Source: an uncultured Pseudomonadales bacterium (GTDB lineage Bacteria > Patescibacteriota > Microgenomatia > UBA1400 > PJMF01). From it: 64,000 nt of DNA. Both the position numbers and the translations under genes were made by a program. The stretch spans positions 45,658 through 109,657 of the forward strand of contig CAYTIA010000001.1 of the NCBI GenBank assembly GCA_964437755.1, in the 5' to 3' direction. This document shows, piece after piece, positions 1-64,000 of the stretch (within the stretch, counting starts at the first letter, position 1; each line of letters opens with the position of its first letter). The notes below the pieces were generated by a model that worked only from the letters and a program-made list of their open reading frames with translations, was not told where the DNA came from and searched no databases.

Positions 1-172
1 TCTTTATTCATTAATATCAAAGTTGTTGCATGTAATTTTTATCACCACATTATATATAAATATATTTAATTTCGAAAAAGTAAAAAATACATATCTTATG
101 GAATTAAAAATGCTTAACAAAATATCTTAGCTTGGACCTTAAAAATAATAATTTTGTTAGTATTCTATAAAG

Positions 173-523
173 TTAGCTGCCACTTATATTTCTAAAAAGA
201 GCATCGTTTATTAACGCTACCTCATAATATGTGGTTTTGTCATAAGTTACCGTAAGAATTGCTGCTTTTTGAATCCCATTATTATGAGGATCTTCAGTAA
301 TATTTGCATCTAGCCAAGTCTTATAATAATTCCAAAATTGCACAATAATAGATGGATTATCTGCATTTACTTCTTCATAAGTGTTGAAGTCTGCTCCACT
401 CTCATCCAATAAAGCGGCAAATCTTTCAAGAGCTTTGGTTCTCAATTCTCTAGCTTCTCTAGAAGATCTTGGTGGAAGTTGATTTTTAATCGCCTCGCCA
501 AACAGTAGCTCTAAAGATTTCAT
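173..523 (-). CDS. hypothetical protein (116 aa), no recognisable motifs
   Basis: Intact ORF in AT-rich context; no family recognised by eye. Confidence 0.3.
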   Translation of the reverse strand: MKSLELLFGEAIKNQLPPRSSREARELRTKALERFAALLDESGADFNTYEEVNADNPSIIVQFWNYYKTWLDANITEDPHNNGIQKAAILTVTYDKTTYYEVALINDALFRNISGS

Positions 524-713
524 AATACTGATATATGCTAAAAAAATTACTTATTCACTTAGAGTCGGTTATTGTAACAAAATATATCAGGGATTTCACT
601 CTCAACCTTTTCTCAATTTTAATAGTTATATTATCCCTAATGTTTGTTCTAGACAAACAAATCATTATCAATTAATTATTGTTGCTTTGTTTAAAAGCAA
701 CTGAAAGGTAAAA

Positions 714-1190
714 ATGATTAATAAAAAAATCGCCTTATCTCTCGCCACTTTTGCTGCTGCTGGAGGACTAGTCTTTTCAGCTGGAAATGCACAAGCATTT
801 GTTAGTGAAAATAACTCAGGGTTTTTTGCTCAGCTTGCTCAAAAATTTGGGAAGTCTGAAACTGAAGTCACCCAGATCATGGAAGAGACTCGACAAGAAA
901 GACACACCCAAGCAATGCAGGGTTTTGAAGGTAGACTAGAAAAAGCTGTTATGAATGGAGAGTTAACTGCTGAACAAAAACAATTGCTCGTTGAAAAGAG
1001 AGCAGAGTTGCAAGCTAACTGCGATTCAAGCGGAGAAAGAAAACAGCTTAATCACGATGAGCTAACTTCTTGGGCAGAACAAAACGGAATTGATCCCTCA
1101 TTCTTAATGGGGAAAGGTCCAGGAAATGGAGAGGGACTAAGACTTGGAGAAAATGGTCAAGGCAAAAGAATGTACGGACAAAATAGATAA
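714..1190 (+). CDS. secreted hypothetical protein (158 aa) with N-terminal signal peptide
   Basis: N-terminus MINKKIALSLATFAAAGGLVFSAGNAQA is a typical Sec signal with an AxA cleavage site; Gly/Asn-rich C-terminus. Confidence 0.4.
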   Translation: MINKKIALSLATFAAAGGLVFSAGNAQAFVSENNSGFFAQLAQKFGKSETEVTQIMEETRQERHTQAMQGFEGRLEKAVMNGELTAEQKQLLVEKRAELQANCDSSGERKQLNHDELTSWAEQNGIDPSFLMGKGPGNGEGLRLGENGQGKRMYGQNR

Positions 1191-1218
1191 TAGAAACCGT
1201 GTTATTATCAAACCAAGT

Positions 1219-1243
1219 AGCACCCCGCTTTCAGCGGGGTGCT
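1219..1243. terminator. GC-rich stem-loop (gcaccccgc-tttca-gcggggtgc) between convergent genes; weak U-tract
   Basis: Perfect 9-bp inverted repeat read directly; lies between the stop of 714..1190 (+) and the stop of 1275..1706 (-). Confidence 0.4.
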
Positions 1244-1274
1244 ATTCATATAAAAAATTTTCTAATACACAACC

Positions 1275-1706
1275 TCATCCCATAGAAAAAACTGCATAAA
1301 AATAAGCTAAAAATGAAATAATTATCTTTATAAAAGTAATAACTTCAATCTGTGAAGTCAGTTTAAAATAATAAAATTCTCTTTTGATTAATTCTTCAGT
1401 TTCGGGAGTATCAATTTCAGACCTGTCAATTCTTTTATGAACCCACATTTCATAATATTTTGTTAAATACGGAGCAACTAAAACTACAGCCAAGTTGATA
1501 ATAAAATTATTCGCTGGCATCATCTTTAATTCTCCAGAAAAAGGTCTAAGTCCATATGACCCAAATCCCATTTCGATAAAAAATGAGAGAAAGGTTAAAA
1601 CAACTCCAATTACCAAACCAGCTAAAAATGAGTAAAAATAAAGTACCCCAGATATAAATATCTTGCTGAAAACACTCTCTCCCCTAATTTCACAATTGAT
1701 CTTCAT
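1275..1706 (-). CDS. small integral membrane protein (143 aa, about 4 TM)
   Basis: Hydrophobic segments throughout; no family assigned. Confidence 0.35.
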   Translation of the reverse strand: MKINCEIRGESVFSKIFISGVLYFYSFLAGLVIGVVLTFLSFFIEMGFGSYGLRPFSGELKMMPANNFIINLAVVLVAPYLTKYYEMWVHKRIDRSEIDTPETEELIKREFYYFKLTSQIEVITFIKIIISFLAYFYAVFSMG

Positions 1707-1759
1707 AAAGTTTTCTCGTTATTAGTTTAATTTTCAGAATTATCTTCAATTTAATAATT

Positions 1760-2866
1760 TTACTCCCTGCTGACTACTTGTTGCACATAATTTCTCACCC
1801 CACTCCAATTATCAGCGCCATCTTTAGGAATAAGAATAAATGCTCCTGTTGAAGATTTACTTGAAACCAACACATTTTCTGTACTAATTACGCCCTCTTG
1901 TACTTGGTAGTTGTTTATTAGTTTTAAAACAGGCAATAAATACTCTACCGCTTCCAGATCAATATCTGTTGTAATATTTTTTGAGATTTCTGAGTATAAT
2001 TTGGGAGCATCTTTCCAAAACTCTAACTTAAACAGTTTATCTCGAACCGCCTTTAACAAAGCATGTTGTCGCTGACTACGCGAAAAATCTCCGCCCGCTG
2101 AGCCATGTCTGGAGCGCACATAAGCCAGCGCATCTCCTCCCTCCATCTTGTTAATTCCTTGAGGAAAATATAGATGTTCATACCGACACTCGAACTGTCT
2201 TTCTAACTCGAAACCAGACAGCTCAGACGATAATTTTGCTACTTCTTCAGGTGATTTTCCACAGGTGTTTAGTTCTTCTCCCGCGATTGGATACCACTTA
2301 TCTTCTAAAGTCTCAGGAACATCGACCTCGATACTGGCAAGAGGTCCACCGACAGTTCTTTTAAAGCCAACAAAATCAGCTGCTATAAAGTAATCAATCT
2401 CTAAACCGGTAATGACTTCAGCCATTTTTTTAGCTACTTTTCCCCCGCTGGCAACTAAGTTTGATTTATCTGCTCCCATTGTTAATGATTGATTGATTTT
2501 TGCTTGAGAGCCATTAGGTAACTTTACCCATAAATCACGAGGAATCGAGATCATGGTTAGTTGATCAGTCTCAAAATTTAGATGAACAAGTTGAATGGCA
2601 TCTGCTAAAAAACCACCCTGATGACCTGGACCACCGTATCCAAGTAAGAGAACTGTTAAAGTAGATTTATTGGATAAATCAACCTGATGATCATCAACAT
2701 CGACTGAAAATAGATTATCTTCTATCTCAATTGGTTCTTGACCATGACTAGCTTTAGAAAAAAATGAGTAAGAAATACTTGCTGAAGCAATCAAAACAGC
2801 AAATAATATTATTATTAAAAATCTATATTTTTTAATAAAACTGATATTATTTAAATCTATTCTCAT
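1760..2866 (-). CDS. LytR-CpsA-Psr (LCP) family cell-envelope polymer transferase
   Basis: N-terminal TM anchor, then an LCP-like core: LLGYGGPGHQGGFLADAIQLVHL...ISIPRDLWV (the LCP DxxxL / PRD region). Confidence 0.6.
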   Translation of the reverse strand: MRIDLNNISFIKKYRFLIIILFAVLIASASISYSFFSKASHGQEPIEIEDNLFSVDVDDHQVDLSNKSTLTVLLLGYGGPGHQGGFLADAIQLVHLNFETDQLTMISIPRDLWVKLPNGSQAKINQSLTMGADKSNLVASGGKVAKKMAEVITGLEIDYFIAADFVGFKRTVGGPLASIEVDVPETLEDKWYPIAGEELNTCGKSPEEVAKLSSELSGFELERQFECRYEHLYFPQGINKMEGGDALAYVRSRHGSAGGDFSRSQRQHALLKAVRDKLFKLEFWKDAPKLYSEISKNITTDIDLEAVEYLLPVLKLINNYQVQEGVISTENVLVSSKSSTGAFILIPKDGADNWSGVRNYVQQVVSRE

Positions 2867-2874
2867 TTTATTAC

Positions 2875-3579
2875 CTATTTTGCCATGGCTTTCTTTCTTA
2901 AGTCTTGAGGCATCTTTTCAATTGCATAACGAAGAGCGGTGCGGGGCATTTTCCCTTTATTATTCATCACATAATTAAACACTTCTTGCTGATATGTTTG
3001 ACTGGCTACTTTTAATAACCACCCGTAACCTTTTTGCACCATATCTTCTTTATCGGTGAGTAGTAAATCAGAGATCTTGAAAATCTCGGTTAAGAACAAG
3101 CCCTTCCTTGCTGGCACAATCAAACTTACAGCCGACCCTCTTCTTACCCATCTATTTTTTGATTTAGCCCATAATAAAAGCTCATTAATTAATTCTGGAA
3201 AGATCATTATTATTTCACCCACTGTATGATTGCAAAAAGTATCGCAAGAGGCCCAGTTGTCAACATAAGTTTTTAACCATCTCTCAAAAACCTTAAAATC
3301 ACTTTTTTGGTACTGTTTTCGTAAAGCGTAAGACCAATCACAAGCAACAAAAGACTCTTCCATATAACCAGATTGCCAAAGATTTTCACATAAATCAAAT
3401 ATCTCTTTTTTACTCTTTGATTGGACTTGCTTTATAAAATCTTTACCAATCTTTTTTACTATGGCAGATTTAATACCATAAACCTTTACTGGCTCTTTGA
3501 AGAATTTTTGAGCAGTATCTTGACCTTCTTTATCTAAGTTAAGTTGAAGCTCTTGACGAAGAGAGTTTAATATCTTCAT
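2875..3579 (-). CDS. DNA alkylation repair (AlkD/AlkC-like HEAT-repeat) protein
   Basis: 234-aa helical-repeat protein with an N-terminus typical of the DNA_alkylation family (LRQELQ...DKEGQDTAQKFFKEP.KVYGIK); overlaps folD by 4 bp. Confidence 0.45.
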   Translation of the reverse strand: MKILNSLRQELQLNLDKEGQDTAQKFFKEPVKVYGIKSAIVKKIGKDFIKQVQSKSKKEIFDLCENLWQSGYMEESFVACDWSYALRKQYQKSDFKVFERWLKTYVDNWASCDTFCNHTVGEIIMIFPELINELLLWAKSKNRWVRRGSAVSLIVPARKGLFLTEIFKISDLLLTDKEDMVQKGYGWLLKVASQTYQQEVFNYVMNNKGKMPRTALRYAIEKMPQDLRKKAMAK

Positions 3580-4427
3580 TTTTTTCTCTTCGCTAAAATT
3601 AAGGTATTCTCAAGCAAACTAGCTATCGTCATTGGACCAACCCCTCCAGGAACTGGAGTTATATAACCAGCTATTTTGCTAATCTCTTCATAATCAACAT
3701 CACCAACTAATTTATTGCCAACTCGATTAATCCCAACATCGATCACTATTGCACCTGGTTTAATCATCTCTTTTTTAATTAAATTTGGCACACCTACCGC
3801 TGCCACAATTACATCAGCAGATTTACACTCGGCAGTTAAGTTAACAGTTCGGCTATGACAGATCTTTACCGTAGCATTTTCTGCTAGCAATAACAAAGTA
3901 ACTGGTTTACCAACCAAATGACTACGACCCACTACCGCAACTTTTTTACCCTCAAGATTTATGCCTGTGCTTTGGATAAGTCTAATAATCCCTTTTGGGG
4001 TACAGGCTGCTAGTTGTTCATTCATTGGCAACGCTTTTTTTTGCAGGATTAATTCACCTAAGTTAACTGGATGAAAACAATCAACGTCTTTGTTGGGATC
4101 GATAATTAAAATGGCTTTTTTTTCATCTAAATGAGGTGGTAATGGCATCTGAACGAGAATGCCATTAATACGATCATCTTGATTAAGCTTTTGGATCTGT
4201 TTCTCTAGTTCTCCTTGAGAAGTGTTGGTTGGCAAAACAACTTTTCGTGAATAAAAGCCCACCTCAATACAAGCCTTTTCTTTTGAGTTTACATAAACTC
4301 TTGAAGCAGGATCTTCGCCCACTAAAACAACTGCCAAACCTGGTTTTTTCGATAAGGTTTTTACTTGCTCAGATATTTTTGCTCTCAATTCTTGAGCTAT
4401 TTTTTTACCATCAATTATTTTTGACAT
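3576..4427 (-). CDS. folD: bifunctional methylene-THF dehydrogenase / methenyl-THF cyclohydrolase
   Basis: MSKIIDGKKIA...GLAVVLVGEDPASRVYVNSKEKAC...VVGRSHLVGKPV...TPVPGGVGPMTIASLLENT are classic FolD motifs. Confidence 0.85.
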   Translation of the reverse strand: MSKIIDGKKIAQELRAKISEQVKTLSKKPGLAVVLVGEDPASRVYVNSKEKACIEVGFYSRKVVLPTNTSQGELEKQIQKLNQDDRINGILVQMPLPPHLDEKKAILIIDPNKDVDCFHPVNLGELILQKKALPMNEQLAACTPKGIIRLIQSTGINLEGKKVAVVGRSHLVGKPVTLLLLAENATVKICHSRTVNLTAECKSADVIVAAVGVPNLIKKEMIKPGAIVIDVGINRVGNKLVGDVDYEEISKIAGYITPVPGGVGPMTIASLLENTLILAKRKK

Positions 4428-4445
4428 ATAATTTTTGTTTACTAC

Positions 4446-6077
4446 TTAAAACAACCCTACAGTTTTACCATTCACGTCAACATCAATCATTTCTGAAGCA
4501 GGAACTCTTGGCAAGCCAGGCATTCTCATAATACTACCAGCAATCAACACAAAAAATCCCGCGCCATTACTCAAACTTACTTCGCGAATCGTTATTTTAA
4601 AACCTTTGGGAGCTCCAAGCAACTTAGGATCATCAGATAAAGAAGCTTGAGTTTTAGCAACACAAATCGGTAGATTTTTAATCCCCCAAGATTGATATTT
4701 CTTTAGATCGCTCTTTGCTTTTGAGGTCCACTCAACTCCATCAGCCCCATAAATTTCAATTGCGATCTTTTCAATCGCCTTTTCTGGTCCTATATTGGAA
4801 TTATAAATATATTTAAAATTGTTGTTTTGTTCTATCAGCTTGAGTACTTCCTTAGCTAACTCCTCTCCACCCTTACCACCCTTGGCCCAAACTTCAGACA
4901 GAGCTACTGTCACACCTTGGCCTTGGCAATATTCAGACACTAATTTGTAGTCTGCAACAGTATCGCCAGTAAACTTATTCAATGCAACTACAATCGGTAC
5001 TCCAAATTTTTTTAGATTTTTAATATGTTTGCCAAGATTTTCAATCCCCTTACTCAAGTCGCCACCACCATGATGTTTTAAAGCACGCACCGTTGCTACT
5101 AATACAATTGTATTTGGCTTTATACCTCCAACACGACACTTAATATCCATAAACTTCTCGGCACCAAGATCCGAACCAAAGCCAGCTTCTGTAACCACAA
5201 TGTCGGCTAATTTTAAAGCCATGCGAGTCGCAATTAGCGAATTACAACCATGGGCAATATTAGCAAAAGGTCCTCCATGAATAAAGGCTGGAGAGCCCTC
5301 AAGTGTTTGCACCAGATTAGGCTTAACAGCATCTTTAAGTAACACGGTCATTGCTCCAGCAACTTTGAGGTCTTTTGCATACACCGGCTTTCCATCAAAA
5401 GTGCTCGCCACAATCATTTTTTCAAGTCGTTTTTTTAAATCTTTTATGCCTGTACTCAAACACAGGATAGCCATTATTTCTGAAGCAACACTGATAATAA
5501 ACCCATCCTCCCTAACCTGACCGTTGCCAGCACCAAGACCAATGGTGATAGAGCGTAAATTTCTATCACTCATATCCATACATCGTTTCCAAGTAATTTT
5601 TTTTGGATTAATTCCAAGTTTATTTCCATAGTGGATATGATTATCTATAACAGCCGACATTAAATTATTAGCAGCTGTAATTGCGTGCAGATCCCCAGTA
5701 AAGTGAAGGTTTATGTCTTCCATTGGTAATACTTGAGAGTTACCTCCACCAGCAGCACCGCCTTTGATACCAAAAACAGGACCAAGTGAAGGTTCTCGCA
5801 AGCAGATCATAGATTTTTTACCCAAACCCCAAAGTGCTTGACCGAGACCAACAGTTGTGGTTGTTTTACCCTCTCCTGCAGGAGTAGGAGTCATGGCAGT
5901 AACCAAGACTAACTTACCATCTTTTTTCTTATCTAATTCTTGCCAAATTTCTTCACTAATCTTTGCTTTATGCTGTCCATAGTATTCAAGATATTTTTCT
6001 TTTATACCAATAGATTTAGCAATTTTGCTAATTGGTTGTAGTTTAGCAGCCTGAGCAATATCAATATCTGATTTCAT
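4446..6077 (-). CDS. fhs: formate--tetrahydrofolate ligase
   Basis: P-loop [16 protein letters not shown] and overall FTHFS architecture, 543 aa. Confidence 0.9.
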
Positions 6078-6124
6078 AAATATCCTTTCTATTAAATATG
6101 TATTTATGTAAAGAAGACCAAATA

Positions 6125-7456
6125 CTAGTAAATCTTTGGCAACGGATACTTCTTACACAGTTCTTTAATTATTTTTTTTGAATCTTTGACAGCTTTTGAT
6201 TTTTCGATCATCTTTTTTCTAACTGAAGCCTTCTTTTCTTGATCCGCTTGAATCTCATCTTTTAGCTTAATTTCAGCAAGATCATCAACAATGCTGTTCA
6301 TACATTTGGCTATGACTCTCATTTCTTTGGCACCCATTCCTCTAGTAGTAATTCCTGGTGTTCCCATTCTCATCCCAGACGGATAAAAGGGAGGATTTGG
6401 ATCATGAGGAACAGAGTTTCGATTAAGAACTATATTGGCTGCCTCAAATGCTTCAGCGACTGTATTCCCTAAAAGATTCTTGTTTGTTAAATCAATTAAG
6501 ATTAGATGGGTGTTGCTACCGCCAGCCACCAAATTAAAACCATATTTATTTAACTCATCAGCTAAAACTTGACTATTCTTTACAATCTTAGCTGCATACC
6601 TCTTGAAACGAGCTGTTTGTGCTTCTTTTAATGCAACTGCTATACCCGCTATGGCATTCATGTGTGGACCCCCCTGTAATCTTGGAAAAACCGCTTGGTC
6701 AACTCTTTTAGCTAACTCTGGATCCTTTTTTAGACCTTTGTTTGTAACCATAATCAAAGCACCTCTTGGACCTCGCAAGGTTTTGTGAGTAGTAGTGGTG
6801 ACTAAATGAACATAGGGTACAGGACTTGGATAAGCCTCTCCCGCAACTAGACCCGCTAAGTGAGCAATGTCAGCCATTAAAAAGGCGTTAATTTTTTTAG
6901 CTATCTTAGCAAACCTTGCCCAATCTACCTGAAGTGGATACGCAGTTATTCCTGCAACAATCACCTGTGGTTTTTCCTTTAGCGCCAGCTTCTCAATCGC
7001 TTGATAATCCATCTTGCCGTCTTTTCCCAAAGTATAAGAAACACTCTTGAAGAACATTGAGGAAACGGAAACCTTGGCACCATGAGTTAGGTGTCCTCCA
7101 TGAGCTAAATCTAGCCCCATAATTTTATCACCGGGTTTAATCATGGCAACGTACGCTGCTAAATTAGCCGGAGAGCCTGACAAGGCTTGCACATTAGCGT
7201 GAGGGACACCAAAAACTTTTTTTGCTCTTTCAATCGCCAAAGTCTCAATTTGGTCAACTACCCCTTGTCCTTGATAATATCTCTTAAATGGATAACCCTC
7301 AGCATATTTATTGCCCAGACAAGAACCAACAGCATCTAAAACAGCTTGAGAAGACATGTTTTCTGACGGGATCATCATTAAGGTTTCGGCTTGGCGTTTT
7401 TCTTCTGCTTTAATAAGAGAATGAATTTCTGAATCAGTTTGTTTGAGATGTTTCAT
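6125..7456 (-). CDS. glyA: serine hydroxymethyltransferase with ~35-aa Lys-rich C-terminal extension
   Basis: [34 protein letters not shown] and the PLP-Lys region [13 protein letters not shown]; the C-terminal tail [21 protein letters not shown] is extra. Confidence 0.9.
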
Positions 7457-7490
7457 ATGAACTCCTTGAGCTAATAAATAATTATTTTAC

Positions 7491-7516
7491 AAAAAAAGCA
7501 ACCATTTTGGTTGCCA
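7491..7516 (-). terminator. intrinsic-terminator-like hairpin plus U7 inside the glyA 5' leader (candidate attenuator)
   Basis: Minus-strand reading: GGCAACCAAAATGGTTGC followed by TTTTTTT, about 35 nt upstream of the glyA RBS AAGGAG; a TATAAT hexamer (plus 7584-7589, minus orientation) lies about 70 nt further upstream. Confidence 0.4.
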
Positions 7517-7638
7517 GTAGAGATACAGTTTATGAGATATGATGATATATATTTGATATTATTTTTATCAATCATCTGTAACCATTATACCGCAGAAAAA
7601 GATATAATCTAGTCTGATATATTGGAGCAATACTATCA

Positions 7639-8205
7639 ATGATTAAAGATAAAAAAGCCTCTATTAGAAGAAAAATGAAGATTATTAGAAATAATCTTTC
7701 AAAAAAAGAGCAACTAAAAAAATCTGATCTCATTTTAGATAACCTATTCTCGCTAGCCGAACTAGAAAAAGCACAAACAATCTTTACATATTTGTCATTT
7801 GGCAATGAGGTTGACACAGAAAAAATAAATAAAAAACTGTTAGAACAAAATAAAACAATCTGTGTTCCTAAAATAATAAACAAAAATATTCAACCGATAA
7901 TAATTTCTGATTTTGGAAATCTTGTAAAAAATGGATATGGCTACTTAGAACCAGTTTATGATTATCCTATAACCGACCATGTTAATCTCTGTATTACTCC
8001 TGGGTTAGCCTTCACTAAATCTGGTAAACGACTGGGTTATGGAGGAGGTTACTATGACAGATACTTCTCTTCTCATTCAAAAATTCTCAAAATTGCCCTA
8101 GCTTTTGAGGTTCAAATTCTAACAACATTACCGACAACTGATCAAGATCAATTAATTGACATTATTATTACAGAAAAAGAAATCATTAAATGTTATAAAA
8201 ATTAA
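7639..8205 (+). CDS. 5-formyltetrahydrofolate cyclo-ligase
   Basis: IRRKMKIIRNNLS...IFTYLSFGNEVDT...GLAFTKSGKRLGYGGGYYDRYF matches the MTHFS/YgfA family signature (GYGGGYYDR). Confidence 0.7.
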   Translation: MIKDKKASIRRKMKIIRNNLSKKEQLKKSDLILDNLFSLAELEKAQTIFTYLSFGNEVDTEKINKKLLEQNKTICVPKIINKNIQPIIISDFGNLVKNGYGYLEPVYDYPITDHVNLCITPGLAFTKSGKRLGYGGGYYDRYFSSHSKILKIALAFEVQILTTLPTTDQDQLIDIIITEKEIIKCYKN

Positions 8206-8230
8206 AAACGCCCTCAGATGAGGGCGTTTA
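8205..8230. terminator. bidirectional rho-independent terminator (aaaacgccctc-agat-gagggcgttt)
   Basis: Perfect 10-bp stem flanked by an A-tract and a T-tract, between convergent 7639..8205 (+) and 8256..9113 (-). Confidence 0.6.
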
Positions 8231-8255
8231 TAATATACGACTGAGCCTTATTTAT

Positions 8256-9113
8256 CTAAACATAGTGTTCGATCACCTCAGATATATCTCTATCATCTTC
8301 CCACTGACTCACCAAAGAACCTTTAGATAGAGATTCAAGTTTTTCATGATAAGCTGGCACATCTTCGTTTTGATAGTAAATACCAGTTAGAAATTTCTCT
8401 TTTTTATCGCCACCCAACTCAAAAGCTTTTTCCCAATTGGTAACATCATGATTTTCTAACTCAGCTATATTATCTCGATACCAGTTTAGATCGTTATCTT
8501 TATTAAAAGTAACGCATGGTTGCAAGATGTCAACTAGTGAGAAACCGCGATGCATAATGGCTGATTTAATAATCTCCTTAAGTTGCTTAAAGTTACCTGA
8601 ATAACCCTGAGCCACAAAGGTAGCATGATTTGCCAAGGCTGTTCTGATTGGATTAAGAGGCATCTCTATTAATCCCTCTGGGGTTGTTTTTGTAATCGTT
8701 CCCTGTGGAGTAGTTGGTGAGGCCTGACCAGTGGTTAAGCTGTAACGCCAGTTGTTGTGAACTAACATGGTTACGTTATGATTTCCTCTTGCAGTGAATA
8801 AAAAGTGGTTAGCTCCTTCACCGTAAAGATCTCCTTCTCCACCCACAATAATGACTTTGGTGTCATGGTTTGCTAGCTTTGCACCAATAGCAGTGGGTAA
8901 TTCTCGACCATGCAAACCATGAATGCCGTAAGTACGGTTGAAGTCGGCTTCATTTGGAGCACAACCGACTCCATATACAATAACAACATTTTCATGTTCT
9001 AATTCTAGTTCTTCAAGAGCTGCATAGAATGATCTTAAAATTCCATAGTTTCCGCAACCTGGACACCAAGTTGGGGCAATGGGAGATTTAATTGTTTTTT
9101 TTGTAATTTTCAT
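8256..9113 (-). CDS. korB: 2-oxoacid:ferredoxin oxidoreductase beta (TPP-binding) subunit
   Basis: WCPGCGNYGIL and GVGCA...GGEGDLYGEGANHF are TPP/PFOR beta-subunit motifs. Confidence 0.75.
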   Translation of the reverse strand: MKITKKTIKSPIAPTWCPGCGNYGILRSFYAALEELELEHENVVIVYGVGCAPNEADFNRTYGIHGLHGRELPTAIGAKLANHDTKVIIVGGEGDLYGEGANHFLFTARGNHNVTMLVHNNWRYSLTTGQASPTTPQGTITKTTPEGLIEMPLNPIRTALANHATFVAQGYSGNFKQLKEIIKSAIMHRGFSLVDILQPCVTFNKDNDLNWYRDNIAELENHDVTNWEKAFELGGDKKEKFLTGIYYQNEDVPAYHEKLESLSKGSLVSQWEDDRDISEVIEHYV

Positions 9114-9152
9114 ATTTTTTTCCTTTTGATGACTAATACTGATGATTATTGC

Positions 9153-10874
9153 TTATTTATTCGCATACTTTACTAAATCCTCAGCATAGAAAGGTCTGCC
9201 ATCATAACGACGCAAGCTATCATCCATCTTGATATCAGCTTGTTGTTTAATCCAGTTTTCTCCTTGACCATTAGCATTACCCTCAACCATCACTAGTTTT
9301 TTAGCCTGTTTAGCTAATTTTGTAAATGCTTCAACTGGAAAAGGATACATGCAAGGAAGATGGATAACGTTAATAGTTCCAGGTTTAGCTTGATGAATTG
9401 CCTCGATTAGAACGTTTACTGTTGAACCCCAGCCAACGAATGTTACATCAGCTTCTTTAGGACCAATTAGCTGTGGTTGTGGTATCTCAGCTAGAATCGC
9501 TTCCATTTTTTTGGCTCTCTTATCAACCGAGCTAGCAATCACATCACCTTCTTCAGTAGCAAAACCCCATGGATCATGTTCATAAGAGTTCGCCAAATGT
9601 AAGCCAAATTCTTGACCAGGGATACTTCTTGGGGAGATTCCATTTTTGGTATCTTTATATCTCAAGTAACTTTCATCTGCCGGCAAATCTTCTTTTTCAG
9701 CCATGCTTTGGCGTTCATTGTGATTTTGAGCAGTTGGAGCCTTCATGGTTTGATGAGACTCTAAAATGAATTTGTCCGAGGCAATTATAACCGGAAGCTG
9801 ATACTTTTCTGCCAGGTACATTGCTAATTTTCCAAGATCATAGTGTTCTTGAACTGTTCCTGGAGTTAACACAACTCTTGGGAAATCACCGTGACCGGCA
9901 GTCAAAATAAACTGAAGATCTGCCTGAGCTGTCCAGGTTGGAACACCGCTAGCAGGCCCAGTTCTTTGAGCTTCAAGAACTACTAAAGGAGCTTCTGCAG
10001 TACCAGCAAATGATAAAGCTTCAACCATCAGAGCAAAACCTCCGCCGGAACTTCCTGTCATGGCTCTAGCTCCAGCAATCGAAGCACCGACCGCTTCATT
10101 AATGGCTCCAATTTCATCTTCAACCTGTTTAACAACAATTGGTAACTGATGTTTGTGATCATTTAAAAAGTGAAGCAAGCCAGTGGCAGGAGTCATTGGG
10201 TAAGCACTATAAAACTGCAAACCTCCAGCCAAAGCTCCCATACCAATAGCCTCATTACCATTTAATAAAATCATGTCATCTTTTTGGGGAGTGACACTTA
10301 AAATTGGTTTTAACACTTTTTTGGCTTCTTCGTAGCCAAGATCTAAAGCCTTGAAATTTTTTTCAGTAACCTCTTTTTTCCCCTTAAACTCATCAGCAAT
10401 TACTGCCTTACAGATATCTAGATCAAGTCCCAAAAGATATGCTGACACACCTATTGAGGTGGTGTTGCTAGCTAAGGTTGTGCCAGTTGCTTCTTTTGCC
10501 CAACTTGATAATGGCATAGAAGTGATTTGTTTACCCCATTTATTTGTTGCTTCTTCTGGAACTTTTCCAAAATCAGAGTTAAAAATGATGACAGTTTTAT
10601 CAGTGATTTCATCTTGATGAATCTCGAAACAATCTTGAGTATAAGCAATTAAGACATCTAGATTCTTGGCCTGGCAAGTGGCATTCTCAAAATCAGCATA
10701 AACCTGCCCGGTTTGATGACCTCCTCGAATCAGAGAAGGATACTCTAGATAATTAAATGACTGCATTCCATGGCGCTTGGCTATTCTAGCCATTGTTTTA
10801 GCTGCTAGCATTACACCATGACCTGCTTCTCCGGCAATTTTCCAATTAAAAGAACCATTTTGTGGATTAGACAT
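9153..10874 (-). CDS. korA: 2-oxoacid:ferredoxin oxidoreductase alpha subunit (fused gamma+alpha domains)
   Basis: 573 aa; an N-terminal POR gamma-like domain followed by an alpha domain (GNEAIGMGALAGG...YPMTPAT); directly upstream of korB. Confidence 0.75.
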   Translation of the reverse strand: MSNPQNGSFNWKIAGEAGHGVMLAAKTMARIAKRHGMQSFNYLEYPSLIRGGHQTGQVYADFENATCQAKNLDVLIAYTQDCFEIHQDEITDKTVIIFNSDFGKVPEEATNKWGKQITSMPLSSWAKEATGTTLASNTTSIGVSAYLLGLDLDICKAVIADEFKGKKEVTEKNFKALDLGYEEAKKVLKPILSVTPQKDDMILLNGNEAIGMGALAGGLQFYSAYPMTPATGLLHFLNDHKHQLPIVVKQVEDEIGAINEAVGASIAGARAMTGSSGGGFALMVEALSFAGTAEAPLVVLEAQRTGPASGVPTWTAQADLQFILTAGHGDFPRVVLTPGTVQEHYDLGKLAMYLAEKYQLPVIIASDKFILESHQTMKAPTAQNHNERQSMAEKEDLPADESYLRYKDTKNGISPRSIPGQEFGLHLANSYEHDPWGFATEEGDVIASSVDKRAKKMEAILAEIPQPQLIGPKEADVTFVGWGSTVNVLIEAIHQAKPGTINVIHLPCMYPFPVEAFTKLAKQAKKLVMVEGNANGQGENWIKQQADIKMDDSLRRYDGRPFYAEDLVKYANK

Positions 10875-11000
10875 ATGAATTAGGAGTAGTTAATATATAA
10901 AAAACTAGCTGAACAACCGTAGTGTATAAAGAATTCAACAAGTAGTCAAATACGATTATAGTATTAATTACTAGATTTAGTTATTATCATATTTGTTATA

Positions 11001-11561
11001 ATGACAAAACTTAAAAAATGGAAGTTAATTTCTGCTGAGGACGTATCTCCAAATCCCTATTTTCCAATTGAAAAAAGAGGTTATCTAAAACCTGATGGTT
11101 CACTAGTTAAAGATTTTTATGTTGATAGATTGGCCAATCCAGCCCATGTAGTTGCTATCACCAAAAAAGATAAGGTTGTAATGATCAGAATGTATAAACA
11201 AGGGACAGATGAGTTAATGATTCAGTTTCCTGCAGGAAGATATGAACCTAAAAAACATCGAGATATTAAAGAAACAGCTAAACTAGAACTTGAAGAAGAA
11301 ACGGGAATCAATGTTTCGATAAATGATTTGGTATTTATCGGAAAAATTGCTGAAGGCACAACAAAGTCTACGGCTGTCGCCCATGCATTTATTGTTAAAG
11401 GTGTGGAGTTTAACTCTCAACAAAAACTGGATGATAATGAAGAAATCGAGGTCTTATTATTATCTAACGATGAGATTGATCAATACATTAAAGAGGGAAA
11501 AATCTGGGATGCTACCGCCATTTCTATTTGGCAATTAGCAAAACTAAGAGGAATGATATAA
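11001..11561 (+). CDS. NUDIX hydrolase
   Basis: Nudix box FPAGRYEPKKHRDIKETAKLELEEETGI (GX5EX7REUXEEXGU pattern). Confidence 0.65.
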   Translation: MTKLKKWKLISAEDVSPNPYFPIEKRGYLKPDGSLVKDFYVDRLANPAHVVAITKKDKVVMIRMYKQGTDELMIQFPAGRYEPKKHRDIKETAKLELEEETGINVSINDLVFIGKIAEGTTKSTAVAHAFIVKGVEFNSQQKLDDNEEIEVLLLSNDEIDQYIKEGKIWDATAISIWQLAKLRGMI

Positions 11562-11608
11562 ATAGGGTTTGAAAGATTAATTTCAGTTTACTGGCGTTAG
11601 CTAAATAA

Positions 11609-12448
11609 ATGAAAAGAGTGGTAAAGTGTTCATTGTGTTTTTACTATTTTCTGATTATTTTTTTACTAAAATCAAAAGTACATGCAAAAGTACTGATCAA
11701 CGAGGTATTGCCTTATCCCGAGGATGGAATTGAGACAATTGAAATTGTATATGTTCCAGATAATTCTCAGGATCAGAGCATAAATCTTGAGGGATGGAGC
11801 ATTTGGGATGAGCTAGCCACATCTTCCTGTCTTTATGTTTTTGGAAAGGAAACATTGACAGTTGGAGAGTATGTAATTAAAACATTTTCCAATAAACTTA
11901 ATAATTCTGCCGATGGAATTATCATTAAAAACCTAGAGGGAGAAGTGCAAGATTCGTTCTCATATTCTTCATCAGAAAAAGGATTAAGCTATTCTCGATT
12001 AAACTTTATCAATAATGACTTTATTCTCACTGTGCCAACATTAGGAGAAGAAAACATATTTATTGGTCCATCGATCACAACAACACCAACGCCAACCATT
12101 ATCGATCAAGCTACTCAGGAGATTTCCTCAACACCTAACTCACAACAAGATCATGACTCTTCAAAAACAGTGAGGCAAGAAGATGATCAACTAAAAAATG
12201 TAAATACAAACATTAATTTTGATGAGCTTTATCAAGATCAAGCTAGGCTGATTGAGAAAATCTCTAAACTCAAAGATATTATTGAAAAAGATACAAGTGT
12301 TGAGCCTCATTATGCAAAAAAATCCAACAGAGATGACTTTGTCGCTACTCTAGAGTATGGAACAACCTTCATATCAAGTATCGGAGTGGTTAGTGTTATA
12401 ATCGGAGGACTGTTTTTTTTGATTGCCAGTAGACTCATTTATGAATAA
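11609..12448 (+). CDS. Lamin-tail-domain (LTD) surface protein with signal peptide and C-terminal TM anchor
   Basis: VLINEVLPYPEDGIETIEIVYVP...INLEGWSIWDE matches the LTD signature (INEv ... EfIEL ... L.GW.l.D); Thr/Pro linker; C-terminal hydrophobic helix. Confidence 0.55.
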   Translation: MKRVVKCSLCFYYFLIIFLLKSKVHAKVLINEVLPYPEDGIETIEIVYVPDNSQDQSINLEGWSIWDELATSSCLYVFGKETLTVGEYVIKTFSNKLNNSADGIIIKNLEGEVQDSFSYSSSEKGLSYSRLNFINNDFILTVPTLGEENIFIGPSITTTPTPTIIDQATQEISSTPNSQQDHDSSKTVRQEDDQLKNVNTNINFDELYQDQARLIEKISKLKDIIEKDTSVEPHYAKKSNRDDFVATLEYGTTFISSIGVVSVIIGGLFFLIASRLIYE

Positions 12449-12815
12449 AAAAGCAATAATCAAATCTATTAAAGCCTTTGCTCCAGCAACTCTTTGGGCA
12501 ATAATTATTTATTTATTATCCTCTCAAGAAGTCTTGCCAGGATTTTCTTTATCTTTATCTGATTTCATTCTGAAAAAAAGTGCTCATATATTTGTTTTTG
12601 CAGTTTTATACCTTTTGTTATTAAAAGGATTTTCTAGTTTAGGACAAGCTCCAATTAGAGCATGGAAAAAAACTTTAATAATTTGTCTATGTTATGCCAT
12701 TCTTGATGAATTACATCAAACTTTTGTACCCGGACGTAGTGGCACCATTAGAGATGTAGGATTTGATTTCCTGGGAGCTAGCTTAGCATTTTTGAAAAAA
12801 TTTAAATATATCTAA
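12423..12815 (+). CDS. VanZ-like family membrane protein
   Basis: 130 aa, 3-4 TM, with DELHQTFVPGRSGTIRDVGFDFLGA resembling the VanZ conserved region; overlaps the LTD gene by 26 bp. Confidence 0.45.
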   Translation: MPVDSFMNKKAIIKSIKAFAPATLWAIIIYLLSSQEVLPGFSLSLSDFILKKSAHIFVFAVLYLLLLKGFSSLGQAPIRAWKKTLIICLCYAILDELHQTFVPGRSGTIRDVGFDFLGASLAFLKKFKYI

Positions 12816-12914
12816 ACAAATTTTTCCAGAATTGCATAAAAATTAACACTTGACTTGTTATATCAAACTAATACACTATTGAACACTAATATAAACTAAT
12901 AGAAAGGATAGAGC

Positions 12915-13190
12915 ATGACTAAATCAGATTTAGTCGACGTAGTAGCTAAGAAAGCCTTCCTCACAAAAAAGGCTGCTAAACAAGCAATTGACGCCTTGTT
13001 CGACGAAGTTTCAAGAGCACTTGAAAAAGGAGATAAAGTTGTTATTTCTGGGTTTGGAACCTTCTACATCAACAAAGTTGATGACAAAGAAGTAGTTCCT
13101 TTTGGCCAAGATAGTAAAAGACAAGTGGTTAAATCTCACAGAGTGGTTAATTTCCATGTAGGAAAACCTCTTAGAAATAAAGTTTGGTAA
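12915..13190 (+). CDS. hup: HU family DNA-binding protein
   Basis: MTKSDLVDVVAKKA.LTKKAAKQAIDALFDEV...GDKVVISGFGTF is the canonical HU/IHF fold sequence. Confidence 0.85.
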   Translation: MTKSDLVDVVAKKAFLTKKAAKQAIDALFDEVSRALEKGDKVVISGFGTFYINKVDDKEVVPFGQDSKRQVVKSHRVVNFHVGKPLRNKVW

Positions 13191-13212
13191 TTTCTCAAAT
13201 CTCTGTTCTTTT

Positions 13213-13241
13213 AAAAACCCGTCTGAAAGACGGGTTTTTTA
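13213..13241. terminator. bidirectional rho-independent terminator (aaaacccgtc-tgaaa-gacgggtttt)
   Basis: 10-bp perfect stem with U-tracts on both strands; between hup (+) and rpsI (-). Confidence 0.65.
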
Positions 13242-13265
13242 TTTAAAATAAAAATATATAAGATC

Positions 13266-13769
13266 TTATCTCTTTGGAGACTGTCTCTTTCTTCTGGCTT
13301 TTCCACCCTTTCCTGGTTTTCTGGTTTCTTTCATACGAGCATCTCTTGTTAACAAACCAGCTTGCTTTAAAAAGATTTTAAATTCTGGATTAAACTTTTC
13401 AAGAGCTCTTGAAAGTCCATGAATTACCGCTTCAAGCTGAGAAGCTTTACCCGATCCAACTACCTTGGCCGTTACTGAAAACTGATCTGTCGTTTTTGTT
13501 AACTCGAAAGGTTCTAAATAGCGTTTCGAAGCCATTGGAATATCTGCGAAATAATCTGAAGCTAGGCTGTCGTTGATTATAAAATCTCCAGTTGCTTTAT
13601 AAATTCTTACTCTGGCAGTTGATACTTTTCTTCGTCCAATTCCCTCAACAAATTCCCCCTGAGGGTAATCTATTTTTTTAGCAGGCTTAAGTTTTACAGA
13701 ATCTATAGCTTTTTTATCTGAGCGTCTAGCTTGTCTAACAATATTTGTAATCTGTTTCTTGTGTTTCAT
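13266..13769 (-). CDS. rpsI: 30S ribosomal protein S9 (with N-terminal extension)
   Basis: GSGKASQLEAVIHGLSRAL ... C-terminal RRKRQSPKR. Confidence 0.85.
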   Translation of the reverse strand: MKHKKQITNIVRQARRSDKKAIDSVKLKPAKKIDYPQGEFVEGIGRRKVSTARVRIYKATGDFIINDSLASDYFADIPMASKRYLEPFELTKTTDQFSVTAKVVGSGKASQLEAVIHGLSRALEKFNPEFKIFLKQAGLLTRDARMKETRKPGKGGKARRKRQSPKR

Positions 13770-13783
13770 AAAAGTATCTTGAG

Positions 13784-14206
13784 TTATTTTAGTTCATTCT
13801 GATATGGATGTTGAGCAAGAGGAAATATCTTTAGTCTTGCCATTCTATCTTTTCTTAATCTATTTTTTGGCAACATATTACCCACAGCACGCTGAATAAT
13901 TCTTTCAGGAGATCTCACTAGTAAGCGTTTAAACGAGATTTCTTTTAACCCACCCGGAAATCCTGTATGCCAGCGATAAATTTTAGTATTTTCTTTATTT
14001 CTGGTGACCTCAACTTTAGAAGCATTAATCAAAACAACATAATCTCCTCCATCAACATGAGGAGTGTATGTTGGTTTGTCTTTTCCAACCAAAAGTTTTG
14101 CAATTTCTGTAGCAGCTCTTCCAAGAACTTTTCCTTCAAGATCAATTAAGTGCCAATTTCTAGACACATCCTCCTTACGTTGCATGAATGTTGAATTATT
14201 TTTCAT
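13784..14206 (-). CDS. rplM: 50S ribosomal protein L13
   Basis: WHLIDLEGKVLGRAATEIAKLLVGKDKPTYTPHVD. Confidence 0.9.
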   Translation of the reverse strand: MKNNSTFMQRKEDVSRNWHLIDLEGKVLGRAATEIAKLLVGKDKPTYTPHVDGGDYVVLINASKVEVTRNKENTKIYRWHTGFPGGLKEISFKRLLVRSPERIIQRAVGNMLPKNRLRKDRMARLKIFPLAQHPYQNELK

Positions 14207-14615
14207 TTTGTTTACCCTTAGCTTTTTGATCTGATTTACTGAAACTACCCAAGTTTGCTGGTTTGTTTACTAATGATAATTTACTCATTAAAGCACTATC
14301 TCCTCTGCGAGTACCAATAGTTTCAATTGTAGTAAAACCTGATTTTCTATCTCCAACTGCAGGAGCAATTACTTTAACTGCGGTGTTAACCACATCTCGT
14401 TTTCCAAAAAATTCATGAAGTTTTCTTTTTGAACTCAAACTATTTTCTTGAGCAAAAGGAATAAGTTTATCAGCCCATCTTTTGACTTCTTTTGCTTTAG
14501 CTTGAGTTGTTTCGATCTCTCCATGTTCAAATAAACTTCTAACCAAGTTCGTTAACATAGCTTTTCGATGATTGGTTGAACGATTAAAAATACTTGTTTT
14601 TACTCTGTGTCTCAT
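14196..14615 (-). CDS. rplQ: 50S ribosomal protein L17
   Basis: MRHRVKTSIFNRSTNHRKAMLTNLVRSLFEHGEIETT. Confidence 0.9.
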   Translation of the reverse strand: MRHRVKTSIFNRSTNHRKAMLTNLVRSLFEHGEIETTQAKAKEVKRWADKLIPFAQENSLSSKRKLHEFFGKRDVVNTAVKVIAPAVGDRKSGFTTIETIGTRRGDSALMSKLSLVNKPANLGSFSKSDQKAKGKQNEK

Positions 14616-14633
14616 GTTATTTCCTTAAATCAG

Positions 14634-15611
14634 TTAGTTGGTGAGAGTTACTCCTTTTTTTTCTAATGCTTTTTCTACAATGCCAGCACTTTTTTCACCA
14701 ATATTTTTAACTTTTTCTATAACTCCCTTGTTTGATTTAGATAAATCTCCGACTGTCTTAAAACCACCCTTTCTTAAAGCGTTGGCTATTCTGGTAGGAA
14801 GATCTAGTTCCTCAACGGTCAATCTTAAAACTTCAGCCTCCTCAGGTGAAATTTCTTCGACTGGTTCCTCTTTTGGCATTTCCTGAGGATCAATTATTTG
14901 CGCAAACTGCCTAGATAATATTTTTGCAGCTTGTTCAATTGCCTCAAGAGGAGTAATAGTGCCATCAGTTTTTACATCTAATAACAACTTGTCATAATCG
15001 GTTCTTCTACCAACCCTAGTCGACTCAACTTTATATGAAACCGTCAAAACTGGAGAGAAAATACCATCAACCATTAACTCTCCAATCTCTTTGTCATTAA
15101 TAAGTCTTTCTCCAGCTTGATAACCAACTCCAGACTCTATCTTCATCTCAATGGAGAGCTTGATTTTACCAGTAACTGAAAATAAATATTGATCAGGATT
15201 AACAATTTCGTAACCGGCTTCACATTTTACATCGGCAGCAGTTACTTCTTTTGGACCCTCAACCTCTAATCTAGCAATTCCTGCCTCATTTCGATCAGCT
15301 CTAACTCTGATCATTTTTAGATTGAGCAAAATTTCCACCAAATCTTCTTTGATACCTTCAACGCTTGAGAATTGGTGATCAGCTCCCTCTATCTTTACTG
15401 AAGTAATGGCTGCTCCAGGTAATGAACTCAATAAAACTCTTCTTAAAGCATTTCCTAAAGTATGACCATAACCATTTTCCAATGGCTTGAAGATCAACAA
15501 TGAATGATCAGAAGCTTTTTTTTGCTCCTCAACCAAAAAGGTTGGGTTCATGAATGCATAGCTATTTAAATTTTGTGTCATGTTTTTCTCCTTGTTTCTC
15601 CTCCTTTTCAC
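14634..15611 (-). CDS. rpoA: DNA-directed RNA polymerase alpha subunit
   Basis: 325 aa; N-terminal domain and C-terminal domain (ELDLPTRIANALRKGGFKTVGDL); position after rpsD. Confidence 0.9.
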   Translation of the reverse strand: MKRRRNKEKNMTQNLNSYAFMNPTFLVEEQKKASDHSLLIFKPLENGYGHTLGNALRRVLLSSLPGAAITSVKIEGADHQFSSVEGIKEDLVEILLNLKMIRVRADRNEAGIARLEVEGPKEVTAADVKCEAGYEIVNPDQYLFSVTGKIKLSIEMKIESGVGYQAGERLINDKEIGELMVDGIFSPVLTVSYKVESTRVGRRTDYDKLLLDVKTDGTITPLEAIEQAAKILSRQFAQIIDPQEMPKEEPVEEISPEEAEVLRLTVEELDLPTRIANALRKGGFKTVGDLSKSNKGVIEKVKNIGEKSAGIVEKALEKKGVTLTN

Positions 15612-15665
15612 TTAAAAAGAGAAAAGAATCCGTTGCTTAGGATAATTTAATAAATTAATAATTTT

Positions 15666-16274
15666 TTATCGACTATAATACTCAACAATTAGCTGTTCTT
15701 CAATTTTTTCGGTAACATCAGTTCTCTGAGGATATCTTGATACTTTTGCTACATTATGTTTTCTTTCAAGCCACTCTGGAACAACATAGCTTTCATCAGA
15801 CATCACTTGGCTAACAGCAGGAATATTTAAAGAACCTTTCTTAATTTTAATCACATCGCCTTCCTTAACTAAATAAGAAGGAGCATTCATCTTTTTTTCA
15901 TTAACTTGAATGTGGTTATGACTTACCAACTGTCTAGCAGCTGCTCTAGTTGAAGCCCAGCCCAATCGATAAATCACATTGTCGAGACGACGTTCCAAGT
16001 TAATTAACAAAGCCTGACCAGTACTTTCTGAGCTACTCTTAGAAAGATCAAAAAGCTTTCTTAACTGTTTTTCCAAAATTCCATAAATGAATTTAACTCT
16101 TTGTTTAGCCTGAAGTTGAATACCATATTCAGATACTCTTCTGGTTCTTTTGTGTCCATGTTGTCCTGGACGAATATTAATTCTCTTGGCCGTTTTAAGA
16201 GCATTGGTTTTTAAACCAAGGTCTTCACCAATTCTTCTTTGCAATCTCTGTTTAGGTCCCGTATATCTTGCCAT
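15666..16274 (-). CDS. rpsD: 30S ribosomal protein S4
   Basis: MARYTGPKQRLQRRIGEDL start. Confidence 0.9.
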   Translation of the reverse strand: MARYTGPKQRLQRRIGEDLGLKTNALKTAKRINIRPGQHGHKRTRRVSEYGIQLQAKQRVKFIYGILEKQLRKLFDLSKSSSESTGQALLINLERRLDNVIYRLGWASTRAAARQLVSHNHIQVNEKKMNAPSYLVKEGDVIKIKKGSLNIPAVSQVMSDESYVVPEWLERKHNVAKVSRYPQRTDVTEKIEEQLIVEYYSR

Positions 16275-16295
16275 ATTATTAACTAATCAAAATTA

Positions 16296-16679
16296 TTAAT
16301 TTCTCTGTTTTCTAGGTCTAGTACCATTGTGAGGTTCTGGTGTCATATCAGCAATCATGGTTACCTCTACACCTTTCCCCCTTAATACTCTTAAAGCTAC
16401 TTCTCTTCCTGGTCCAGGACCCTTAATAAAAACCTCAGCTTGACGCATGCCATAATCAACAGCCTTCCCTACAGCATTTTCAGCTGCTACAGTTGCTGCA
16501 TAAGAGGTTGATTTTCTAGAACCCTTAAAACCAGAACTTCCAGTTGAAGACCAGGCAATAACATTTCCGCCTGCATCTGTCACGCTAACAAGGGTATTGT
16601 TAAAAGTTGCAGTAACATAAATTCTTGCAGTGTTTACAACTTTTGTAGATTTCTTTTTTTTACTGCTGTATTTTGCCAT
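16296..16679 (-). CDS. rpsK: 30S ribosomal protein S11
   Basis: [22 protein letters not shown]...[13 protein letters not shown]. Confidence 0.9.
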
Positions 16680-16701
16680 TTATTATTTCCTTTTATCTAA
16701 T

Positions 16702-17109
16702 CTAGTTTGTTACTGTTTTAGCAGCCTCCAACTTTGTAGCTACCTCTTTACTCAAAGCGCCAACTGTTTTTCTCTTTCCTTTTCTAGTCCTGGCATTTAC
16801 TCTAGTTCGCTGACCTCGAACTGGAAGTCCCATCATATGTCTAATGCCTCTATAAGCTTTAATTCTCTTTAAGCGTGTAATGTTGTCATTAATTTGCCTA
16901 CGAAGATCTCCTTCAGTTATGATATCCTCGATAACTTTCTGAAGAGTATTGATCTCTTGACCATCCAAATCTTTGGCTCTTTTATTAGGATCAATCTTCA
17001 CTTTTTTTACAATTTTCTTTGCGGTTGAAAGACCAATTCCATAAATATAAGCCAATGAATATGGAACTTTCTTTTCACCTGGAATATCAATACCTGCTAC
17101 ACGTGGCAT
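16702..17109 (-). CDS. rpsM: 30S ribosomal protein S13
   Basis: MPRVAGIDIPGEKKV start. Confidence 0.9.
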   Translation of the reverse strand: MPRVAGIDIPGEKKVPYSLAYIYGIGLSTAKKIVKKVKIDPNKRAKDLDGQEINTLQKVIEDIITEGDLRRQINDNITRLKRIKAYRGIRHMMGLPVRGQRTRVNARTRKGKRKTVGALSKEVATKLEAAKTVTN

Positions 17110-17112
17110 AGT

Positions 17113-17226
17113 TTAACCTTGTCTTTGTTTATGTTTAGGATTTTCACAGATTACTCTGACTATCCCATTTCTTTTAATAATTTTACACTTTGGACATCTC
17201 TTGCCCACCGATGAACTGACTTTCAT
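17113..17226 (-). CDS. rpmJ: 50S ribosomal protein L36 (37 aa; not in the supplied ORF track)
   Basis: Minus-strand translation [37 protein letters not shown] read directly; canonical position between infA and rpsM. Confidence 0.85.
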
Positions 17227-17260
17227 GTTACTCTTTATTAGTTTAACTTAATGTAATAAT

Positions 17261-17593
17261 TTAAAAATCTTTAATAATTTCTTTCTTTGTCGAGCGATAA
17301 GTGATTTTGCACTTACCTAAATCATATTTAGAAACATAACCTTTTACAATATCCCCTGGCATAACCCTAATTCTGTAAAGACGCATTCTACCAGATAATG
17401 TCCCCAATAATGTTTTACCAACCAACTCTTTAACTTCACTGTCAGTGACAGTAATCTCAAACATGGTGTTGGGTAGGCACTTGTCTACCTCACCGTAGAT
17501 ATCAAACCTGTCCCCACGAGCCTTAGAATCAGAACCAGAATCATCCTGTCTTTTTTCTTTAGCTGCTCTTTTATGTTGTTGTACTTTTCCCAT
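17261..17593 (-). CDS. infA: translation initiation factor IF-1 (with ~35-aa N-terminal extension)
   Basis: GEVDKCLPNTMFEITVTDSEVKELVGKTLLGTLSGRMRLYRIRVMPGDIVKGYVSKYDLGKCKITYR aligns to the IF-1 S1-like domain. Confidence 0.8.
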   Translation of the reverse strand: MGKVQQHKRAAKEKRQDDSGSDSKARGDRFDIYGEVDKCLPNTMFEITVTDSEVKELVGKTLLGTLSGRMRLYRIRVMPGDIVKGYVSKYDLGKCKITYRSTKKEIIKDF

Positions 17594-17691
17594 ATCTGCT
17601 TCCAGACTAAATCATCGAAACGGAAGCTATGATTATATCAAATCTCCAGGCTTTTTGCAAAAAATAACAAAAAACCCAAAAATAATTTCAG

Positions 17692-18246
17692 CTATTTGTT
17701 TAATTTGCCGTTAAAATCAACCTTTTCCAGTATTTCATTAAAAACACCATCCACTGACTGTTCCCCATCAACTTTTACCAGTTGTCCTTTTTTTTCATAA
17801 AAATCGAGAACGTCTGCCGTAACCTCATGAAATAAGGCTATTCTTTTTCTAATAGCCTTGAGAGACTCATCTTCTCTATCTTCTACACGTCCAGATATTC
17901 TCCAAAGTGCTTCTTTGTCTGATACATCAATTAGTACTAATTTTTCAGTTCCATCAGTAAATGCTTCAGCTTGACTAACAGTTCTTGGAAATCCGTCAAT
18001 AATAAAACCATTTGCATACTCCGGTTGTTGCAAATACTCCATCACTATCTCGATTGTCTTCTCATCAGGAACCAAAGCTCCAGCATTTAATGTTTCTTTT
18101 AACCACCTGCTAAGTGGAGATTTTCCTTTAGCCATTCCTCTAAATATATGGCCAGAAGATAAATAAGGAATTCCAAGTTTTTCAGAAAGCAACTGCCCTT
18201 GAGTAGATTTTCCGGCGCCCTGGATACCTATTAAAACTAATTTCAT
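17692..18246 (-). CDS. adk: adenylate kinase (short, lid-less type)
   Basis: MKLVLIGIQGAGKSTQGQLLSEKLGIPYLSSGHIFR; 184 aa with no Cys4 zinc lid. Confidence 0.85.
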   Translation of the reverse strand: MKLVLIGIQGAGKSTQGQLLSEKLGIPYLSSGHIFRGMAKGKSPLSRWLKETLNAGALVPDEKTIEIVMEYLQQPEYANGFIIDGFPRTVSQAEAFTDGTEKLVLIDVSDKEALWRISGRVEDREDESLKAIRKRIALFHEVTADVLDFYEKKGQLVKVDGEQSVDGVFNEILEKVDFNGKLNK

Positions 18247-18333
18247 GTTTGATTGCTAATTTTTATAAACAGACAGTATAATTTAACTCACTTTGACTAT
18301 TATTTCAAGAGAGTTTGAATAATTGGTAAAAAT

Positions 18334-19620
18334 TTAAGAGTATTTCTCGTAATCCTGACCAACCAATTGGCTTTCAGCTTGTTTAGCTGTTTCTAAAATA
18401 ACTGATACAACAATTAAAACACTTGTTCCTCCAATTGCTAACGACTCCACACCCGTGATTGCTTGAGCGACAGATGGCAACAGAGCAATGAAGCCCAAGA
18501 ACAAAGCTCCAACAAAAGTAATTCTAATCACAACAAATTCCAAAAACTCTTTTGTAGCTTTACCAGGACGAACTCCAGGAATAAATGCTCCAGATTTTTT
18601 TAATTCGTCTGATAGATCTTCTGCATTAAAAAATAAAATAGCTGAAAAAAAAGTAAAAACAAAAACTAACATAAAATATGTCAGCAAATACAAAATTGAT
18701 GACTGATCAAACCACACCAATAACCACTCTCCAAAAGAAATAAGAGTTTCATTTGAAAGTGAGATAAATATTCTAGCTAAAAATGAAGGAACCAGCATTA
18801 ATGATAAGGCAAAAATAATAGGCATCACTCCAGCTACATTTACTCTTATTGGAAGGTGAGTTTTCTGTCCACCCAAAACTTTTCCACCCCTAATTCTTTT
18901 AGCATACTCAACAGTAACCTTTCGAACAGCCTCATTCATAAAAACTACCAGCGAAATTAACACTATGAATAATATAGCGAAGATAATTAAAGTTGAAATC
19001 TGTCCTACGCGAATCAAGAAACTTACCTGAGCTAACACCGAAGGAAGCTGACTAATGATTCCAGCAAACATGATCATTGATATGCCATTACCCAGACCAT
19101 ATTCAGAAATAAGCTCTCCCAACCACATAGAAACCATGGCTCCTGCAATTAAAGATGCAATAGCTGCTATCAAAGCCAAAGGACTCTTTTCAAACAGTAA
19201 GTTTTGAGATTGAAGTAGAGCTATCACCGAAATACTTTGAACTAAAGCAAGAGGAACCGCAATCATTCTTGTCCACTGATTAACTTTCATTTGTCCTGAT
19301 TCACCTTCTTTTTGCAATTCTTTAATTGAAGGAATCACCATTCCTGCCAGCTGCATAATAATAGATGCTGTAATATATGGATTAATTCCAACCGCAGCTA
19401 CTGAAAAACGAATTAAGGTTCCTCCAGAAAATATATTCAGTAAACTTAAAAAGTCGCTGCCTTCAAAAATGGATTGAATTTTGTTGACATCTGCCACCGA
19501 TACGGGAATGCTTGCCAGAATTCTAAAAGCAAAAATGATAATTGCTGTAAAAATGATTTTTTTACGGAGTTCTTTATTAGAAAATATTTTATTAGCAGTA
19601 TCTTTAATTTTGTTTAACAC
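18334..19620 (-). CDS. secY: preprotein translocase subunit SecY
   Basis: 428 aa, 10 TM; conserved position between rplO and adk. Confidence 0.9.
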   Translation of the reverse strand: MLNKIKDTANKIFSNKELRKKIIFTAIIIFAFRILASIPVSVADVNKIQSIFEGSDFLSLLNIFSGGTLIRFSVAAVGINPYITASIIMQLAGMVIPSIKELQKEGESGQMKVNQWTRMIAVPLALVQSISVIALLQSQNLLFEKSPLALIAAIASLIAGAMVSMWLGELISEYGLGNGISMIMFAGIISQLPSVLAQVSFLIRVGQISTLIIFAILFIVLISLVVFMNEAVRKVTVEYAKRIRGGKVLGGQKTHLPIRVNVAGVMPIIFALSLMLVPSFLARIFISLSNETLISFGEWLLVWFDQSSILYLLTYFMLVFVFTFFSAILFFNAEDLSDELKKSGAFIPGVRPGKATKEFLEFVVIRITFVGALFLGFIALLPSVAQAITGVESLAIGGTSVLIVVSVILETAKQAESQLVGQDYEKYS

Positions 19621-19680
19621 GGAGTGAAAAGATAATTATTGGCAGTTAAAAAAGTTTTACTCTCAAAAAATTAAAAGGAG

Positions 19681-20121
19681 CTATTCTTCAATAGACCCAC
19701 CCATCTTTACAATTTCTGTTGCGGCTCCCTTGGTTACACCAATCCCTCGAACCGTTACTTTTTTCTTTAATTTGCCTTTTTTAACAATTTTAGCTCTTTT
19801 GAAAGCTTTATCAATTATTCTATTAGCTTTAAGAGTTTCAAGGCTAATAACATCAAAATCAAACTGATTAATATGATTAAATGATATTTGGGCCACAGGC
19901 CTAACTACCTTAAATCGACCCTTACCTCTTAACATTGGCACTCTTTTTACCAAAGGAAGTGAACCTCCTTCAAACCAAAGAGGAATTTTGCTTCCAGTTC
20001 TTGAAATTTGCCCTTTTTGACCTCTATTGGTAGTGTGTCCACCCTTTCCAGAACCATAACCTCTTCCAAGGCGTTTGTTTTTTTTATGAGTGATTTTTAT
20101 TAGACTATTGAGTAAATTCAT
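19681..20121 (-). CDS. rplO: 50S ribosomal protein L15
   Basis: GRGYGSGKGGHTTNRGQKGQ. Confidence 0.9.
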   Translation of the reverse strand: MNLLNSLIKITHKKNKRLGRGYGSGKGGHTTNRGQKGQISRTGSKIPLWFEGGSLPLVKRVPMLRGKGRFKVVRPVAQISFNHINQFDFDVISLETLKANRIIDKAFKRAKIVKKGKLKKKVTVRGIGVTKGAATEIVKMGGSIEE

Positions 20122-20129
20122 GTCAGTTC

Positions 20130-20774
20130 TTATTTAGCTTCTTTTTTTGTAGCTGGTTTCTTCTTAACAACCTTTTTTGTAACATTAATTTTTTTCTTCT
20201 CCGAAACAGTTTTTGTCTGAGAAGTTTTTTCTGATGGTTTTACTTCTGTTAAAACTTTTTGGTCCTCAACTTGTTCTTGAATAGGCTTATCTTGCTCTAT
20301 TTTAATTCCCTTTATTTTTACTATTCTACTGATCTGCTTTAAAGCGTTAAAGGTTGCATGAACACTTGAAGCTTGATTATCACTACCTAAAATTTTTGCA
20401 GATACATCTTTAATACCAGCTGCCTCAACAACTGCACGAACAGGACCACCAGCAATAACTCCAGAACCTTTTGAGGCTGGCTTAAGTAAAACCTTTCCAG
20501 CTCCATGTTCTGCCTTAACTGAAAAGGGAATAGTTGTGCGATCTATAGGAACAACAATCATTTTTCTCTTTGCTTGTTTAATTCCTTTTTGAATAGCCGA
20601 AACAACATCCTTTGCTTTTCCTAAACCAACACCAACTTTACCTTTTTTATCTCCAACTACCATTAACGCAGTAAAACCCATCTGATCTCCACCCTTAGTT
20701 TTCTTAGAAACTCTAGAGATAGCTATTACTTTTTCTTCGTATTCTGATTGTTGTGGTTCTCTATGATTAGCCAT
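20130..20774 (-). CDS. rpsE: 30S ribosomal protein S5 with Lys-rich C-terminal extension
   Basis: GFTALMVVGDKKGKVGVGLGKAKDVVSAIQKG core; about 50 extra C-terminal residues (KKKINVTKKVVKKKPATKKEAK). Confidence 0.9.
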   Translation of the reverse strand: MANHREPQQSEYEEKVIAISRVSKKTKGGDQMGFTALMVVGDKKGKVGVGLGKAKDVVSAIQKGIKQAKRKMIVVPIDRTTIPFSVKAEHGAGKVLLKPASKGSGVIAGGPVRAVVEAAGIKDVSAKILGSDNQASSVHATFNALKQISRIVKIKGIKIEQDKPIQEQVEDQKVLTEVKPSEKTSQTKTVSEKKKINVTKKVVKKKPATKKEAK

Positions 20775-20790
20775 ATTTTTCTTTTTTCAA

Positions 20791-21147
20791 TTAAAAGTCA
20801 ATTCCCTCTGATCTCAAAGCTTCAGCTAAAGCTTTAACTCTACCGTGATATCGATATGAGCCACGATCAAAAACAAGTTTGCTGATTTTCTGCTTTTTCA
20901 TTTTATTTGCAATATCCTGCGCCACTTGTTTAGCACGTTCTGTTTTCGTTCCTTTAATTTTAGTTTCTTTCCCCATATCGCTTGATCCAAGTAGAACCTT
21001 TCCTGTTTCATCATTTATCAATTGAGCACTAATGTGCTCATTAGAACGATATACAGACAATCTAGGTCTATCAGCAGAACCAAAAAGTTTTTTTCTGACG
21101 GACATTGCTCTTCTGATTGATTTTCTTCTATGTTTTACTTGATTCAT
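20791..21147 (-). CDS. rplR: 50S ribosomal protein L18
   Basis: RPRLSVYRSNEHISAQLINDETGKVL. Confidence 0.9.
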   Translation of the reverse strand: MNQVKHRRKSIRRAMSVRKKLFGSADRPRLSVYRSNEHISAQLINDETGKVLLGSSDMGKETKIKGTKTERAKQVAQDIANKMKKQKISKLVFDRGSYRYHGRVKALAEALRSEGIDF

Positions 21148-21158
21148 TTTCTACCTTA

Positions 21159-21713
21159 TTATTTCTCTACGGCTGCCTTACCTGGCTTAATCTTAACAAC
21201 CTCGTCTTCATATCTAACACCTTTGCCCTTATAAGGTTCTGGAGGTCTTGTTGATCTAATATCGGCAGCAAATTGACCAACTGCCTGCTTATCAATACCG
21301 CTAACAATAATTGTATCTTCTCCTTCAATATCAATAAGTACTCCCTGAGGAGGACTCATTTCAACTGGATGAGAAAAACCCAATGCCATCTCGATACCTT
21401 GTCCTTTTTTCTTAACTCTGTAACCAGTGCCTATTAACTTAAGAGTTGTTTTGTAGCCTTGAGTAACTCCAATCACATGATTGTTAATTAAACTTCGTAC
21501 TAAACCATGAAATGATCTTGTTTGTTTATCTTGACGAGATCTATCAACGCGAACCTCATCATCCTTCACCTCAACTTTTATACCTTCAAAATTAGGTGCC
21601 GATAAATTTCCCTTAGGACCACTTATTTTTATCTCGCTTTCAGTTACCTCGATTTTAACTCCCGAGGGAACTTTGATGGGTGTTTTTCCTATTTTTGACA
21701 TTATTATTACCAA
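21159..21713 (-). CDS. rplF: 50S ribosomal protein L6
   Basis: MSKIGKTPIKVPSGVKIEV...LIGTGYRV. Confidence 0.9.
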   Translation of the reverse strand: MVIIMSKIGKTPIKVPSGVKIEVTESEIKISGPKGNLSAPNFEGIKVEVKDDEVRVDRSRQDKQTRSFHGLVRSLINNHVIGVTQGYKTTLKLIGTGYRVKKKGQGIEMALGFSHPVEMSPPQGVLIDIEGEDTIIVSGIDKQAVGQFAADIRSTRPPEPYKGKGVRYEDEVVKIKPGKAAVEK

Positions 21714-22102
21714 ATTTTACAAATTAACTCACCTCCGACATTCAGCTTATTCGCTTCTTTATCGGTTAATATTCCCTTGTTTGTTGACACAATCGTTATT
21801 CCATAACCATTTAAACTTTCCGGTATAGAATCTTTTCCTGAATACAATCTTCTACCTGGTTTTGAGATTCTCTCAATTCCAGATATAGCTGGTAAATCAT
21901 CTACATATCTCAAGACTAAGACCAACTCTTTTTGAGGAGTCTTATCTTCGATATTCACTTCACTAACATACCCATTTTCCTTCAGTTTATAAGCAATGGC
22001 TTCCTTCATTTTTGAGTGAGGCATCTTCACCTGTAAGTTTGCACTTAATAGCGCATTCTTAATTCTGATCAACATGTCTCCGATTGGATCTGTAATAAGC
22101 AT
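21707..22102 (-). CDS. rpsH: 30S ribosomal protein S8
   Basis: MLITDPIGDMLIRIKNA...GYGITIVSTNKGILTDKEA. Confidence 0.9.
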   Translation of the reverse strand: MLITDPIGDMLIRIKNALLSANLQVKMPHSKMKEAIAYKLKENGYVSEVNIEDKTPQKELVLVLRYVDDLPAISGIERISKPGRRLYSGKDSIPESLNGYGITIVSTNKGILTDKEANKLNVGGELICKIW

Positions 22103-22112
22103 ATTATTATTC

Positions 22113-22355
22113 TTACTTACTTGACTTAGTAACTCCTGGTAATTCGCCCTTTGAGGCCATTTCTCTAAACTGTAAACGACTCAAACCAAAGTATCTCATG
22201 AATCCTCTAGCACGACCGGTTATTTTACAGCGATTTACGCCACGAGTCGATACCCGATTCTCTTTTCGCTTACCTTTACTCAAAAAGTTTTCAAAATACT
22301 CTTTTCTTTTCTCTAGAAGTCTTTGTGATTTGATAGTTTTAGATATTTTAGCCAT
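22113..22355 (-). CDS. rpsN: 30S ribosomal protein S14 (80 aa)
   Basis: [39 protein letters not shown]; position between rplE and rpsH. Confidence 0.85.
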
Positions 22356-22364
22356 AATTCTTCT

Positions 22365-22919
22365 TTATTCTTCTTTAGCAAAAGGCATTCCTAATAACTC
22401 CAGCAACCTAAACGCTTCAGAGTTACTATTAGTATCTGTTTTAATATTAACTTGTAAACTTCTAACTGAATCAATTTTATCGAAATTTAACTCAACAAAA
22501 ACAATTTGTTCTTCAATACCCAAGCTATAATTTCCATGACCATCAAAGGCTGTTTTAGAAACTCCTCTAAAATCTTTAACTCTTGGAAGAGCTATGGAAA
22601 TTAGTTTATCTAAAAATTGCCACATGCGCTCACCTCTGAGAGTTACTTTCAATCCCAAAGGGTCTCCTTGTCGTAAAGCAAAGTTAGCAACAGCTTTCTT
22701 TGCAAAAGTTACCACTGGTTTTTGCCCTGAGATGATCTCAATTTGAGTAGCGACATTATCAATAACTTTTCTTCTTTCTCTAGCATCTGCGGGTTGAGAA
22801 ATCCCAATATTTATTGATATTTGTTTTACTTTAGGAACTGCAAACTCACTCTTAATTTTAAGTTCTTTTTGCAAAACTGGTAAAACTTCTTGCTGGTATT
22901 TTTGCTTTAATCGATTCAT
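22365..22919 (-). CDS. rplE: 50S ribosomal protein L5
   Basis: [20 protein letters not shown]...FRGVSKTAFDGHGNYSLGIEEQIVF. Confidence 0.9.
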   Translation of the reverse strand: MNRLKQKYQQEVLPVLQKELKIKSEFAVPKVKQISINIGISQPADARERRKVIDNVATQIEIISGQKPVVTFAKKAVANFALRQGDPLGLKVTLRGERMWQFLDKLISIALPRVKDFRGVSKTAFDGHGNYSLGIEEQIVFVELNFDKIDSVRSLQVNIKTDTNSNSEAFRLLELLGMPFAKEE

Positions 22920-23335
22920 TTTTTGGCAACGCTTTTAGTTTTTGACGTATTCTTTTTTGTTTTTACTTCTGCGGTTTTCTTCTCTGATTTCTTATCAGCA
23001 TTATTTTTAACTTCTTTTTTCTCTTGGTCTATAACAGACTTAGTTTTTTTAAAGATTCTTACTTTTTTCCCATTCTTATCAACTTTATATCCAACTCTAT
23101 CAGCTTGATCTTTTTCATTAAGTATTGCGACTTTCGCTGTTGATAAGGGTCTTTCTTTTCTTATCCTTTCGCCAGGTCTATTAAGCATTGGAATAGGCTT
23201 AACATGCTTAACATAATAATTTGCACCCTTAACTGTCACCTCATTTGTTTTAGGGAAAATCTCAACAATCTCACTTTTTAAGCCCTTGTCTTTCCCTGCA
23301 GTAACTAATACTTTGTCGCCTACTTTAAATTTCAT
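22916..23335 (-). CDS. rplX: 50S ribosomal protein L24 with Lys-rich C-terminal extension
   Basis: [26 protein letters not shown]... followed by an about 35-aa K-rich tail. Confidence 0.9.
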
Positions 23336-23706
23336 AATACCTCCGGTGCCAAACTTGCAATTTTGGTAAATCCATTATTTTTAACTTCACGAGCTACTGG
23401 ACCAAAAATTCTGGTTCCAAGTGGCATTGGTTTAGTTTTAGACTCAATAATAACTGCTGCATTGTCATCAAAACGAATATATTCTCCGCTACTTCTTCGT
23501 TTTTCTTTTCTGGTACGCACTATAACTGCTTGAACCTTTGTACCACGAGGTAGTTTTGAGTTTGCATCCGCATCTATAACTGAAGCAGAAACAACATCAC
23601 CAACATAACCAAATTTTCTTTTTGATCCACCATAAACTTGAATCACCCTAATCTTTTTGGCTCCGCTATTATCAGCAATAGTTAAAACTGATCTTAATTG
23701 TATCAT
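23332..23706 (-). CDS. rplN: 50S ribosomal protein L14
   Basis: [24 protein letters not shown]. Confidence 0.9.
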
Positions 23707-23711
23707 TGTTT

Positions 23712-23960
23712 TTACTTTTCTTGACTAACAACCTCCACAACTTTAAAGTGTTTGGTTTTACTAATTGGTCGACATTCTTGAATTATTACTTTATCTCCAA
23801 TTTTTAATTCTAAGTTCTCTACGTGAGATGGAAACTTTTTACTTCTGTTAATAATCTTATGATATAAAGGATGTTTCCAATTTCTCGATACCTCAACTGA
23901 AACAGTCTTTTGATTTGCGAGTGATACTACTGTGCCTGTAAAAGTTTTCATATAATTCAA
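23712..23960 (-). CDS. rpsQ: 30S ribosomal protein S17
   Basis: [33 protein letters not shown]. Confidence 0.9.
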
Positions 23961-23963
23961 ATA

Positions 23964-24209
23964 TTATTTTGTTGAGTTTTCCTTATTCTCACTATTCGCT
24001 ATTTTTTCTTCTTGTTGTTTTTTTAAAGTTAAAACTGTTTTTAATTTTGCCACTTCTTTACGTAATCTGTAAACTTTACTTGAATCTTCGAGTTTATTCG
24101 CAGATAAAGCCAATCTAGCTTGAACAAGTTCTAGCTGGGTCTTTTCAAGCCTTTCTAACAACTGCTTGATTGTACTCTCGTGTAAAGCTGAAAGATCATT
24201 TTTTTTCAT
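23964..24209 (-). CDS. rpmC: 50S ribosomal protein L29
   Basis: 81-aa helical protein ELVQARLALSANKLEDSSKVYRLRKEVAKLKT between rplP and rpsQ. Confidence 0.85.
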   Translation of the reverse strand: MKKNDLSALHESTIKQLLERLEKTQLELVQARLALSANKLEDSSKVYRLRKEVAKLKTVLTLKKQQEEKIANSENKENSTK

Positions 24210-24620
24210 TTACTTATCTTTTGTTACAAACTTCGTTTTAACAGGTAATTTACAAGCAGCTTTTTCAAAAGCATCTCTTGCAGTCTGCTCATCAACACCG
24301 CTTAACTCAAATAATATCGTACCTGGTCTAATCTTAACTTGATAATGATCGGTTGCACCTTTTCCTGAACCCATTTTTACTCCAACTGGCTTTTTTGATA
24401 CAGGATGATCTGGAAAAACCCTAATCCAATACTTTCCACTTCTTTTTGTTACAAAAGTAATCTTTTTTCTAGCAGCTTCTAAAGCTCTAGCTTGAATTCT
24501 TCCTCTTTCTACCGCCTTTAGTCCATATTCACCAAAATCAACCGTAGTTCTGCTCTTGGCTATACCTTTATTTCTACCTCTAAACTCTTTTCTAAATTTT
24601 CTACGTTTTGGTTGCAACAT
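24210..24620 (-). CDS. rplP: 50S ribosomal protein L16
   Basis: MLQPKRRKFRKEFRGRNKGIA. Confidence 0.9.
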   Translation of the reverse strand: MLQPKRRKFRKEFRGRNKGIAKSRTTVDFGEYGLKAVERGRIQARALEAARKKITFVTKRSGKYWIRVFPDHPVSKKPVGVKMGSGKGATDHYQVKIRPGTILFELSGVDEQTARDAFEKAACKLPVKTKFVTKDK

Positions 24621-24649
24621 ATCTGTTCTTGTTTAAATATCTCTTAAAC

Positions 24650-25312
24650 TTATTCCTCTACCTTTTCTCCTTTATAAATCCAAACCTTAATTCCCACATA
24701 GCCACTTCTGGTTTTAGCGGGTTGCTCATAATAATCAATAACTGCTCTTAGTGTTTGGGTGGGAACCGAACCTTTGAAATATTTTTCAGTTCTTCCAATT
24801 TCCGCACCAGCAATTCTTCCCGAAAGCTGTATTTTAACACCTTTTGCTCCCGCTGACATCACCTTTTCCAATGCTTGTAAAACAGCTCGTCTGTGAGGAT
24901 ATCTGCCAACTAGCTGAGTAATTAACCTTTCGGCTACTAATTTTGCACTTAATTCTGGTTGATTAAGTTCATCAACTTTGATATTTACTCTTGTAGCTTT
25001 TCCAGATTCGTCGTTTCCGCTCTGAGCTAACATCTTTTCAACATCTTTTTTAATCTCCTCTAAATTAGCACCACCTTTGCCTATCACAACACCTGGTCTG
25101 CTAACTTTTAAAACAATCTTGATTGTTGAGAGCGAGCGCTCAATCTCTACTTGGTCTAATCCTGCTGCTACTAATTTTTCGTTTAAATACTGTCGCAACT
25201 TGAAATCCTCAATTACTTTGTTTGAGTAATCGTGTCTATCTGCATACCATCTTGATTTCCAAGAGTATGTATTGCCTAATCTATATAGTACTGGATTAAC
25301 TTTTTGTCCCAT
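24650..25312 (-). CDS. rpsC: 30S ribosomal protein S3
   Basis: MGQKVNPVLYRLGNTYSWKSRWYA ... KH domain. Confidence 0.9.
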   Translation of the reverse strand: MGQKVNPVLYRLGNTYSWKSRWYADRHDYSNKVIEDFKLRQYLNEKLVAAGLDQVEIERSLSTIKIVLKVSRPGVVIGKGGANLEEIKKDVEKMLAQSGNDESGKATRVNIKVDELNQPELSAKLVAERLITQLVGRYPHRRAVLQALEKVMSAGAKGVKIQLSGRIAGAEIGRTEKYFKGSVPTQTLRAVIDYYEQPAKTRSGYVGIKVWIYKGEKVEE

Positions 25313-25316
25313 TTTA

Positions 25317-25847
25317 TTATTTTTTATTATTGCTTGTTGATTTTTTATTTACTGATGATTTCTTTTTTGCAGTAGCCTTTTTAGTCTCTTGTTTATCTTT
25401 TATTGACTTCACCTTGGTAGATTTTTCCTCAACCTTCTTAGTGATTTTTTTATCTTCCGCTTTAACTACTTTTTCAATTTTTTTGATTTTAGTCTCGACT
25501 GGTTCTTTATCGTTTTCTTTAGTTTTTAGAATAACTTCCACATGACAAGTCTTTTTAAGAATCTTGTGAGCTCTCCCTCTTGAAACAGGTTGCCAACGCT
25601 TATAAGTTGTGCCTGCTTTAACCAAGATATTATCTAACTCAAGATCATCGAGAGTTAATTGATGATTGTTAACCGCATTTGCCACAGCTTGTCTCATTAC
25701 TTTTAACAAAACAACTGTCGATTTACGATTCATCAAAGCCAACTGAGAAAAAGCATCTTTTAGTGATAACCTTTTCACTTGATTTGCAATTAACCTCACT
25801 TTGCGAGGTGATTGTCTTGAATTTTTTTGTTCTGCTTTAATTTTCAT
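25317..25847 (-). CDS. rplV: 50S ribosomal protein L22 with Lys-rich C-terminal extension
   Basis: L22 core (QSPRKVRLIANQVKRLSLKDAFSQLALMNRKS...RGRAHKILKKTCHVEVIL) plus an about 60-aa K-rich tail. Confidence 0.9.
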   Translation of the reverse strand: MKIKAEQKNSRQSPRKVRLIANQVKRLSLKDAFSQLALMNRKSTVVLLKVMRQAVANAVNNHQLTLDDLELDNILVKAGTTYKRWQPVSRGRAHKILKKTCHVEVILKTKENDKEPVETKIKKIEKVVKAEDKKITKKVEEKSTKVKSIKDKQETKKATAKKKSSVNKKSTSNNKK

Positions 25848-25855
25848 GTAATACC

Positions 25856-26140
25856 TTATGTCTTAGACAATGTACGTTTCACCATACGACCATGTCCCCT
25901 GAACGTTCTTGTCAAAGCAAATTCTCCTAATCGATGTCCTACCATTCCCTCTGAAACAAATACTTCATTAAAACTTCTGCCATTATGAACCAAGAATGTA
26001 TGTCCAACAAAGTCCGGAGCAATCATCGAGGCTCTACTCCAAGTTTTAATTGGTTGCTTGTCATTAGTTCTTTTTTGCTCATGAACTTTTTCAAGCAAAA
26101 TTTGATCTATGTATGGTCCTTTTTTACTACTTCTTGACAT
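25856..26140 (-). CDS. rpsS: 30S ribosomal protein S19
   Basis: [38 protein letters not shown]. Confidence 0.9.
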
Positions 26141-26145
26141 GATTT

Positions 26146-26985
26146 TTAATTACTTTTAACTCTTCGATCTTTAATAATGTACTTATTTGAAAACTTATTT
26201 TTCCTAGTTTTCTTTCCCGGAGAAGCAATCTTTCCCCATGGGGTCTTTGCATACTTCAAGCCAACTCCGCTTCTGCCTTCACCACCACCGTGTGGGTGAG
26301 AATCTGGATGCTGTGCAGTACCGCGAACAGTGGGTCGAATTCCCATTAAACGTTTTCTTCCCGCTTTACCAAGTTTTCTGTTTTTCCAATCTTTGTTTCC
26401 AATTTGTCCGATTGTAGCGAAACAGTCAATTCTAATCAACCGATGTTCTTTAGAAGGAAGTTGAACAGTAGCATAATCTCCTTCTTTTGATTGAATTAAA
26501 GCTGCGGTCCCAGCACCTCTAACAATCTGTCCACCTTTACCAACTCTTAACTCTAAATTATGAATTGGCATTCCTACAGGAATTTTTGATAAAGGTAAAG
26601 CATTTCCTGGCCTTATCTCTGCCTGTTCTCCTGCCATGATCTTATCGCCAACTTTTAATTGATCTGGAGCTAAAATATATCTTTTCTCTCCGTCAACATA
26701 AAAAATTAAAGCAATATTTGCACTTCTCATTGGATCATATTCAATACTCTTGACCTCTCCAACAATATCTTTTTTGTTTCTCTTAAAATCGATTACTCTT
26801 TCTTTTTTCTTAACTCCGCCACCGCGATGTCTAACAGTAACATGACCTTTAAAACCACGACCCTGACGTTTTTTGAAGCCTTTGCGTAATAATGATTTTT
26901 CAGGTTTATCGCTTGTTAACTCATTATTAACCAAGTTGATTTGGTGTCTGACTCCGGCTGATGTTGGATTCTTCTTTTTTAACAT
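26146..26985 (-). CDS. rplB: 50S ribosomal protein L2
   Basis: [16 protein letters not shown]-like [13 protein letters not shown] ... [17 protein letters not shown]. Confidence 0.9.
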
Positions 26986-26986
26986 A

Positions 26987-27283
26987 CTAGTTTGCGCTTA
27001 CATCAAACAGTTCAATTGTTTGACCCTCTGGTAACTTAACCATAGCTTTTTTACTTGACGTTGATAGCTTAGGCATTCTTTTCTTGCCAACATTTCGTCT
27101 TTTACTTGGCATTAATTGAGTATTTATTTTTTCAACTTTTACCTCAAAAATACTTTCAATAGCCGATTGAATTTGAGTCTTAGTTGCTTTGTAATCAACC
27201 TCAAAAACATAAACATTTTGCTCATTGGCAAGTTGTAATGTTTTTTCAGTAATTAATGGTCTTTTTATTAAACTTGTTTTCAT
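26987..27283 (-). CDS. rplW: 50S ribosomal protein L23
   Basis: IKRPLITEKTLQLANEQNVYVFEVDYKATKTQI. Confidence 0.9.
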   Translation of the reverse strand: MKTSLIKRPLITEKTLQLANEQNVYVFEVDYKATKTQIQSAIESIFEVKVEKINTQLMPSKRRNVGKKRMPKLSTSSKKAMVKLPEGQTIELFDVSAN

Positions 27284-27287
27284 TTAT

Positions 27288-27944
27288 CTACTTTTCAGAT
27301 TTTGCTCTTTTTTCAAGTACTTCTAATGCTTTACTTGTAACAATGATTTTGTGAGCCTTCACTACGGCCAAAGTATTTAATATTCTGGCAGTTAACACAG
27401 TAATATTGGGAATATTCTTAACAGCTCGTTGCATCTTATCACTCTTTTGATCAACTACAATTAACAACTTACTCTCAGTTAAAGAAAATTTCTCATCATT
27501 AAATTTTTTGACAATTTTTTCTAAAAGTTCAACAGCCTCTTTAGTTTTACCTGACAAGTTTTCTAATTCGTCATTAACGAAAATATTACTTGATTGAGCT
27601 GTTAAAGCTGCAGATAAAGCCTTTATTTTTAAAGTTTTGGTAAGAGTTTTTTTCCAGTTTTCTTCACCAGTAGGACCATGAGAAACACCTCCACCAACAA
27701 AGATGTTGGCATCCTTGGCACCATGACGAGCTCCTCCAGTTCCTTTTTGTCGATACCATTTTTTGGTAGTTCGAGATACTTCTCCTCTGGTTTTGGTTTT
27801 ACTCGTTCCTTGACGCTGATTACTTAAATATACTCTTATAGCTTGTGCCAATAAAACAGCATTTGGTTGATCAAAAAGAACATCACTCACTTTTATTTGT
27901 GTGTTCTTGGTAGCGCTGGTACTTTTAATTAAATCTAGTTTCAT
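27288..27944 (-). CDS. rplD: 50S ribosomal protein L4
   Basis: WYRQKGTGGARHGAKDANIFVGGGVSHGP. Confidence 0.9.
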   Translation of the reverse strand: MKLDLIKSTSATKNTQIKVSDVLFDQPNAVLLAQAIRVYLSNQRQGTSKTKTRGEVSRTTKKWYRQKGTGGARHGAKDANIFVGGGVSHGPTGEENWKKTLTKTLKIKALSAALTAQSSNIFVNDELENLSGKTKEAVELLEKIVKKFNDEKFSLTESKLLIVVDQKSDKMQRAVKNIPNITVLTARILNTLAVVKAHKIIVTSKALEVLEKRAKSEK

Positions 27945-27949
27945 TTCTT

Positions 27950-28780
27950 TTATTTTTCTGATTTTGCTTCTTGTTTTGATTCTTCTTCCGTAGCAGCTTG
28001 CTCTGTGACGACATCATCAGTTTTTGTTTCAACCAGTTCCTCTTTCTTTTCATCTACCTTGATACCAGAAGCTTCTAAGTTTAGATCAATTTTTTTACTG
28101 CTTCCAGTCTTACTAACTTTGATAATAGAGTTTATATGACCTGGAACTGGTCCATTTAGCCAAATTTCATTTGACTCTTGGTCAATATGAATAACTGTTA
28201 GATTAGCTACTGTAATATTTTCAACACCAAAATGCCCAGGCATTCTTTTACCCTTCCAAACTTTACCTGGAGTTTGACTACCAATTGAACCAACGGCTCG
28301 ACTTCGATCTGATTGACCCTGAGTTTTAGGTCCACCGCTCATTCCGTGACGTTTGATAACTCCACTAAAGCCTCTTCCTTTAGATACTCCTTGAACTGTA
28401 ACCACATCTCCTACAGATAAAACATCATTAATCTCAACTATTTTACCCACTTTATAATCTTTGTTTGCACTTTCAGCTTCTTCTAGCAAAGGAATTCTTA
28501 CTCCTTTAATCTGTTTAAAGCCAAAAGAAAAACCGCTCTTTTCTATAATAGTTCTGAGCGGTTTGGTTGTATTTTTAAGCTTCTTTTTTCCGTAACCAAT
28601 TTCTAAAATTAAGTGTGGTTTTTGAGAGAACTGCGTGCCACTTCTATCTGTAATAAAACATTTTTGTTGGCCCAAAATCACGTTCTCATCAACTCTGCAA
28701 CGAGTTACAGGCAACCTCTTGCCCTGTTTTGTCCAGACTTGAGTCATTTCCCTTTTGGTAGCAAAAATTGTGTCTAACAT
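27950..28780 (-). CDS. rplC: 50S ribosomal protein L3 with acidic/Lys-rich C-terminal extension
   Basis: L3 core (KGKRMPGHFG ...) plus an about 60-aa tail ending EESKQEAKSEK. Confidence 0.9.
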   Translation of the reverse strand: MLDTIFATKREMTQVWTKQGKRLPVTRCRVDENVILGQQKCFITDRSGTQFSQKPHLILEIGYGKKKLKNTTKPLRTIIEKSGFSFGFKQIKGVRIPLLEEAESANKDYKVGKIVEINDVLSVGDVVTVQGVSKGRGFSGVIKRHGMSGGPKTQGQSDRSRAVGSIGSQTPGKVWKGKRMPGHFGVENITVANLTVIHIDQESNEIWLNGPVPGHINSIIKVSKTGSSKKIDLNLEASGIKVDEKKEELVETKTDDVVTEQAATEEESKQEAKSEK

Positions 28781-28842
28781 GCTTTTTTCTATTTTTCGTG
28801 CAAATAATTCTCACTAGGATACATTAACTAATATGACAGTTG

Positions 28843-29202
28843 TTACATCTTTATTTGTATATCTACTCCAGCAGGCAATTCTAAATGCATCAATGAGTCA
28901 ATAGTTTTATTTGTTGGCTCAATAATATCAATCACTCTTTTATGAGTTCTAATCTCATAATGCTCTTGAGCATTTTTATCTGCATTTGGAGCAATTAAAA
29001 CCGTAAACTCTTTTGTATGAGTTGGCAAAGGAACTGGACCAACAACTTTTGCTCCTGTAGAAAGGGCAGTTTGCAAAATTTTTCTACTAGCCTCATCAAT
29101 TACTCTATGATCATAAGATTTTAATCTTACTCTAATTTTGTTCTGATAATCGTCCTTCTTTGCTTGTTTGTCGGACTGCTTTTGATCTTGACCCTTTGCC
29201 AT
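28843..29202 (-). CDS. rpsJ: 30S ribosomal protein S10 (short N-terminal extension)
   Basis: [39 protein letters not shown]. Confidence 0.9.
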
Positions 29203-29327
29203 ATTCTATTCAATTGTTAAGTATAGTTATTTATTGACAGGTGGTGATTATAATAAATATTTCTCGTTTTGTACAGGCTTTTTCCAGAGTAAAAAAAACG
29301 CTCATAAGAGCTATTTTTAGCCTTAAG

Positions 29328-29372
29328 TAAAAGCAACCTCACCATTGTAGGTGAGGTTGCTTTTTTATTTTT
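29328..29372 (-). terminator. stem-loop terminator downstream of tuf (aagcaacctcacc-attgta-ggtgaggttgctt)
   Basis: 13-bp perfect inverted repeat 5-15 nt beyond the tuf stop; T-rich flank. Confidence 0.55.
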
Positions 29373-29376
29373 TCAT

Positions 29377-30573
29377 TTACTCGAGTACTTTAGTAATTGC
29401 TCCAGCTCCAACTGTAATTCCACCCTCACGAATTGCAAAACGCAATCCTTCATGAAGGGCAACTGGGGTAATTAACTCTACAGTCATTTGAGCGTTATCA
29501 CCAGGCATGACCATCTCAACTCCTTCTGGAAGTTTGATTTCACCGGTCACATCAGTGGTTCTGATGTAAAACTGAGGTTTGTAGCCAGTAAAGAATGGTT
29601 TGTGACGCCCACCCTCTTCTTTTTTAAGAATAAGAACCTCGGCTTCAAACTTTGATTTTGCCTTAACACTACCCTTAGCACAGATAACTTGACCTCTTTG
29701 GATGTCGTCCTTTTTTAGACCTCTCAATAAGAGACCAACATTATCTCCAGCTTGACCTTGATCAAGCATCTTTCTAAACATTTCTACTCCTGTTAAAGTT
29801 GTCTCGGCAGTTTCACCCATACCGATAATGTCAACAGAATCTCCAACTTTACATACACCAGCTTCGATTCTACCCGTAGCGACTGTTCCTCGACCCTTGA
29901 TTGAGAAAACATCTTCAACTGGCATTAAGAATGGCTTGTCGAGATCTCGAACTGGCTCAGGGATATATTCATCCACAGCTTCCATTAACTTCATTACTTG
30001 AGCTTGTTGGGTTTCGTCACCCTCAAGAGCTTTAAGTGCTGAGACTCTAATAATAGGAGTATCATCTCCTTCAAAGCCATATTTTGAAAGTAATTCACGA
30101 ACCTCCATCTCAACTAAATCAAGCAACTCTTCATCATCGACCATGTCAACTTTATTTAAGGCAACAATGATCTTTGGAACATTAACTTGCTTAGCAAGAA
30201 GAATGTGCTCTCTAGTTTGAGGCATTGGGCCATCAGTTGCAGAAACAACTAAGATAGCTCCATCCATCTGAGCAGCACCGGTAATCATGTTCTTGATGTA
30301 GTCCTCATGTCCTGGGGCATCAATATGAGCGTAGTGTCTTTTTTCAGTTTCGTATTCAACGTGTTTAATGTTAATAGTAATACCACGAGCTATTTCTTCC
30401 TCACTGGTTTCTACATCCTCATATTTAAGGGGTTTGTTGATATCGGTTGGAAGCTTTACAGAAAGCACTGTGGTAATAGCGGCAGTTAAAGTGGTTTTAC
30501 CATGGTCAACGTGACCAATTGTGCCAACGTTAACGTGAGGCTTAGTTCTAGCAAATGATGTTTTGTCGGACAT
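29377..30573 (-). CDS. tuf: elongation factor Tu
   Basis: [34 protein letters not shown] and the full 398-aa EF-Tu architecture. Confidence 0.95.
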
Positions 30574-30654
30574 AATGACTCCTACAATAATTAATTTTTA
30601 TTTTTAATGAATCTAATATTCTATCGTATTTTCTTGTTTCTGTCAGGGGGTAAT

Positions 30655-32793
30655 CTATTTTTGAGACCCCTTTCTTTCTTCAACGATTTTTTGAGTAATT
30701 TGTTCAGGAACTACTTCATAACGAGAAGGAAGCATAACGCTACTTGCTCGACCCTGAGTCATACTCCTGAGAATTGTAACGTATCCTTGCATCTCCGCAA
30801 GAGGTACATCAGCAGTGATGATCACAACATTACCTCTATTTTTTGTACCCTTGATACTGGCTCTACGACTACCCAAATCTCCAATAACATCTCCCATAAA
30901 GTCTTCGGGGGTTGTGACTTCAACACTCATGATTGGCTCAATTAAAACAACTTTTGTTTGTGAAAGGGCTGTTCGCAAGGCTTTTGAACCTGCCATCTTA
31001 AAAGCAATCTCACTCGAATCAACTTCATGGTATGAACCATCATAAACAGTTACTTTTAAATCAACCAATGGATAATCAGCTAAATATCCTCTTTCCATAG
31101 CATCCTGAATTCCTTTGTCGATAGGAGTAATAAACTCTTTGGGGATAACTCCACCCTTAATAGCATCAACAAACTCATAGCCTGTACCTCGATCTTTTGG
31201 TTCAACCTTAATTAAACAGTGGCCATACTGACCTCTACCTCCAGATTGTTTAATGTACTTACCCTCACCTTGAGTTTCGCTCAAGATAGTTTCTCGATAA
31301 GCAACCTGTGGTTTTCCTGTATTGGCTTCCATGCCAAATTCTCGCTTCATTCTATCAACCAAAATCTCTAAATGTAGTTCTCCCATTCCACCAATTAATG
31401 TTTGACCTGTATCATGATCAACCTTGATTTCAAAAGTTGGATCTTCAGCACTCAATTTATTAAGAGCTACACCCATCTTTTCCTGATCAGATTTTGTTTT
31501 TGGTTCAATAGCCAAATAAATAACTGGCTCAGCAAAAGTAATTCTTTCTAAAACAATAGGATGAGCATCATCGCAAAGAGTATCGCCAGTTGATGTATTT
31601 TTAAGTCCAATAATTGCCACAATTTCACCAGCCCTTGCTTCCTCAATCTCTTCTCTTTCATTTGAATGCATCAATAACAAGCGGCCAACTCTTTCTTTAG
31701 TATCAGAGCTTGAGTTGTAAACATAGCTACCTGATTTTAGAACTCCGGAATAAACACGAACATAAGTTAGTGTTCCCACGTGTGGATCAGTTTGAATCTT
31801 GAATGATAATCCACAAAATTTTTCTTCAGGAATTAGTTTTCTTTCCTCCTCTTCCTCTGTTTTTGGATTTTTACCCTTAATGCTCTCTATATCCTGAGGA
31901 GAGGGTAAATACTCGATAATAGCATCAAGCAAAACCTGAACTCCAGTATTTTTAAATGAACTCCCTCCAAAAACTGGCACCAAACTATAATTAATGGTAG
32001 CTTTTCTAAGAGCAGCCTTGAGCTCATTAATTTCTAGCTCTTGTTCCATTAAAAACTTTTCCATTAGTGCATCATCTGTTTCGGCAATGGCCTCAACTAA
32101 CTCAGCTCTTTTTTGCTCAACCAAATCTTTGTACTCTTCGGGAATCTCTTTAATTTCAGGTTCGGTGTCTTCAGACGAATCTTTCCAAAACAAAGCTCTT
32201 CTTTCTAAAAGTTGAATTACTCCTGAAAAACTGTTCTCAGCCCCCATCGTTAAAACCATTACTGCTGGCTTAACACCAAACTTATCCTTTATGTCCTGAA
32301 CTGTCATATCGAAGTCTGCACCAAGTTTATCCATTTTGTTAATCCAACAAATTCTTGGAACATTGTATTTATCAGCTTGTCTCCAAACAGTTTCAGATTG
32401 AGACTGAACTCCCTCACTAGCATCCAAAACAGTGACGCCACCATCAAGAACTCTTAATGAGCGCTCAACTTCAGCAGTAAAATCCACGTGTCCTGGAGTA
32501 TCAATTAGGTTGATTCGGTAATCTGCAGTTGGTAAGTGTGCTTGATCAAAATACTGCTTCCAAAATGTGGTGGTTGCAGCCGATTGGATAGTAATACCTC
32601 TTTCTTGTTCTTGTTCCATCCAGTCCATGGTGGCAGCACCAGAATCTACCTCACCTATTTTGTAGTTTCTGCCTGTATAAAACAAAATTCTTTCGCTGGT
32701 AGTTGTTTTTCCTGCATCAATATGGGCAATAATACCGATATTTCTTACCCTCTCGAGAGGAACTTGCTTATGATAACTGGGTTTGTCTGACAT
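30655..32793 (-). CDS. fusA: elongation factor G
   Basis: [27 protein letters not shown] and five-domain architecture, 712 aa. Confidence 0.95.
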
Positions 32794-32861
32794 ACGATAT
32801 TACTTTAGTATTTTAATAACAACAATAACGGGCTTACTCACAAATATTTCCCTTGAGAAAA

Positions 32862-33338
32862 TTACCATCTAAAATGAGCAAAAGCTTTATTGGCTTCAGC
32901 CATTCTGTGAGAGGTATTACGTCTAGCAATTGAGCCACCTTCTTGATTCATAGCATCCAACATTTCAGCAGCTAATTTTTCTGCAAAACTGTGATACTTG
33001 GCATTTGGTCTTTTGTTAGCCTCAATTACTAACCAGCGAACTGCTAATGAGCTTGCTCTTCTTGTTTTTACTGGAGTTGGAACTTGATAAGATGCACCAC
33101 CAACTCTACGAGATCTAACCTCCATTTTTGGAGCAACCACATCAACTAGTTCATCAAGAAATTCCACTGGAGATTTCTTGGATTCTTTAGACACTATTTC
33201 AAGTGCTTGATAGACTTGTTTGGCAGCAACTAATTTTTTACCACCCTTCATTGAGCGGTTGATCAATTTACTAACCAAAACGGAGCCAAACTTTTGATCA
33301 GGCTCAGTTGTTCGAAGATAATTTTTTTTAGTTCTCAT
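32862..33338 (-). CDS. rpsG: 30S ribosomal protein S7
   Basis: LINRSMKGGKKLVAAKQVYQALEIV ... C-terminal AHFRW. Confidence 0.9.
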   Translation of the reverse strand: MRTKKNYLRTTEPDQKFGSVLVSKLINRSMKGGKKLVAAKQVYQALEIVSKESKKSPVEFLDELVDVVAPKMEVRSRRVGGASYQVPTPVKTRRASSLAVRWLVIEANKRPNAKYHSFAEKLAAEMLDAMNQEGGSIARRNTSHRMAEANKAFAHFRW

Positions 33339-33346
33339 GGCTTTTC

Positions 33347-33754
33347 TTATGATTTCTTAACACCGTACTTACTTCTACTTGATTTTCTGCCATCAACTCC
33401 AGAGCAATCATAAACTCCTCTAACAATGTGATATTTCACACCTGGAAGGTCTTTAACTCTTCCTCCCCTGACCAAAACAATGCTGTGTTCAGCTAAATTA
33501 TGACCCTCACCCTGAATATAAGCAGTAATCTCAACTTTATTTGATAACCTAACTCTAGCCACTTTACGAAGAGCAGAGTTTGGTTTTTTTGGAGTCATTG
33601 TTTTAACCACAGTACAAACACCTCTTTTTTGAGGATTCGTAGCTTTGGAGATCATTCCAGAATTACTATTAAAGTTTCTACGTAAAGCAGTAGCTTTAAT
33701 ATTTTTTCTTTTAGTTGATCGACCTTTTCTTATCAATTGGTTAATTGTAGGCAT
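33347..33754 (-). CDS. rpsL: 30S ribosomal protein S12
   Basis: [12 protein letters not shown]...[18 protein letters not shown]. Confidence 0.95.
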
Positions 33755-33863
33755 AAAACTTTCTTTTGTTATCTACTGGCTCATGTTATTTAACCCAAGC
33801 TGCAGACTACAGATTGTAACACGAGTTTAATTTTTTTTCAGGACCATTTTTATTTTGTCTAAG

Positions 33864-36800
33864 TTATAAACTTGATTCTAGCTCTGCGCCAAAATCCTCA
33901 ATCTCAATTACTTGCGATTGGTCAATCTCTGGCTGCACTTGTTCAGTTTCCTCTTCGTCGCTGGCTAAACCCAATCTTTTTGCAGTTGTTGGAATCAAGC
34001 GTCCAATAATAACATTTTCTTTAAGTCCATCCAAGTAATCGATACTACCAACTGAAGCAGCATCTGTTAACACTTGCTTAGTGTGTTGGAAGGAGGCAGC
34101 TGATAACCAAGAATCGGTATAAAGCGCACTTCTGGTAATACCTAACAATAGTACTTCTGCTGAGGCTGGTTCCCCACCGGCTACCATTGCGTCTTCATTT
34201 ATTTCAACAAATGCGCTTCTAGAAATTACCTCGCCAATCATCAATGTTGTATCTCCAGAATCGGTTACTCTTAACTTATCTCCCATCTTTCTAGCGATAA
34301 CCTCAAAATGACGATCATTGATGCCAATTCCTTGAGATTCATACACGCTCTGAGCTTGATCAACTATATCTAGTTGAGTGGCTAACAAGCCCCGTACTTT
34401 GAGAAGTTCTCCATGATCTACAGAGCCCAAAGTAATTTGTTGTCCAGCATAAACCAAATCTTTATCTTCTACAGCCAATTTGGCATTATTTGGCAATGTA
34501 TAAACTTGAACCTCATCATCTGTGGTCGAACGAACCTCAACCACCTTTTCACCATCTTGCTCTCCAATAGAAACTTTTCCAGCAATAGTGGTAATAATAG
34601 ATTTTGACTTAGGTGTTCTTACTTCAAAAACTTCCTCAACTCTTGGCAAACCCTGAGTAACATCGAGACCAACGATTCCAGCCGAATGCTTAGTTCTCAT
34701 GGTCAATTGAGTACCTGGCTCACCAATTGATTGAGCAGCTACCACTCCGACTGGAGTGCCAACTGATACCAACTCTCTGCTCGAGAAATCTTTTCCGTAA
34801 CAGTGAACACAGATGCCTTTTCTTGATTGGCATGTTAATGGAGATCTCACCTTGACTTGTTGAATATTCTCAGATTGGTCAATCACGCTAGCTATCTCAG
34901 GAGAAATAACTTCTCCTTGTTTAACTAGAGTTTTTTTACCATCCTTAATATCCTCCAGAGAAATTCTTCCCGTAACTCTCTGATAAAAAGCTTCTCTGCG
35001 ACTTTCCTTAGATACAATTATTCCTTGAGTTGTTCCGCAGTCTTCTTCTCTAATAATAAGATCGTGGGATACATCAACCAAGCGGCGAGTCAGATATCCA
35101 GCATTAGCAGTTTTTAAAGCTGAGTCGGTTAATCCTTTTCTTGAACCTCTAGCTGAGTTGACATACTCAAAGATGCTTAAACCTTCACGGAAGTTTGATT
35201 TAGTAGGCATCTCCACAATATTTCCTAGTGGATCAACAACCAAACCTCTCATGGCAGCTAACTGCTTAACCTGATCTTTAGAGGCACGAGTTCCTCCAGA
35301 TTTAATAATAATTTTTAGAGCATTATCTTCATCATAAGAATTCCATGTTAAATCGGCAACATTTTCTGTTGTATCCATCCAAATATCAAAGTTCTTTTTT
35401 CTTCTTTCTTTATTTGAAATTAATCCATGTTGAAAATTTTTATGAACTTTTTCTGCTTGCTTGTTAGCTTCAGTAATAATCTCATCTTTATTCTCTAAAA
35501 TTTTACAGTCAGTAACACTAACTGAAATTCCTGAACGTGTTGCTGCTCTAAAACCAAGATCTTTAATATCATCAATAATTCTCGACACCTCTTCTTCATC
35601 ATAATCTTCAATTGCTTGAGCCACAATTTCTTTAACTTTTTCTGAATTTACCTCTTCATTTATATAAGAAGTGTTATCGGGTAAAATCTCATTAAACTCT
35701 AATCTACCAAAAGTAGTAGTAATAATTTGAGATTTTTTACCCTTATTTATTCTTACTTTGATAGGTTGGTGTAAAGAAATTTTACCAATTTGATAAGCGT
35801 GAGTGGCCTCATCCTTACTTGCAAAAACTGTTGAATACTCTTCTAAAGATGAGTTCATCATTGTGTGATAATAGACACCCATAACCATTTCTTTATTAGG
35901 AACAGTGATTGGTTGGCTATTAGCTGGCTTTAACAAATTTTTTGTAGCCATCATTAAATCTCTGGCTTCTTGTTTTGCCTCTTCAGTTAGTGGAAGATGA
36001 ACTGCCATTTGATCACCATCAAAGTCAGCATTATAACCAGCACAAACACAAGGATGAATCTTAATAGCTCTACCATCAATTAATTTAGGATAGAAAGCTA
36101 AAATTCCAAGCTTGTGTAATGTAGGTGCGCGGTTAAGAAGAACAGGATGGTTCTTAGTTACTTTTTCAAGTACATCGTATACCTCTGGTTCTCTTCGATC
36201 TACTAAATTTCTAGCACTCTTAACGTTGGGAGCAATACCTTGCAAAATTAACTCATGAAAAACATAAGGCTTAAACATCTCTAAAGCCATATCCTTTGGT
36301 AGTCCACACTCATTTAGTCTTAACTCAGGACCAACAATGATAACGCTACGACCTGAATAATCGACTCTTTTTCCAAGAAGATTGCGACGGAAACGACCCT
36401 TTTTACCTTTGAGCATATCTGACAAAGATTTTAGAGGGACTCTACTTGAACGAGTATTTCGAGTAACTTTGGTATCGATTAATGAATCAACAGCCTCTTG
36501 AAGCATACGCTTCTCATTTCTCAAGATTATCTCTGGAGCACCTAAATGAATCAGGTGTTTTAGACGGTTATTTCTATTAATAACTCTTCTGTATAAATCA
36601 TTAAGATCTGAAGAAGCAAATCTTCCACCAGAAAGTTGAACCATAGGCCTTAAGTCTGGAGGAATAACTGGCAAAATCTTCATAAACATCCAGCGAGGAT
36701 CAAGTTGAGCTTGGCGAAAACCTTCAATAACCTTAAGTCTTTTAATATAGTTAGCTGTTCTAACTTGACTCTTGCTCTCTTCTAGTTTGGTACGTAACTC

Positions 36801-37664
36801 TTCTTCTAAGTTGTCAAGATCTGTCTCTTCTACCAAACGGTAGATACTTTCAGCTCCCATACCAACTTCAATAAAGCCTTCAGCTTTATAATCGATAAGT
36901 TTAATATATTCATCTTCTGTTAAAACTGATTTTTTCTTGATACGCTTGACCATTGATTTGATCGCATCATAAATATCGTTATTTCTTTCAACTTCTTTTT
37001 GAAGTTCTTGCTTAACCTCAACCATTTCACGCTTGGCCTTTAATGAAAGATCTTCAAGCTTCATGGCTAAAGTTTCTTCTTTGCCTTTTTTATCTTTAAG
37101 TTGTTCTTTGAGTTTATTTTGGTCTTCTTGAAGTTTTAGCTTTATCTCTTCAATTTTGGATTTGGCAAGTTGACGAAGATTTTCCTCATCTTTCACCTTA
37201 TCAACATCAAGATTATCAACAGTTAAAGAACGGTTATTTTCATCGACCGATAAAACTACATATTGAGAGAAGTAAACAACTGACTGCAAATCTCTTGGAG
37301 AAATACCCAAAAGACGTGAAAGTTTTGATGGGGCTCCTCTGAAGAACCAAACATGAGCAACTGGAGCTGCTAGCTCAATATGACCCATTCTTTCTCTTCT
37401 AACACTTGAGTGAGTGACTTCAACACCACATTTATCGCAAATAATACCCTTGAAACGACGTCTTTTGTATTTTCCGCAATGACATTCGTAATCCTTAACT
37501 GGACCAAATATCTTTTCATCAAACAAACCATCTTTTTCTGGTTTGAGAGAACGGTAGTTAATTGTTTCTGGTTCTTTAACCTCTCCGTGTGACCATTCCA
37601 GCATTTCTTCTGGAGAAGCCAATCTAATTTGAAGTGCGCTAAAGTCTATTATGTTTTTAATCAT
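33864..37664 (-). CDS. rpoC: DNA-directed RNA polymerase beta' subunit
   Basis: Zn-finger CHCGKYKRRRFKGIICDKCGVEV, catalytic NADFDGDQMAVH, 1266 aa. Confidence 0.95.
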   Translation of the reverse strand: MIKNIIDFSALQIRLASPEEMLEWSHGEVKEPETINYRSLKPEKDGLFDEKIFGPVKDYECHCGKYKRRRFKGIICDKCGVEVTHSSVRRERMGHIELAAPVAHVWFFRGAPSKLSRLLGISPRDLQSVVYFSQYVVLSVDENNRSLTVDNLDVDKVKDEENLRQLAKSKIEEIKLKLQEDQNKLKEQLKDKKGKEETLAMKLEDLSLKAKREMVEVKQELQKEVERNNDIYDAIKSMVKRIKKKSVLTEDEYIKLIDYKAEGFIEVGMGAESIYRLVEETDLDNLEEELRTKLEESKSQVRTANYIKRLKVIEGFRQAQLDPRWMFMKILPVIPPDLRPMVQLSGGRFASSDLNDLYRRVINRNNRLKHLIHLGAPEIILRNEKRMLQEAVDSLIDTKVTRNTRSSRVPLKSLSDMLKGKKGRFRRNLLGKRVDYSGRSVIIVGPELRLNECGLPKDMALEMFKPYVFHELILQGIAPNVKSARNLVDRREPEVYDVLEKVTKNHPVLLNRAPTLHKLGILAFYPKLIDGRAIKIHPCVCAGYNADFDGDQMAVHLPLTEEAKQEARDLMMATKNLLKPANSQPITVPNKEMVMGVYYHTMMNSSLEEYSTVFASKDEATHAYQIGKISLHQPIKVRINKGKKSQIITTTFGRLEFNEILPDNTSYINEEVNSEKVKEIVAQAIEDYDEEEVSRIIDDIKDLGFRAATRSGISVSVTDCKILENKDEIITEANKQAEKVHKNFQHGLISNKERRKKNFDIWMDTTENVADLTWNSYDEDNALKIIIKSGGTRASKDQVKQLAAMRGLVVDPLGNIVEMPTKSNFREGLSIFEYVNSARGSRKGLTDSALKTANAGYLTRRLVDVSHDLIIREEDCGTTQGIIVSKESRREAFYQRVTGRISLEDIKDGKKTLVKQGEVISPEIASVIDQSENIQQVKVRSPLTCQSRKGICVHCYGKDFSSRELVSVGTPVGVVAAQSIGEPGTQLTMRTKHSAGIVGLDVTQGLPRVEEVFEVRTPKSKSIITTIAGKVSIGEQDGEKVVEVRSTTDDEVQVYTLPNNAKLAVEDKDLVYAGQQITLGSVDHGELLKVRGLLATQLDIVDQAQSVYESQGIGINDRHFEVIARKMGDKLRVTDSGDTTLMIGEVISRSAFVEINEDAMVAGGEPASAEVLLLGITRSALYTDSWLSAASFQHTKQVLTDAASVGSIDYLDGLKENVIIGRLIPTTAKRLGLASDEEETEQVQPEIDQSQVIEIEDFGAELESSL

Positions 37665-37712
37665 GGTGGTGAGTGTTGTTGCTTGTTAACGTTTTTTTAT
37701 AGTAAAAATAAT

Positions 37713-40700
37713 TTATTGATCAATGACTTCATCATCCTCATCGTCTTCTTTAAGATCTAAAGGCATGACATCTAAACCTAACGCGTTAAGCTCTCTCATC
37801 AAAACCCTAAATGACTCTGGAATATTTGGAGGAGGAATTGGAATTCCTTTAACCATAGCTTTAAATGCCTTGGCTCTTCCACTTATATCGTCAGATTTAA
37901 TAGTCAACATTTCTTGTAGAGTGTGTGCAGCTTTATGAGATTCAAGTGCCCATACCTCCATTTCTCCTAGTCTTTGTCCACCCATCTGAGCTTTACCTCC
38001 AAGAGGTTGCTGTGTTACTAGAGAATAAGGTCCTGTTGAACGAGCGTGAACTTTATCATCAACCATATGAACAAGTTTTAAAATATAAGCCACACCAACA
38101 GCGGTTGTCTCTTGATAAGCCTCACCGGTTCTACCATCATATAGTTGAGCCTTCCCATCGGCAGGTAAGCCTGCTTTCTTTAGCTCTTCCCAGATTAACT
38201 CTTCTTTAAAGCTCTCAAAAACTGGTAATGCAACTTTATATCCAAGTTTTTGGGCTGCCCAACCAAGGTGAGCTTCAAGTAACTGACCTAAGTTCATTCT
38301 AGCCAAAACTGAGAGAGGAGAGATAATAATATCAACTGGAGTACCATCCTCTAAGTGAGGCATGTCAGCAATGGGGACTATTCTTGAAATAACACCTTTA
38401 TTACCATGACGTCCAGCTAATTTATCTCCAACCTTGATTTTCCTTTTTTCTGCTACTCTAACTGAAATTTGTTGTAAAACTCCTGGGTCTAACTCGTCTC
38501 CCTCATCTCTATCCAAAACCTTGACATCAATAACAGTTCCACTTTCGCCATGAGGCATTCTTAAGGAAGTATCTCTGACTTCTTTAGATTTTTCACCAAA
38601 AATAGCTCTAAGCAATCTTTCTTCGGAACTGAGCTCTGTTTCTCCTTTAGGAGCAACTTTTCCGACGAGAATATCTCCTGAATTAACCTCACTGCCAATG
38701 CGCACTATTCCATCCTCAGTAAGGTTGGCAAGATAACTTTCGGCAACATTAGGAATATCATTGGTTAACTCTTCAGGTCCCAAACGAGTATCCATTACTC
38801 TAGCTTCATGTTCACTTATGTGGACTGAAGTTAACAAATCTTCTTTAACCAATCTTTCTGAAACCACAATGGCATCTTCAAATCCCAAACCATCAAAAGA
38901 CGTATAGGCAATTAATAAGTTTGTGCCAAGAGCTAACTCTCCATGATCTGCGGCAGGACCATCAATAATAAGGTCGCCCTTTTTAACCTTGTCGCCAATA
39001 TTAACTAGTGGTTTTTGTGAATAGCTAGTACTTTGAGAAGTTCTCTCGAATTTTTTGATAAAATAAATTTCCTTATCTCCATTCAAAGAAACATTCTCTC
39101 GTCCATGAAGAGAGTGTAAAGTTTCAGCATCATTTAGCTCTGCTTTGTTAAGTCTAATTTCAACTCTTTTTCCATCAACATACTCAACAACCCCACCATG
39201 TAGAGCTCTAATAGTATGATTCATGGCACTTGCCACAGCTTCTTCCATACCTGTACCAACAATAGGTGCTTCTGGCTTTACCAAAGGTACTGCCTGACAT
39301 TGCATGTGGCTACCCATAAGAGCACGTGTGGTTTCATCGTTAGCAATAAATGGAATTAATGATGCTGAGGTACCAACCACCTGTCTTGGAACCACGTCAA
39401 TAAACTCAACCTGAGTTGCTGGTCCTTCTAAAAACTGATTTTGGTGACGGAAAGGTACCCATTCTTGAGTGATATAACCATTGTCATCAACATCAATTTC
39501 AGCATGAGTAATTTTGTAGTCTTCTTCTTCATCGGCTGCCATATAAACAACCTCATCAGCGACCTTCATTTTTCCATTTTTCTCTTCAACCTTATTATAA
39601 GGAGCTTCCAAGAATCCATACTCATTTACGTGTGTATATAAAGCAAGGTAAGTAACTAAACCAATATTTTGTCCTTCAGGAGAACGAACCGGACAAATTC
39701 TTGAATACTGTGAAGCATTGATGTCACGCATAGAGAAAGAGGCTCTTTCTCTGGTAACACCACCAGAGCCTAGTACAGACAAACGCCTTAAGTTATCAAT
39801 TTCTGCCAAAGGATTAACTTGATCCAAGATAGCTGAAAGTCTATTTCTTCTAAAAAACTGTGAAACAGTTGCGATAAGAGGTCGAGCATTAACTAGAGCT
39901 GAAGGAGTAAGACTCGAATCAGTCTTGGTCAAAGACATCTTCTCTCGAATTGATCTTTCTAAACGAATTAATCCTATGCGGAAAGCTGTATCTTTAACTA
40001 ACTCGCCGACACATCTAACACGACGATTGCTAAGATGATCTATATCATCAACTTTCCCCGTACCGTTTTGTAATTGAATTAAATACTTGATTGTAGCAAC
40101 CACATCCTCTTTTGAAAGAACGGTGTTTTCAAAATCAACATCAATTTTGAGTCTGCGATTAAGCTTATATCTACCAACTTTTCCTAGGTTATATCTTCTC
40201 TCATCAAAAAAGTGAGACTTAAAATATTCTCTTGCTGTATCTAAAGTGGCTGGCTCACCTGGTCTTAGTTTTTCATAAATCTCAATTAAAGCTTCTTCTT
40301 TTGTATGAGTGTCATCTTTATCAAGAGTATTTTGTAATAAATCATACTCATCTTTATCCAGAATATCTTTATAAAGATCAAGAATTTCCTCATCTGATTC
40401 AACTCCAAGAGCTCTTAATAAAACAGTGGCGGGCATCTTGCGTCTGCGATCAATCTTGACAGTAATTACATTTCTTCTACCAACTACAAACTCAATCCAA
40501 GAACCACGCATTGGTCTCAACTCAGCAGAATAATAAACCTCTCCAGTTGATTGGTATTCTTCACCGGAAAAAGATACTCCTGGAGCTCTTACTAGCTGAG
40601 TAACAATTCCACGTTCGATTCCATTTACAATAAATGTTCCAACAGGAGTCATTTTAGGCACATCACCCATAAAAACATCCTGGGTTCTTCTTTCACCAGT

Positions 40701-40994
40701 ACGCTTGTTAATCAAAGTAGCCTCTACATAGAGAGGCATGTCATAGGTTAAATTTTTTTCTTTTGCAATTGAGGGAGTAGTTTTAGCTTCACCTAATCGA
40801 TGTTCACCAAACTTAAGTTGCCAGTTTTTTCCTGTGTAATCTTCAATTCCTCTTCCAGCATTGACTTGCTCTAATGCCTCCTTAATTCCGCTATCTAAAA
40901 ACTCTTGATAGCTCTTTTGCTGAAGTGCAATAAGATCAAGTTTGGGGAGACTTTTTTTTACTTTTCCCCAATTTTGGCGCTGGCTGGTTGACAT
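37713..40994 (-). CDS. rpoB: DNA-directed RNA polymerase beta subunit
   Basis: 1093 aa; conserved beta regions (LSVLGSGGVTRERASFSMRDIN..., GEMEVWALE). Confidence 0.95.
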   Translation of the reverse strand: MSTSQRQNWGKVKKSLPKLDLIALQQKSYQEFLDSGIKEALEQVNAGRGIEDYTGKNWQLKFGEHRLGEAKTTPSIAKEKNLTYDMPLYVEATLINKRTGERRTQDVFMGDVPKMTPVGTFIVNGIERGIVTQLVRAPGVSFSGEEYQSTGEVYYSAELRPMRGSWIEFVVGRRNVITVKIDRRRKMPATVLLRALGVESDEEILDLYKDILDKDEYDLLQNTLDKDDTHTKEEALIEIYEKLRPGEPATLDTAREYFKSHFFDERRYNLGKVGRYKLNRRLKIDVDFENTVLSKEDVVATIKYLIQLQNGTGKVDDIDHLSNRRVRCVGELVKDTAFRIGLIRLERSIREKMSLTKTDSSLTPSALVNARPLIATVSQFFRRNRLSAILDQVNPLAEIDNLRRLSVLGSGGVTRERASFSMRDINASQYSRICPVRSPEGQNIGLVTYLALYTHVNEYGFLEAPYNKVEEKNGKMKVADEVVYMAADEEEDYKITHAEIDVDDNGYITQEWVPFRHQNQFLEGPATQVEFIDVVPRQVVGTSASLIPFIANDETTRALMGSHMQCQAVPLVKPEAPIVGTGMEEAVASAMNHTIRALHGGVVEYVDGKRVEIRLNKAELNDAETLHSLHGRENVSLNGDKEIYFIKKFERTSQSTSYSQKPLVNIGDKVKKGDLIIDGPAADHGELALGTNLLIAYTSFDGLGFEDAIVVSERLVKEDLLTSVHISEHEARVMDTRLGPEELTNDIPNVAESYLANLTEDGIVRIGSEVNSGDILVGKVAPKGETELSSEERLLRAIFGEKSKEVRDTSLRMPHGESGTVIDVKVLDRDEGDELDPGVLQQISVRVAEKRKIKVGDKLAGRHGNKGVISRIVPIADMPHLEDGTPVDIIISPLSVLARMNLGQLLEAHLGWAAQKLGYKVALPVFESFKEELIWEELKKAGLPADGKAQLYDGRTGEAYQETTAVGVAYILKLVHMVDDKVHARSTGPYSLVTQQPLGGKAQMGGQRLGEMEVWALESHKAAHTLQEMLTIKSDDISGRAKAFKAMVKGIPIPPPNIPESFRVLMRELNALGLDVMPLDLKEDDEDDEVIDQ

Positions 40995-41281
40995 GAAGGC
41001 TCCTTTTTATGGTTGTTATCTAAAAGCAATCTTAATGTTTGTGTTTTATCTAAAACACAAAAATAGAGACTAAATGGACAGTCTCCAATATCTAAAAAAT
41101 GACACTAAAGTAAAAGTTGAGATGTCACTAGTTTACAATAATTGTATTTTTGCTTGACTCTGCCGATTGAATATTTTTTAATAACTATATCTATCATGTT
41201 TAGACGACAAAAAAATCTGCCACCTCTGGCATTGGTCATAAAACTCCACACGTAAGTGGCAATTCTATCATTTTCGTCAGA

Positions 41282-42301
41282 CTAGCGCAAGTAGTTATTA
41301 ATATTCTGATTATGTTCTTGTAGCGTCCTTCCGAAGTGGATTCTGCCGGAACTATCATGAATATAGTATAGATAATCTGAATATAGAGGATTCACTGAAG
41401 CCTCAAGTGCATCAAAACCTGGATTACAAATTGGAGCAGGAGGCAAACCTGGATTTTGATAGGTGTTATATCTAGAATCAATCTGTTTGTCAGCTGCTAA
41501 AGGAGTAGACCACCAAGTTTCAGTCTGTTCATTGAATCCTTTTGCATATTGAAGAGTTGCATCAACCTGAAGAGGCATTCCTAGTTCCAATCTCTTGAAA
41601 ATCACTCCAGCCACTCTCTTCATTTGATCTGAACCCTTTGCCTCTCTTTCAAGAAGTGAAGCTATCACAATTAACTCATCAACAGAGTACTCAGATTTTT
41701 CAATATCATCCGCAAGTGAAGCAATCTTTTTTTCAAAGGTGTTATTCATTAAAGAAATTAAGGCTTGAGTTGTAATCTCTTTAGGAACCAAATAAGTGTC
41801 AGGAAATAGCTTGCCTTCCATACCTACCGTCTGCAATAAAAATTCATCCTTATCAAAAAAAGCTAAATCATAACCTGAGAGACTTTGGGCTATCTCTTCT
41901 CTGCGAATGCCCTCTGGGAAAGTAATCCACACATCATCAGCCCCATCACTTAAAGTCTCTAAAATCTCTGCAAGACTCATTTTCTGGGAAAGCTCAAAAC
42001 TTCCAGCCTGAATATTGTATTTATCTTCATTTAATCTATAAAAGATTTGAAAAAGTTTAGAGTTTTTAATGAGATTATTTTCTTTAAGACGTTCAGCAAC
42101 TACTGTCACTGACTGTCCTCTTGGAACAACAAAACGAACTAGCTCTTTATTGTCTGAAGAAACTGGCTGAAGAAGCGATGCTATCACAATACTTACCACC
42201 ACGCCTACGATCATCAAAGTAACTAGCAAAAACAATGCAACTTTAAATACTAGACTTTTTTTCTTTTTATTGCTTGTTTTTTCTTCATTTTTTTTGAACA
42301 T
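41282..42301 (-). CDS. mltG: endolytic murein transglycosylase MltG (YceG-like)
   Basis: N-terminal TM then a YceG domain with YNTYQNPGLPPAPICNPG (conserved GLPP.PI motif). Confidence 0.75.
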   Translation of the reverse strand: MFKKNEEKTSNKKKKSLVFKVALFLLVTLMIVGVVVSIVIASLLQPVSSDNKELVRFVVPRGQSVTVVAERLKENNLIKNSKLFQIFYRLNEDKYNIQAGSFELSQKMSLAEILETLSDGADDVWITFPEGIRREEIAQSLSGYDLAFFDKDEFLLQTVGMEGKLFPDTYLVPKEITTQALISLMNNTFEKKIASLADDIEKSEYSVDELIVIASLLEREAKGSDQMKRVAGVIFKRLELGMPLQVDATLQYAKGFNEQTETWWSTPLAADKQIDSRYNTYQNPGLPPAPICNPGFDALEASVNPLYSDYLYYIHDSSGRIHFGRTLQEHNQNINNYLR

Positions 42302-42377
42302 AGATCAATAGTGTAGCACAAATAAACTTGCTAACTATGATTTAGGTATTAAGTTAGTCCTAGCTCAGTATAAAAAA

Positions 42378-42770
42378 CTATTGATAACTTATCCACTCTT
42401 CAAGAAAGAGAGAGGCAGCAAAATGATCAATCGGGCCAGAAATTCTCTTACCTCTTTCTTTCATCTTTTCTCTCACATCGTGAGAACTTAAAGTTTCGTC
42501 GATAAACTCTATGGGCAGATTAATTGTTTTAGTTAGTTGTTCACTAAATAATTTGGTCTGTTTGGCCATCTGCTGTTCTGAAATACCAAGTACCAGCTGA
42601 TTAACCTCATTTTCTTGACAAACTTGTTTAATTCTAGTTATAGCCTCTTCGATTTTTTGATACTCGATTACTTCCAAAGGAATGGCCAAGGAAGCAAAAG
42701 AAATTGCTAATCCGATTCTTTTCGTACCGTAATCAATTGCCAAAGCTTTAATATTTTCCATAATAACCAC
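42378..42770 (-). CDS. ruvX: putative pre-16S rRNA nuclease / Holliday-junction resolvase-like YqgF (RuvX)
   Basis: ALAIDYGTKRIGLAIS N-terminal RNase H-like motif; about 130 aa; true start probably at MENIK. Confidence 0.75.
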   Translation of the reverse strand: MVIMENIKALAIDYGTKRIGLAISFASLAIPLEVIEYQKIEEAITRIKQVCQENEVNQLVLGISEQQMAKQTKLFSEQLTKTINLPIEFIDETLSSHDVREKMKERGKRISGPIDHFAASLFLEEWISYQ

Positions 42771-42781
42771 TAAGCATAGTT

Positions 42782-43768
42782 TTAATCATCTCTAATTAAT
42801 TGAGCAGTTACTACTCCTCGACGAAGATATGTTCCCTCTGGAGTACAAGTAACTAATTTTAACTGTCTAACACCATAATCCTGAGAAAGGATAAAGGTAT
42901 CTGATGGCTTAACTTCAGTTTTGTCTTCTACAATATATGTATAACGAACATCTCCATAATGGAGATAAATTTTATCACCTCTTTCAAGAGTCATGATTGT
43001 ACTAAAAATTGAGTTATAGCGACGAGGATTCGATTCTTTAGGATTATAAAACTGTCTAAGTAGTGAGTGACCAAAGATAACTGGAGCTCCAGGCTTTCCT
43101 GGCAATGATGTGCCAGGATATTGAATTAAACTTTCCTCGAGATCCACTCCTCCAATTGTTACCACAGCGTTTTCTATTCCTAAATCTGGAATTTCCAAAA
43201 TATATTCCCCGCTTTGACGCGCTAACAAACTTGTGCGGTTAACAAGATCTGAGGCCATTTGATCTTCAAACCAGTTCGACAGATTTGTAAAATCAAGTTG
43301 AGCATCAACTATAACCGGACCGCGCTTAACTTTAGAAATGGCCTCAGCGTTATCAATACTGGCATAATCTTCTTGTAAACTTTGAGCTACTACCAGAGGC
43401 GTTACGTCCAGCACATTCTCCTGCGGAATTGGTAAAACAAGTTTTTCTGCCTTCGTCTGAGGAAGAGTCTTCACATAATAACCAACAACTGGCATAACGG
43501 CACTACCCAGTAACATAACCCCAACAAAGATTAACAAAATCGGCAACATATTTGCTCCAAACCTAACTAGTCTAGGCAAAGCATTGGCTAACGCAGCAGT
43601 TTGCTTTTCATCAATCTCTTCCTCAACCTTCTGAGCAACCATCATTCGGGTGAGCTTGTTTGTTACCTTTTCTTCTAAACCTTCATAGCTACCTTCTCTA
43701 AGCAACGCTTCGCGATATAGACGGATAAGTTCACGATGATCTAGGCCAATATGAGATTGATTTATCAT
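42782..43768 (-). CDS. sortase-family transpeptidase with ~70-aa cytoplasmic N-terminal extension and one TM
   Basis: Catalytic triad context: VIFGHSLL (His), LKLVTCTP (TLxTC Cys), YLRRGVV (Arg); TM LPILLIFVGVMLLGSAVMPVVGYYV. Confidence 0.65.
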   Translation of the reverse strand: MINQSHIGLDHRELIRLYREALLREGSYEGLEEKVTNKLTRMMVAQKVEEEIDEKQTAALANALPRLVRFGANMLPILLIFVGVMLLGSAVMPVVGYYVKTLPQTKAEKLVLPIPQENVLDVTPLVVAQSLQEDYASIDNAEAISKVKRGPVIVDAQLDFTNLSNWFEDQMASDLVNRTSLLARQSGEYILEIPDLGIENAVVTIGGVDLEESLIQYPGTSLPGKPGAPVIFGHSLLRQFYNPKESNPRRYNSIFSTIMTLERGDKIYLHYGDVRYTYIVEDKTEVKPSDTFILSQDYGVRQLKLVTCTPEGTYLRRGVVTAQLIRDD

Positions 43769-43815
43769 TGTTAAGCAGGCTATATAAATTTTTTATTGAC
43801 ACACTCAAAAACGAG

Positions 43816-46011
43816 CTATTGTTTAATATCAAGTTTAATTTTTTCTATATTTGACGGCATCTTCTTAAAGATTGAGTTTGCAAAAGATGGCGTAAACTCA
43901 AACTTAACTTCAGACACTTCTTCGAGTTGAGTTAATTTTGAACTCACCTCATCAATTTGTAAATTTGGGAGATCTTTGATTAGAGAATCTGGATCAACTT
44001 TTGCTTGAGCCTTTCCTTCTAGTTTAGCCTCAATTTTTAGTTGAGAGTCACCATCTTCTTCTGATTCAATTAGTTTTGAGTCAACCTTTAGGCCATTGTC
44101 CACAAACTCATAATTTTCAGGAACGTCATCAGCTAAAACCACTCGTGCTAAATCGAGCAAATCTTGATTCGTGTAAGAAAGTCCGTTAACCTCTATTTTT
44201 AACGATAGGCTGACTTCGTTTGCTTCATCACCAATCTCTGCACTATATTCTTGAGAAATAATTTTAAACTCTTCAGTTGGAACTATGTGCAGATCAATTT
44301 TTTGAGATTCAAGCATCTCGTCTCTGGCTTTTTTAAGCAATTTTTGTCTTAGGGTTGTTAATAGCTCCTGATAATCAGCTTCAGAAACCACTCTAATTTC
44401 TCTACTAGAACCACCGGTAAAGTTATCCACTGCTTTGGCTGAATAGGTCTCAGTAGAAAAAGACTCTATCTTAAAATCTGTGTCCTTGGAGATATTGCTT
44501 TCTGTGCCAATTTCCTTAGCCACAACCCTTACATTCTTCTGACCGTACTCTCTCTTTTCGCTATCTCCAGTGCTACTCACCTCAACTTTTGAAGCTGGTA
44601 CTTTTACTTCTGCATCAAGAATAAACTCTAATGATCCAGCATAAACAACTGTACCTTTATCGAAAGTTTTATCCGAATCAGTTTTGTTTAAAATTCTTAT
44701 TTCTCCACTAGCTTTTTCACCAACTTGCTTCATACCCGTAGTTAGAGTTGATTCATCTCCAGACATCTCCTCACTTATTTTTTCGGCTTTTAGAAGATTC
44801 AGTTTAGGATCAGACTTTGCGATACTGGGGTCAAGAAAAATATTTAACTCCTTATCTAAGCGGTGAACACTTGGTTGAACTGCTACAACCACTTGATAGC
44901 TACTCTTAAGCAAAATAAAAGAAACAAACAAAGATACTAATAAGCCAAGAATTACGGCAACCGCAATTATTAACCTGATTTTTTGCTTCTTAGTTGGTTT
45001 TTTCTTTTTCGAAATTTGAGGAGAATTTTTCGTTGATGATGGCACCACGTTTTGGCCACCAATTTTTGAACCTTCTTGGTCAACAGCAATTGGCACCCCA
45101 AAACTTGTGGCAACAGCAGTATCTTTTGTCGGAGAAGTGATGTTGGCTGAACTCGGAACCGCCAACGAATCGGACAATAACTCAGTTTTCTCTTCATCAG
45201 CAAACTCATCATCCTCAGACTCAAAACTCATATCAACTTCTTTTGTGATTAATCCGCTATCCTTTGCCACAGCAACTCCCCCTTGTTTTACTACTGCCTC
45301 CAACACCTCTCTTGACTTAACCACCTCTACAACCGGCTGCTGAATAAAGCCATATTCGCCCACCCAATCAATTGACAATAGTTGCTGTTGATATAAAACT
45401 AAACTTTCATCCTCGACAGAGGCAGAGGCCAAAACAATATTTAGAGGAAATTTTTTTCCAGTTTTTTCAAGATCACCATTTAAACGAGCCAAAACTTCTT
45501 GAATATCCAAAAGAATGTTTTCAGACCTACCCACAGATAATGTCTTCTGAACTTGACCCTGGTGAAGTACATTTAAAGTTAAAGAGGTAGACCCAAGATA
45601 AACCACCAAAGCTGAAAGGTAATGATTATCGTTGGTTAGATGATTGATTAGCGCCTCAGTGCTTAATACAAACCCCACTGCCTCTAAAGACAATGATTTA
45701 CAAAGTTCTTGCAATCTCTCATCGTGAGGTACTTTTATTTCTGTTTGTGTTGCCCACTCTGGCTCAAGTGCAAACAAAACTTGATCAGTTTTTTCGGACT
45801 CTTTTCCCAGATCTTGTAAACTCTCATCACATTGAATCAATTGATCGTCCTCAGACTGATAATATCGAATGGGGGATTGATTGAGAATATGAACTTGCCC
45901 CTCAACTATTCTCCACAAGGCAGAGCTTACAGAGATATCAGTAAGAAGTAAAGAAATAAATAACTCGTTGTTATTTTTTTTATTTTTTAAAAAAACGTTT
46001 GGCAGGCCCAT
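43816..46011 (-). CDS. FtsA/PilM-like actin-fold domain fused through a single TM helix to a ~360-aa extracytoplasmic domain
   Basis: N-terminus KNNNELFISLLLTDISVSSALWRIVEGQ resembles the FtsA start NNNELYVSLDIGTSNTKVIVGE; second phosphate-like region ALVVYLGSTSLTLNVLHQGQV resembles FtsA IDIGGGSTTIAVFQNG; TM IRLIIAVAVILGLLVSLFVSFILL at about residue 345; C-terminal domain with no recognisable family. Confidence 0.45.
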   Translation of the reverse strand: MGLPNVFLKNKKNNNELFISLLLTDISVSSALWRIVEGQVHILNQSPIRYYQSEDDQLIQCDESLQDLGKESEKTDQVLFALEPEWATQTEIKVPHDERLQELCKSLSLEAVGFVLSTEALINHLTNDNHYLSALVVYLGSTSLTLNVLHQGQVQKTLSVGRSENILLDIQEVLARLNGDLEKTGKKFPLNIVLASASVEDESLVLYQQQLLSIDWVGEYGFIQQPVVEVVKSREVLEAVVKQGGVAVAKDSGLITKEVDMSFESEDDEFADEEKTELLSDSLAVPSSANITSPTKDTAVATSFGVPIAVDQEGSKIGGQNVVPSSTKNSPQISKKKKPTKKQKIRLIIAVAVILGLLVSLFVSFILLKSSYQVVVAVQPSVHRLDKELNIFLDPSIAKSDPKLNLLKAEKISEEMSGDESTLTTGMKQVGEKASGEIRILNKTDSDKTFDKGTVVYAGSLEFILDAEVKVPASKVEVSSTGDSEKREYGQKNVRVVAKEIGTESNISKDTDFKIESFSTETYSAKAVDNFTGGSSREIRVVSEADYQELLTTLRQKLLKKARDEMLESQKIDLHIVPTEEFKIISQEYSAEIGDEANEVSLSLKIEVNGLSYTNQDLLDLARVVLADDVPENYEFVDNGLKVDSKLIESEEDGDSQLKIEAKLEGKAQAKVDPDSLIKDLPNLQIDEVSSKLTQLEEVSEVKFEFTPSFANSIFKKMPSNIEKIKLDIKQ

Positions 46012-46089
46012 AATGTATTTTGATGTAAATATAAGCTACTAATATTAAAGCAGACAATCTCAAGGATGAAAAGAGGCGATGCAAATCTA

Positions 46090-48033
46090 CTAATCGATGT
46101 TTTTTTCTACTTGTCGAACATAGACCCTTCTTACTCCTGAAGCAGCCGATTTTTCTTTAAAGATTTCAATTTGGCCAATCTGCCCCGTTGATAAAACATG
46201 AGGACCACCACATAACTCTTTTGAAATAAAAGCCCCGTTATCCAACTGCATTTTTTTATCAGAGTTTTTATCAAGTAAACCAATTAAGTATACTGAAACT
46301 TCATCAGGATAACGCTCTGCAAAAAATGCTAAAGCTCCAGATTCTAATGCTTCTTGCTTGTTCATAATTATTTTTTTAACTGGAAGATCTTGGGAAACCC
46401 AGTCATTAATCTGATTTTGAATCAGATCAATTTGCTCCTGAGTTAAAGCCTGAGGGTGTGAGAAGTCAAATCTTAAACGATCAGCAGAAATATTTGACCC
46501 CTTTTGCTGAACATGATTACCCAACACCTTTCTGAGGGCGGCATGCAGTAAATGAGTCGCGGTGTGATAAGCAGTGGTTATATCAGAATGATCAGCTAAT
46601 CCACCTTTAAACTTATTATTTGAAGTGGAACGAGAGTGAGATATGTGTGCTTGCTTAGCAAGTAAAAATTCCTCTTCAAAACTTTCAGATATTAAGATCT
46701 GCTGTGTCTTTGCCTCCTCTTGCAATACCTCTAAAGGAAAACCATAAGTTTCATAAAGATGATAAGCCTGAGAACCTGAAAATTTTTTATCTGTTGATGC
46801 CATCTTCATAAACTCTTTTAATCCTTTATTTAAAGTTTTGCCAAATTTGATGCATTCATTTTCGATTTCATTTTTAATTCTTGCTTGATTATCAGCCAAT
46901 TCAGGATACTGATCTTGGTATATTTCTACTACTACCCCAACCAATTCAGGCAAAATTTTAGTTGTAGAGGAAAGATATCTTTCTTGTCTAATGGCTCTAC
47001 GCAGCAATCTACGAACTAAATAACCTTGATCCTTGTTGCTTGGCTTAACACCATCGCCAATCAAAAATACTGCAGCCTTTAAATGGTCTGCGATTACTCT
47101 GAATTTAGAGAGGTGGTCATTATATTTTTTTTCTGATAACTGCTCAATTTTTTCAATAATCGGAGCAAATAAGTCAGTCTGAAAAATATCTGGTTGATCT
47201 TGTAAAACTGCTAAAATTCTTTCTAAACCTCCTCCAAAATCTATATTTTTTTGAGATAGATCAACCAAACCATGCTCAGTTTTTTGATACTGCATAAACA
47301 CGCTGTTTCCAATTTCAAGGAATCTACCACAATCGCAGTTTACATGACAAGGCTGATCGGAAAATTCTGATTTTTCGTGGAATTGATGCTCAGCCCCAAA
47401 ATCGTAAAAGATCTCGCTACTTGGACCACCTGGTTCTCCAGAAGGCATTAAGTCAGGTTCTCCAGCTCTTGACCACCAATTCTTTTTTGAGGAGTATAAA
47501 AGAATGTGAGGTTGATGATTCTCGTTAAATCCACTTTTCTCTGGATTTGGATCAATCTCAGCCTTAATGCCTTTTTGTGCAAATAAGTTTTGCCAAATTT
47601 CAATCGCTTCTTGATCTCTTTCAAGTTGATATTTATTATCTCCAGCAAAAACCGTCACAAAAATTTTATTGGCATCTAAACCTACCACTTCAGTTAAAAA
47701 CTCAAAAATCCAACTCAACTGTTCCTTTTTAAAATAATCTCCAAGTGACCAGTTACCCAACATTTCAAAGAAAGTGGTGTGACGATTGTCTCCCACTTCT
47801 TCAATATCTTGAGCTCTAAAACACTTTTGAGAGTTTGCCAAACGTGATCCTTCAGGATGTTTCTGTCCAAGCAGATAAGGCATAATTGGCTGCATACCAG
47901 CTGTTGTAAAAAGTGTGGTTGGATCATTATCGGGAACCAAAAGTGCTGAAGGAATAATCTGGTGCGATTTTTGTTTCAAAAAATCAAAATAGGCTGTTCT
48001 TAGTTGACTGGCAGAGAAATTTTTTTTATACAT
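46090..48033 (-). CDS. alaS: alanine--tRNA ligase (647 aa; catalytic, tRNA-recognition and editing domains, lacks C-Ala domain)
   Basis: N-terminus LVPDNDPTTLFTTAGMQP; editing-domain HTATHLLHAALRKVLGNHVQQKGS and CGGPHV. Confidence 0.85.
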   Translation of the reverse strand: MYKKNFSASQLRTAYFDFLKQKSHQIIPSALLVPDNDPTTLFTTAGMQPIMPYLLGQKHPEGSRLANSQKCFRAQDIEEVGDNRHTTFFEMLGNWSLGDYFKKEQLSWIFEFLTEVVGLDANKIFVTVFAGDNKYQLERDQEAIEIWQNLFAQKGIKAEIDPNPEKSGFNENHQPHILLYSSKKNWWSRAGEPDLMPSGEPGGPSSEIFYDFGAEHQFHEKSEFSDQPCHVNCDCGRFLEIGNSVFMQYQKTEHGLVDLSQKNIDFGGGLERILAVLQDQPDIFQTDLFAPIIEKIEQLSEKKYNDHLSKFRVIADHLKAAVFLIGDGVKPSNKDQGYLVRRLLRRAIRQERYLSSTTKILPELVGVVVEIYQDQYPELADNQARIKNEIENECIKFGKTLNKGLKEFMKMASTDKKFSGSQAYHLYETYGFPLEVLQEEAKTQQILISESFEEEFLLAKQAHISHSRSTSNNKFKGGLADHSDITTAYHTATHLLHAALRKVLGNHVQQKGSNISADRLRFDFSHPQALTQEQIDLIQNQINDWVSQDLPVKKIIMNKQEALESGALAFFAERYPDEVSVYLIGLLDKNSDKKMQLDNGAFISKELCGGPHVLSTGQIGQIEIFKEKSAASGVRRVYVRQVEKNID

Positions 48034-48520
48034 ACTCTCTGTGTGTACTTACTATTTTTTGTGATACATACTTTTTTAACAAAATAAAGACTCCTCCAAA
48101 GAAAAGATCTCCAAACAAGGTATTTCTATAAAAAGGTAAAGCTAAAGAATAGCAACTCATTAGCCCAATTAAATTTCTTGGATACCAATACCACCAAACT
48201 CCAAAATTTGAAAGTAAGAAAAAAGTTAAACTTGCAATTGGCAAAAATAACATCTGTTTTTTTACATTATTCTTAGCCAACCTACCGAGTAACCAATAAC
48301 TTGCAAAACCTAGATAAGTAAAAACAAAGCCTAAATACAATCCAGAAACCAATAGATCATAAACCATTATTTGAATCATAAAAATCAAAAAGTTGGATTG
48401 AAAAAAGCCAAATGAACCCACCACGCTAAAGTTTGGCATGACCTTAATAAATCTAGAACAAAATACAAAGATCCCTAGATAGATTTTGTTGATAGTGATT
48501 TGAACCTGATTAATAATCAT
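48026..48520 (-). CDS. integral membrane protein (about 5 TM), possibly an ECF-transporter substrate-capture-like component
   Basis: 164 aa, highly hydrophobic with Trp/Tyr-rich loops; overlaps the alaS start by 8 bp; assignment is by context only. Confidence 0.3.
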   Translation of the reverse strand: MIINQVQITINKIYLGIFVFCSRFIKVMPNFSVVGSFGFFQSNFLIFMIQIMVYDLLVSGLYLGFVFTYLGFASYWLLGRLAKNNVKKQMLFLPIASLTFFLLSNFGVWWYWYPRNLIGLMSCYSLALPFYRNTLFGDLFFGGVFILLKKYVSQKIVSTHREYV

Positions 48521-48589
48521 TTTAATAACTAAAAAGTACTCTGGTAAAAAAAATTTTATGTTTAAGTAGGCAACAACAATAACGAAACT

Positions 48590-49069
48590 CTACTCAAAAA
48601 CTTTTAACTCCTCGAACCTCCACTCAACCTGATCGCCAATATTTAGAATAATCTTATCACTCGCTTCTTGAGCATACTCACCATTTATATAGAGTGCCCA
48701 ATAGTACTCATTTGTTGAAGCTTTTCCATTAATACCTGTAACAAAAACGCCAAAATCGTACTGGTCATACTTAATTTCTGCTTTTTTATTCAATAAAGAA
48801 AATGGTGTTTGGCCATCTTGAGTAGCTTCAAGATGAAATATTGAACTTTCTTCACCATTAGTAGAAGATTCTTTTTCTGAGCCATTACTTGTTTCAAAAG
48901 TTGGACGAGAAAAAAGAACATCTTTTGATATCAACAATCTTGAGAAGAGATGAGATTCTTTTGATAAACTTAAAAATAAAAACGCTATAGCTGCCAAACC
49001 AATAACTATAAATAGGGGTAATAATTTTTTGCTCTTATTTTCTGGCTGAATTTCTGATAGTTCCGACAT
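48590..49069 (-). CDS. DUF4430-like exported protein (tentative)
   Basis: N-terminal TM/signal anchor; C-terminus FGVFVTGINGKASTNEYYWALYINGEYAQEASDKIILNIGDQVEWRFEE fits my recollection of the DUF4430 pattern (..ING..YW.y.vNG..a..G....l..GD.v.w.y). Confidence 0.35.
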   Translation of the reverse strand: MSELSEIQPENKSKKLLPLFIVIGLAAIAFLFLSLSKESHLFSRLLISKDVLFSRPTFETSNGSEKESSTNGEESSIFHLEATQDGQTPFSLLNKKAEIKYDQYDFGVFVTGINGKASTNEYYWALYINGEYAQEASDKIILNIGDQVEWRFEELKVFE

Positions 49070-49071
49070 AA

Positions 49072-49434
49072 TTATACTCCTTTAAATTTTTGAGGTGATT
49101 GAGCCTTCTCTTTGGTAATTGTTCTCGTAGCACTTTTTATTTTAAGACCCAAACCTCTTTCTTTTTTTTGATGATTCGTACCAAGCAATAAGCCAATCAA
49201 CTCACTTAATTCAAGATTTCCTACTTTAATATCTTTAATAGATGGTATTTCTTGAGTGGCTTCTTCCCATCTCTCTGAAAAGTTTTCTCGTAGCTGCTCA
49301 CCCTCATCAGATTTAAACAAAAAGTAACTTGAAAATCCAACAAAAAAACCCAAAAGCATTCCCAACCCAAATTGATTGGACTGTTTTGCTGATTCTTTTG
49401 GAACTGAAGGCTGTTGCATTTTGTCTGACATCAA
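49072..49434 (-). CDS. YtxH-like small membrane-anchored protein
   Basis: FGLGMLLGFFVGFSSYFLFKSDEGEQLRENF resembles the YtxH N-terminal GxxxG helix + SGKELRE motif. Confidence 0.35.
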   Translation of the reverse strand: MMSDKMQQPSVPKESAKQSNQFGLGMLLGFFVGFSSYFLFKSDEGEQLRENFSERWEEATQEIPSIKDIKVGNLELSELIGLLLGTNHQKKERGLGLKIKSATRTITKEKAQSPQKFKGV

Positions 49435-49713
49435 CTAACTCTTTTTATCTTCTTTCTTCTTATTAAGATAGCTGACAAATCCCTCAAAAACCTTAACCCC
49501 AGTTTTAACCCCAGCTGCTATTCCAACCAAACCTTGAAGAGGTTGAGCAATACTTTTAATCTTTGTTTCAGTTTCATCTGCAATGTGGTTAACTTTATCA
49601 ATTGCCTGCCTAAATGATTTTAAAACTAAAAATAATTGTACCCCTACAATTGCGAGAACAACCGTTAAAATTAGCAATGATCCGGCCAAGATATAAGGTA
49701 AAATTTGTGTCAT
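49435..49713 (-). CDS. DUF948/YtxG-like small membrane protein
   Basis: 92 aa: one N-terminal TM followed by a coiled segment, same organisation as YtxG; sits immediately upstream of the YtxH-like gene, as in Bacillus ytxGH. Confidence 0.35.
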   Translation of the reverse strand: MTQILPYILAGSLLILTVVLAIVGVQLFLVLKSFRQAIDKVNHIADETETKIKSIAQPLQGLVGIAAGVKTGVKVFEGFVSYLNKKKEDKKS

Positions 49714-49828
49714 TTTTTTGTCTCCTTTAATAAATTCGTTAACAACTCCAATGATTAATATATAGTTAACTCATTTTTTGAGGTGTAATCATAATTAGCT
49801 AACTATAACATACTCTGTATTTGAAAGA

Positions 49829-50473
49829 TTAGAACTTAACATAAACAGTTCTTTGTTTAAGGGTAGATCGCCCTCGTTGATCTACCGCCTCAATGGTAAT
49901 TGTACTTATCCCTTCTCTTGGTAAATAAACTTCAGTTTTAAATGAACCATCTGGCTGAATAGCAACCGGCTGAGCATTTACACTTAAGATCGCTTCACTT
50001 TCTGTAGTCCCACTAATAATAATTTGTGAAGAAACAAACTCATTTTCTTCTGGAGAATAGATTTCTAATGAGGGAGGCTTATTAAGGTTATACCATTGAA
50101 CACCAATGTACCCCACCAAAGATAAAAAGATTGCTGCAAAAATTACTACAATCAAGATAATGGGGCGCCATTGTTTTTGCCTGGCAGATACTGGTCGAAT
50201 GTACTGACGCAATAATAATTTTCCGCTTTTATTTTCTTGATAATCTCGACGAAGAATAGCCAACAATGACTTTTGATCTAAATTTAGGACTCTTGCATAA
50301 GATTTAATAAAACCCTTTACAAAAACAGACGATGGCAGCTTATCAAACTGGTTTTTTTCAAGTGCTTGAAGATACTCAATTTTAATTCGAGTTACTTGAG
50401 AAAGTTCAGTCAGAGTAATTCTCTGCTTTTGTCTTTCGTCTGCTAAGATTTGACCAATCTTTTTGGTTTGCAT
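49829..50473 (-). CDS. RodZ-like protein (N-terminal XRE-type HTH, single TM, C-terminal extracytoplasmic domain)
   Basis: HTH ILADERQKQRITLTELSQVTRIKIEYLQALEKNQFDKLPSSVFVKGFIKSYARVLNLD is the RodZ N-terminal signature; TM IILIVVIFAAIFLSLVGYIGV. Confidence 0.55.
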   Translation of the reverse strand: MQTKKIGQILADERQKQRITLTELSQVTRIKIEYLQALEKNQFDKLPSSVFVKGFIKSYARVLNLDQKSLLAILRRDYQENKSGKLLLRQYIRPVSARQKQWRPIILIVVIFAAIFLSLVGYIGVQWYNLNKPPSLEIYSPEENEFVSSQIIISGTTESEAILSVNAQPVAIQPDGSFKTEVYLPREGISTITIEAVDQRGRSTLKQRTVYVKF

Positions 50474-50495
50474 AGCACATCCTGAAGAGATAATC

Positions 50496-50930
50496 TTAAT
50501 CTGAAAAAACTTGATTCACCAGCTTGGCGATTCGAGCACCATCGGCACTGTTTCCAACCCGCTGTTTAACCAAACCAATCAAAGGACCCATTTGAATACC
50601 CTCAGACTCTTGTTTAATCTTCTTAATAATTTCTATAATCTGCTCATCACTTAACTGTTGAGGCAAATATTCTTCTAACACTTTTATTTTCTGTTGAGCT
50701 TCTGCAACCAAATCATCTCGATTGCCTTTTTTATAATCCTCGATCGCATCTAGCCACTGCTTAACTGTTTGCGAAACCAGTTTTTCTACCTGCTCATCAT
50801 TTTGAGGGCCATTATCAATTTCTACGTTTTTTATCTTAGCTCTCAACATTCGAATTGTATCCAACCTCAAAGCCTGCTTGTCTCGCATCGCCTGTTTCAT
50901 ATCTTCAATTAATCTTTCTTGGAGTGACAT
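50496..50930 (-). CDS. GatB/YqeY-domain protein
   Basis: MSLQERLIEDMKQAMRDKQALRLDTIRMLRAKIKNVEID...ADGARIAKLVNQ is a textbook YqeY; start moved to the internal Met at 50930 because the longer ORF (to 51101) runs over a tRNA gene. Confidence 0.7.
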   Translation of the reverse strand: MSLQERLIEDMKQAMRDKQALRLDTIRMLRAKIKNVEIDNGPQNDEQVEKLVSQTVKQWLDAIEDYKKGNRDDLVAEAQQKIKVLEEYLPQQLSDEQIIEIIKKIKQESEGIQMGPLIGLVKQRVGNSADGARIAKLVNQVFSD

Positions 50931-51042
50931 AAGAGTTTTTAATATAGTTAATAATTTTGAAACGGTAAGAATTTTTGATTGTGTTTGCGAGGAAGCCTCG
51001 GTGCAAGGCACCGCCAGCGACAAACAAACACAAGCAAAATTG

Positions 51043-51116
51043 TGGACCCGAGCTGACTCGAACAGCTGACCTTTCCGATGTGAACGGAACGCTCTAACCA
51101 ACTGAGCTACGGATCC
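51043..51116 (-). tRNA. tRNA-Val (anticodon CAC)
   Basis: Minus-strand sequence GGATCCGTAGCTCAGTTGGTTAGAGCGTTCCGTTCACATCGGAAAGGTCAGCTGTTCGAGTCAGCTCGGGTCCA folds as a cloverleaf: 7-bp acceptor (one G-U), D-arm GCTC/GAGC, anticodon stem TTCCG/CGGAA with loop TTCACAT, T-arm AGCTG-TTCGAGT-CAGCT; CCA not encoded. Confidence 0.85.
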
Positions 51117-51182
51117 GTCTTGCCCAATACCAAAGTAAAAGCATTATACAACAGATCAGTCTGAAAGACTTTCTTCAGAAAA

Positions 51183-51857
51183 GTGGTTTATGTTTCAATA
51201 ATGAACTCTCAATTGCTTTTGCTTTTACACAAAATAATAAAAATATTCTTTCCACCTTTTTGTGTTTGCTGTAAAAAAAATGGATCTGTTTTGTGTTATG
51301 AGTGCTATCAACTTATCCATTTTAATCTACAACCAAAAAACTCCAACTTGATCAATCAAGGTTCTTTAGATCAAGTTTTAATATTGGCTGTTTATCAACC
51401 ACCCATCTCTCAACTAATTAAAGCTCTTAAATATCAACATACTAGAGCAGCAGGTAAAATGTTAGCCCAATTACTATTTTTACATATTAATTTTCCTGAA
51501 TTTGATTTGATAACCAGTGCACCAATCTCAAAAAAAAGACTCAATGAAAGAGGTTTCAACCAAGCTCAGTTAATTGCTGAAGAATTAGCTTCAAAGCTTA
51601 ACAAACCATTCAAAAAGTTATTAAAGAAAATTAAAGACACAAAAAAACAAGCTAGAAGTAGTTTTCAGCAAAGATTAAGTAATCTAAGTGATTGTTTTCG
51701 GGTTGAGTCACCATATAGAGATTTTGTTAAAAATAAAACGATTCTAATTATCGATGATGTAATTAGTACCGGATCTACCCTCAATGAATGTGCTAAAACA
51801 CTAAAAGCATCTGGAGCTAAACAAGTAATCGGCGTAGCTTTGGCTCAAAGTTTGTAG
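51183..51857 (+). CDS. ComF-family phosphoribosyltransferase-domain protein
   Basis: N-terminal Cys cluster CVCCKKNGSVLCYECY plus C-terminal PRTase motif ILIIDDVISTGSTLNECAKTL. Confidence 0.65.
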   Translation: MVYVSIMNSQLLLLLHKIIKIFFPPFCVCCKKNGSVLCYECYQLIHFNLQPKNSNLINQGSLDQVLILAVYQPPISQLIKALKYQHTRAAGKMLAQLLFLHINFPEFDLITSAPISKKRLNERGFNQAQLIAEELASKLNKPFKKLLKKIKDTKKQARSSFQQRLSNLSDCFRVESPYRDFVKNKTILIIDDVISTGSTLNECAKTLKASGAKQVIGVALAQSL

Positions 51858-51880
51858 CCTGTTTATATCTGGTGTATAAT
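51852..51880 (+). promoter_or_regulatory. candidate sigma-70 promoter for ssrA (TTGTAG - 17 nt - TGTATAAT extended -10)
   Basis: Read directly: ttgtag (51852-51857), a 17-nt spacer ending in TG, then tataat (51875-51880); 30 nt upstream of the mature tmRNA 5' end, consistent with a processed precursor. Confidence 0.45.
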
Positions 51881-51910
51881 GGTTACCCTGGAGCTTAACT
51901 CCAAAAACAT

Positions 51911-52465
51911 GGGGATGTATTGCATCGACGTGTCAGCACATTAACAACTGCAGACCATCTTTTATCAAAAGATGTAAAACAGGATAAAAACATAACTGCA
52001 AACAAAATTCGCAGCATGGTTGCATCAGCTGGACAGGCTCTCGCTAGCCTTACCCAACTTGTTGGAACCCCAGCTCTCGCTTACAACGCGTAAGCTGGCA
52101 TCTACTCATTTCTTCTCACTGATGAGAGTGGGTAGGTGAAAAACCAGTCAGTGTGCAAAATGATAGATTCATGCATCTATCATTTTCAAGAAATAGTATG
52201 GCGGCAAAAGAAAGGTTTGTTTATTTACCACTTTTGCTAGAAGCAAAAATAAGACCCGTTGCGTAATTAGAATTAGAATAATTATTGTTTACCCCGCTAA
52301 GCAGGGCGATAGTAGTTGTAACTACTTGAGGAGTAGAAAACAATGCAAAATGCGCAAAAAATGCATTAAGTAACTAATTTTAATTACGCAATGGGTCTAA
52401 ACTACGTCTGTAGAAGTTGTTCTGAAGCTTGATAGCGGACAGGGGGTCATACCCCCTCATCTCCA
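51911..52465 (+). ncRNA. ssrA: tmRNA (ssrA), about 555 nt, standard one-piece
   Basis: 5' GGGGATGTATTGCATCGACG parallels the E. coli tmRNA 5' end GGGGCUGAUUCUGGAUUCGACGG; 3' GGACAGGGGGTCATACCCCCTCATCTCCACA gives a T-arm plus a 7-bp acceptor pairing with the 5' end, including the G3:U70 alanine identity pair; resume codon GCA at 51998 preceded by U(-5) A(-4) as in E. coli; the tag frame runs to TAA at 52091. Confidence 0.75.
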
Positions 52466-52494
52466 CACGCATAAAGCCTTTTGTTAATATGTTT

Positions 52495-52914
52495 CTAACT
52501 TTTTTTTGTTTTATTACCTTGTTTGTCCATCATTAATGTGCCACCATTAGTTTGTTCAGGGAAGCATGTTGCCACCTCGTTATTTCTAATAAACGCTCCG
52601 ACTTTTTTTAAACCATATTTTTTATATCCAACAACTACTCTTAATGCATTACCAACTGCTTGCACCCCATAAACAGCTGAAGGTTTTCTGTTTATATACT
52701 TAAACCATTCGGTCTCGATAGTTCTAACAACCTCAGATATATCCCCAGCACTCATATGTCTTGGAAATAAACTACCTTGCCCAAATTCAAAACCACTGGC
52801 ATGAAAAAGCTTTTCTCCGGCATAAAGATGGCGCGACGAGATATGTTTGCGATTAACGCCAGTGTCAGCATAAGCTCTTTTTGAAGTTAATTCTGGATAT
52901 TCTTTTTTTCGCAT
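52495..52914 (-). CDS. hypothetical protein (139 aa) directly flanking the tmRNA 3' end
   Basis: Intact ORF MRKKEYPELTSKRAYADTGVNRKHISSRHLYAGEKLFHASGFEFGQGSLFPRHMS...; no family confidently recognised. Confidence 0.35.
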   Translation of the reverse strand: MRKKEYPELTSKRAYADTGVNRKHISSRHLYAGEKLFHASGFEFGQGSLFPRHMSAGDISEVVRTIETEWFKYINRKPSAVYGVQAVGNALRVVVGYKKYGLKKVGAFIRNNEVATCFPEQTNGGTLMMDKQGNKTKKS

Positions 52915-53116
52915 AATAATTTGTATTACTTGAATATTGTATTAAACAAGTCAAGCTCATTGTTGAATTTATCGTAAATATTTTTAACTTTATAGAAACT
53001 TACTCACTACATAACTCGCTTGGTAAAAATATCTCATTTTCACTTAGTAACTCCACCGCAAATTTCATATAAAATACTATCTGAACTATTCATTTCGAAA
53101 TTATTTTTAACTTCTT

Positions 53117-53890
53117 ATGCCCCAAACCCAACTTAACGCCATAATTTTAGCTGCTGGATATGGCACTCGCTTAAAGGAAGTTGGCGAGAAGACAGCCAAA
53201 GGTCTTTTTAAAAACCGTGACAATTTTTCTATTCTTGATTTAGTTTTACTTAAATTAATAAAAAATCAAGCCATCAATCAAGTTGCTTTAGTTACCAACA
53301 ATCGCTTTCACTCTCAATACAAAAATCATCTTTCATCAAAATATCCAAACACCAAGATTAACATTATTAATGATGGCTCAACTAAACCAGAAAATAGATT
53401 AGGCTCATTGGGAGATTTGCACTTTGCGGTGGATCAGCTGAACTGGTGGGATAAAGACTTGTTAGTTTTACCCAGTGATAGAACTCCCGAAAATATTATC
53501 TCTGCTTTAGTATCAGACTTTAAAAACAACTCCAACTCATTTGTTGTTGGAGTTGTGAAAGAATCCAAAGAAAAGATTAAAAATAAATCGGGCTGTGTGG
53601 TGCTTAATAAACACAATAACGTTGTGGATTTTGAAGAGAAGCCAGCAAACCCAAAAAGTAATTATTTGGCCCTTCCTTTTTATATTTTTCCCAGACAAAC
53701 TCTCTCATTGCTTAAAAAATATAAAACTCAAAAAAATAATATGGATTCTCCAGGAAATATTGTTCCTTGGCTAATTACTCAAAACTTTCCCGTCAAAGCT
53801 TGTTTGACAGCAAAAAAATCGTTCGACATTGGCAATCTTGAGGAGTTAGAAAGTTTCCAGAAAGAATATTCGCTAAAAAACAACTCTTAA
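53117..53890 (+). CDS. sugar-phosphate nucleotidyltransferase (NTP_transferase fold)
   Basis: N-terminal AIILAAGYGTRL (G-x-G-T-R-L pyrophosphorylase signature); 257 aa. Confidence 0.6.
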   Translation: MPQTQLNAIILAAGYGTRLKEVGEKTAKGLFKNRDNFSILDLVLLKLIKNQAINQVALVTNNRFHSQYKNHLSSKYPNTKINIINDGSTKPENRLGSLGDLHFAVDQLNWWDKDLLVLPSDRTPENIISALVSDFKNNSNSFVVGVVKESKEKIKNKSGCVVLNKHNNVVDFEEKPANPKSNYLALPFYIFPRQTLSLLKKYKTQKNNMDSPGNIVPWLITQNFPVKACLTAKKSFDIGNLEELESFQKEYSLKNNS

Positions 53891-56082
53891 CTCTCTTGTT
53901 GAGTTTGAGCTATATATGCCTGAATTTGAGCCGGGTTTACTTCTCTTGGCTTGCTTCCTTCAGGAGGTCCAATTAAATTAGCTTCATACATCTGATCTAA
54001 TATTCTGGCAGCGCGGTTATAACCTATGCTCAACCTTCTTTGTAATAATGAAGCCGAGGCTTTACCACCTTTTTGAAATACCTTAACCGCTTCATCAAAG
54101 AGATCATCTATCTCATCTGTTCCACCAAACTCTCCAGATTCTTTTGCAGTAAATTTACTAGTTATCTCCTCTTCATAGTTAGGTTCATTTCCATGAGCCT
54201 TGAGATAATCAATAAGGGCTTTCGTTTCTTTTGGATCAACAAAAGTACCCTGAACACGAACAGGTTTAGCTTTATCTGGAGAAAGGAAAAGCATATCTCC
54301 TCGACCCAAAAGTTTTTCAGCTCCTGGAGAGTCAAGAATGACCCTCGAATCTGTCAAGGAAGAAACATTAAAAGCAATTCTAGCTGGTACATTAGCTTTA
54401 ATTAATCCAGTAATAACATCTACTGAAGGTCGTTGAGTTGATAACACCAAGTGAATTCCAACCGCTCTCGCCATCTGAGCAATTCTGGTAACGGAAGATT
54501 CAACATCACCAGGAGCAAACAACATAATATCAGCCATCTCATCAATGAAGATCACCAAATTTGGCATCGCCGCCAAACCTGCTAACTCGTTATAACTAGC
54601 TATATCTTTAACCCCTACTTCTTGCAAAAGCTTGTATCTTTTTTCCATCAAATGCTCCACCCACTTAAGTGCCGAAACAACTTTTTTCGGCTCCACTATC
54701 ACCGGTGTAAGCAAGTGAGGAATGCCGTTGTACTGAGTTAACTCAACTCTTTTTGGATCAACCAAGATTAAGTTTAACTCTGAAGGACTGGCTCTAAACA
54801 GCAAAGAGCTTAAAAAAGTATTGATACAAACAGATTTTCCTGAACCAGTTGAACCTGCTATTAACATATGTGGCATACGAGAAATATCTACTATTACCGA
54901 GTTTCCCGCCACATCAATTCCCAATCCAACAGCTAACTTTGACGGATGTTTTTTAATTGCTGATGAACCCAAAATTTCTTTAAGAGTTACATAAGAAGGA
55001 GATCTATTTGGCACCTCGATTCCAACTAGAGATCTACCTGCTATTGGCGCCTCAATTCTAATCTGTCCAGTTGGAGCAGCTAAAGCCATTGCTAAATCAG
55101 TAGAAAGGCTAGTAATTCTTGAAAGTTTGGTACCACGAGTAACTTGCAGTGCATATTGAGTCACTGAAGGTCCATAATTAACTTCCTTAACCTCTGCATG
55201 AATACCAAAAGATTGAAGGGCACTCTCAATAATATCTGCATTTTGATTCACATCACCCCTATCCGCCTCACCACCTTTTTGATCTGAAAGCAAAGACAAT
55301 GGAGGATAATCCCAAACTAATGGCATATTGCTTGGGGTTAATAAACTCTCGGATTGGATATCGGCCACTTCTCCATCTTTAGATTTATTTTTCAAGTTAA
55401 TGGGTAAAACTGGTTGAGTTGGGTCGACGGCAGTACCTGTTTGATCGTCACCAATGCCCTGTTTTGCCAAATCCGGTTGACCGACTTTAATTTGTTTTTC
55501 TTTTCCTGGAAGCCATATTTTTGGAATAAGGCCTTTTTTCTTTTTTTCTTTTGCATCCTCAACTTTAGCATTGAGTTTGTTTTCTTGATACAGCTGATAT
55601 TTTTCAATCAATGCTTTGATCAAAGTCACTAAAGATGCTTGCAAGGTGATGAGAATGCCAATCGTCATCAAACCACCCGCGATTACCATTGAACCAGCTG
55701 GGCCAACTAATCTTGATAAATTATCATAAGTGTTTAAACCAATATCTCCAGTTGAAAACGCAATCATTACTGAGAGCATCATAATCAACAATCCCAACAG
55801 AACATTGGGCTCACCCCATTTCCAGTTAGTGTGAAGCATTACCAAACCAGAGGAAGCAAAAATAATTGGCAACAAAAAGATTGATATACCTAACTTATTT
55901 GTTAAAAATGTATTTACCTGTTGTAACACCTCACCTTGGCCTGTAAAAGAAACCAGAATAAGTAAAGCCACCAACATTAAAAGCACTGCCACGATTGAGT
56001 GCAGTGTTTGAGTCTCAATCTTTAATTTGATTGGTTGAACTTTTGATCTTCTTTTTTGTTTTTTACTTTTTCTCTTAGGCAT
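53887..56082 (-). CDS. ftsK: DNA translocase FtsK/SpoIIIE
   Basis: N-terminal polytopic membrane domain, linker, motor domain with Walker A GSTGSGKSVCINTFLSSLLF and a C-terminal gamma-like winged-helix region. Confidence 0.85.
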   Translation of the reverse strand: MPKRKSKKQKRRSKVQPIKLKIETQTLHSIVAVLLMLVALLILVSFTGQGEVLQQVNTFLTNKLGISIFLLPIIFASSGLVMLHTNWKWGEPNVLLGLLIMMLSVMIAFSTGDIGLNTYDNLSRLVGPAGSMVIAGGLMTIGILITLQASLVTLIKALIEKYQLYQENKLNAKVEDAKEKKKKGLIPKIWLPGKEKQIKVGQPDLAKQGIGDDQTGTAVDPTQPVLPINLKNKSKDGEVADIQSESLLTPSNMPLVWDYPPLSLLSDQKGGEADRGDVNQNADIIESALQSFGIHAEVKEVNYGPSVTQYALQVTRGTKLSRITSLSTDLAMALAAPTGQIRIEAPIAGRSLVGIEVPNRSPSYVTLKEILGSSAIKKHPSKLAVGLGIDVAGNSVIVDISRMPHMLIAGSTGSGKSVCINTFLSSLLFRASPSELNLILVDPKRVELTQYNGIPHLLTPVIVEPKKVVSALKWVEHLMEKRYKLLQEVGVKDIASYNELAGLAAMPNLVIFIDEMADIMLFAPGDVESSVTRIAQMARAVGIHLVLSTQRPSVDVITGLIKANVPARIAFNVSSLTDSRVILDSPGAEKLLGRGDMLFLSPDKAKPVRVQGTFVDPKETKALIDYLKAHGNEPNYEEEITSKFTAKESGEFGGTDEIDDLFDEAVKVFQKGGKASASLLQRRLSIGYNRAARILDQMYEANLIGPPEGSKPREVNPAQIQAYIAQTQQES

Positions 56083-56142
56083 AATAATCTGAGACTAGTA
56101 TAACAAATATCTTAAGTGTCTCTCTAGTTAGCAGACCTGTCA

Positions 56143-57804
56143 TTATTGACGATCCATAATTTCACTTACTATGAGTGGCTCCCTTTGAATTACAGAGTAT
56201 AACTTTTTACGTAACCCAGTTTCAATTTTTTGTTTTAAATCATAGTCGCTAATATCTTGATTTTGCTCAATAATTTCAACAACCGAATCTTGAATGAAAG
56301 TAATGACCTCTGAAGCTTGTTTCATAAAAACAAAACCTCTTGAAACAATCTCAATTTCTTCATAAAGAAACTGTTTTTTTCTTCGAGGAATGATGACTAC
56401 TACAATTCCTGCCTCACTTAAAGCTCTTCTGTCAGACAAAACAGCTGGACCAACATCTCCAATACCCAAACCGTCAACTATGCGAGGAGAAAGTTTAATG
56501 CGCTCACCAACTTGCCACTGATTATTTTCAAACACAAGAACATCTCCCGTACTTGGAATCAACACATCCTGATCTTTGTGACCAAGGGGATGTGCTACTC
56601 TAGTTCTAAATAATTCTCGATGTCGATCGGCTCCACCAATTGGCATCACGTATCTTGGTTTAACTGTGCCAAGTAGTTCCTTTTGTTCTGCCACTCCTGC
56701 ATGGCCAGTATGATGAATGTTGGGCTTAATATCTGGATAAATAACTTGTACTTTATTTCTACATAACTCATCAATGGCTCGATAGTAAGGAACCTCGTTG
56801 CCCGGTATGGCATCAGCTGAGATAATAACCTTATCATTTTCATTTATTTGAATAATGCGGTGTTCTCCAAAAACCGCTCGCATCATTGATGATCCTTCTT
56901 GACCTTGGCTTCCAGCAATAATTACTACCAGCTGCTCATCTCTGAAACTACCTACATTCTTTTTGTTTATTTTTACTCCTTGTGGAATTTTCAACAAACC
57001 CAGTCTTTCGGCAACATTAATATTTTTTTCTACACTACGACCAATAAAAACTACTTTGCGACGATTAGTAGCTGCTATGTCAACCACTTGCTGAATACGA
57101 TGAATGTGAGAACTCATTAAAGTCACTATGAACTTTCCCCTAACGCCTTCAATTTCTTTAGCTATAGCTGGACCGGTAGTAGACTCTGATTTACTCCAAT
57201 CTTCTCTTTCAACCCTAAGACAGTCCATCAACATTAAAAGCACGCCCTCTTTGCCAACTGCAGAAGCCATTTCCAAATTCGTTAACACACCATCAACGGG
57301 GTCAAGATCAAGTTTAAAATCTGAACCATGATAGATAACTCCATCTGGAGTATTAATAATTAAATGTTTTGCATCAGGAACTGAGTGAGTAACTGCTAAA
57401 GTACTAAACGAAAAATGATTACCTAGTTGAATCGATTGACCATCCTTAACCACCTGGGTATTTCTTTGTGAAGAGCCTTCTTTCATTCTTTCTTGCGCAA
57501 AACCAATCGTTAAAGCCGATCCATAAATTGTAAAGTTTGGTAGCTCGGATAATAAATATGGTAAAGCGCCAATGTGATCATCGTGGGCATGGCTTAAAAC
57601 CATACCAACTATTTTGCTACCTTTTTCAAGTTCAGCGAGCAAATAAGTTATATCGGGAATAATAATATCGGCACCTGGCATGTAAATGTCAGGAAAACCT
57701 ATACCACAATCAACAATCAGAATCTCATTATCATATTGATAAAGAAACATATTTTGAGTTACCTCACCCATACCACCCAACGGAACAATTTTTAATTTTT
57801 TCAT
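56143..57804 (-). CDS. rnj: ribonuclease J (metallo-beta-lactamase / beta-CASP RNase)
   Basis: MBL motif LSHAHDDHIGALPYL; 553 aa with beta-CASP and C-terminal domain organisation. Confidence 0.8.
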   Translation of the reverse strand: MKKLKIVPLGGMGEVTQNMFLYQYDNEILIVDCGIGFPDIYMPGADIIIPDITYLLAELEKGSKIVGMVLSHAHDDHIGALPYLLSELPNFTIYGSALTIGFAQERMKEGSSQRNTQVVKDGQSIQLGNHFSFSTLAVTHSVPDAKHLIINTPDGVIYHGSDFKLDLDPVDGVLTNLEMASAVGKEGVLLMLMDCLRVEREDWSKSESTTGPAIAKEIEGVRGKFIVTLMSSHIHRIQQVVDIAATNRRKVVFIGRSVEKNINVAERLGLLKIPQGVKINKKNVGSFRDEQLVVIIAGSQGQEGSSMMRAVFGEHRIIQINENDKVIISADAIPGNEVPYYRAIDELCRNKVQVIYPDIKPNIHHTGHAGVAEQKELLGTVKPRYVMPIGGADRHRELFRTRVAHPLGHKDQDVLIPSTGDVLVFENNQWQVGERIKLSPRIVDGLGIGDVGPAVLSDRRALSEAGIVVVIIPRRKKQFLYEEIEIVSRGFVFMKQASEVITFIQDSVVEIIEQNQDISDYDLKQKIETGLRKKLYSVIQREPLIVSEIMDRQ

Positions 57805-57843
57805 ATTTTTTGTTTTAATAATATTTATGGAATCACACTTTTT

Positions 57844-59547
57844 TTAGTGAATTTCAGATCTTCTATCTCTTAAAAAAGCACGCCAATCTTCAATTAATCC
57901 AACTAACAAAGAAAACGGAGAGTCGATAAGTGCGGAGAAAAAAACACTCACAATGTTATATTCCTTCCATTTTTGGGAGAGCCATTGGCCGAATTTAGCC
58001 AGCGGTAAATAAAAGAAATCAAGAACCATAGTTAAAAAACCTCCTCCTTCTTGAATTGTCAGTTCCTGCGCTTTATGCCTGACCACCATAGCTGCAAAAA
58101 CCACCATTGCCACGTTCATAGTGTCCACATAAATTGAAGTCCAGGGAACACCGGCTATCTTAAAGATCATATAGATAGAATAAGCCCCTACTAAGCCTCC
58201 AATAATACTAAAGATGCTAAAGACTGAGTTTATTAACCAATGTTTTTTTGTCTCAAGATTAATTTCATACACTTCATTTGAAGAAGATTTATGCAAAATC
58301 TTTTGGACCTCTTCTTTTACTCTCAAAAGATTTTTCTTTTCAGGAGGCTTAATTGTGATTACTAATAAAAACATCAGTGCAGAAGGAACCGCTAAATCAA
58401 TAAACAAAGCAAACCAACTAAAACCTTCTCCAATTAACTCCGCGACTGGACCCTCAAAAACAAAAAAGCTAACTATACCTGCCACAAAAATCGACAGAGT
58501 TGAATATATCGCCGAACGATAAAGTCTCTGTTTCAAAGTACTTAAACGACGACTGTAAACAGTTTCAATTAACTCATGTAGCTGAGATTTATCGGATAAT
58601 TTTTCCTTAATTGTGTCTGGATCATTCTCAACTTCCTTAAGTACATCTCCCAAAATTAAAAAGGCTGCATCGTAACGATCACATAGCTTGAAGAACTCTT
58701 TACCGTATGGATGTTCTAAATCCAACTCAAGTCTATCCTTAATTTGTTCGATATTATGAGCAAATTCATCAATAAACTGCGAATCATCTTCAAACCATCT
58801 TGGATAATAATACTTAATCAAGTTATAGATAATTAAGGGTGAATCTAAAGAATAAAGAGATCTATGAACAGCGATATAGGTTTGAACCAGGATTTCTTCT
58901 TCAGACATCTTGCCAGTTGGCAAAACCTTTAATCTCTGAAAAAGAGTGGTAGTCATAAAGTTCATCAAAGCATTTTCTTTGAAAGCTGGTTCCAGAATTT
59001 CCTCTATTTCACAAGCTGCAACTTCTAAAATCCAGTTAAAAAAGTTTACTCTCTCTTTAATTTTAAGACTATTATTTTTCTGAGAGATCGGGGAGTTATC
59101 TAAGATGTAAATGTACTTCGCCAAACTTTTTTTAGCCAAGGGAATTTTGTTTTTGGATACTTTTCCAGGCTCAAAATAACCACTTCTCATCATTTCAAGT
59201 ACAAGAGGTTCAGTTAATTTTTGAGCATCCAAAGAACTTTGACCAATTCCCGATAGTTCTGAAAGTAGGGTTCTTTTTAAAATTCTTTCTATAGCTGTTC
59301 GACGAATGATATTTTCTTCTTTCCAGTCAATAATTCTTCTTACTTTTTCATAAAGTTTGGCAATCTTTGAGGCTAACTCATCTACCTCAAGAGGAGACAC
59401 CGCTGGTGTTTGTTCATAATTAAACCCTTCAATATGTCCATCAACATACTTAATTGCATCTTCTGAAAGTTGATGAATTGTGGTTTTCTTATTAACTGAA
59501 TCCTCAACTTCAGTTTGAGCGATTAGTGCTGTATCATTTTGTGACAT
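57844..59547 (-). CDS. hypothetical protein: ~340-aa soluble N-terminal region + ~5 C-terminal TM helices
   Basis: No recognisable catalytic motifs; hydrophobic helices start at about residue 345 (AIYSTLSIFVAGIVSFFVF...). Confidence 0.35.
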   Translation of the reverse strand: MSQNDTALIAQTEVEDSVNKKTTIHQLSEDAIKYVDGHIEGFNYEQTPAVSPLEVDELASKIAKLYEKVRRIIDWKEENIIRRTAIERILKRTLLSELSGIGQSSLDAQKLTEPLVLEMMRSGYFEPGKVSKNKIPLAKKSLAKYIYILDNSPISQKNNSLKIKERVNFFNWILEVAACEIEEILEPAFKENALMNFMTTTLFQRLKVLPTGKMSEEEILVQTYIAVHRSLYSLDSPLIIYNLIKYYYPRWFEDDSQFIDEFAHNIEQIKDRLELDLEHPYGKEFFKLCDRYDAAFLILGDVLKEVENDPDTIKEKLSDKSQLHELIETVYSRRLSTLKQRLYRSAIYSTLSIFVAGIVSFFVFEGPVAELIGEGFSWFALFIDLAVPSALMFLLVITIKPPEKKNLLRVKEEVQKILHKSSSNEVYEINLETKKHWLINSVFSIFSIIGGLVGAYSIYMIFKIAGVPWTSIYVDTMNVAMVVFAAMVVRHKAQELTIQEGGGFLTMVLDFFYLPLAKFGQWLSQKWKEYNIVSVFFSALIDSPFSLLVGLIEDWRAFLRDRRSEIH

Positions 59548-59601
59548 AATATATAGATCATTGTAACATTAGAGTGCGGTGGTGTAGACAAGCAATTGAG
59601 T

Positions 59602-60669
59602 TTAATATTTTGGCAAAAAGATTTTTGAGTTTTCTTTGGTAATAATAACTTTTTCAAAACCTCTTCCAACGATAATTCTGGCTGCTTTTCTTACTGCTCC
59701 CTCCAGAGTTCTTTGTAAAGTACGAATACCTGCATCAAAACCTAGAGGTCTAACCATAGTTGGCCACACATCTTCATTAACTATCAGTTGTCCAGGTTTT
59801 AACCCAGCCTTTTTTAATAAACTTGGAAAAATATACTCTTTACCTATAACCATTTTTTCATGATCAGTATAAGAAGGCATTGTTATCTTTTCTAACCTAT
59901 CCATAACTGCTGTAAGAATCTTACCCGTATTATTGGCGGTTGCTAAAAAGATTGCTTTACTTAAATCAACTGGATAATCAATATAATTATCAACAAAAGA
60001 ATTGTTTTGAGCTGGATCTAATAACTCTACTAAAACACCCATAATCTCTTGATTGGCCTCATCAGAAGCACGATCAATCTCATCAAGTAATATTATTGGA
60101 TTTCTAACACCAGAGTCACACAAGCCCTTTACAACTTTCCCTGGTTCACTGCCCAACAACAATCTTGAGTTGCCCCTTAACTCTTTAGCTGAGCCCATGC
60201 CACCAAAAGGAATTCTTACTAATTTTCTTTCTAATGCCTCTGCTAAAGCATATGCAAAAGTTGTTTTACCGGTACCCACTAATCCCACTAATAACAAAAT
60301 TGGAGCTCTAAAACCTTCATCCTGAAAATTTCTTTCTCTTAAAGCAATCACAGAAATATACTCTAAAAAACGATCCTTTATTTGTTGCATTCCGTAATGA
60401 TGCTTGTTAAAAATCTCCTTGGCCACCTCTATATCTAAACGATCTTTGGTTTCATTTTCCCAAGGAATCTTTAAAACCCACTCAATATACTTACTCACCA
60501 TTTCATGTTTGGTATCATAGCTACCAAGCTCAATGCTTCTTTCAAGAGCCACGATATCACGCTGAGCTTTATAGCGAAGCTCCTCAGGCATTTTAGCTTG
60601 CTGAACTTTTTGCTTTAAATCAAAGATCTCCTTTTGGAGAATATTTTGAAAATCTGTTTTTTGAGTCAT
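59602..60669 (-). CDS. orphan Lon-protease core fragment: Lon linker helix + AAA+ ATPase module only (no N-terminal LAN domain, no S16 protease domain)
   Basis: IPWENETKDRLDIEVAKEIFNKHHYGMQQIKDRFLEYISV aligns with the E. coli Lon linker [40 protein letters not shown]. Downstream parallels: Walker A LVGLVGTGKTT, Walker B ILLDEIDR, VLVELLDPAQNNSFVDNYIDYPVDLSKAIFLATAN and sensor-2 GIRTLQRTLE. The protein ends after the AAA+ lid and no DGPSAG-type protease motif exists nearby. Confidence 0.6.
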   Translation of the reverse strand: MTQKTDFQNILQKEIFDLKQKVQQAKMPEELRYKAQRDIVALERSIELGSYDTKHEMVSKYIEWVLKIPWENETKDRLDIEVAKEIFNKHHYGMQQIKDRFLEYISVIALRERNFQDEGFRAPILLLVGLVGTGKTTFAYALAEALERKLVRIPFGGMGSAKELRGNSRLLLGSEPGKVVKGLCDSGVRNPIILLDEIDRASDEANQEIMGVLVELLDPAQNNSFVDNYIDYPVDLSKAIFLATANNTGKILTAVMDRLEKITMPSYTDHEKMVIGKEYIFPSLLKKAGLKPGQLIVNEDVWPTMVRPLGFDAGIRTLQRTLEGAVRKAARIIVGRGFEKVIITKENSKIFLPKY

Positions 60670-60687
60670 AAAATGAAATAAAAGCAG

Positions 60688-61662
60688 TTAAATCTTTTCT
60701 AGAATCTTTTCTTTTGATAATAAACCAGTTTTTGCACCATAATTTCCAACAACGCTGGCAGCATTTTTAGCACCCATGATTGTTGCTTCTTGAGGACTTT
60801 TGCCCCAGTGTAAACCAGCTACAAAACCTACGGCAAATGAATCACCCGCTCCGGTTGAATCAAGTACGCCAGAACTTAAAGCAGGAAAGTGCAATAAATA
60901 CTCACCATGATAATAAACATCACCGCCCCTTTTTCCAGCAGTAACCACCACGTAAGGAAACGTCCTTAAAATTTGATTCTGAACATCAATAACCATCTGC
61001 CATTCTTCGTCATTAACTATAAAAGTCTCGCAGGGGATATCGTTGATCATTAGTCTTTGATCAGCAAGCATTAGTAACTCAGCTTTGCCGGGATTCCATG
61101 ACAGTTTAGTTGATCGAGAACGCTTAATTGATAGAAAGATCTTTTCTATAGTTTGCTGATTTCCTCCAATACTGCTCAAGTGGACTAGTTGAGCTTGCGC
61201 CAGCCAATAGGCTGAAATATCGTAGGGATCAAGCATTGCAGAAGCTCCTCGATGAACTAAGACTGATCTTTCTCCATTCTCGCAGGTTAAAATCACCGAT
61301 CCTCCTGTTTTTTCTAACTTTTCACAAATAACTAAACTTGTGTCGACTCCATTATCTCGAAGATCTTTTAGTACTAAATACGAAAAGTTGTCACGACCGG
61401 TTTCGCAAATCACCGATGTTTTAAAACCCAATCTTGAAAAACCAACTGCTGTATTACCACCACCTCCGCCAGTATAAACGTTAAAATCCTCTACATCAGT
61501 TTTACTACCATGGAGTTGACAAAGGTGAACTCCCTTGGGTGTGTCCATTAACTCAAACTTATCTGTATGAACAAAAATATCAACCAAAGCAGAACCAATA
61601 GTAATTACTTGGTATGGCATGGTTATATTAAAGCATGAAACAGATTGTGACTGTACTATCAC
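60688..61662 (-). CDS. PfkB-family carbohydrate/nucleoside kinase (ribokinase-like)
   Basis: N-terminal GG motif VYTGGGGGNTAVGFSRLG and C-terminal anion-hole DSTGAGDSFAVGFVAGL. Confidence 0.75.
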   Translation of the reverse strand: MIVQSQSVSCFNITMPYQVITIGSALVDIFVHTDKFELMDTPKGVHLCQLHGSKTDVEDFNVYTGGGGGNTAVGFSRLGFKTSVICETGRDNFSYLVLKDLRDNGVDTSLVICEKLEKTGGSVILTCENGERSVLVHRGASAMLDPYDISAYWLAQAQLVHLSSIGGNQQTIEKIFLSIKRSRSTKLSWNPGKAELLMLADQRLMINDIPCETFIVNDEEWQMVIDVQNQILRTFPYVVVTAGKRGGDVYYHGEYLLHFPALSSGVLDSTGAGDSFAVGFVAGLHWGKSPQEATIMGAKNAASVVGNYGAKTGLLSKEKILEKI

Positions 61663-61710
61663 TTAAAATATATAAGAGTATCATTACCGATGATTACTAG
61701 ACTATAGCTC

Positions 61711-62316
61711 TTAAGCTCTCGAAGATATCTCAAGCTCACACTCTTTAATTGCTTTTAATAGCTCTTGTTTATTCTCAACAATTTTATAGATAGTTTTTTC
61801 CTTCTCTCCAATGAAAAAGTTTTCATTAATCACCTTCATCACATCATGCCAAAACTCTCCATACAAAATTATTGGCTTATGATTTCCATAATATAAATGT
61901 GAGAGAAGCCAAGCGGTTGACCACTCACTTAAGGTGCCAGTGCCTCCTCTAAAACAGATAAATAAATCAGCGTAGTAGATTAAACTAAACATTCTCTCGA
62001 TGTAATTTGCAGTTTGATACTCAATATCTACCTCATTGTTTGCATCTCGACCCTCAAACTCAGGCATATCTGCAGGATAAAATGTAACTCCAACACTCGT
62101 GCCTTCAACCGATTCCGCACCCTTAGTCGCCGCCTGCATTACTCCTGGGCCTCCGCCATTCACAACCTCCATTCCTAACTTTGCTACATCTTGGGCAATT
62201 TCATAAACCTCGCGATAGAGTTCACTCTCAACATCAATATCTGCACTGCCAAAAAAAGCAATTTTATGAATCTCCTTGGCAACAAATCTTTCAGGAATTT
62301 TTATATTAGTCTTCAT
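61711..62316 (-). CDS. LOG-family nucleotide 5'-monophosphate phosphoribohydrolase
   Basis: VVNGGGPGVMQAATKGA (GGGxGxM) and FRGGTGTLSEWSTAW (PGGxGTxxE-like) LOG motifs. Confidence 0.7.
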   Translation of the reverse strand: MKTNIKIPERFVAKEIHKIAFFGSADIDVESELYREVYEIAQDVAKLGMEVVNGGGPGVMQAATKGAESVEGTSVGVTFYPADMPEFEGRDANNEVDIEYQTANYIERMFSLIYYADLFICFRGGTGTLSEWSTAWLLSHLYYGNHKPIILYGEFWHDVMKVINENFFIGEKEKTIYKIVENKQELLKAIKECELEISSRA

Positions 62317-62347
62317 GAAAAAACCTTTCTCTTTCTAGTATTGATAT

Positions 62348-63004
62348 TTATCTATTCACAGCTTCTACAACAAATTCAGGCTTATCATTGTTCCACAACC
62401 AACTGCCAACTGCAACACCATCTACGTTTAATTTTTTAAGTTTATCAAGATGAACTTCTTTTATACCGCCATCAATTATTATCTCAAAGTTAACATTCTC
62501 TGCTTTTCGAATACCGTTAAGTTCAACTATTTTTTCAACAACACGATCATTAAAAATTTGACCCTGGAAACCAGCCTCAATCGACATTAACTGAATCACA
62601 TCCAATCGTGAGAATAAAGATTCTTGAACTTCAGAAATTGGAGTAAATATATCGATTGATAAACCTGCCAACATTTCGTTCTCTTTCGTTAACTCAATAA
62701 ACTCCTTCTGCGAACTCATGCGTTCTATTTGTCCTAGCACAGCCCTAACTGGAAGATGTTTTTTATATTGGATAATTTCGTTTAAATAATCTAAAGGCTC
62801 TTCTACCATTAATTGAAAGTCTATCTTTAACTCCCCAAAATCAAGAGTGATTAGATCGATTGGCGTAATTGTGAGATTGTCAGCAAAAATACCATCAATA
62901 ACATCAATTTGTACTGTTCCAACATCTATTAAAGATTTTACTAGCAAAAGTTGTTGTTCAACCTCCTCAATAGAATCAGTTAGTATGGCTGGATATAGTT
63001 TCAT
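62348..63004 (-). CDS. ribulose-phosphate 3-epimerase-like TIM-barrel protein, divergent (Gln at both canonical metal-His positions)
   Basis: By-eye alignment to E. coli Rpe: QIDVIDGIFADNLTITP vs HFDVMDNHYVPNLTIGP; FQLMVEEP vs VHLMVKPV; VIQLMSIEAGFQGQIF vs VILLMSVNPGFGGQSF; IIDGGIKEVHL...VDGVAVGSWLW vs EVDGGVKVNNI...ADMFVAGSAIF. Confidence 0.55.
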   Translation of the reverse strand: MKLYPAILTDSIEEVEQQLLLVKSLIDVGTVQIDVIDGIFADNLTITPIDLITLDFGELKIDFQLMVEEPLDYLNEIIQYKKHLPVRAVLGQIERMSSQKEFIELTKENEMLAGLSIDIFTPISEVQESLFSRLDVIQLMSIEAGFQGQIFNDRVVEKIVELNGIRKAENVNFEIIIDGGIKEVHLDKLKKLNVDGVAVGSWLWNNDKPEFVVEAVNR

Positions 63005-63015
63005 ATTTTAAAAGA

Positions 63016-63477
63016 TTATTTTTCTAATTGAGAAATTTGCTGGATTCTTCTTAAATGTCTCTCATCTTGTGACGGAAGAGTATTAAAAAATTTGCTGATA
63101 ATATTCTTAGCATTTGAGAAATTTTGCCAATCTGCACCGATAGTAATTACATTTGCATGATTATGCTCTCTGGCGTGTTTAGCAGATTTTTCGTCAAACA
63201 ACTCAACAGCTCTGATGCCATCAATTTTGTTAGCCGCTACAGTCATTCCACCACCCGAACGACATAACAGTATGCCGAAAGAATCGGTGTGTTGAGAAAC
63301 AGCCTTGGCAACGGCTACCGCATACTGCGGATAATCATCCTGTGGATCAAAGGTAGTTGCTCCCATGTCCTTTACCAGATAACCTTCTTCAATCAACCAT
63401 TTTGTAAGAGCTTCTTTTAACTCAAAACCTCCGTGATCTGCTCCTAAATAGATTATTTCTGATATTTTTTTTATCAT
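63016..63477 (-). CDS. rpiB: ribose-5-phosphate isomerase B (RpiB/LacAB family)
   Basis: IYLGADHGGFELKEAL...GILLCRSGGGMTVAANKIDGIRA parallels RpiB FGCDHVGFILK...GILICGTGVGISIAANKFAGIRA. Confidence 0.8.
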   Translation of the reverse strand: MIKKISEIIYLGADHGGFELKEALTKWLIEEGYLVKDMGATTFDPQDDYPQYAVAVAKAVSQHTDSFGILLCRSGGGMTVAANKIDGIRAVELFDEKSAKHAREHNHANVITIGADWQNFSNAKNIISKFFNTLPSQDERHLRRIQQISQLEK

Positions 63478-63535
63478 TTTATTATTACTTGCAACTTAAC
63501 TGTCGATTCAATTTATGATCTATAGCTCATTATAC

Positions 63536-63568
63536 AAAAAGCCCGCGCATTTAGCGCGGGCTTGATTT
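63536..63568 (-). terminator. rho-independent terminator (gcccgcgc-attta-gcgcgggc + U-tract on minus strand)
   Basis: Perfect 8-bp GC stem followed on the minus strand by TTTTTGTAT; lies 20 nt past the stop of 63587..63790. Confidence 0.65.
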
Positions 63569-63586
63569 AAACTTCAAAAAAGTCAC

Positions 63587-63790
63587 TTATTTTGACTTCT
63601 TAAGTACTGGCATACCTGTTCTCTTGGTTTCCATAACCTCATAACCAGCAGGTACAGCCTCAATAGCACCATCTCGAACATCACGTGCAAAAAAGTAAAT
63701 TGTTTGCACACGACCATTCTTTAGGGTAACATCTCTTTTGTGGAGATGGTAGGTCTGCCCTTTTGAGTTTGTGTAGCTAAAAGCACTCAT
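63587..63790 (-). CDS. small hypothetical protein (67 aa)
   Basis: Intact ORF with its own terminator; no family recognised. Confidence 0.3.
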   Translation of the reverse strand: MSAFSYTNSKGQTYHLHKRDVTLKNGRVQTIYFFARDVRDGAIEAVPAGYEVMETKRTGMPVLKKSK

Positions 63791-64000
63791 ATATGCTCCT
63801 TTTCTTCCCTCAATGAGGGTAATTTGTATTTTTACCGACTTATTTTAATTTTTCAACCTGTTAGGCGGTAATATCTATAAGATAACAGATCCAGACGTAC
63901 TCCTCAAGTAGTAGTTCTTACTTATTGCAACAAGTTACTCTTGTGTTTCTTCTTGAGCAACCTCTATTACTCCTTTGAGTAATTGTGTTCCCATTTGATT

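Follow-up and report, generated by a model that had tools for sequence, protein, structure and literature searches.

What kind of protein carries an actin-like domain on one side of a membrane-spanning helix and a large outer domain on the other, how did it come about, and what might it do in a bacterium that encodes it between alaS and ruvX? The question is raised by an ORF with an ATG start codon (43816..46011, (-)) in the 64,000-nucleotide stretch of DNA analysed here (the window). Its product is a bitopic membrane protein of 731 amino acids, arranged from N- to C-terminus as a degenerate FtsA/PilM-like ASKHA domain, a linker, a transmembrane (TM) helix and a Baseplate_J-like ectodomain; the coordinates of the sub-parts given below were checked by translation. 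That this is a real gene was confirmed by full-length homologues (26-91% identity) in at least 164 clusters. The family as a whole comprises more than 2,400 clusters (50% identity, E <= 1e-30) annotated only as "hypothetical". A word-indexed profile search yielded just two further relatives. No description of the fused family was found in the CPR literature searched, including the work on the CPR pilus, the CPR T4SS and Saccharibacteria genetics, and it appears that nobody has so far named or studied this large family of uncultivated Microgenomates.

The extreme N-terminus (residues 1-8; 45988..46011, (-)) is a moderately conserved peptide, M-x-L-P-N-L-F, with L in 71%, P in 62%, N in 46% and F in 67% of 164 members. 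Two structure predictions were made, on single domains, and in the N-domain model residues 1-13 have pLDDT values below 50; the peptide is presumably flexible.

A minimal actin-fold domain lacking nucleotide motifs

The original prediction assigned an actin-like region to the first ~340 residues. The fold was right but the extent was not, the folded domain being limited to residues 17-251 (45259..45963, (-)). It has the ASKHA fold with two RNase-H-like halves, and the predicted closeness to FtsA and PilM also held: FtsA was the best structural match, with PilM structures scoring nearly as high in structure comparison. Identity between the domain and the FtsA proteins of S. aureus (3WQT), E. 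coli (7Q6D) and T. maritima (1E4F) is 9-12%. When the single protein and the full-length profile were run against Pfam, NCBIfam and PDB sequences, the domain drew no useful match, and no Pfam or NCBIfam model covers it. Conservation within the family is most characteristic in the signature V160-G-R-S-x(5)-D169-x-x-E172-x-L-A-R176; further conserved residues are W86, G113, P189, W216 and P226.

The core of ~235 amino acids is devoid of subdomains 1C (the SHS2 insert) and 2B, in whose positions hhalign alignment with the FtsA-like family opens gaps of ~100 and ~45 residues, and the model shows no added elements. The Asp/Gly nucleotide motifs, which had been noted as degenerate in this protein, are degenerate throughout the family: in the query and 164 members the phosphate-1 DxG, the phosphate-2 DxGGG and the adenosine GGG motifs are all missing. 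Across the 164 members position 22 is hydrophobic, position 138 is Y, E, Q or L and not Asp, and the Gly run is missing at both 140-142 and 195-198. The domain has lost 1C and 2B, and the Asp/Gly residues of the three nucleotide motifs are gone in all lineages sampled. Judged from sequence, the domain probably no longer binds or hydrolyses ATP; the strongly conserved acidic and polar residues D62, E73, S163, D169 and E172 could form a non-canonical site.

In FtsA, 2B provides the site for the FtsZ peptide, and 1C carries the FtsN and polymer contacts. Coupling of the protein to a cytoplasmic filament, suggested in the original prediction, is doubtful because 1C, 2B and all three nucleotide motifs are missing, and a filament or FtsZ-tether role of the fused protein is unsupported. 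It also differs from FtsA in having a real TM helix instead of an amphipathic helix, in its 363-amino-acid ectodomain and in the position of its gene, which does not adjoin ftsZ. PilM (5EOU, 2YCH, 3JC8), by comparison, binds ATP and has a 1C-like subdomain.

Linker, transmembrane helix and topology

Residues 252-345 (44977..45258, (-)) form a variable, acidic and Ser-rich cytoplasmic linker, recognized by its charge count and by gap-rich, poorly aligned columns. It is presumably disordered; residues 259-262 have pLDDT values below 50 and the model ends before the remainder of the linker. Amid this variability a linear motif, S-F-G-V-P-I (residues 303-308; 45088..45105, (-)), stands out as ~80% conserved in the alignment (S 78%, F 79%, G 81%, P 85%) and may be considered, as an inference only, a candidate docking peptide. 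The linker closes with a polybasic stop-transfer stretch, SKKKKPTKKQK.

The sole TM helix, RLIIAVAVILGLLVSLFVSFILL (residues 346-368; 44908..44976, (-)), is the only strongly hydrophobic segment of the protein (mean Kyte-Doolittle hydropathy 3.0). Pfam matches to Wzz and GNVR were confined to this helix and were rejected as spurious. Its N-side flank contains 8 Lys/Arg and no acidic residue, and its C-side flank is net-neutral; because of these positive-inside flanks the topology is N-in/C-out. Hydropathy and flank charges thus agree with the proposed cytoplasmic-TM-extracytoplasmic arrangement. The idea that a true TM helix has replaced the amphipathic helix of FtsA was likewise substantiated; the unfused CPR relatives (see below) do end in an amphipathic basic helix.

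An ectodomain of the baseplate wedge type

The original prediction described the extracytoplasmic part as acidic and of unknown fold, with FtsQ POTRA or PilN/PilO as possible counterparts. Acidity was confirmed by the composition of the C-terminal 363 amino acids (70 D+E versus 48 K+R). The fold can now be assigned: residues 369-731 (43819..44907, (-)) lie outside the membrane and are, over their full length, a structural homologue of Baseplate_J/gp47/TRI-2-type wedge proteins, with the fold and the domain order of baseplate wedge protein J. Its highest-ranking matches all come from baseplates of phages, pyocins or eCIS. A beta-barrel of the Baseplate_J or GlxA-barrel type (residues 431-540; 44392..44721, (-)), supported by Pfam, profile match and conservation, holds most of the invariant residues (G431, G436, N442, G502, N506 and G533-G534-S536). 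In Pfam the barrel matched GlxA with E 6e-5 and Baseplate_J with E 0.08; the Baseplate_J score of the fused protein, 12.6 bits, is under the gathering cut-off of 21.1. Baseplate_J was matched at E <1 by 18 of 25 relatives, one split-form partner (see below) exceeded the cut-off with 23.1 bits, and the A3 profile matched diffocin TRI-2 with E 8.6e-4.

Neither of the suggested counterparts fits. The domain is all-beta right after the TM helix, no FtsQ/DivIB protein was among the top matches, and the matches were of the Baseplate_J type throughout. PilN has an outer part made of a coiled coil and a ferredoxin-like domain; in the ectodomain there is no membrane-proximal helical region followed by a ferredoxin-like PilN/GspM-homologous domain. 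The likeness to wedge proteins of contractile injection systems (Baseplate_J/gp47/TRI-2/T4 gp6 type, PF04865; 8V3W, 9EUF, 8KEA, 9KI1) also has its bounds: the fused protein is membrane-anchored and joined to a cytoplasmic domain, the relative orientation of its sub-domains differs (TM-score about 0.22), and its locus has no sheath, tube or spike genes.

The same slot holds two genes in other CPR classes

The original prediction proposed a survey of related CPR genomes for the same fusion, and the survey, with a genome scan for loci based on an 11-sequence alignment, found it conserved. The alaS–ruvX slot is occupied by the fused gene in Microgenomates genomes of the Woese-, Pace- and Daviesbacteria type; complete or near-complete examples are CP011212.1, LCLP01000001.1 and the 652-kb contig JBMORP010000006.1. 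CPR genomes of other classes, among them WWE3, Saccharibacteria, Kazan and Peregrinibacteria, have two genes in this slot. This split pair, like the constant pairing of the fused gene with a sortase, had been overlooked before. The first gene encodes an FtsA-like ATPase of ~417 amino acids with 1C, 2B and the DxG, DIGGG and GGG motifs intact and with a conserved amphipathic basic helix, GILRRVVRxMQ, at its C-terminus; JGI and NCBI label such proteins FtsA or FtsA-domain proteins. When the ATPase family was compared with the PDB, E values of 8.5e-22 for FtsA and 2.4e-19 for PilM were obtained. The product of the second gene is bitopic, with a small cytoplasmic domain (~85 amino acids), a TM helix and a Baseplate_J-like ectodomain.

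Both halves of the fused protein are homologous to this pair. The fused N-domain aligned with the split-form ATPase over residues 6-244 (hhalign probability 96.8%, E 3.1e-10), with gaps exactly at the 1C and 2B of the latter, and the ectodomain matched the split-form partner (hmmsearch E 1e-33; P0028 against the C-terminal half, E 1.2e-33). The true next of kin of the fused protein is therefore the CPR two-gene module in the same alaS ... ruvX slot, exemplified by MFH1088567.1 ('cell division FtsA domain-containing protein') and the downstream hypothetical TM protein MFH1088566.1. It differs from the fused form in consisting of two proteins, in its intact ATPase with 1C, 2B and amphipathic tail, and in having no sortase after it.

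This synteny explains the origin of the fused gene, which most likely arose by joining the two adjacent genes of a CPR-widespread module. The small N-terminal cytoplasmic domain of the split-form partner is missing from the fused protein, therefore the event was not a simple read-through. From the distribution of the two forms, and without a rooted tree, we infer fusion rather than fission.

A constant sortase neighbour

As predicted, the gene lies between alaS (46090..48033, (-)), the upstream neighbour conserved in both fused and split forms, and a sortase followed by ruvX (42378-42770, (-)). Downstream of ruvX is yceG/mltG (41282-42301, (-)), and both are conserved neighbours. The co-directional sortase (328 amino acids; 42782..43768, (-); Pfam Sortase E 1.6e-18) has a cytoplasmic N-terminus with a conserved L..LYRQALL motif, a TM helix and a catalytic domain in which the conserved catalytic His (GHS), Cys (LVTCTP) and Arg (LRRG) are intact. 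It was the next gene in 65 of the 65 species-level loci with the fused form; at the split-form loci of four species out of four, ruvX followed and the sortase was absent. Intergenic gaps are short from the fused gene through yceG, and no intergenic terminator-like site was detected before the end of yceG, in promoter and terminator scans that were at chance level. The constant adjacency shows co-inheritance of the sortase and makes co-transcription probable; physical or functional coupling goes beyond what adjacency can tell. The fused protein itself was rejected as a sortase substrate: it ends in ...EKIKLDIKQ with no hydrophobic segment at the C-terminus, and does not show the LPXTG-type combination of motif, hydrophobic stretch and basic tail. 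Nor did the window yield any sortase substrate bearing a canonical LPXTG signal.

The window and about 70 loci share the alaS ... sortase-ruvX context, with no ftsZ/dcw cluster. The predicted lack of ftsZ and pilus neighbours was confirmed among the scanned ORFs of the window, i.e. those outside the ribosomal-protein/rpoC stretch at ~13-37 kb, and ftsA was not found among them either. The scanned ORFs and the loci likewise contained no pilN/pilO, no pilus ATPase genes and no gsp or pil operon with a GspE-type ATPase, and no contractile tail or injection-system gene cluster was present nearby in the window or the loci. FtsK, MltG, Mur ligases and a RodZ-like protein lend the neighbourhood something of an envelope or division character.

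Discussion

Among known systems the closest architecture is that of GspL/EpsL of type II secretion, in which one TM helix connects a cytoplasmic actin-like domain to an outer domain. The fused protein shares with it a degenerate cytoplasmic actin-like domain followed by one TM helix. Abendroth et al. (2004) reportedly found that the actin-like domain of GspL does not bind nucleotide. The cytoplasmic domain of GspL has been described as an atypical representative of the actin-like superfamily (PMC6233222, its ref. 20), and GspL, a scaffold that links cytoplasmic and periplasmic parts, is regarded as the equivalent of a fused PilM and PilN; the use of a degenerate actin-like domain, joined to a TM helix and an outer domain, as a scaffold thus has a precedent (PMC6233222). 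The likeness is incomplete. The outer domain of GspL is ferredoxin-like, its cytoplasmic domain binds GspE, an ATPase, and retains an SHS2-type insert, which the fused N-domain does not have, and its gene belongs to the gsp operons of diderms and not to an alaS ... sortase-ruvX slot.

We favour, with a probability of about 0.55, the interpretation that the fused protein is a single-pass membrane scaffold that originated by fusion of adjacent genes and works with the sortase. Other readings have to be weighed against this. The protein could be the Microgenomates orthologue of FtsA, a divisome tether of FtsZ or another filament that signals to the outer domain, in line with the FtsA-FtsQ type considered in the original prediction. 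FtsA tops the structural matches, the unfused proteins of this slot have every appearance of genuine FtsA, with 1C, 2B, ATP motifs and amphipathic helix, and FtsK, the RodZ-like protein, MltG and the Mur ligases would suit such a role. However, the fused protein has neither 1C nor 2B nor any nucleotide motif, its ectodomain is unlike POTRA/FtsQ, and in the loci examined neither the fused nor the split genes were ever beside ftsZ or in a dcw cluster, which makes this unlikely. An inner-membrane platform of the PilM-PilN or GspL type, part of a filament or secretion machine (type IV pilus, competence system or some other CPR surface appendage), would agree with the nearly equal scores of the PilM structures and with the GspL-like architecture. 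The juxtamembrane SFGVPI also resembles the N-terminal peptide of PilN, which binds PilM (PDB 2ych, 5eou). One split-form locus is directly downstream of pilin and prepilin-peptidase genes and another adjoins a VirD4/TraG-like ATPase. Against this, the ectodomain does not have the coiled-coil plus ferredoxin-like organization of PilN/PilO/GspL/GspM, pilus genes are absent near the fused gene, PilB/PilC/PilT and secretin genes were found neither among the window ORFs scanned nor, to the extent tested, at the 65 loci with the fused form, and a Microgenomates genome has been reported to keep PilM within its own, single type IV pilus locus (PMC7143001). We regard such a platform as quite improbable.

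The matches of the ectodomain to phage, pyocin and eCIS baseplate proteins raise the further thought that it derives from a gene of a prophage or contractile injection system, now domesticated or in decay, and is linked to the actin fold by an accident of genome reduction. The gene, however, sits among housekeeping genes (alaS, ruvX, mltG, rpoB) in a place kept in about 70 species, with no other phage genes close by; the family alignment shows purifying conservation over the entire length of the protein, GC content is ordinary, and a search of the viral contigs of IMG/VR turned up no relative. By context, conservation, GC content and the IMG/VR search a prophage remnant is effectively refuted for the present gene, and this origin has hardly any probability left; an ancient recruitment of the baseplate-type domain is possible.

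The preferred reading, the sortase-associated scaffold, could operate as follows. An ATP-independent transmembrane scaffold and the sortase would together serve envelope or surface assembly. By analogy with GspL and with peptide-binding PilM, the actin-fold domain would be a cytoplasmic protein-docking or dimerization module, which might bind the SFGVPI motif of its own linker, the conserved N-terminus of the sortase (LxxLYRQALL) or the RodZ-like protein's HTH domain (49829-50473) as candidate ligands. The ectodomain, like baseplate wedge proteins, may oligomerize on the outer face of the membrane, and the complex would organize the probably co-transcribed sortase, and possibly the RodZ-like protein and MltG as well, in the assembly of the cell surface or cell wall. 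Conceivable, though on balance doubtful, is the wider view that the alaS-linked pair is the core of an unrecognized envelope-spanning machine common to Patescibacteria, whose Microgenomates version became ATP-independent by fusion and recruited a dedicated sortase. On this view, should these genomes lack any further FtsA, the fused protein would be all that the lineage has kept of FtsA ancestry, and thereby a new kind of anchor for division or envelope assembly, with an outer part that would form a baseplate-like ring in the wall.

CPR/Patescibacteria account for a large part of the diversity of bacteria, and the ways in which they build their envelope and divide are largely unexplained. One of their families now has its domains mapped, its topology assigned, a probable origin traced (from split to fused) and a constant enzymatic partner recognized in the sortase. 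The family offers what is probably a natural case of an actin-fold ATPase turned into a pseudo-enzyme scaffold, parallel to the transition from PilM and PilN to GspL. It also shows a baseplate-wedge fold in cellular use independently of contractile injection systems. The split form occurs in Saccharibacteria, which have cultivable and genetically tractable members and, for Southlakia epibionticum, published Tn-seq data (PMC10633639), so that direct tests of the module's biology are within reach.

The gene and its family

The open reading frame occupies exactly the positions first given, 43816-46011 (minus strand), and its product has 731 aa. It belongs to a co-directional run of alaS (46090-48033), the gene itself, a sortase gene (42782-43768, minus strand), ruvX (42378-42770), yceG/mltG (41282-42301) and rpoB, in which intergenic spacing is 11-78 nt and no intergenic terminator-like site was found ahead of the yceG end. 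Pfam matched only the transmembrane helix (a spurious Wzz/GNVR match) and, below threshold, GlxA-barrel and Baseplate_J at residues 431-540; sequence searches of NCBIfam and the PDB gave no matches. A word-indexed search returned 27 relatives, every one of which comes from a Microgenomates-type MAG and is either unnamed or called "hypothetical". When 1.84 billion cluster representatives were searched exhaustively with a profile, 10,264 matches were obtained at E <= 1e-3 (2,483 at E <= 1e-30), and nearly all of the best 150 span the protein end to end, with lengths of about 700-800 aa. This is a real, conserved gene despite the near-blank standard libraries.

Domain architecture

The original prediction of an actin/ASKHA fold with degenerate nucleotide motifs in the N-terminal domain held on both counts. 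An AlphaFold2 model of residues 1-262, obtained with a 21-sequence alignment (pLDDT 88, pTM 0.84), has the topology beta-beta-beta-alpha-beta-alpha-beta-alpha twice over, which confirms the fold; the nearest subfamily is FtsA/PilM, by a modest margin. The folded part comprises only residues 17-251, about 235 aa as against about 380 aa in FtsA. In profile-profile comparison residues 6-244 align to a CPR FtsA-like family described below (probability 96.8%, E 3.1e-10), and the protein shows two large gaps, of about 100 and about 45 aa, at the exact positions of that family's subdomains 1C and 2B, respectively. The nucleotide-binding residues were absent throughout 164 aligned full-length family members (26-91% identity to the protein): a hydrophobic residue occupies the phosphate-1 Asp position, Y/E/Q/L takes the place of the phosphate-2 Asp and G/S/T-A/E/Q-T/Q/E that of the GGG run, and the adenosine GGG has become A/F-S-L/A-S/V. 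Conserved instead are V160-G-R-S...D169..E172.LAR176, with D169 at 100%, and W86, G113, P189, W216 and P226; at the very N-terminus, the peptide M-x-L-P-N-L-F shows moderate conservation and is modelled with low confidence. Because the motifs are lost across the family, the domain is probably a pseudo-ATPase.

The linker (residues 252-345) aligns poorly and is acidic and Ser-rich; it contains a short motif, S303-F-G-V/I-P-I/V, that is about 80% conserved. The sole strongly hydrophobic stretch of the protein is 346-368. Since its N-terminal flank carries eight Lys/Arg without any acidic residue and its C-terminal flank has no net charge, the N-terminal domain is predicted to be inside and the C-terminal domain outside; hydropathy and flank charges thus agree with the membrane topology originally proposed.

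The FtsQ/DivIB or PilN/PilO identity proposed for the outer domain is not supported; the domain matches baseplate proteins instead. The model of residues 368-731 (22 sequences, pLDDT 90) shows about 170 all-beta residues after the membrane, then long helices alternating with long hairpins. Foldseek aligned it with whole baseplate proteins (346-386 aa) over 347-360 of 364 columns (E 5e-7 to 5e-6, probability 1.0), a near-full-length alignment that indicates a common domain order, with differing inter-domain angles and a TM-score of about 0.22. No FtsQ/DivIB, PilN/PilO or GspL/M structure was among the matches listed. The structural match is supported by sequence: the single PDB match of the domain profile was the diffocin baseplate wedge protein TRI-2 (E 8.6e-4), weak Baseplate_J matches were present in 18 of 25 relatives, and the partner proteins of the split form described below matched PHROG 6, "baseplate wedge subunit" (E 6e-8).

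Fused and split forms

A scan of one genome per GTDB species yielded 71 loci, whose ORFs were then classified by BLASTP against the window's proteins. The single-protein (fused) form was found in 67, labelled Woese-, Pace- or Daviesbacteria or by placeholder names, in the order alaS, fused gene, sortase, ruvX, yceG, rpoB; the sortase was the next gene in all 65 fused-form loci with enough downstream sequence. The split form occurred in four species loci and in L005, L078 and L079 (WWE3, Saccharibacteria, Kazan, Peregrinibacteria and other Patescibacteria). There, alaS precedes two separate genes, the first for a protein of about 400-417 aa and the second for one of 505-611 aa; at the loci with informative sequence downstream (L005, L072, L073, L076, L077, L078), ruvX follows the pair without a sortase.

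The first protein of the pair, named "cell division FtsA domain-containing protein" by NCBI, looks by sequence like an intact FtsA. It carries DLGT, DIGGGxTD and SGGGA motifs, matches FtsA, PilM_2 and MreB in Pfam and, as a family, both FtsA (E 8.5e-22) and PilM (E 2.4e-19) among structures, and has a conserved amphipathic basic helix, GILRRVVRxMQ, at its C-terminus. In its partner, a small cytoplasmic domain (about 85 aa) is joined through a linker and one transmembrane helix to a Baseplate_J-like ectodomain as in the fused protein. Residues 1-85 of three such partners (P0027, P0028, P0029) form a common, alpha/beta-looking domain (e.g. MKLKAIYLDASNDLYSTLGKIERLDAEEVVLVIPKSS...) without a Pfam match, which is entirely missing from the fused proteins. 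As the gene neighbourhoods show both halves as separate alaS-linked genes, the 731-aa protein is best read as a fusion of the two. On this reading, fusion went with the loss of subdomains 1C and 2B, of the first protein's ATP site and amphipathic tail, and of the small domain of its partner, and with the addition of a sortase gene.

Several loci depart from these arrangements. In a Saccharibacteria MAG (L076, 71-7727) the split pair, not adjacent to alaS, lies directly downstream of a gene for a 720-aa VirD4/TraG/HerA-like ATPase and two ORFs without a Pfam match. On a Patescibacteria contig (L080, 1-7254) genes for type IV pilins and for a prepilin peptidase immediately precede alaS and the FtsA-like gene, after which comes secF, not a Baseplate_J-like partner. 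The fused-form locus L006 has two extra ORFs without a Pfam match: one of 504 aa (6430-7944) separates alaS from the fused gene, and one of 776 aa (15231-17561) separates ruvX from yceG. In two species representatives (L011, 5932-8229; L054, 5143-7328) the fused gene is broken into two ORFs, by a frameshift, pseudogene formation or an assembly error.

Sortase and other neighbours

The sortase keeps the catalytic His, Cys and Arg and has a conserved cytoplasmic N-terminal motif, L..LYRQALL (residues 13-23). In the window and in loci L007-L075 it bears an N-terminal extension of about 190 aa, comprising this motif and a conserved extracellular stretch, LDYTNLSNWF, ahead of the catalytic domain. 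A lamin-tail-domain protein (11609-12448, plus strand) ends in a hydrophobic anchor (...ATLEYGTTFISSIGVVSVIIGGLFFLIASRLIYE); it lacks an LPXTG motif and could be a sortase substrate with a non-canonical one.

A RodZ-like protein (49829-50473, minus strand) combines HTH_25 (E 1e-21), a transmembrane helix and a beta domain of the Glucodextran_B type (E 2e-10); in nearly all loci of the fused form its gene is conserved at a distance of a few kb upstream of alaS. The HTH domain of RodZ binds MreB, which is actin-like, and this makes the RodZ-like protein a candidate partner for the actin-fold domain. An FtsK/SpoIIIE translocase (53887-56082, minus strand), by coincidence also of 731 aa, is encoded 8 kb upstream of the fused gene, and at a similar distance in L001, the locus of a 45% identical relative. 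Nearly all ORFs of at least 150 aa in window 1-64000 are on the minus strand, and plus-strand GC skew is negative over almost its entire length (about -0.05 to -0.25); this bias recalls the strand composition disparity reported for a Microgenomates genome (PMC7143001).

Possible role

Housekeeping synteny, ordinary composition and absence from viral contigs effectively exclude a prophage remnant. That the protein is an FtsA orthologue anchoring the divisome is unlikely: FtsA is the top structural match and the split form resembles it, but 1C, 2B and the ATP site are missing and the gene context is non-dcw. FtsA uses 1C and 2B for polymer, FtsN and FtsZ contacts; lacking these and a nucleotide site, the domain is unlikely to form dynamic filaments.

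More doubtful still is a role as the platform of a pilus or secretion system, of the PilM/PilN or GspL type, although the architecture fits, the PilM structural score nearly equals that of FtsA, and two split-form loci adjoin pilin genes or a VirD4-like gene. The ectodomain is of the wrong type, no pilus ATPase is linked at the loci, and a Microgenomates genome is reported to have PilM within its pilus locus (PMC7143001).

As an arrangement, the type II secretion protein GspL is the closest working precedent: an actin-like cytoplasmic part is joined by a single helix to an outer dimerising domain, and the protein is considered to correspond to PilM and PilN in fused form (PMC6233222). Because GspL already combines a degenerate actin-like domain, a transmembrane helix and an outer domain, the family is not categorically new. 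What appears to be new is the combination of such an architecture with a baseplate-wedge ectodomain and an obligatory sortase, as well as the existence of a split module across the CPR; we found no curated family in Pfam or NCBIfam for the N-terminal domain or the whole protein, which sources label hypothetical, and no published description in the literature searched.

We make the structural and evolutionary statements with high confidence; anatomy, topology, nucleotide-motif loss, the homology of each half and the synteny are shown, and what goes beyond them is inferred. With filaments unlikely and GspL as precedent, we favor, with low confidence (roughly 0.3), an ATP-independent transmembrane scaffold. 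Its cytoplasmic domain would be the docking site for a partner peptide, which could be the SFGVPI motif of the protein itself, the N-terminus of the sortase or the HTH domain of the conserved RodZ-like neighbour. On the external side of the membrane its baseplate-like ectodomain would form oligomers, and the two domains together would position the sortase or other wall-assembly factors.

Follow-up and report, generated by a model that had tools for sequence, protein, structure and literature searches.

On sequence comparison, the region downstream of comF in the 64-kb window (the whole stretch of DNA analysed, 64,000 nucleotides) is a genuine, single-copy, one-piece tmRNA (ssrA) gene of a Microgenomates (Patescibacteria/CPR) bacterium. 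The gene is 555 nt long, compared to ~350-400 nt for a standard tmRNA, and the explanation we consider likely is that a genuine tmRNA carries both a long tag that is typical of the whole clade and a MITE-like insertion. We infer the function, processing and tagging of the RNA from 51911-52465 from the gene itself. It would act as any tmRNA, entering stalled ribosomes with the assistance of SmpB and accepting the nascent chain, after which its own short frame would be translated to add a degradation tag.

51911 to 52465, plus strand: tmRNA (ssrA) gene, spanning mature 5' G1 through discriminator A; Rfam RF00023 matches as far as 52468.
51911 to 51917, plus strand: 5' strand of the acceptor stem (P1), GGGGAUG, with the G3 that forms G3:U; partner 52458-52464, all seven pairs unchanged across 13 relatives.
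51875 to 51880, plus strand: TATAAT, a -10-like box ~30 nt upstream of the mature 5' end.

An earlier note on this DNA had placed a one-piece tmRNA in a 640-bp gap after comF. The Rfam tmRNA model bears this out, matching 51911-52468 end to end (model positions 1-374) with 62.2 bits (gathering score 47; E 6e-22) and aligning the resume codon at the claimed GCA with high posterior probability. The gap from the end of comF (51857) to the start of the next ORF (52495) measures 637 bp, with ssrA inside. Four independent short contigs carry identical ssrA copies, and the tmRNAs of clade relatives score 56-99 bits with RF00023. These relatives comprise 15 distinct clade tmRNAs in our alignment A3, or 17 with loci L110 and L111 included. 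The gene order yqeY / tRNA-Val / comF / ssrA / NTP-transferase / ftsK is kept among relatives, and the named homologues behind the Microgenomates placement are from Microgenomates bacterium 39_7 and Candidatus Woesebacteria. When genome contigs were scanned with a ComF alignment, all matches were distant homologues (26-40% identity) in other phyla, with no clade relatives among them; no tmRNA lay beside comF at the four CPR loci matched. The ORFs adjoining ssrA had no match in PHROGs or PADLOC. A Pfam scan of 20 ORFs in the window found no smpB, rnc, clpX, clpP, lon or ftsH, and smpB, if present, would have to sit outside the window.

Both ends of the gene are as the earlier note had given them. 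The 5' end, GGGGATGTATTGCATCGACG, begins at 51911, and the 3' strand of the acceptor stem, CATCTCC, occupies 52458-52464 with the discriminator A following at 52465. The gene does not itself encode CCA, and the next letters are CAC. The acceptor-stem G3:U pair, which serves charging with alanine, is found here and in 13 of 13 relatives. Upstream, the TATAAT box is part of TGGTGTATAAT, a sequence kept in the four closest relatives, and may act as promoter for a precursor transcript to be trimmed by RNase P; a consensus promoter scan gave no call for it, finding no good -35.

Between these ends, the four pseudoknots and the long P2 helix of a standard tmRNA could be located as follows.

51956 to 51988, plus strand: pseudoknot 1; stem 1 CAUCU/AGAUG invariant, stem 2 UUUAUC/GAUAAA with two both-side changes; 98.7-100% paired.
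52099 to 52153, plus strand: pseudoknot 2; six both-side-changed pairs in stem 1, stem 2 ACUGA/UCAGU 98.5% paired.
52157 to 52201, plus strand: pseudoknot 3; both-side changes in 7 of 7 pairs of stem 1 and 3 of 5 of stem 2.
52204 to 52252, plus strand: pseudoknot 4; stem 1 GCAAAAG/CUUUUGC, 7 of 7 pairs with both-side changes.
52214 to 52222, plus strand: 5' strand of pseudoknot 4 stem 2, GGUUUGUUU; the stem is 96.6% paired in 13 insert-free relatives.
52247 to 52252 and 52401 to 52403, plus strand: split 3' strand of pseudoknot 4 stem 2, AAAUAA and, beyond the insertion, ACU.
52406 to 52440, plus strand: 3' strands of the long P2 helix, GUCUGUAG ... CGGAC; 99-100% paired, with four both-side-changed pairs.

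Pairing was scored on 13 insert-free relatives, with partners slid along the alignment as controls. This gave 96.4% of cells paired, compared to 40-46% with slid partners, and 32 pairs that change on both sides, compared to 9-12 in the controls. All eight pseudoknot stems were 85-100% paired, five contain both-side changes, and both stems of all four pseudoknots are supported; the P2 3' strands join the pseudoknot ring back to the tRNA-like domain. A pairing of GUCAGUGUG with GCAUGGC proposed by RNAalifold, a program that cannot predict pseudoknot stems, was dropped, as two pseudoknot stems fit the covariation better. The window copy itself retains 98 of the 99 family pairs outside the insertion, which suggests that the rest of the tmRNA is probably functional.

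The tRNA-like domain is unusual in its T-arm.

52441 to 52457, plus strand: T-arm AGGGGG-UCAUA-CCCCCU with a non-canonical loop, from the Rfam alignment.

The T-loop reads GUCAUAC, deviating at three positions from the Rfam consensus UUCGAuU, and the arm lacks the canonical combination of a 5-bp stem and a UUCGAnU loop. The first and last bases of the loop covary, the closing G-C pair becoming U-A in relatives L087 and L099, and the arm therefore probably has a stem of 6 bp closed by a loop of 5 nt, where the canonical arm has a 5-bp stem and 7-nt loop. This odd loop is common to all 15 clade tmRNAs in A3, those without the insertion included, indicating a trait of the clade and not decay. ARAGORN called no tmRNA in the window or in 14 related loci. 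It found the window gene only after the T-loop had been made canonical and the insertion removed in silico, and then reported a tag identical to the 31 codons claimed in the earlier note, although the native gene had been missed. We attribute the failure across the whole clade to the non-canonical T-loop, with the insertion also contributing in the window, and not to absence of the gene, as repair of the T-loop and insertion restores the call. ARAGORN-based annotation would thus overlook ssrA throughout this Microgenomates clade.

Taken as a whole, the RNA shares with the standard one-piece tmRNA (RF00023, the E. coli SsrA type) the G3:U acceptor stem, P2, four pseudoknots, A(-4) before the resume codon, a hairpin-held stop and a full-length covariance-model match. 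It differs in having a tag of 31 codons instead of ~10, the T-loop GUCAUAC in place of UUCGAnU, a D-loop without the GG pair, an unencoded CCA and, in pseudoknot 4, an insertion of 145 nt.

52253 to 52397, plus strand: insertion GACCC...GGGUC, 145 nt, absent from close relatives; TAA at 52250-52252 and at 52398-52400.
52252 to 52276, plus strand: 5' arm of the basal helix, 25 bp; partner 52374-52398.
52374 to 52398, plus strand: 3' arm of the basal helix; partner 52252-52276.
52349 to 52367, plus strand: small inner hairpin AAUGCG-CAAAAAA-UGCAUU, conserved in L004 and L111, with 5 of 5 pairs kept and one G:U changed to A:U.

The insertion interrupts the 3' strand of pseudoknot 4 stem 2. Its first 17 nucleotides, GACCCGTTGCGTAATTA (52253-52269), recur as an inverted copy at 52381-52397 with one G:U-compatible mismatch, where 0.04 such matches would be expected by chance. 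The 17-bp helix described in the earlier note is therefore real, although its coordinates were 1-2 nt off and the 17 bp are only the base of a helix of 25 bp. A 159-nt stretch around the insertion folds at -59.6 kcal/mol (z = -9.6), and the version in L004 has a 28-bp basal helix with z about -10. Two double and three single changes separate the 25 pairs of the window helix from those of L004 and L111, and all five keep pairing. No conserved ORF is present: the mini-ORFs (MRKKCIK* in the window, MHKRCI* in L004) have start codons that do not line up between copies, and a further copy of the element, described below, keeps neither start nor frame, so these ORFs were set aside as chance. Readings of the segment as an intron, a ribozyme or a known sRNA were likewise rejected after an Rfam search of 52230-52420 at permissive E-values gave only noise, with no family reaching E = 0.01.

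Three of the 17 distinct clade tmRNAs, those of L004, L111 and the window, carry the insertion. Thirteen of the 15 in A3, including L085, lack it, as does L110; L085 and L110 are the closest sisters of the carriers in the two carrier subclades. L085 is 84-90% identical to the window in the nucleotides of the flanking genes and 96.6% identical in ssrA outside the insertion. Such a pattern would require two precise losses, two gains at the same site, or recombination. Between the window and L004 versions, the 3' half of the insertion is ~85% identical, above the 73% of comF DNA, and the 5' half is unalignable. The conservation of the 3' half, together with the compensatory changes, could mean that the segment has acquired a function.

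At an unrelated intergenic locus, positions 726-868 of L113, blastn (69% identity over 146 nt, E 5.6e-15) and a covariance model of the insertion (52.7 bits, E 2.5e-11) both found a homologous copy. L113 is on the same contig as L107, and the tmRNA of that genome is itself insert-free. This copy is diverged, has lost the outermost inverted repeat, and is the only one found outside a tmRNA. No further copies were found in the 64-kb window or 20 kb of L004 with the covariance model run with filters off, elsewhere in ~200 kb of clade loci, by blastn and pattern search of the collected sequences, or in viral contigs and phage or plasmid collections. The patchy presence among close relatives and the L113 copy at an unrelated site point to a member of a dispersed, MITE-like repeat family as opposed to an intrinsic tmRNA domain. 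The earlier note had suggested a possible lineage-specific insertion; an insertion it is, but one narrower than the lineage, varying among very close relatives and with a copy at a second locus.

MITE-like palindromic repeats in bacteria include the Correia, ERIC and Rickettsia palindromic elements. Like these, the insertion is ~150 nt (145-162 nt among carriers), is bounded by long terminal inverted repeats (25-28 bp), has no ORF and lies within a transcribed gene, and with the L113 copy it may belong to a family that occupies several genomic sites. A short target duplication is also possible: TAA stands on both sides in the window, and in L004 the two flanks read TAAA and TATA, although such short, A/T-rich flanks may match by chance. 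Unlike the established elements, it is so far known from only two sites, with no transposase partner identified and no similarity to named families.

The proposed course of events is that a 145-nt element with a 25-bp inverted repeat would have inserted between two TAA triplets in pseudoknot 4. In vitro, tmRNA can do without pseudoknots 2-4, and in nature some tmRNAs consist of two pieces (PMC3985003). Since pseudoknots 2-4 can be dispensed with and split tmRNAs are broken in the same region, the site is expected to be tolerant. Selection would then have kept the long stem of the element paired, and the stem would either fold the extra RNA off the pseudoknot ring or be a cleavage site for a double-strand-specific RNase.

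The second of these outcomes concerns the fate of the insertion and not its origin: the 145-nt segment would be an intervening sequence that RNase III excises at the 25-bp stem without religation, leaving a coding and an acceptor piece held together by base pairing, from a gene that is not permuted. We regard this as possible, if on the doubtful side. The long, near-perfect basal stem typical of intervening sequences is present (25 bp in the window, 28 bp in L004), a duplex long enough for such enzymes, and compensatory changes maintain its pairing. A break here would match those of natural two-piece tmRNAs, falling between the coding part and the P2 3' strand (PMC3985003), and short non-intron insertions at RNase III intervening-sequence sites are common in CPR 23S rRNA genes (PMC11270868). 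Against excision, no rnc was seen among the 20 window ORFs scanned with Pfam, the stem might persist just to prevent the insertion from misfolding the pseudoknots, and the partial conservation of the interior would be superfluous in an excised spacer. That the element is cut out to give a two-piece tmRNA from a gene of standard order, polymorphic between sister species, is in our estimate unlikely.

Known interruptions of structural RNAs offer partial parallels. The introns known from tmRNA genes are group I introns, all of them in the T-loop (883 sequences); the largest tmRNA survey, with a database of 97,179 sequences, found interruptions nowhere else and warned that those at other sites might be missed (PMC11915505). 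The insertion resembles these introns in being foreign sequence with a patchy taxonomic distribution, but it sits in pseudoknot 4 and not in the T-loop, is 145 nt long, gives no intron-model match and has a long inverted repeat. The two-piece tmRNAs of alpha- and beta-proteobacteria and cyanobacteria likewise tolerate a break or extra sequence between the coding and acceptor parts; they derive from circularly permuted genes, whereas the gene order here is standard and the RNA is known from its gene. CPR rRNA genes often contain short non-intron insertions (PMC11270868). These and the RNase III-processed intervening sequences of 23S rRNA are, like the present segment, shorter than 200 nt, ORF-less, closed by a stem, located in an essential structural RNA gene and, in CPR bacteria, sporadic among relatives within the same bacterial radiation (PMC11270868, PMC4990558). 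The host gene here is instead a tmRNA, and cleavage is hypothetical.

Alternatively, the segment may be an evolved functional extra arm, an expansion segment that for example binds protein and is retained in the mature RNA. The compensatory changes that keep the helix, the ~85-89% conservation of the 3' half and small hairpin between the two subclades, and the intact remainder of the tmRNA would all suit such an arm. It is nonetheless improbable, as the segment is missing in the closest sisters L085 and L110 and in 12 further relatives, its 5' half cannot be aligned between the two versions, a homologue of it occurs in intergenic DNA at an unrelated locus, and no Rfam family matches it. Finally, a pseudogene inactivated by the insertion, with another rescue route or another ssrA copy in use, is very unlikely despite the interrupted pseudoknot stem and non-canonical T-loop, given that 98/99 pairs are intact, the tag frame is open, identity to the insert-free L085 gene is 96.6% outside the insertion, the odd T-loop occurs in every clade member including those without the insertion, and two diverged subclades have both retained this insert-bearing allele.

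The MITE-like insertion explains only part of the added length. The earlier note had assigned the extra length to the pseudoknot region, which holds for the 145 nt of the insertion, but ~63 nt are accounted for by the long tag.

51998 to 52093, plus strand: tag frame; resume codon GCA at 51998-52000, 31 codons encoding ANKIRSMVASAGQALASLTQLVGTPALAYNA, stop TAA at 52091-52093.
52079 to 52095, plus strand: stop-codon hairpin GCUUAC-AACGC-GUAAGC, the helix 5 equivalent, from the sequence and Rfam alignment.

U(-5) and A(-4) precede the resume GCA, as the earlier note had read it, and the Rfam alignment and ARAGORN on the repaired gene both arrive at this same site. In the Rfam alignment, 51 nt of the tag are an insertion relative to the consensus. 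Across the 15 clade tmRNAs, no variation occurs at A(-4), C(-2), U(-1) or G(+1), and the tag frame stays open for 26-35 codons in all 15; stops interrupt most of the alternative frames. The clade tags begin with [AV]NK[IVM]xS.VA and end in P-A-[YL]-A(-x-A); the window tag ends in LAYNA and other clade tags in AYAYA, PAYA, AYLA or ALA. The open frame and conserved ends agree with the 31-residue tag to TAA 52091 that had been proposed, and the predicted long tag (26-35 codons) is a trait of the whole clade and not a peculiarity of this genome. In the tag region, 50 of 59 gap runs have a length divisible by three, and gap runs of 4 and 5 nt probably lie past the earlier stops of shorter tags. The stop-codon hairpin is 79% paired across relatives, a value that reflects the varying length of the tag ends.

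It could be argued that the real tag is short, with translation resuming downstream and the 31-codon frame an accident of A/T-rich RNA. The middle of the tag varies freely, and all three differences between the window and L004 tags are non-synonymous, as such an accident would allow. This reading is highly unlikely, however, because the frame remains open in 15/15 tmRNAs even though its length varies, conservation of residues begins with the first codons, the -4 to +1 context does not vary, and two independent programs agree on where translation resumes. An excess of synonymous differences is moreover confined to the tag frame, with a synonymous share of codon differences of 0.28 compared to 0.16 and 0.05 in the shifted frames.

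The modal tag length in bacteria is 10 aa (PMC11915505), and our literature search found no published maximum. According to PMC8403727 and PMC3985003, Mycoplasma has a 27-residue tag that is read by Lon, with ClpXP absent. The clade tags resemble the Lon-read tag of Mycoplasma/Mesoplasma (Gur and Sauer 2008, as cited in PMC8403727 and PMC3985003) in being long (27 residues there, 26-35 here), in belonging to a reduced genome, and in C-termini that depart from ALAA and place an aromatic residue beside alanines. The tags of the two groups have no sequence relationship, and the use of Lon here is analogy only. If the parallel with the 27-residue tag of Mycoplasma holds, Lon, FtsH or another protease may read the tag in place of ClpXP, and on this ground the suggestion in the earlier note that the long tag and altered C-terminus would affect protease recognition is reasonable.

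The clade would be the second genome-reduced group with long tags, after the mycoplasmas, and offers an independent case in which to ask whether bacteria with long, aromatic-ended tags have also lost ClpXP and come to depend on Lon or FtsH. The insertion represents a clear interruption of a tmRNA gene outside the T-loop, for which insert-free sister alleles provide a natural comparison. If the insertion is retained, it would show the amount of additional RNA that the pseudoknot ring can accommodate on the ribosome. Excision would instead be a new way of making a two-piece tmRNA, a further and mechanistically different route to a split molecule that is produced by a mobile palindromic element, while sister species would still make the one-piece form.

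Rfam family RF00023 matched window positions 51911-52468 on the + strand over the full model (score 62.2 bits, gathering threshold 47, E 6e-22), the sole Rfam match within the 64-kb window, and so bore out the tmRNA (ssrA) gene that an earlier note had called from sequence alone after comF. The 5' end, acceptor 3' strand, G:U third acceptor-stem pair, GCA at 51998 with U(-5) and A(-4) upstream, and TAA at 52091 that it had described were all correct in the sequence, and CCA is absent from the gene-encoded 3' end. The features read directly from the sequence, and a neighboring tRNA gene, are:

From 51911, + strand: tmRNA 5' end, GGGGATG
52458-52464, + strand: acceptor 3' strand, CATCTCC, with the discriminator A at 52465
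51042-51116, - strand: tRNA-Val(CAC), between yqeY and comF, conserved across the clade

ARAGORN called no tmRNA in the window, which makes the "unannotated" status of the gene plausible for pipelines built on that program. Four short contigs of independent assemblies (ENA and JGI) carry identical copies of the tmRNA region, showing that it is not an assembly artefact.

The ComF product encoded next to ssrA has graded homologues that include "Microgenomates bacterium 39_7", placed in Candidatus Microgenomatota of the Patescibacteria group, and "Candidatus Woesebacteria"; the G+C content of the window is ~36%, and its genes include rpoBC and those for ribosomal proteins and EF. Related tmRNAs were gathered from contigs encoding comF homologues, chosen for conserved gene order (yqeY / tRNA-Val / comF / ssrA / NTP-transferase / ftsK), and from a single metagenome scan for a pseudoknot-1 pattern. 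Together these sources gave 17 distinct clade tmRNAs, each over the Rfam threshold at 56-99 bits. Fourteen are 399-426 nt long, and the only long ones are those of the window (558 nt as matched) and of two related metagenome loci, L004 (574 nt) and L111 (576 nt). The mechanical ORF at 50496-51101 overlaps tRNA-Val(CAC), indicating that the true yqeY start lies further in, at ~50930.

A secondary structure comprising P1, P2, four pseudoknots, a stop-codon hairpin and the T-arm was written on 13 insert-free relatives. Standard pairs filled 96.4% of its cells, compared to 40-46% when the 3' partners were slid by 1-3 columns, and 32 pairs had changed on both sides, compared to 9-12 with slid partners; each pseudoknot was supported in both of its stems. 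The window sequence fits 98 of the 99 pairs, which argues against a pseudogene. The T-arm (AGGGGG-UCAUA-CCCCCU, 52441-52457 in the window copy) departs from the consensus loop UUCGAnU, and this oddity is clade-wide: the T-loop reads GUCAUAC or UUCAUUA, and its closing bases covary from G-C to U-A in relatives L087 and L099. The D-loop region (51918-51930), UUGCAUCGAC, lacks the usual GG, again throughout the clade. The tRNA-like elbow is thus non-canonical in every member, and because of this ARAGORN missed every clade tmRNA, calling the window gene only after a canonical T-loop was swapped in and the insert described below was taken out. Every testable defining feature of a tmRNA is present save the canonical T-loop, making the gene a divergent but intact member of the family and no new kind of system.

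The earlier note had also proposed a 31-residue tag, and several independent signals agree with it. In all 15 distinct tmRNAs analysed, 26-35 codons can be read from the aligned resume codon before a stop (ANKIRSMVASAGQALASLTQLVGTPALAYNA in the window, VNKVNSLVASAKEAVTGFFSPVATPAYAYA in L088, VNKIVNRIADGVQSIFGRATAPAYAYA in L087 and VDSIRSAVKSSVKTLASSVASWFMPEQGLAPAYLA in L091, for example). In most sequences stops occur in the other two frames. Differences in the tag frame favor the third codon position (1375, versus 999 at the first and 885 at the second), and the synonymous share of differing codon pairs is 28%, versus 16% and 5% when the frame is shifted. In a codon-blind alignment, 50 of the 59 gap runs across the tag have lengths divisible by three; those of 4 and 5 nt probably sit past the earlier stop codons of shorter tags. 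Seven sequences resume at GCA (Ala) and eight at GUC (Val), and the bases A(-4), C(-2), U(-1) and G(+1) never vary. The covariance model, which the note had allowed might move the resume codon downstream or fail to score the gene, scored it and kept the codon at 51998 at the highest posterior probability, treating 51 nt within the tag as an insertion, and ARAGORN returned the same 31 residues after the two in-silico edits. By these sequence comparisons the long tag is real, and it characterises the whole clade rather than the window genome alone.

Among 97,179 curated tmRNAs, tags of 10 residues are the commonest (PMC11915505). The 27-residue tag of Mycoplasma, called "unusual long", is read by Lon in organisms without ClpXP (PMC8403727, PMC3985003); the clade tag is alike in kind but unlike in sequence. 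None of smpB, clpX, clpP, lon, ftsH or rnc was found among the 20 window ORFs scanned. A 355-residue AAA+ ATPase at 59602-60669 (- strand), with a Lon-type lid domain and no protease domain, occupies the same position in L004 and might bear on what happens to tagged proteins.

The extra length of the window tmRNA has two parts, of which only one lies in the pseudoknot region where the earlier note had placed it. About 63 nt is the longer tag common to all relatives; the rest is a single clean block in pseudoknot 4, 145 nt in the window (52253-52397) and 162 nt in L004 and L111. All other relatives read uninterrupted across this point (...GCAAAAAUAAAC|UAYGUCUGUAG). The block interrupts stem 2 (GGUUUGUUU with AAAUAA^ACU) in its 3' strand. 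It is flanked by TAA on both sides in the window (52250-52252 and 52398-52400) and by TAAA and TATA in L004. The 17-bp helix described previously exists, as a 17-nt inverted repeat (52253-52269 / 52381-52397; chance expectation 0.04 matches), with its coordinates shifted by 1-2 nt and as the base of a longer helix: the block folds alone, its basal helix spanning 25 bp in the window (z = -9.6) and 28 bp in L004 (z = -10.7). Five of the 25 shared pairs differ between the window and L004/L111 (two double and three single changes), with pairing kept in all. Inside, the 5' halves of the two versions cannot be aligned, and the 3' halves are ~85-89% identical and contain a small conserved hairpin.

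The block matches no Rfam family, ruling out a recognisable intron or ribozyme, and no ORF is conserved across its copies. At window 52355-52378 and L004 ~10490-10510 a Shine-Dalgarno-like GAGGAG or AAGGAG in the insert precedes a mini-ORF (MRKKCIK* in the window, MHKRCI* in L004), probably by chance, as the start is not kept in the copy described next. A covariance model of the three inserts matched a second locus, L113 744-869 (52.7 bits, E 2.5e-11), on the same contig as L107; by blastn this copy is 69% identical over 146 nt (E 5.6e-15) and starts at the same AGAC terminus. It lies between a 92-residue gene and an HTH_25 gene, in an intergenic region of 387 nt compared to 73-306 nt in relatives, and the tmRNA of the same genome is insert-free. 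Four consecutive perfect hairpins with 8-12 bp stems follow it (L113 878-990, minus strand), perhaps more palindromic repeats, perhaps a structured RNA not yet recognised. No further copies were found in the window (covariance model, filters off), in ~200 kb of clade loci beyond the L113 match, or in viral, phage or plasmid collections. Since a homologous copy sits at an unrelated locus, the block is, on present sequence evidence, a member of a dispersed repeat family, best described as MITE-like: long inverted ends, small size, no ORF and a possible target duplication.

ComF protein identity and flanking-gene DNA identity separate two subclades. One comprises the window and L085 (84-90% nt) and the other L004, L111 and L110 (88-91% ComF identity), and both mix insert-bearing and insert-free tmRNA genes. 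The lineage-specific insertion suggested earlier is therefore an insertion of narrower distribution, patchy at very short evolutionary distance and with a copy at a second locus. Such a pattern could reflect a single ancestral insertion followed by two precise losses (L085, L110), two insertions at the same site, or transfer of the allele by recombination. The two insert-free alleles have a common junction, AAAAUAAAA|UAUGUC, and insert-bearing alleles retain the outgroup state AAAC UACGUC; the A...U state also occurs in distant L087, so the insert-free junction may have arisen by parallel change.

Because it lies ~160 nt downstream of the stop codon, the insertion would have no need to pass the decoding centre. 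Pseudoknots 2-4 are replaceable in vitro, and tmRNAs that are split in nature come as separate coding and acceptor pieces, with the break between those parts (PMC3985003), in the same region as the window insertion. With TAA duplicated, the split pseudoknot stem could pair again around a three-way junction. The insert's own stem, whose pairing has been kept, could sequester the extra RNA, or direct its excision to leave a two-piece tmRNA, as in RNase III-processed rRNA intervening sequences, many of which seemingly occur among the short non-intron insertions of CPR rRNA genes (PMC11270868). We regard excision as conceivable and rather unlikely.

The sequence 3' of ssrA varies across the clade. 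Within L004 10605-11891 and L111 1414-2626 a 352-residue ORF directly follows the tmRNA 3' end and is missing in the window (compare 52469-52494), L085 and L110. The final 9 nt of the L004 tmRNA (CATCTCCAC) are repeated at 11883, ~1.28 kb downstream, as expected if a small island had integrated at ssrA and left a scar; no integrase was seen. A 139-residue ORF adjoins ssrA in the window (52495-52914, - strand), occurs in L085 and is missing or replaced in other relatives. Neither ORF matched Pfam, PHROGs or PADLOC.

Interruptions of tmRNA genes already described include group I introns in the T-loop, the intervening sequences of permuted genes and a repetitive element within one of these, and the survey authors note that interruptions at other sites may have been missed (PMC11915505). 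A palindromic repeat element in pseudoknot 4 of a standard-form tmRNA gene is a new variant. A search of a full-text library found no paper treating tmRNA tags or inserts in Patescibacteria; the tmRNA database holds 5,252 standard-form Patescibacteria genes, so some clade sequences may be catalogued without comment. The original reading of the gene was essentially right and the finding is real. It matters in that a long tag is common to a whole clade, that the clade's T-loop defeats a standard tmRNA finder, and that a repeat-element insertion, polymorphic among close relatives, lies at a site where breaks in tmRNA are known to be tolerated.

Follow-up and report, generated by a model that had tools for sequence, protein, structure and literature searches.

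An intact Lon-type AAA+ ATPase gene without LAN and protease domains represents a large, apparently undescribed family of Patescibacteria

Introduction

Lon is the classical case of a single chain in which an ATPase is joined to a peptidase. Within the same HCLR clade, ClpX and HslU are stand-alone unfoldases able to act alone or together with a separate peptidase. The Lon subfamilies A, B, C and LonBA are described as always having both the ATPase and the protease domains (PMC9569914). LonC, for example that of Meiothermus taiwanensis, is devoid of ATP-powered unfolding, and a chaperone function has been discussed for it (PMC3391209, PMC13069640). In plants, the iLON/LON-like1-4 proteins consist of the LON domain only and illustrate the independent survival of a single Lon domain (PMC8889267). 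Finally, limited proteolysis of E. coli Lon yields a stable fragment, residues 235-584, whose crystal packing is that of an open hexameric spiral in which the helix bundles face the pore (PMC6722904).

The gene described here, which lies in a window of 64,000 nucleotides, encodes the motor of Lon and nothing of its peptidase. It belongs to a large family of the Patescibacteria (CPR), called Lon-AAA below, which is apparently undescribed: no publication on a protease-less Lon family in Patescibacteria/CPR was found in the literature searched.

Results

The protein is a Lon core that ends at the AAA+ lid

The open reading frame encodes 355 amino acids, from an ATG start to a TAA stop (Table 1). 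The preliminary description of this DNA had presented it as a Lon core composed of the linker and the AAA+ module and ending right after the lid, and this is confirmed by Pfam, TIGR00763, the PDB matches and the alignment to E. coli Lon. The match to LonA is confined to E. coli Lon ~250-582, the region running from the three-helix bundle to the AAA+ lid, and the C-terminus aligns with E. coli residue 582, exactly at the AAA/protease boundary. HMMER aligns residues 14-17 onward to the Bs, Tt and Ec Lon sequences from about position 250. The Pfam matches are AAA (4e-16) and Lon_lid. The protein covers positions 256-568 of the 795 of the NCBIfam model TIGR00763 (lon), with a score of 296.9 bits that lies below the equivalog cutoff of 608, and it likewise stays below the cutoff of PRK10787 (227.7 versus 891). 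The best PDB match is B. subtilis Lon (3m6a, E=1e-70), followed by about 30 further LonA/LONP1 sequences, all aligned solely over the stretch that separates the N domain from the protease domain. The AF2 monomer model (pLDDT 80) contains five helices in residues 1-114, and its comparison by Foldseek gives a TMq of 0.80-0.84 to LonA/LONP1 and a TMt of 0.85 to 6n2i.

The LAN domain gives no Pfam match in this protein, which begins at about E. coli position 250, and no Pfam match to Lon_C, the S16 domain, is obtained. Furthermore, the columns of the Ser-Lys dyad (S679/K722) are gaps in 136/136 members of the clade. No nucleic-acid-binding domain is detected by Pfam.

Table 1. Position of the Lon-AAA gene, of its predicted domains and key residues, and of the adjoining spacers in the window (Ec, E. 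coli Lon numbering).
Feature	Position	Strand	Remarks
Complete LAN-less, protease-less Lon-type AAA+ ATPase gene	59602..60669	(-)	Stop codon 59602-59604; same gene in 3 independent assemblies
HI(CC) helical domain, C-terminal part, with NTD3H three-helix bundle and linker to AAA+ (residues 1-114)	60328..60669	(-)	
Tyr51 at the E. coli/Y. pestis Lon M284 position (NTD3H)	60517..60519	(-)	
AAA+ large (alpha/beta, nucleotide-binding) subdomain, residues 121-263	59881..60309	(-)	Pfam AAA residues 125-263; LonA fold match
Walker A GLVGTGKT, residues 129-136	60262..60285	(-)	K135 = Ec K362
Pore loop 1, RGNSRLLLGSEPG, residues 165-177	60139..60177	(-)	
Walker B IILLDEID, residues 193-199	60073..60093	(-)	D196, E197 = Ec D423, E424
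Sensor-1 Asn246	59932..59934	(-)	= Ec N473; invariant in 117+19 sequences
Arginine finger Arg258	59896..59898	(-)	= Ec R484; invariant
AAA+ small (lid) subdomain, residues 264-355	59605..59880	(-)	Pfam Lon_lid residues 286-335; ends at Ec 582
Sensor-2 Arg316	59722..59724	(-)	Lies within the lid subdomain
Spacer to the 567-aa membrane protein gene, 54 bp	59548..59601	(-)	No S16 coding capacity
Spacer between this gene and the PfkB-family kinase gene upstream of it, 18 bp	60670..60687	(-)	Too short for a LAN domain

The ATPase machinery is complete

The Walker A and B motifs, arginine finger and sensor 2 claimed earlier are all found in the alignment, together with sensor 1. In 117 + 19 sequences, residues K135, T136, D196, E197, N246, R258 and R316 show no variation. 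The full set of residues required for the binding and hydrolysis of ATP is thus present, and the protein is predicted from it to be an active ATPase. In LonA, the coupling of the nucleotide state to the pore involves Y294, W297, Y456 and E458 of the pre-sensor-1 beta-hairpin and the NTD3H (PMC7239648); their counterparts Y61, W64, Y229 and D231 are kept, the last one with the replacement of Glu by Asp.

The gene is intact

Three independent assemblies are 100% identical in nucleotide sequence, both gene junctions included, which contradicts the suggestion that a frameshift separates this ORF from flanking Lon domains. Among relatives, the dN/dS values are 0.02-0.10 and the position of the stop codon is conserved: the gene is intact and under strong purifying selection. 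Together with the uniform protein length in the family and the lack of Lon_C described below, this also contradicts the idea that relatives carry frameshifted genes continuing into an S16 domain. The gaps of 18 and 54 bp to the neighbouring genes leave no space for LAN or S16 remnants. These flanking genes encode a PfkB-family kinase upstream (60688-61662) and a 567-aa membrane protein downstream (57844-59547), and neither contains a LAN or S16 domain, as had been stated for the ORF and both its flanks, according to Pfam and to tblastn searches for which 10 LonA provided the N and C domains as queries. The same tblastn queries reveal no LAN or S16 coding potential in the window and 59 related loci (1.02 Mb), and the comparison of the orthologous loci finds no such ORF near the gene in any of the 59. 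Of the two alternatives left by the preliminary description, a decayed or split lon is refuted by the narrow gaps, the three assemblies, the dN/dS values, the shared stop and the lack of nearby LAN/S16, and a stand-alone Lon-derived ATPase is supported by the conservation of the family, the dN/dS values, the invariant ATPase residues and the monophyly of the clade in a rough neighbour-joining (NJ) tree.

No neighbour recurs across the CPR classes

In this lineage, the gene is part of a housekeeping array, rpiB-rpe-SLOG-pfkB-lonAAA-...-rnj-ftsK. The order LonAAA-(UDG)-RNaseJ-FtsK is found in most of 56 genome loci, including L054 (50% identity), where the Lon-AAA gene directly adjoins rnj-ftsK, and the downstream ORFs in relatives encode UDG, a 268-aa membrane protein or RNase J. 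In the Dojkabacteria the neighbourhood differs and the gene lies beside a T4SS-like cluster; no neighbour is conserved across the CPR classes. In the Microgenomates, the shared gene order spans at least 8 unrelated housekeeping genes and is therefore read as inherited rather than as a functional operon, so that RNase J and FtsK, which are not syntenic in the Dojkabacteria, were rejected as functional partners.

The 567-aa membrane protein had been suggested as a possible partner. Its gene is restricted to the 5 closest relatives, being absent from the other loci whose downstream region can be examined, and the proposal was abandoned for this reason; no family and no solved relative were found for the protein. 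A recurrent downstream ORF of ~208 aa (35 loci), whose size resembles that of S16, was considered as the second half of a split Lon and turned out to be uracil-DNA glycosylase. No S16, LAN, ClpP-like or HslV-like gene occurs among the window ORFs examined or near the gene in the 59 loci, and no other peptidase gene was found among the 30 ORFs of the window scanned with Pfam. In two Dojkabacteria loci, an M23 peptidase gene in the same orientation follows after 5-47 bp; it is absent from the third (L057) and from the recurrent downstream ORFs of the Microgenomates-type loci. Scans for promoters and terminators near the gene gave nothing above chance. Membership of a defence system was rejected, the PADLOC-DB matches being weak and generic to AAA (31 bits or less) and the context a housekeeping one.

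The pore residues are remodelled

The preliminary description had not mentioned that the tyrosine of LonA pore loop 1 is missing. The loop reads RGNSRLLLGSEPG where LonA has RGHRRTY[VI]GAMPG, with L170-L171-L172 in place of T397-Y398-I399 and S168 in place of R395. In Lon, Y398 and I399 grip the substrate (PMC7239648). T397-Y398 is present in 46/46 LonA sampled, whereas none of the 117 Microgenomates-type members has an aromatic residue at the Y398 position, the pattern being Leu-[Leu/Ile/Val]-Leu. The aromatic residue of LonA pore loop 2 is likewise replaced, by Ala. On the other hand, the position of M284, a residue of the Lon NTD3H that lines the substrate entry pore (PMC7239648), is occupied by Tyr in 117/117 Microgenomates-type members and by Tyr or Phe in 14/19 distant members, the commonest residues in the 46 LonA being M/A/G/Q/T/S. 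The aromatic pore loop is kept in 82/83 representatives that possess a C-terminal domain, and T-Y-[V/I] in 0/17 true lid-terminated representatives. This contrast, together with the constancy of T397-Y398 in LonA, indicates that the remodelling of the pore correlates with the loss of the peptidase. The sequence of pore loop 1 varies in the wider clade and is at times polar (GEH, SEP, ANP), which fits poorly with a universal threading of polypeptides; a role without threading would also be compatible with it.

A large family in Patescibacteria

The 352-355 aa proteins of the family share 70-98% identity and fall into more than 100 distinct 90% clusters. The clade is distributed among Pacebacteria, Woesebacteria, Microgenomates and Dojkabacteria; in a rough NJ tree it is monophyletic (25/25) and separate from all 46 LonA sampled, and it looks ancient. 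None of its members has a LAN or an S16 domain. Carriers of the gene include Dojkabacteria CP129478.1, WS6 GW2011_GWF2_39_15, Pacebacteria LCLP01000001.1 and MNZB01000004.1, and JBMORP010000006.1. Stand-alone Lon AAA+ cores had been called uncommon, which holds among Lon homologues generally but not within Patescibacteria, where the family is large. Lon_C is absent from the best 120 matches of a profile of the distant members. Some clade members have longer N or C termini, and these low-complexity S/T/P/Q-rich tails were rejected as degenerate LAN or S16 domains, as they give no signal against either profile. Throughout the Microgenomates-type subfamily, the C-terminal segment N347-x-x-I-F-L-P-x-Y355 is invariant, but its last five residues vary in the wider clade; FLPxY was discarded as a docking motif, since it is limited to the subfamily and corresponds to the lid-protease linker of LonA itself. 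Among 1.84 billion representatives, the best full-length relatives are only 36-40% identical, and one of them comes from Clostridiales.

Discussion

The reading we propose, with a probability of about 0.55, is that Lon-AAA is a functional stand-alone Lon-derived AAA+ ATPase, made of the NTD three-helix bundle and the AAA+ module, which remodels or unfolds proteins but has no peptidase of its own. The subunits would form a hexameric ring like that of Lon. The LonA hexamer owes part of its stability to the protease ring, so that a ring devoid of this domain is an assumption here; the hexameric spiral formed by E. coli Lon 235-584 is a precedent that makes it feasible. The hydrolysis of ATP would drive the remodelling or unfolding of the clients through the axial channel, and the protein would act as a chaperone/unfoldase and not as a protease. 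The lining of this channel would be unlike that of Lon, with an aliphatic pore loop 1 (L-[L/I/V]-L versus T-Y-[V/I]), a pore loop 2 without aromatic residue, and an entry ring of three-helix bundles carrying the invariant Tyr at the M284 position. The altered pore loops and this Tyr suggest that the grip on the substrate may have moved toward the entry ring. The ATPase would have no dedicated operon partner.

Could a major branch of the Patescibacteria have given up the Lon protease for a Lon motor free of protease, whose gripping aromatic residue has shifted to the entry ring, as a new single-ring chaperone/unfoldase, or a motor docking onto a non-cognate peptidase, that would be the main cytosolic quality-control ATPase in such minimal cells? 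We advance this wider view tentatively, and grant it clearly less weight than the proposal above.

A different possibility, which we consider unlikely, is a two-component protease in which the ATPase ring docks on a separately encoded peptidase (an orphan S16, or another chambered or secreted enzyme) and feeds it with substrates, as ClpX does with ClpP and HslU with HslV. The protein stops precisely where LonA attaches its peptidase, and both the invariant C-terminal segment of the Microgenomates-type subfamily and the M23 gene of two Dojkabacteria loci could be taken in this sense. However, M23 peptidases are peptidoglycan hydrolases and not chambered proteases, and their gene is missing from the third Dojkabacteria locus and from the recurrent downstream ORFs of the Microgenomates-type loci. 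The loci examined offer no S16, LAN, ClpP-like or HslV-like candidate, the last five residues vary across the clade and the conserved part of the C-terminus corresponds to the lid-protease linker of LonA, and the missing tyrosine of the substrate grip speaks against a processive threading into a chamber.

Still less probable is a remodeller of nucleic acids or of the cell cycle, which would bind DNA or act on a protein-DNA/RNA complex tied to RNase J, FtsK or uracil-DNA glycosylase. The ATPase region of LonA has been reported to bind DNA, the depositors of 6n2i named their molecule 'DNA-binding ATP-dependent protease La', and the pore loops lack the aromatic residues typical of polypeptide translocases. 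The gene order that would link Lon-AAA to these neighbours is nevertheless not conserved in the Dojkabacteria and resembles inherited synteny elsewhere, and the protein has no detected nucleic-acid-binding domain.

We also find it improbable that Lon-AAA is a truncated subunit that mixes into, or caps, the hexamers formed by a full-length Lon from another locus, thereby tuning their activity. The inter-subunit elements are indeed LonA-like (arginine finger, sensor 2, PS1-beta-hairpin residues), but the full-length relatives are too distant to point to a LonA of CPR bacteria as a close parent or partner, the clade stands apart from every LonA sampled, and the divergence of the Walker A surroundings and of the pore loops suggests a long independent evolution. 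As for a pseudogene fragment, a split gene or an assembly or frameshift artefact of an ordinary lon, only the architecture, equal to the middle third of LonA, speaks for it, and the identical assemblies and junctions, the narrow gaps, the low dN/dS, the lack of LAN and S16 remnants and the hundreds of homologues sharing both ends make it extremely improbable.

A conserved motor-only family shows that the Lon AAA+ ring can exist on its own. It provides a natural experiment on the role of the Lon motor in the absence of proteolysis, a question relevant to the chaperone activity that has long been discussed for Lon, on how far the Lon pore loops can change, and on the organisation of protein quality control in ultra-small CPR cells. 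Furthermore, an annotation has to be corrected: several sources call these proteins "ATP-dependent Lon protease", and this label is wrong because they cannot be proteases.

Comparison with known systems

The closest described relative is LonA (endopeptidase La, MEROPS S16), with 32-38% identity and a common fold along the whole ~340 residues. The likeness includes Walker A and B, sensor 1, the arginine finger, sensor 2, Lon_lid and the preceding three-helix bundle, and the coupling residues corresponding to Y294, W297 and Y456 are the same, that of E458 being Asp. The prolines of GPPG in the Walker A of LonA are replaced by L-V (G-L-V-G) in the Lon-AAA family, which is moreover devoid of three elements of LonA: the LAN N domain, the long coiled coil and the S16 Ser-Lys peptidase. 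The E. coli Lon fragment 235-584 (PDB 6N2I) has almost the same boundaries, but it is an artificial piece of a protease, whereas Lon-AAA is a natural and independently evolving product with remodelled pore residues. In the case of a split, two-gene Lon, an adjacent S16 or LAN ORF would be expected, and the neighbours are here the PfkB kinase and the 567-aa membrane protein.

LonC is another Lon derivative in which the coupling between ATPase and protease is broken, in the opposite way: it keeps the peptidase and has lost the ATPase activity, whereas Lon-AAA has intact ATPase motifs and no S16 domain. The plant iLON/LON-like1-4 proteins keep only the N-terminal LAN, which is precisely a domain that Lon-AAA lacks. 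ClpX and HslU, finally, are single AAA+ rings of the same clade made as separate polypeptides, and a functional analogy with them is possible; the homology is limited to the AAA+ core, and Lon-AAA has neither the ClpP-docking IGF loop nor the I-domain of HslU.

Gene and domain organisation

Lon-AAA, the 355-residue protein studied here, is intact, under selection and catalytically equipped: a Lon-type AAA+ module plus its three-helix bundle, devoid of the peptidase (S16, Lon_C) and of the N domain (LAN). In Pfam, its residues 125-263 match AAA and 286-335 match Lon_lid, with no match to LAN or Lon_C, and it covers only positions 256-568 of the 795 of the NCBIfam lon equivalog TIGR00763, scoring 297 bits for a cutoff of 608 bits. 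The top PDB match is B. subtilis Lon 3m6a (E=1e-70), followed by T. thermophilus Lon and about 30 other LonA/LONP1 entries, all of which align only in the part lying between their N and protease domains. The AlphaFold2 model (pLDDT 80, pTM 0.71) can be superposed on some 340-350 residues of LonA/LONP1 chains (TMq 0.80-0.84) and also matches 6n2i, the isolated 235-584 fragment of E. coli Lon (TMt 0.85). Alignment to the E. coli Lon sequence places the C-terminal end at residue 582, the AAA/protease boundary. These comparisons therefore bear out the preliminary description of a Lon linker and AAA+ core without LAN or S16.

Location of Lon-AAA and of the neighbouring and related features (window positions unless a compared locus is named)
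Feature	Position	Strand	Remarks
Lon-AAA ORF, 355 aa	59602-60669	minus	ATG start, TAA stop
PfkB-family kinase gene	60688-61662		18-bp gap to Lon-AAA
567-aa ORF	57844-59547	minus	54-bp gap to Lon-AAA
Terminator-like hairpin	63539-63563	minus	10-bp stem, 8 G-C pairs, then T run
67-aa ORF	63587-63790
268-aa membrane protein gene, L008	3370-4173
Dojkabacteria Lon-AAA/T4SS-like region, L057	11187-17317
Dojkabacteria Lon-AAA/T4SS-like region, L058	11568-16716
Dojkabacteria Lon-AAA/T4SS-like region, L059	11529-16465

Conserved and altered residues

Residues were compared in E. coli numbering across 117 close and 19 distant members, with 46 LonA as contrast. Walker A K362/T363 (K135/T136 in the query), Walker B D423/E424 (D196/E197), sensor-1 N473 (N246), the arginine finger R484 (R258) and sensor-2 R542 (R316) are invariant in both sets of members. 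The alignment also shows retention of Y294 and W297 in the three-helix bundle and of Y456 in the pre-sensor-1 hairpin, and the presence of E458 as Asp; these four residues, according to Shin et al. 2020 (PMC7239648), couple pore loop 1 to the nucleotide state. The T397-Y398-I399 of pore loop 1 is replaced by L-[L/I/V]-L in the subfamily of the query and is variable, sometimes polar, across the wider clade. Relative to the 46 LonA, R395 becomes Ser; M/L402 becomes Glu, the pore-loop-2 aromatic becomes Ala, and the Walker A GPPG reads G-[L/V/I]-[Q/V/A]-G. M284, a residue of the three-helix bundle (NTD3H), forms part of the entry-pore lining of Y. pestis Lon, where it spirals around the substrate (PMC7239648); its position is occupied by Tyr in 117/117 close members and by Tyr/Phe in 14 of the 19 distant ones, whereas M/A/G/Q/T/S are the commonest residues in the 46 LonA.

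Proposed model

Lon-AAA would assemble as a Lon-like hexamer and would drive the ATP-dependent remodelling or unfolding of client proteins, without degrading them itself, along an axial path lined by an aromatic entry ring (Y51) and the aliphatic pore loop 1. A laboratory precedent speaks for the feasibility of such a motor: EcLon 235-584, a stable fragment obtained by limited proteolysis, packs in the crystal into an open hexameric spiral whose helix bundles face the pore (PMC6722904). The main uncertainties of the motor model are ring assembly without a protease ring, the clade-variable pore loop and a possible partner in trans. We consider it unlikely that Lon-AAA belongs to a two-component protease whose peptidase is encoded elsewhere in the genome. 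Pfam detected no Lon part or other ATP-dependent or chambered peptidase in any of the 30 window ORFs scanned, which are housekeeping genes (e.g. SecY, AlaRS, FTHFS, SHMT, PFOR, RNase J and FtsK).

Genomic context

Across 56 loci of GTDB species genomes, Lon-AAA is preceded, in this order, by RpiB, Rpe, SLOG/LOG-like and PfkB, and followed by a variable segment and then RNase J and FtsK. Pacebacteria, Woesebacteria, Microgenomates and Patescibacteria appear in the record titles, many of which are placeholders. The variable segment holds a uracil-DNA glycosylase (UDG, confirmed by Pfam) in 35 loci and a 268-aa membrane protein in 21, and is empty in L012, L030 and the 50%-identity locus L054. 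The RNase J/FtsK/UDG synteny suggests a role related to nucleic acid or the cell cycle, a reading that we hold to be rather improbable. The homologues from Dojkabacteria (WS6) lie in a wholly different context, adjoining a T4SS-like cluster, and no neighbour is conserved across CPR classes between Microgenomates-type and Dojkabacteria loci; the Microgenomates synteny is therefore best read as inherited gene order.

The 567-aa membrane protein encoded between Lon-AAA and RNase J, previously suggested as a working partner, was rejected as a conserved one because it occurs in the five closest relatives of the window genome only. Its N-terminal half is soluble and its C-terminal half multi-pass membrane; it has no Pfam or NCBIfam family (MFS-like matches are sub-threshold only) and no solved relative.

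Several other features accompany these loci. The 268-aa multi-pass protein (L008 and 20 other loci) has no Pfam family and is absent from the window; in Microgenomates-type genomes its gene sits between those for UDG and RNase J. The Dojkabacteria cluster comprises PrgI, TraC-like and VirB4-like DUF87/AAA_10 ATPase genes, with T4SS pilins farther along, and a Peptidase_M23 gene lies 5-47 bp downstream of Lon-AAA on the same strand in two of the three loci (L058 and L059). Many ENA third-party MAG records (L001-L055) whose gene and synteny are clearly of Patescibacteria type bear the title 'uncultured Pseudomonadales bacterium' or 'Gammaproteobacteria', which looks like placeholder or erroneous taxonomy. 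Of the 47 window ORFs of at least 150 aa, 41 lie on the minus strand, and the GC skew stays negative across the whole window (cumulative -5.0), as would fit a single replichore of a small genome with strong strand bias. A strong terminator-like hairpin just upstream of rpiB, between the 67-aa ORF and the rpiB-rpe-SLOG-pfkB-lonAAA array, may indicate where a long co-directional transcription unit begins.

Family and phylogeny

Exhaustive searching of 1.84 billion representatives with HMMER yielded three groups. The first, 83 single-module proteins with a C-terminal domain of about 220 aa, is ordinary LonA, and 82 of them keep the aromatic pore loop 1, typically RGHRRTY[VI]GA[ML]PG. Of the 19 lid-terminated proteins in the second, 17 are without T-Y-[V/I], at 38-57% identity to the query, and the remaining two resemble truncated records of genuine Lons. 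The third comprises 34 proteins with tandem modules. Ten tandem-module proteins (P0121-P0129 and P0153; 990-3865 aa), not encoded in the window, carry 2-4 Lon-type AAA+ modules, some with degenerate pore loops; a genuine Lon_C is terminal in all four scanned with Pfam (P0121, P0124, P0125 and P0128), and named examples come from Dependentiae, Elusimicrobia and one Brassica napus record.

A profile of the distant lid-terminated members retrieved further proteins, the best 120 of which are about 350-630 aa long, many being named Dojkabacteria/WS6, and none has Lon_C on record. The extra N- or C-terminal segments of some members are low-complexity S/T/P/Q-rich tails without LAN or S16 signal. In a neighbour-joining tree of the conserved core, built without bootstrap, the 25 sampled members form one clade that includes none of the 46 LonA. 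The nearest full-length Lons are only 36-40% identical to the query, and the single named one among them is from Clostridiales; given this distance and the tree, recent derivation of the clade from a co-resident lon seems unlikely. That Lon-AAA would act as a modulator of a co-resident Lon seems to us very improbable.

Integrity of the gene

The preliminary description had left the choice between a decayed or split lon and a stand-alone Lon-derived ATPase, and the evidence favours the latter. The short flanking gaps leave no space for decayed domains. The exact protein is recorded on four contigs, and the three compared (JGI, Logan and ENA, from different samples) are 100% identical to the window and ungapped over the gene and both junctions, which argues against an assembly or frameshift artefact. 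The best 120 matches among 5.8 billion proteins are nearly all 352-355 aa long and 70-98% identical to the query, those with names being called 'AAA family ATPase' (Patescibacteria, Pacebacteria, Woesebacteria) or, from JGI, 'ATP-dependent Lon protease'. The stop position is the same in relatives, and dN/dS, where dS was estimable, is 0.018 for a 96%-identical relative and 0.06-0.10 for 71-75%-identical ones, values that are rough because dS is near saturation. No tblastn match at E≤1e-3 to the N- or C-terminal domains of ten full-length LonA was obtained in the window and 59 related loci (1.02 Mb in all). A pseudogene, split gene or artefact is thus ruled out for practical purposes.

Comparison with known systems

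Lon-AAA is a real, conserved feature that databases already list under generic names, an undescribed variant of a familiar machine; the literature searched contained no account of a Lon core without protease from CPR bacteria, and the PADLOC defence-system models gave weak generic AAA matches only. Its significance would be greater if it replaces Lon in these lineages. The ATPase of LonA is both its working likeness and its ancestor, but Lon-AAA lacks the features that define LonA, namely LAN, S16, the equivalog score and the pore-loop tyrosine, and the name 'Lon protease' is therefore unsuitable. LonC, which, according to PMC3391209 and PMC13069640, has kept the peptidase and lost the ATPase activity, is its mirror image, and the plant LON-domain-only proteins are its complement.
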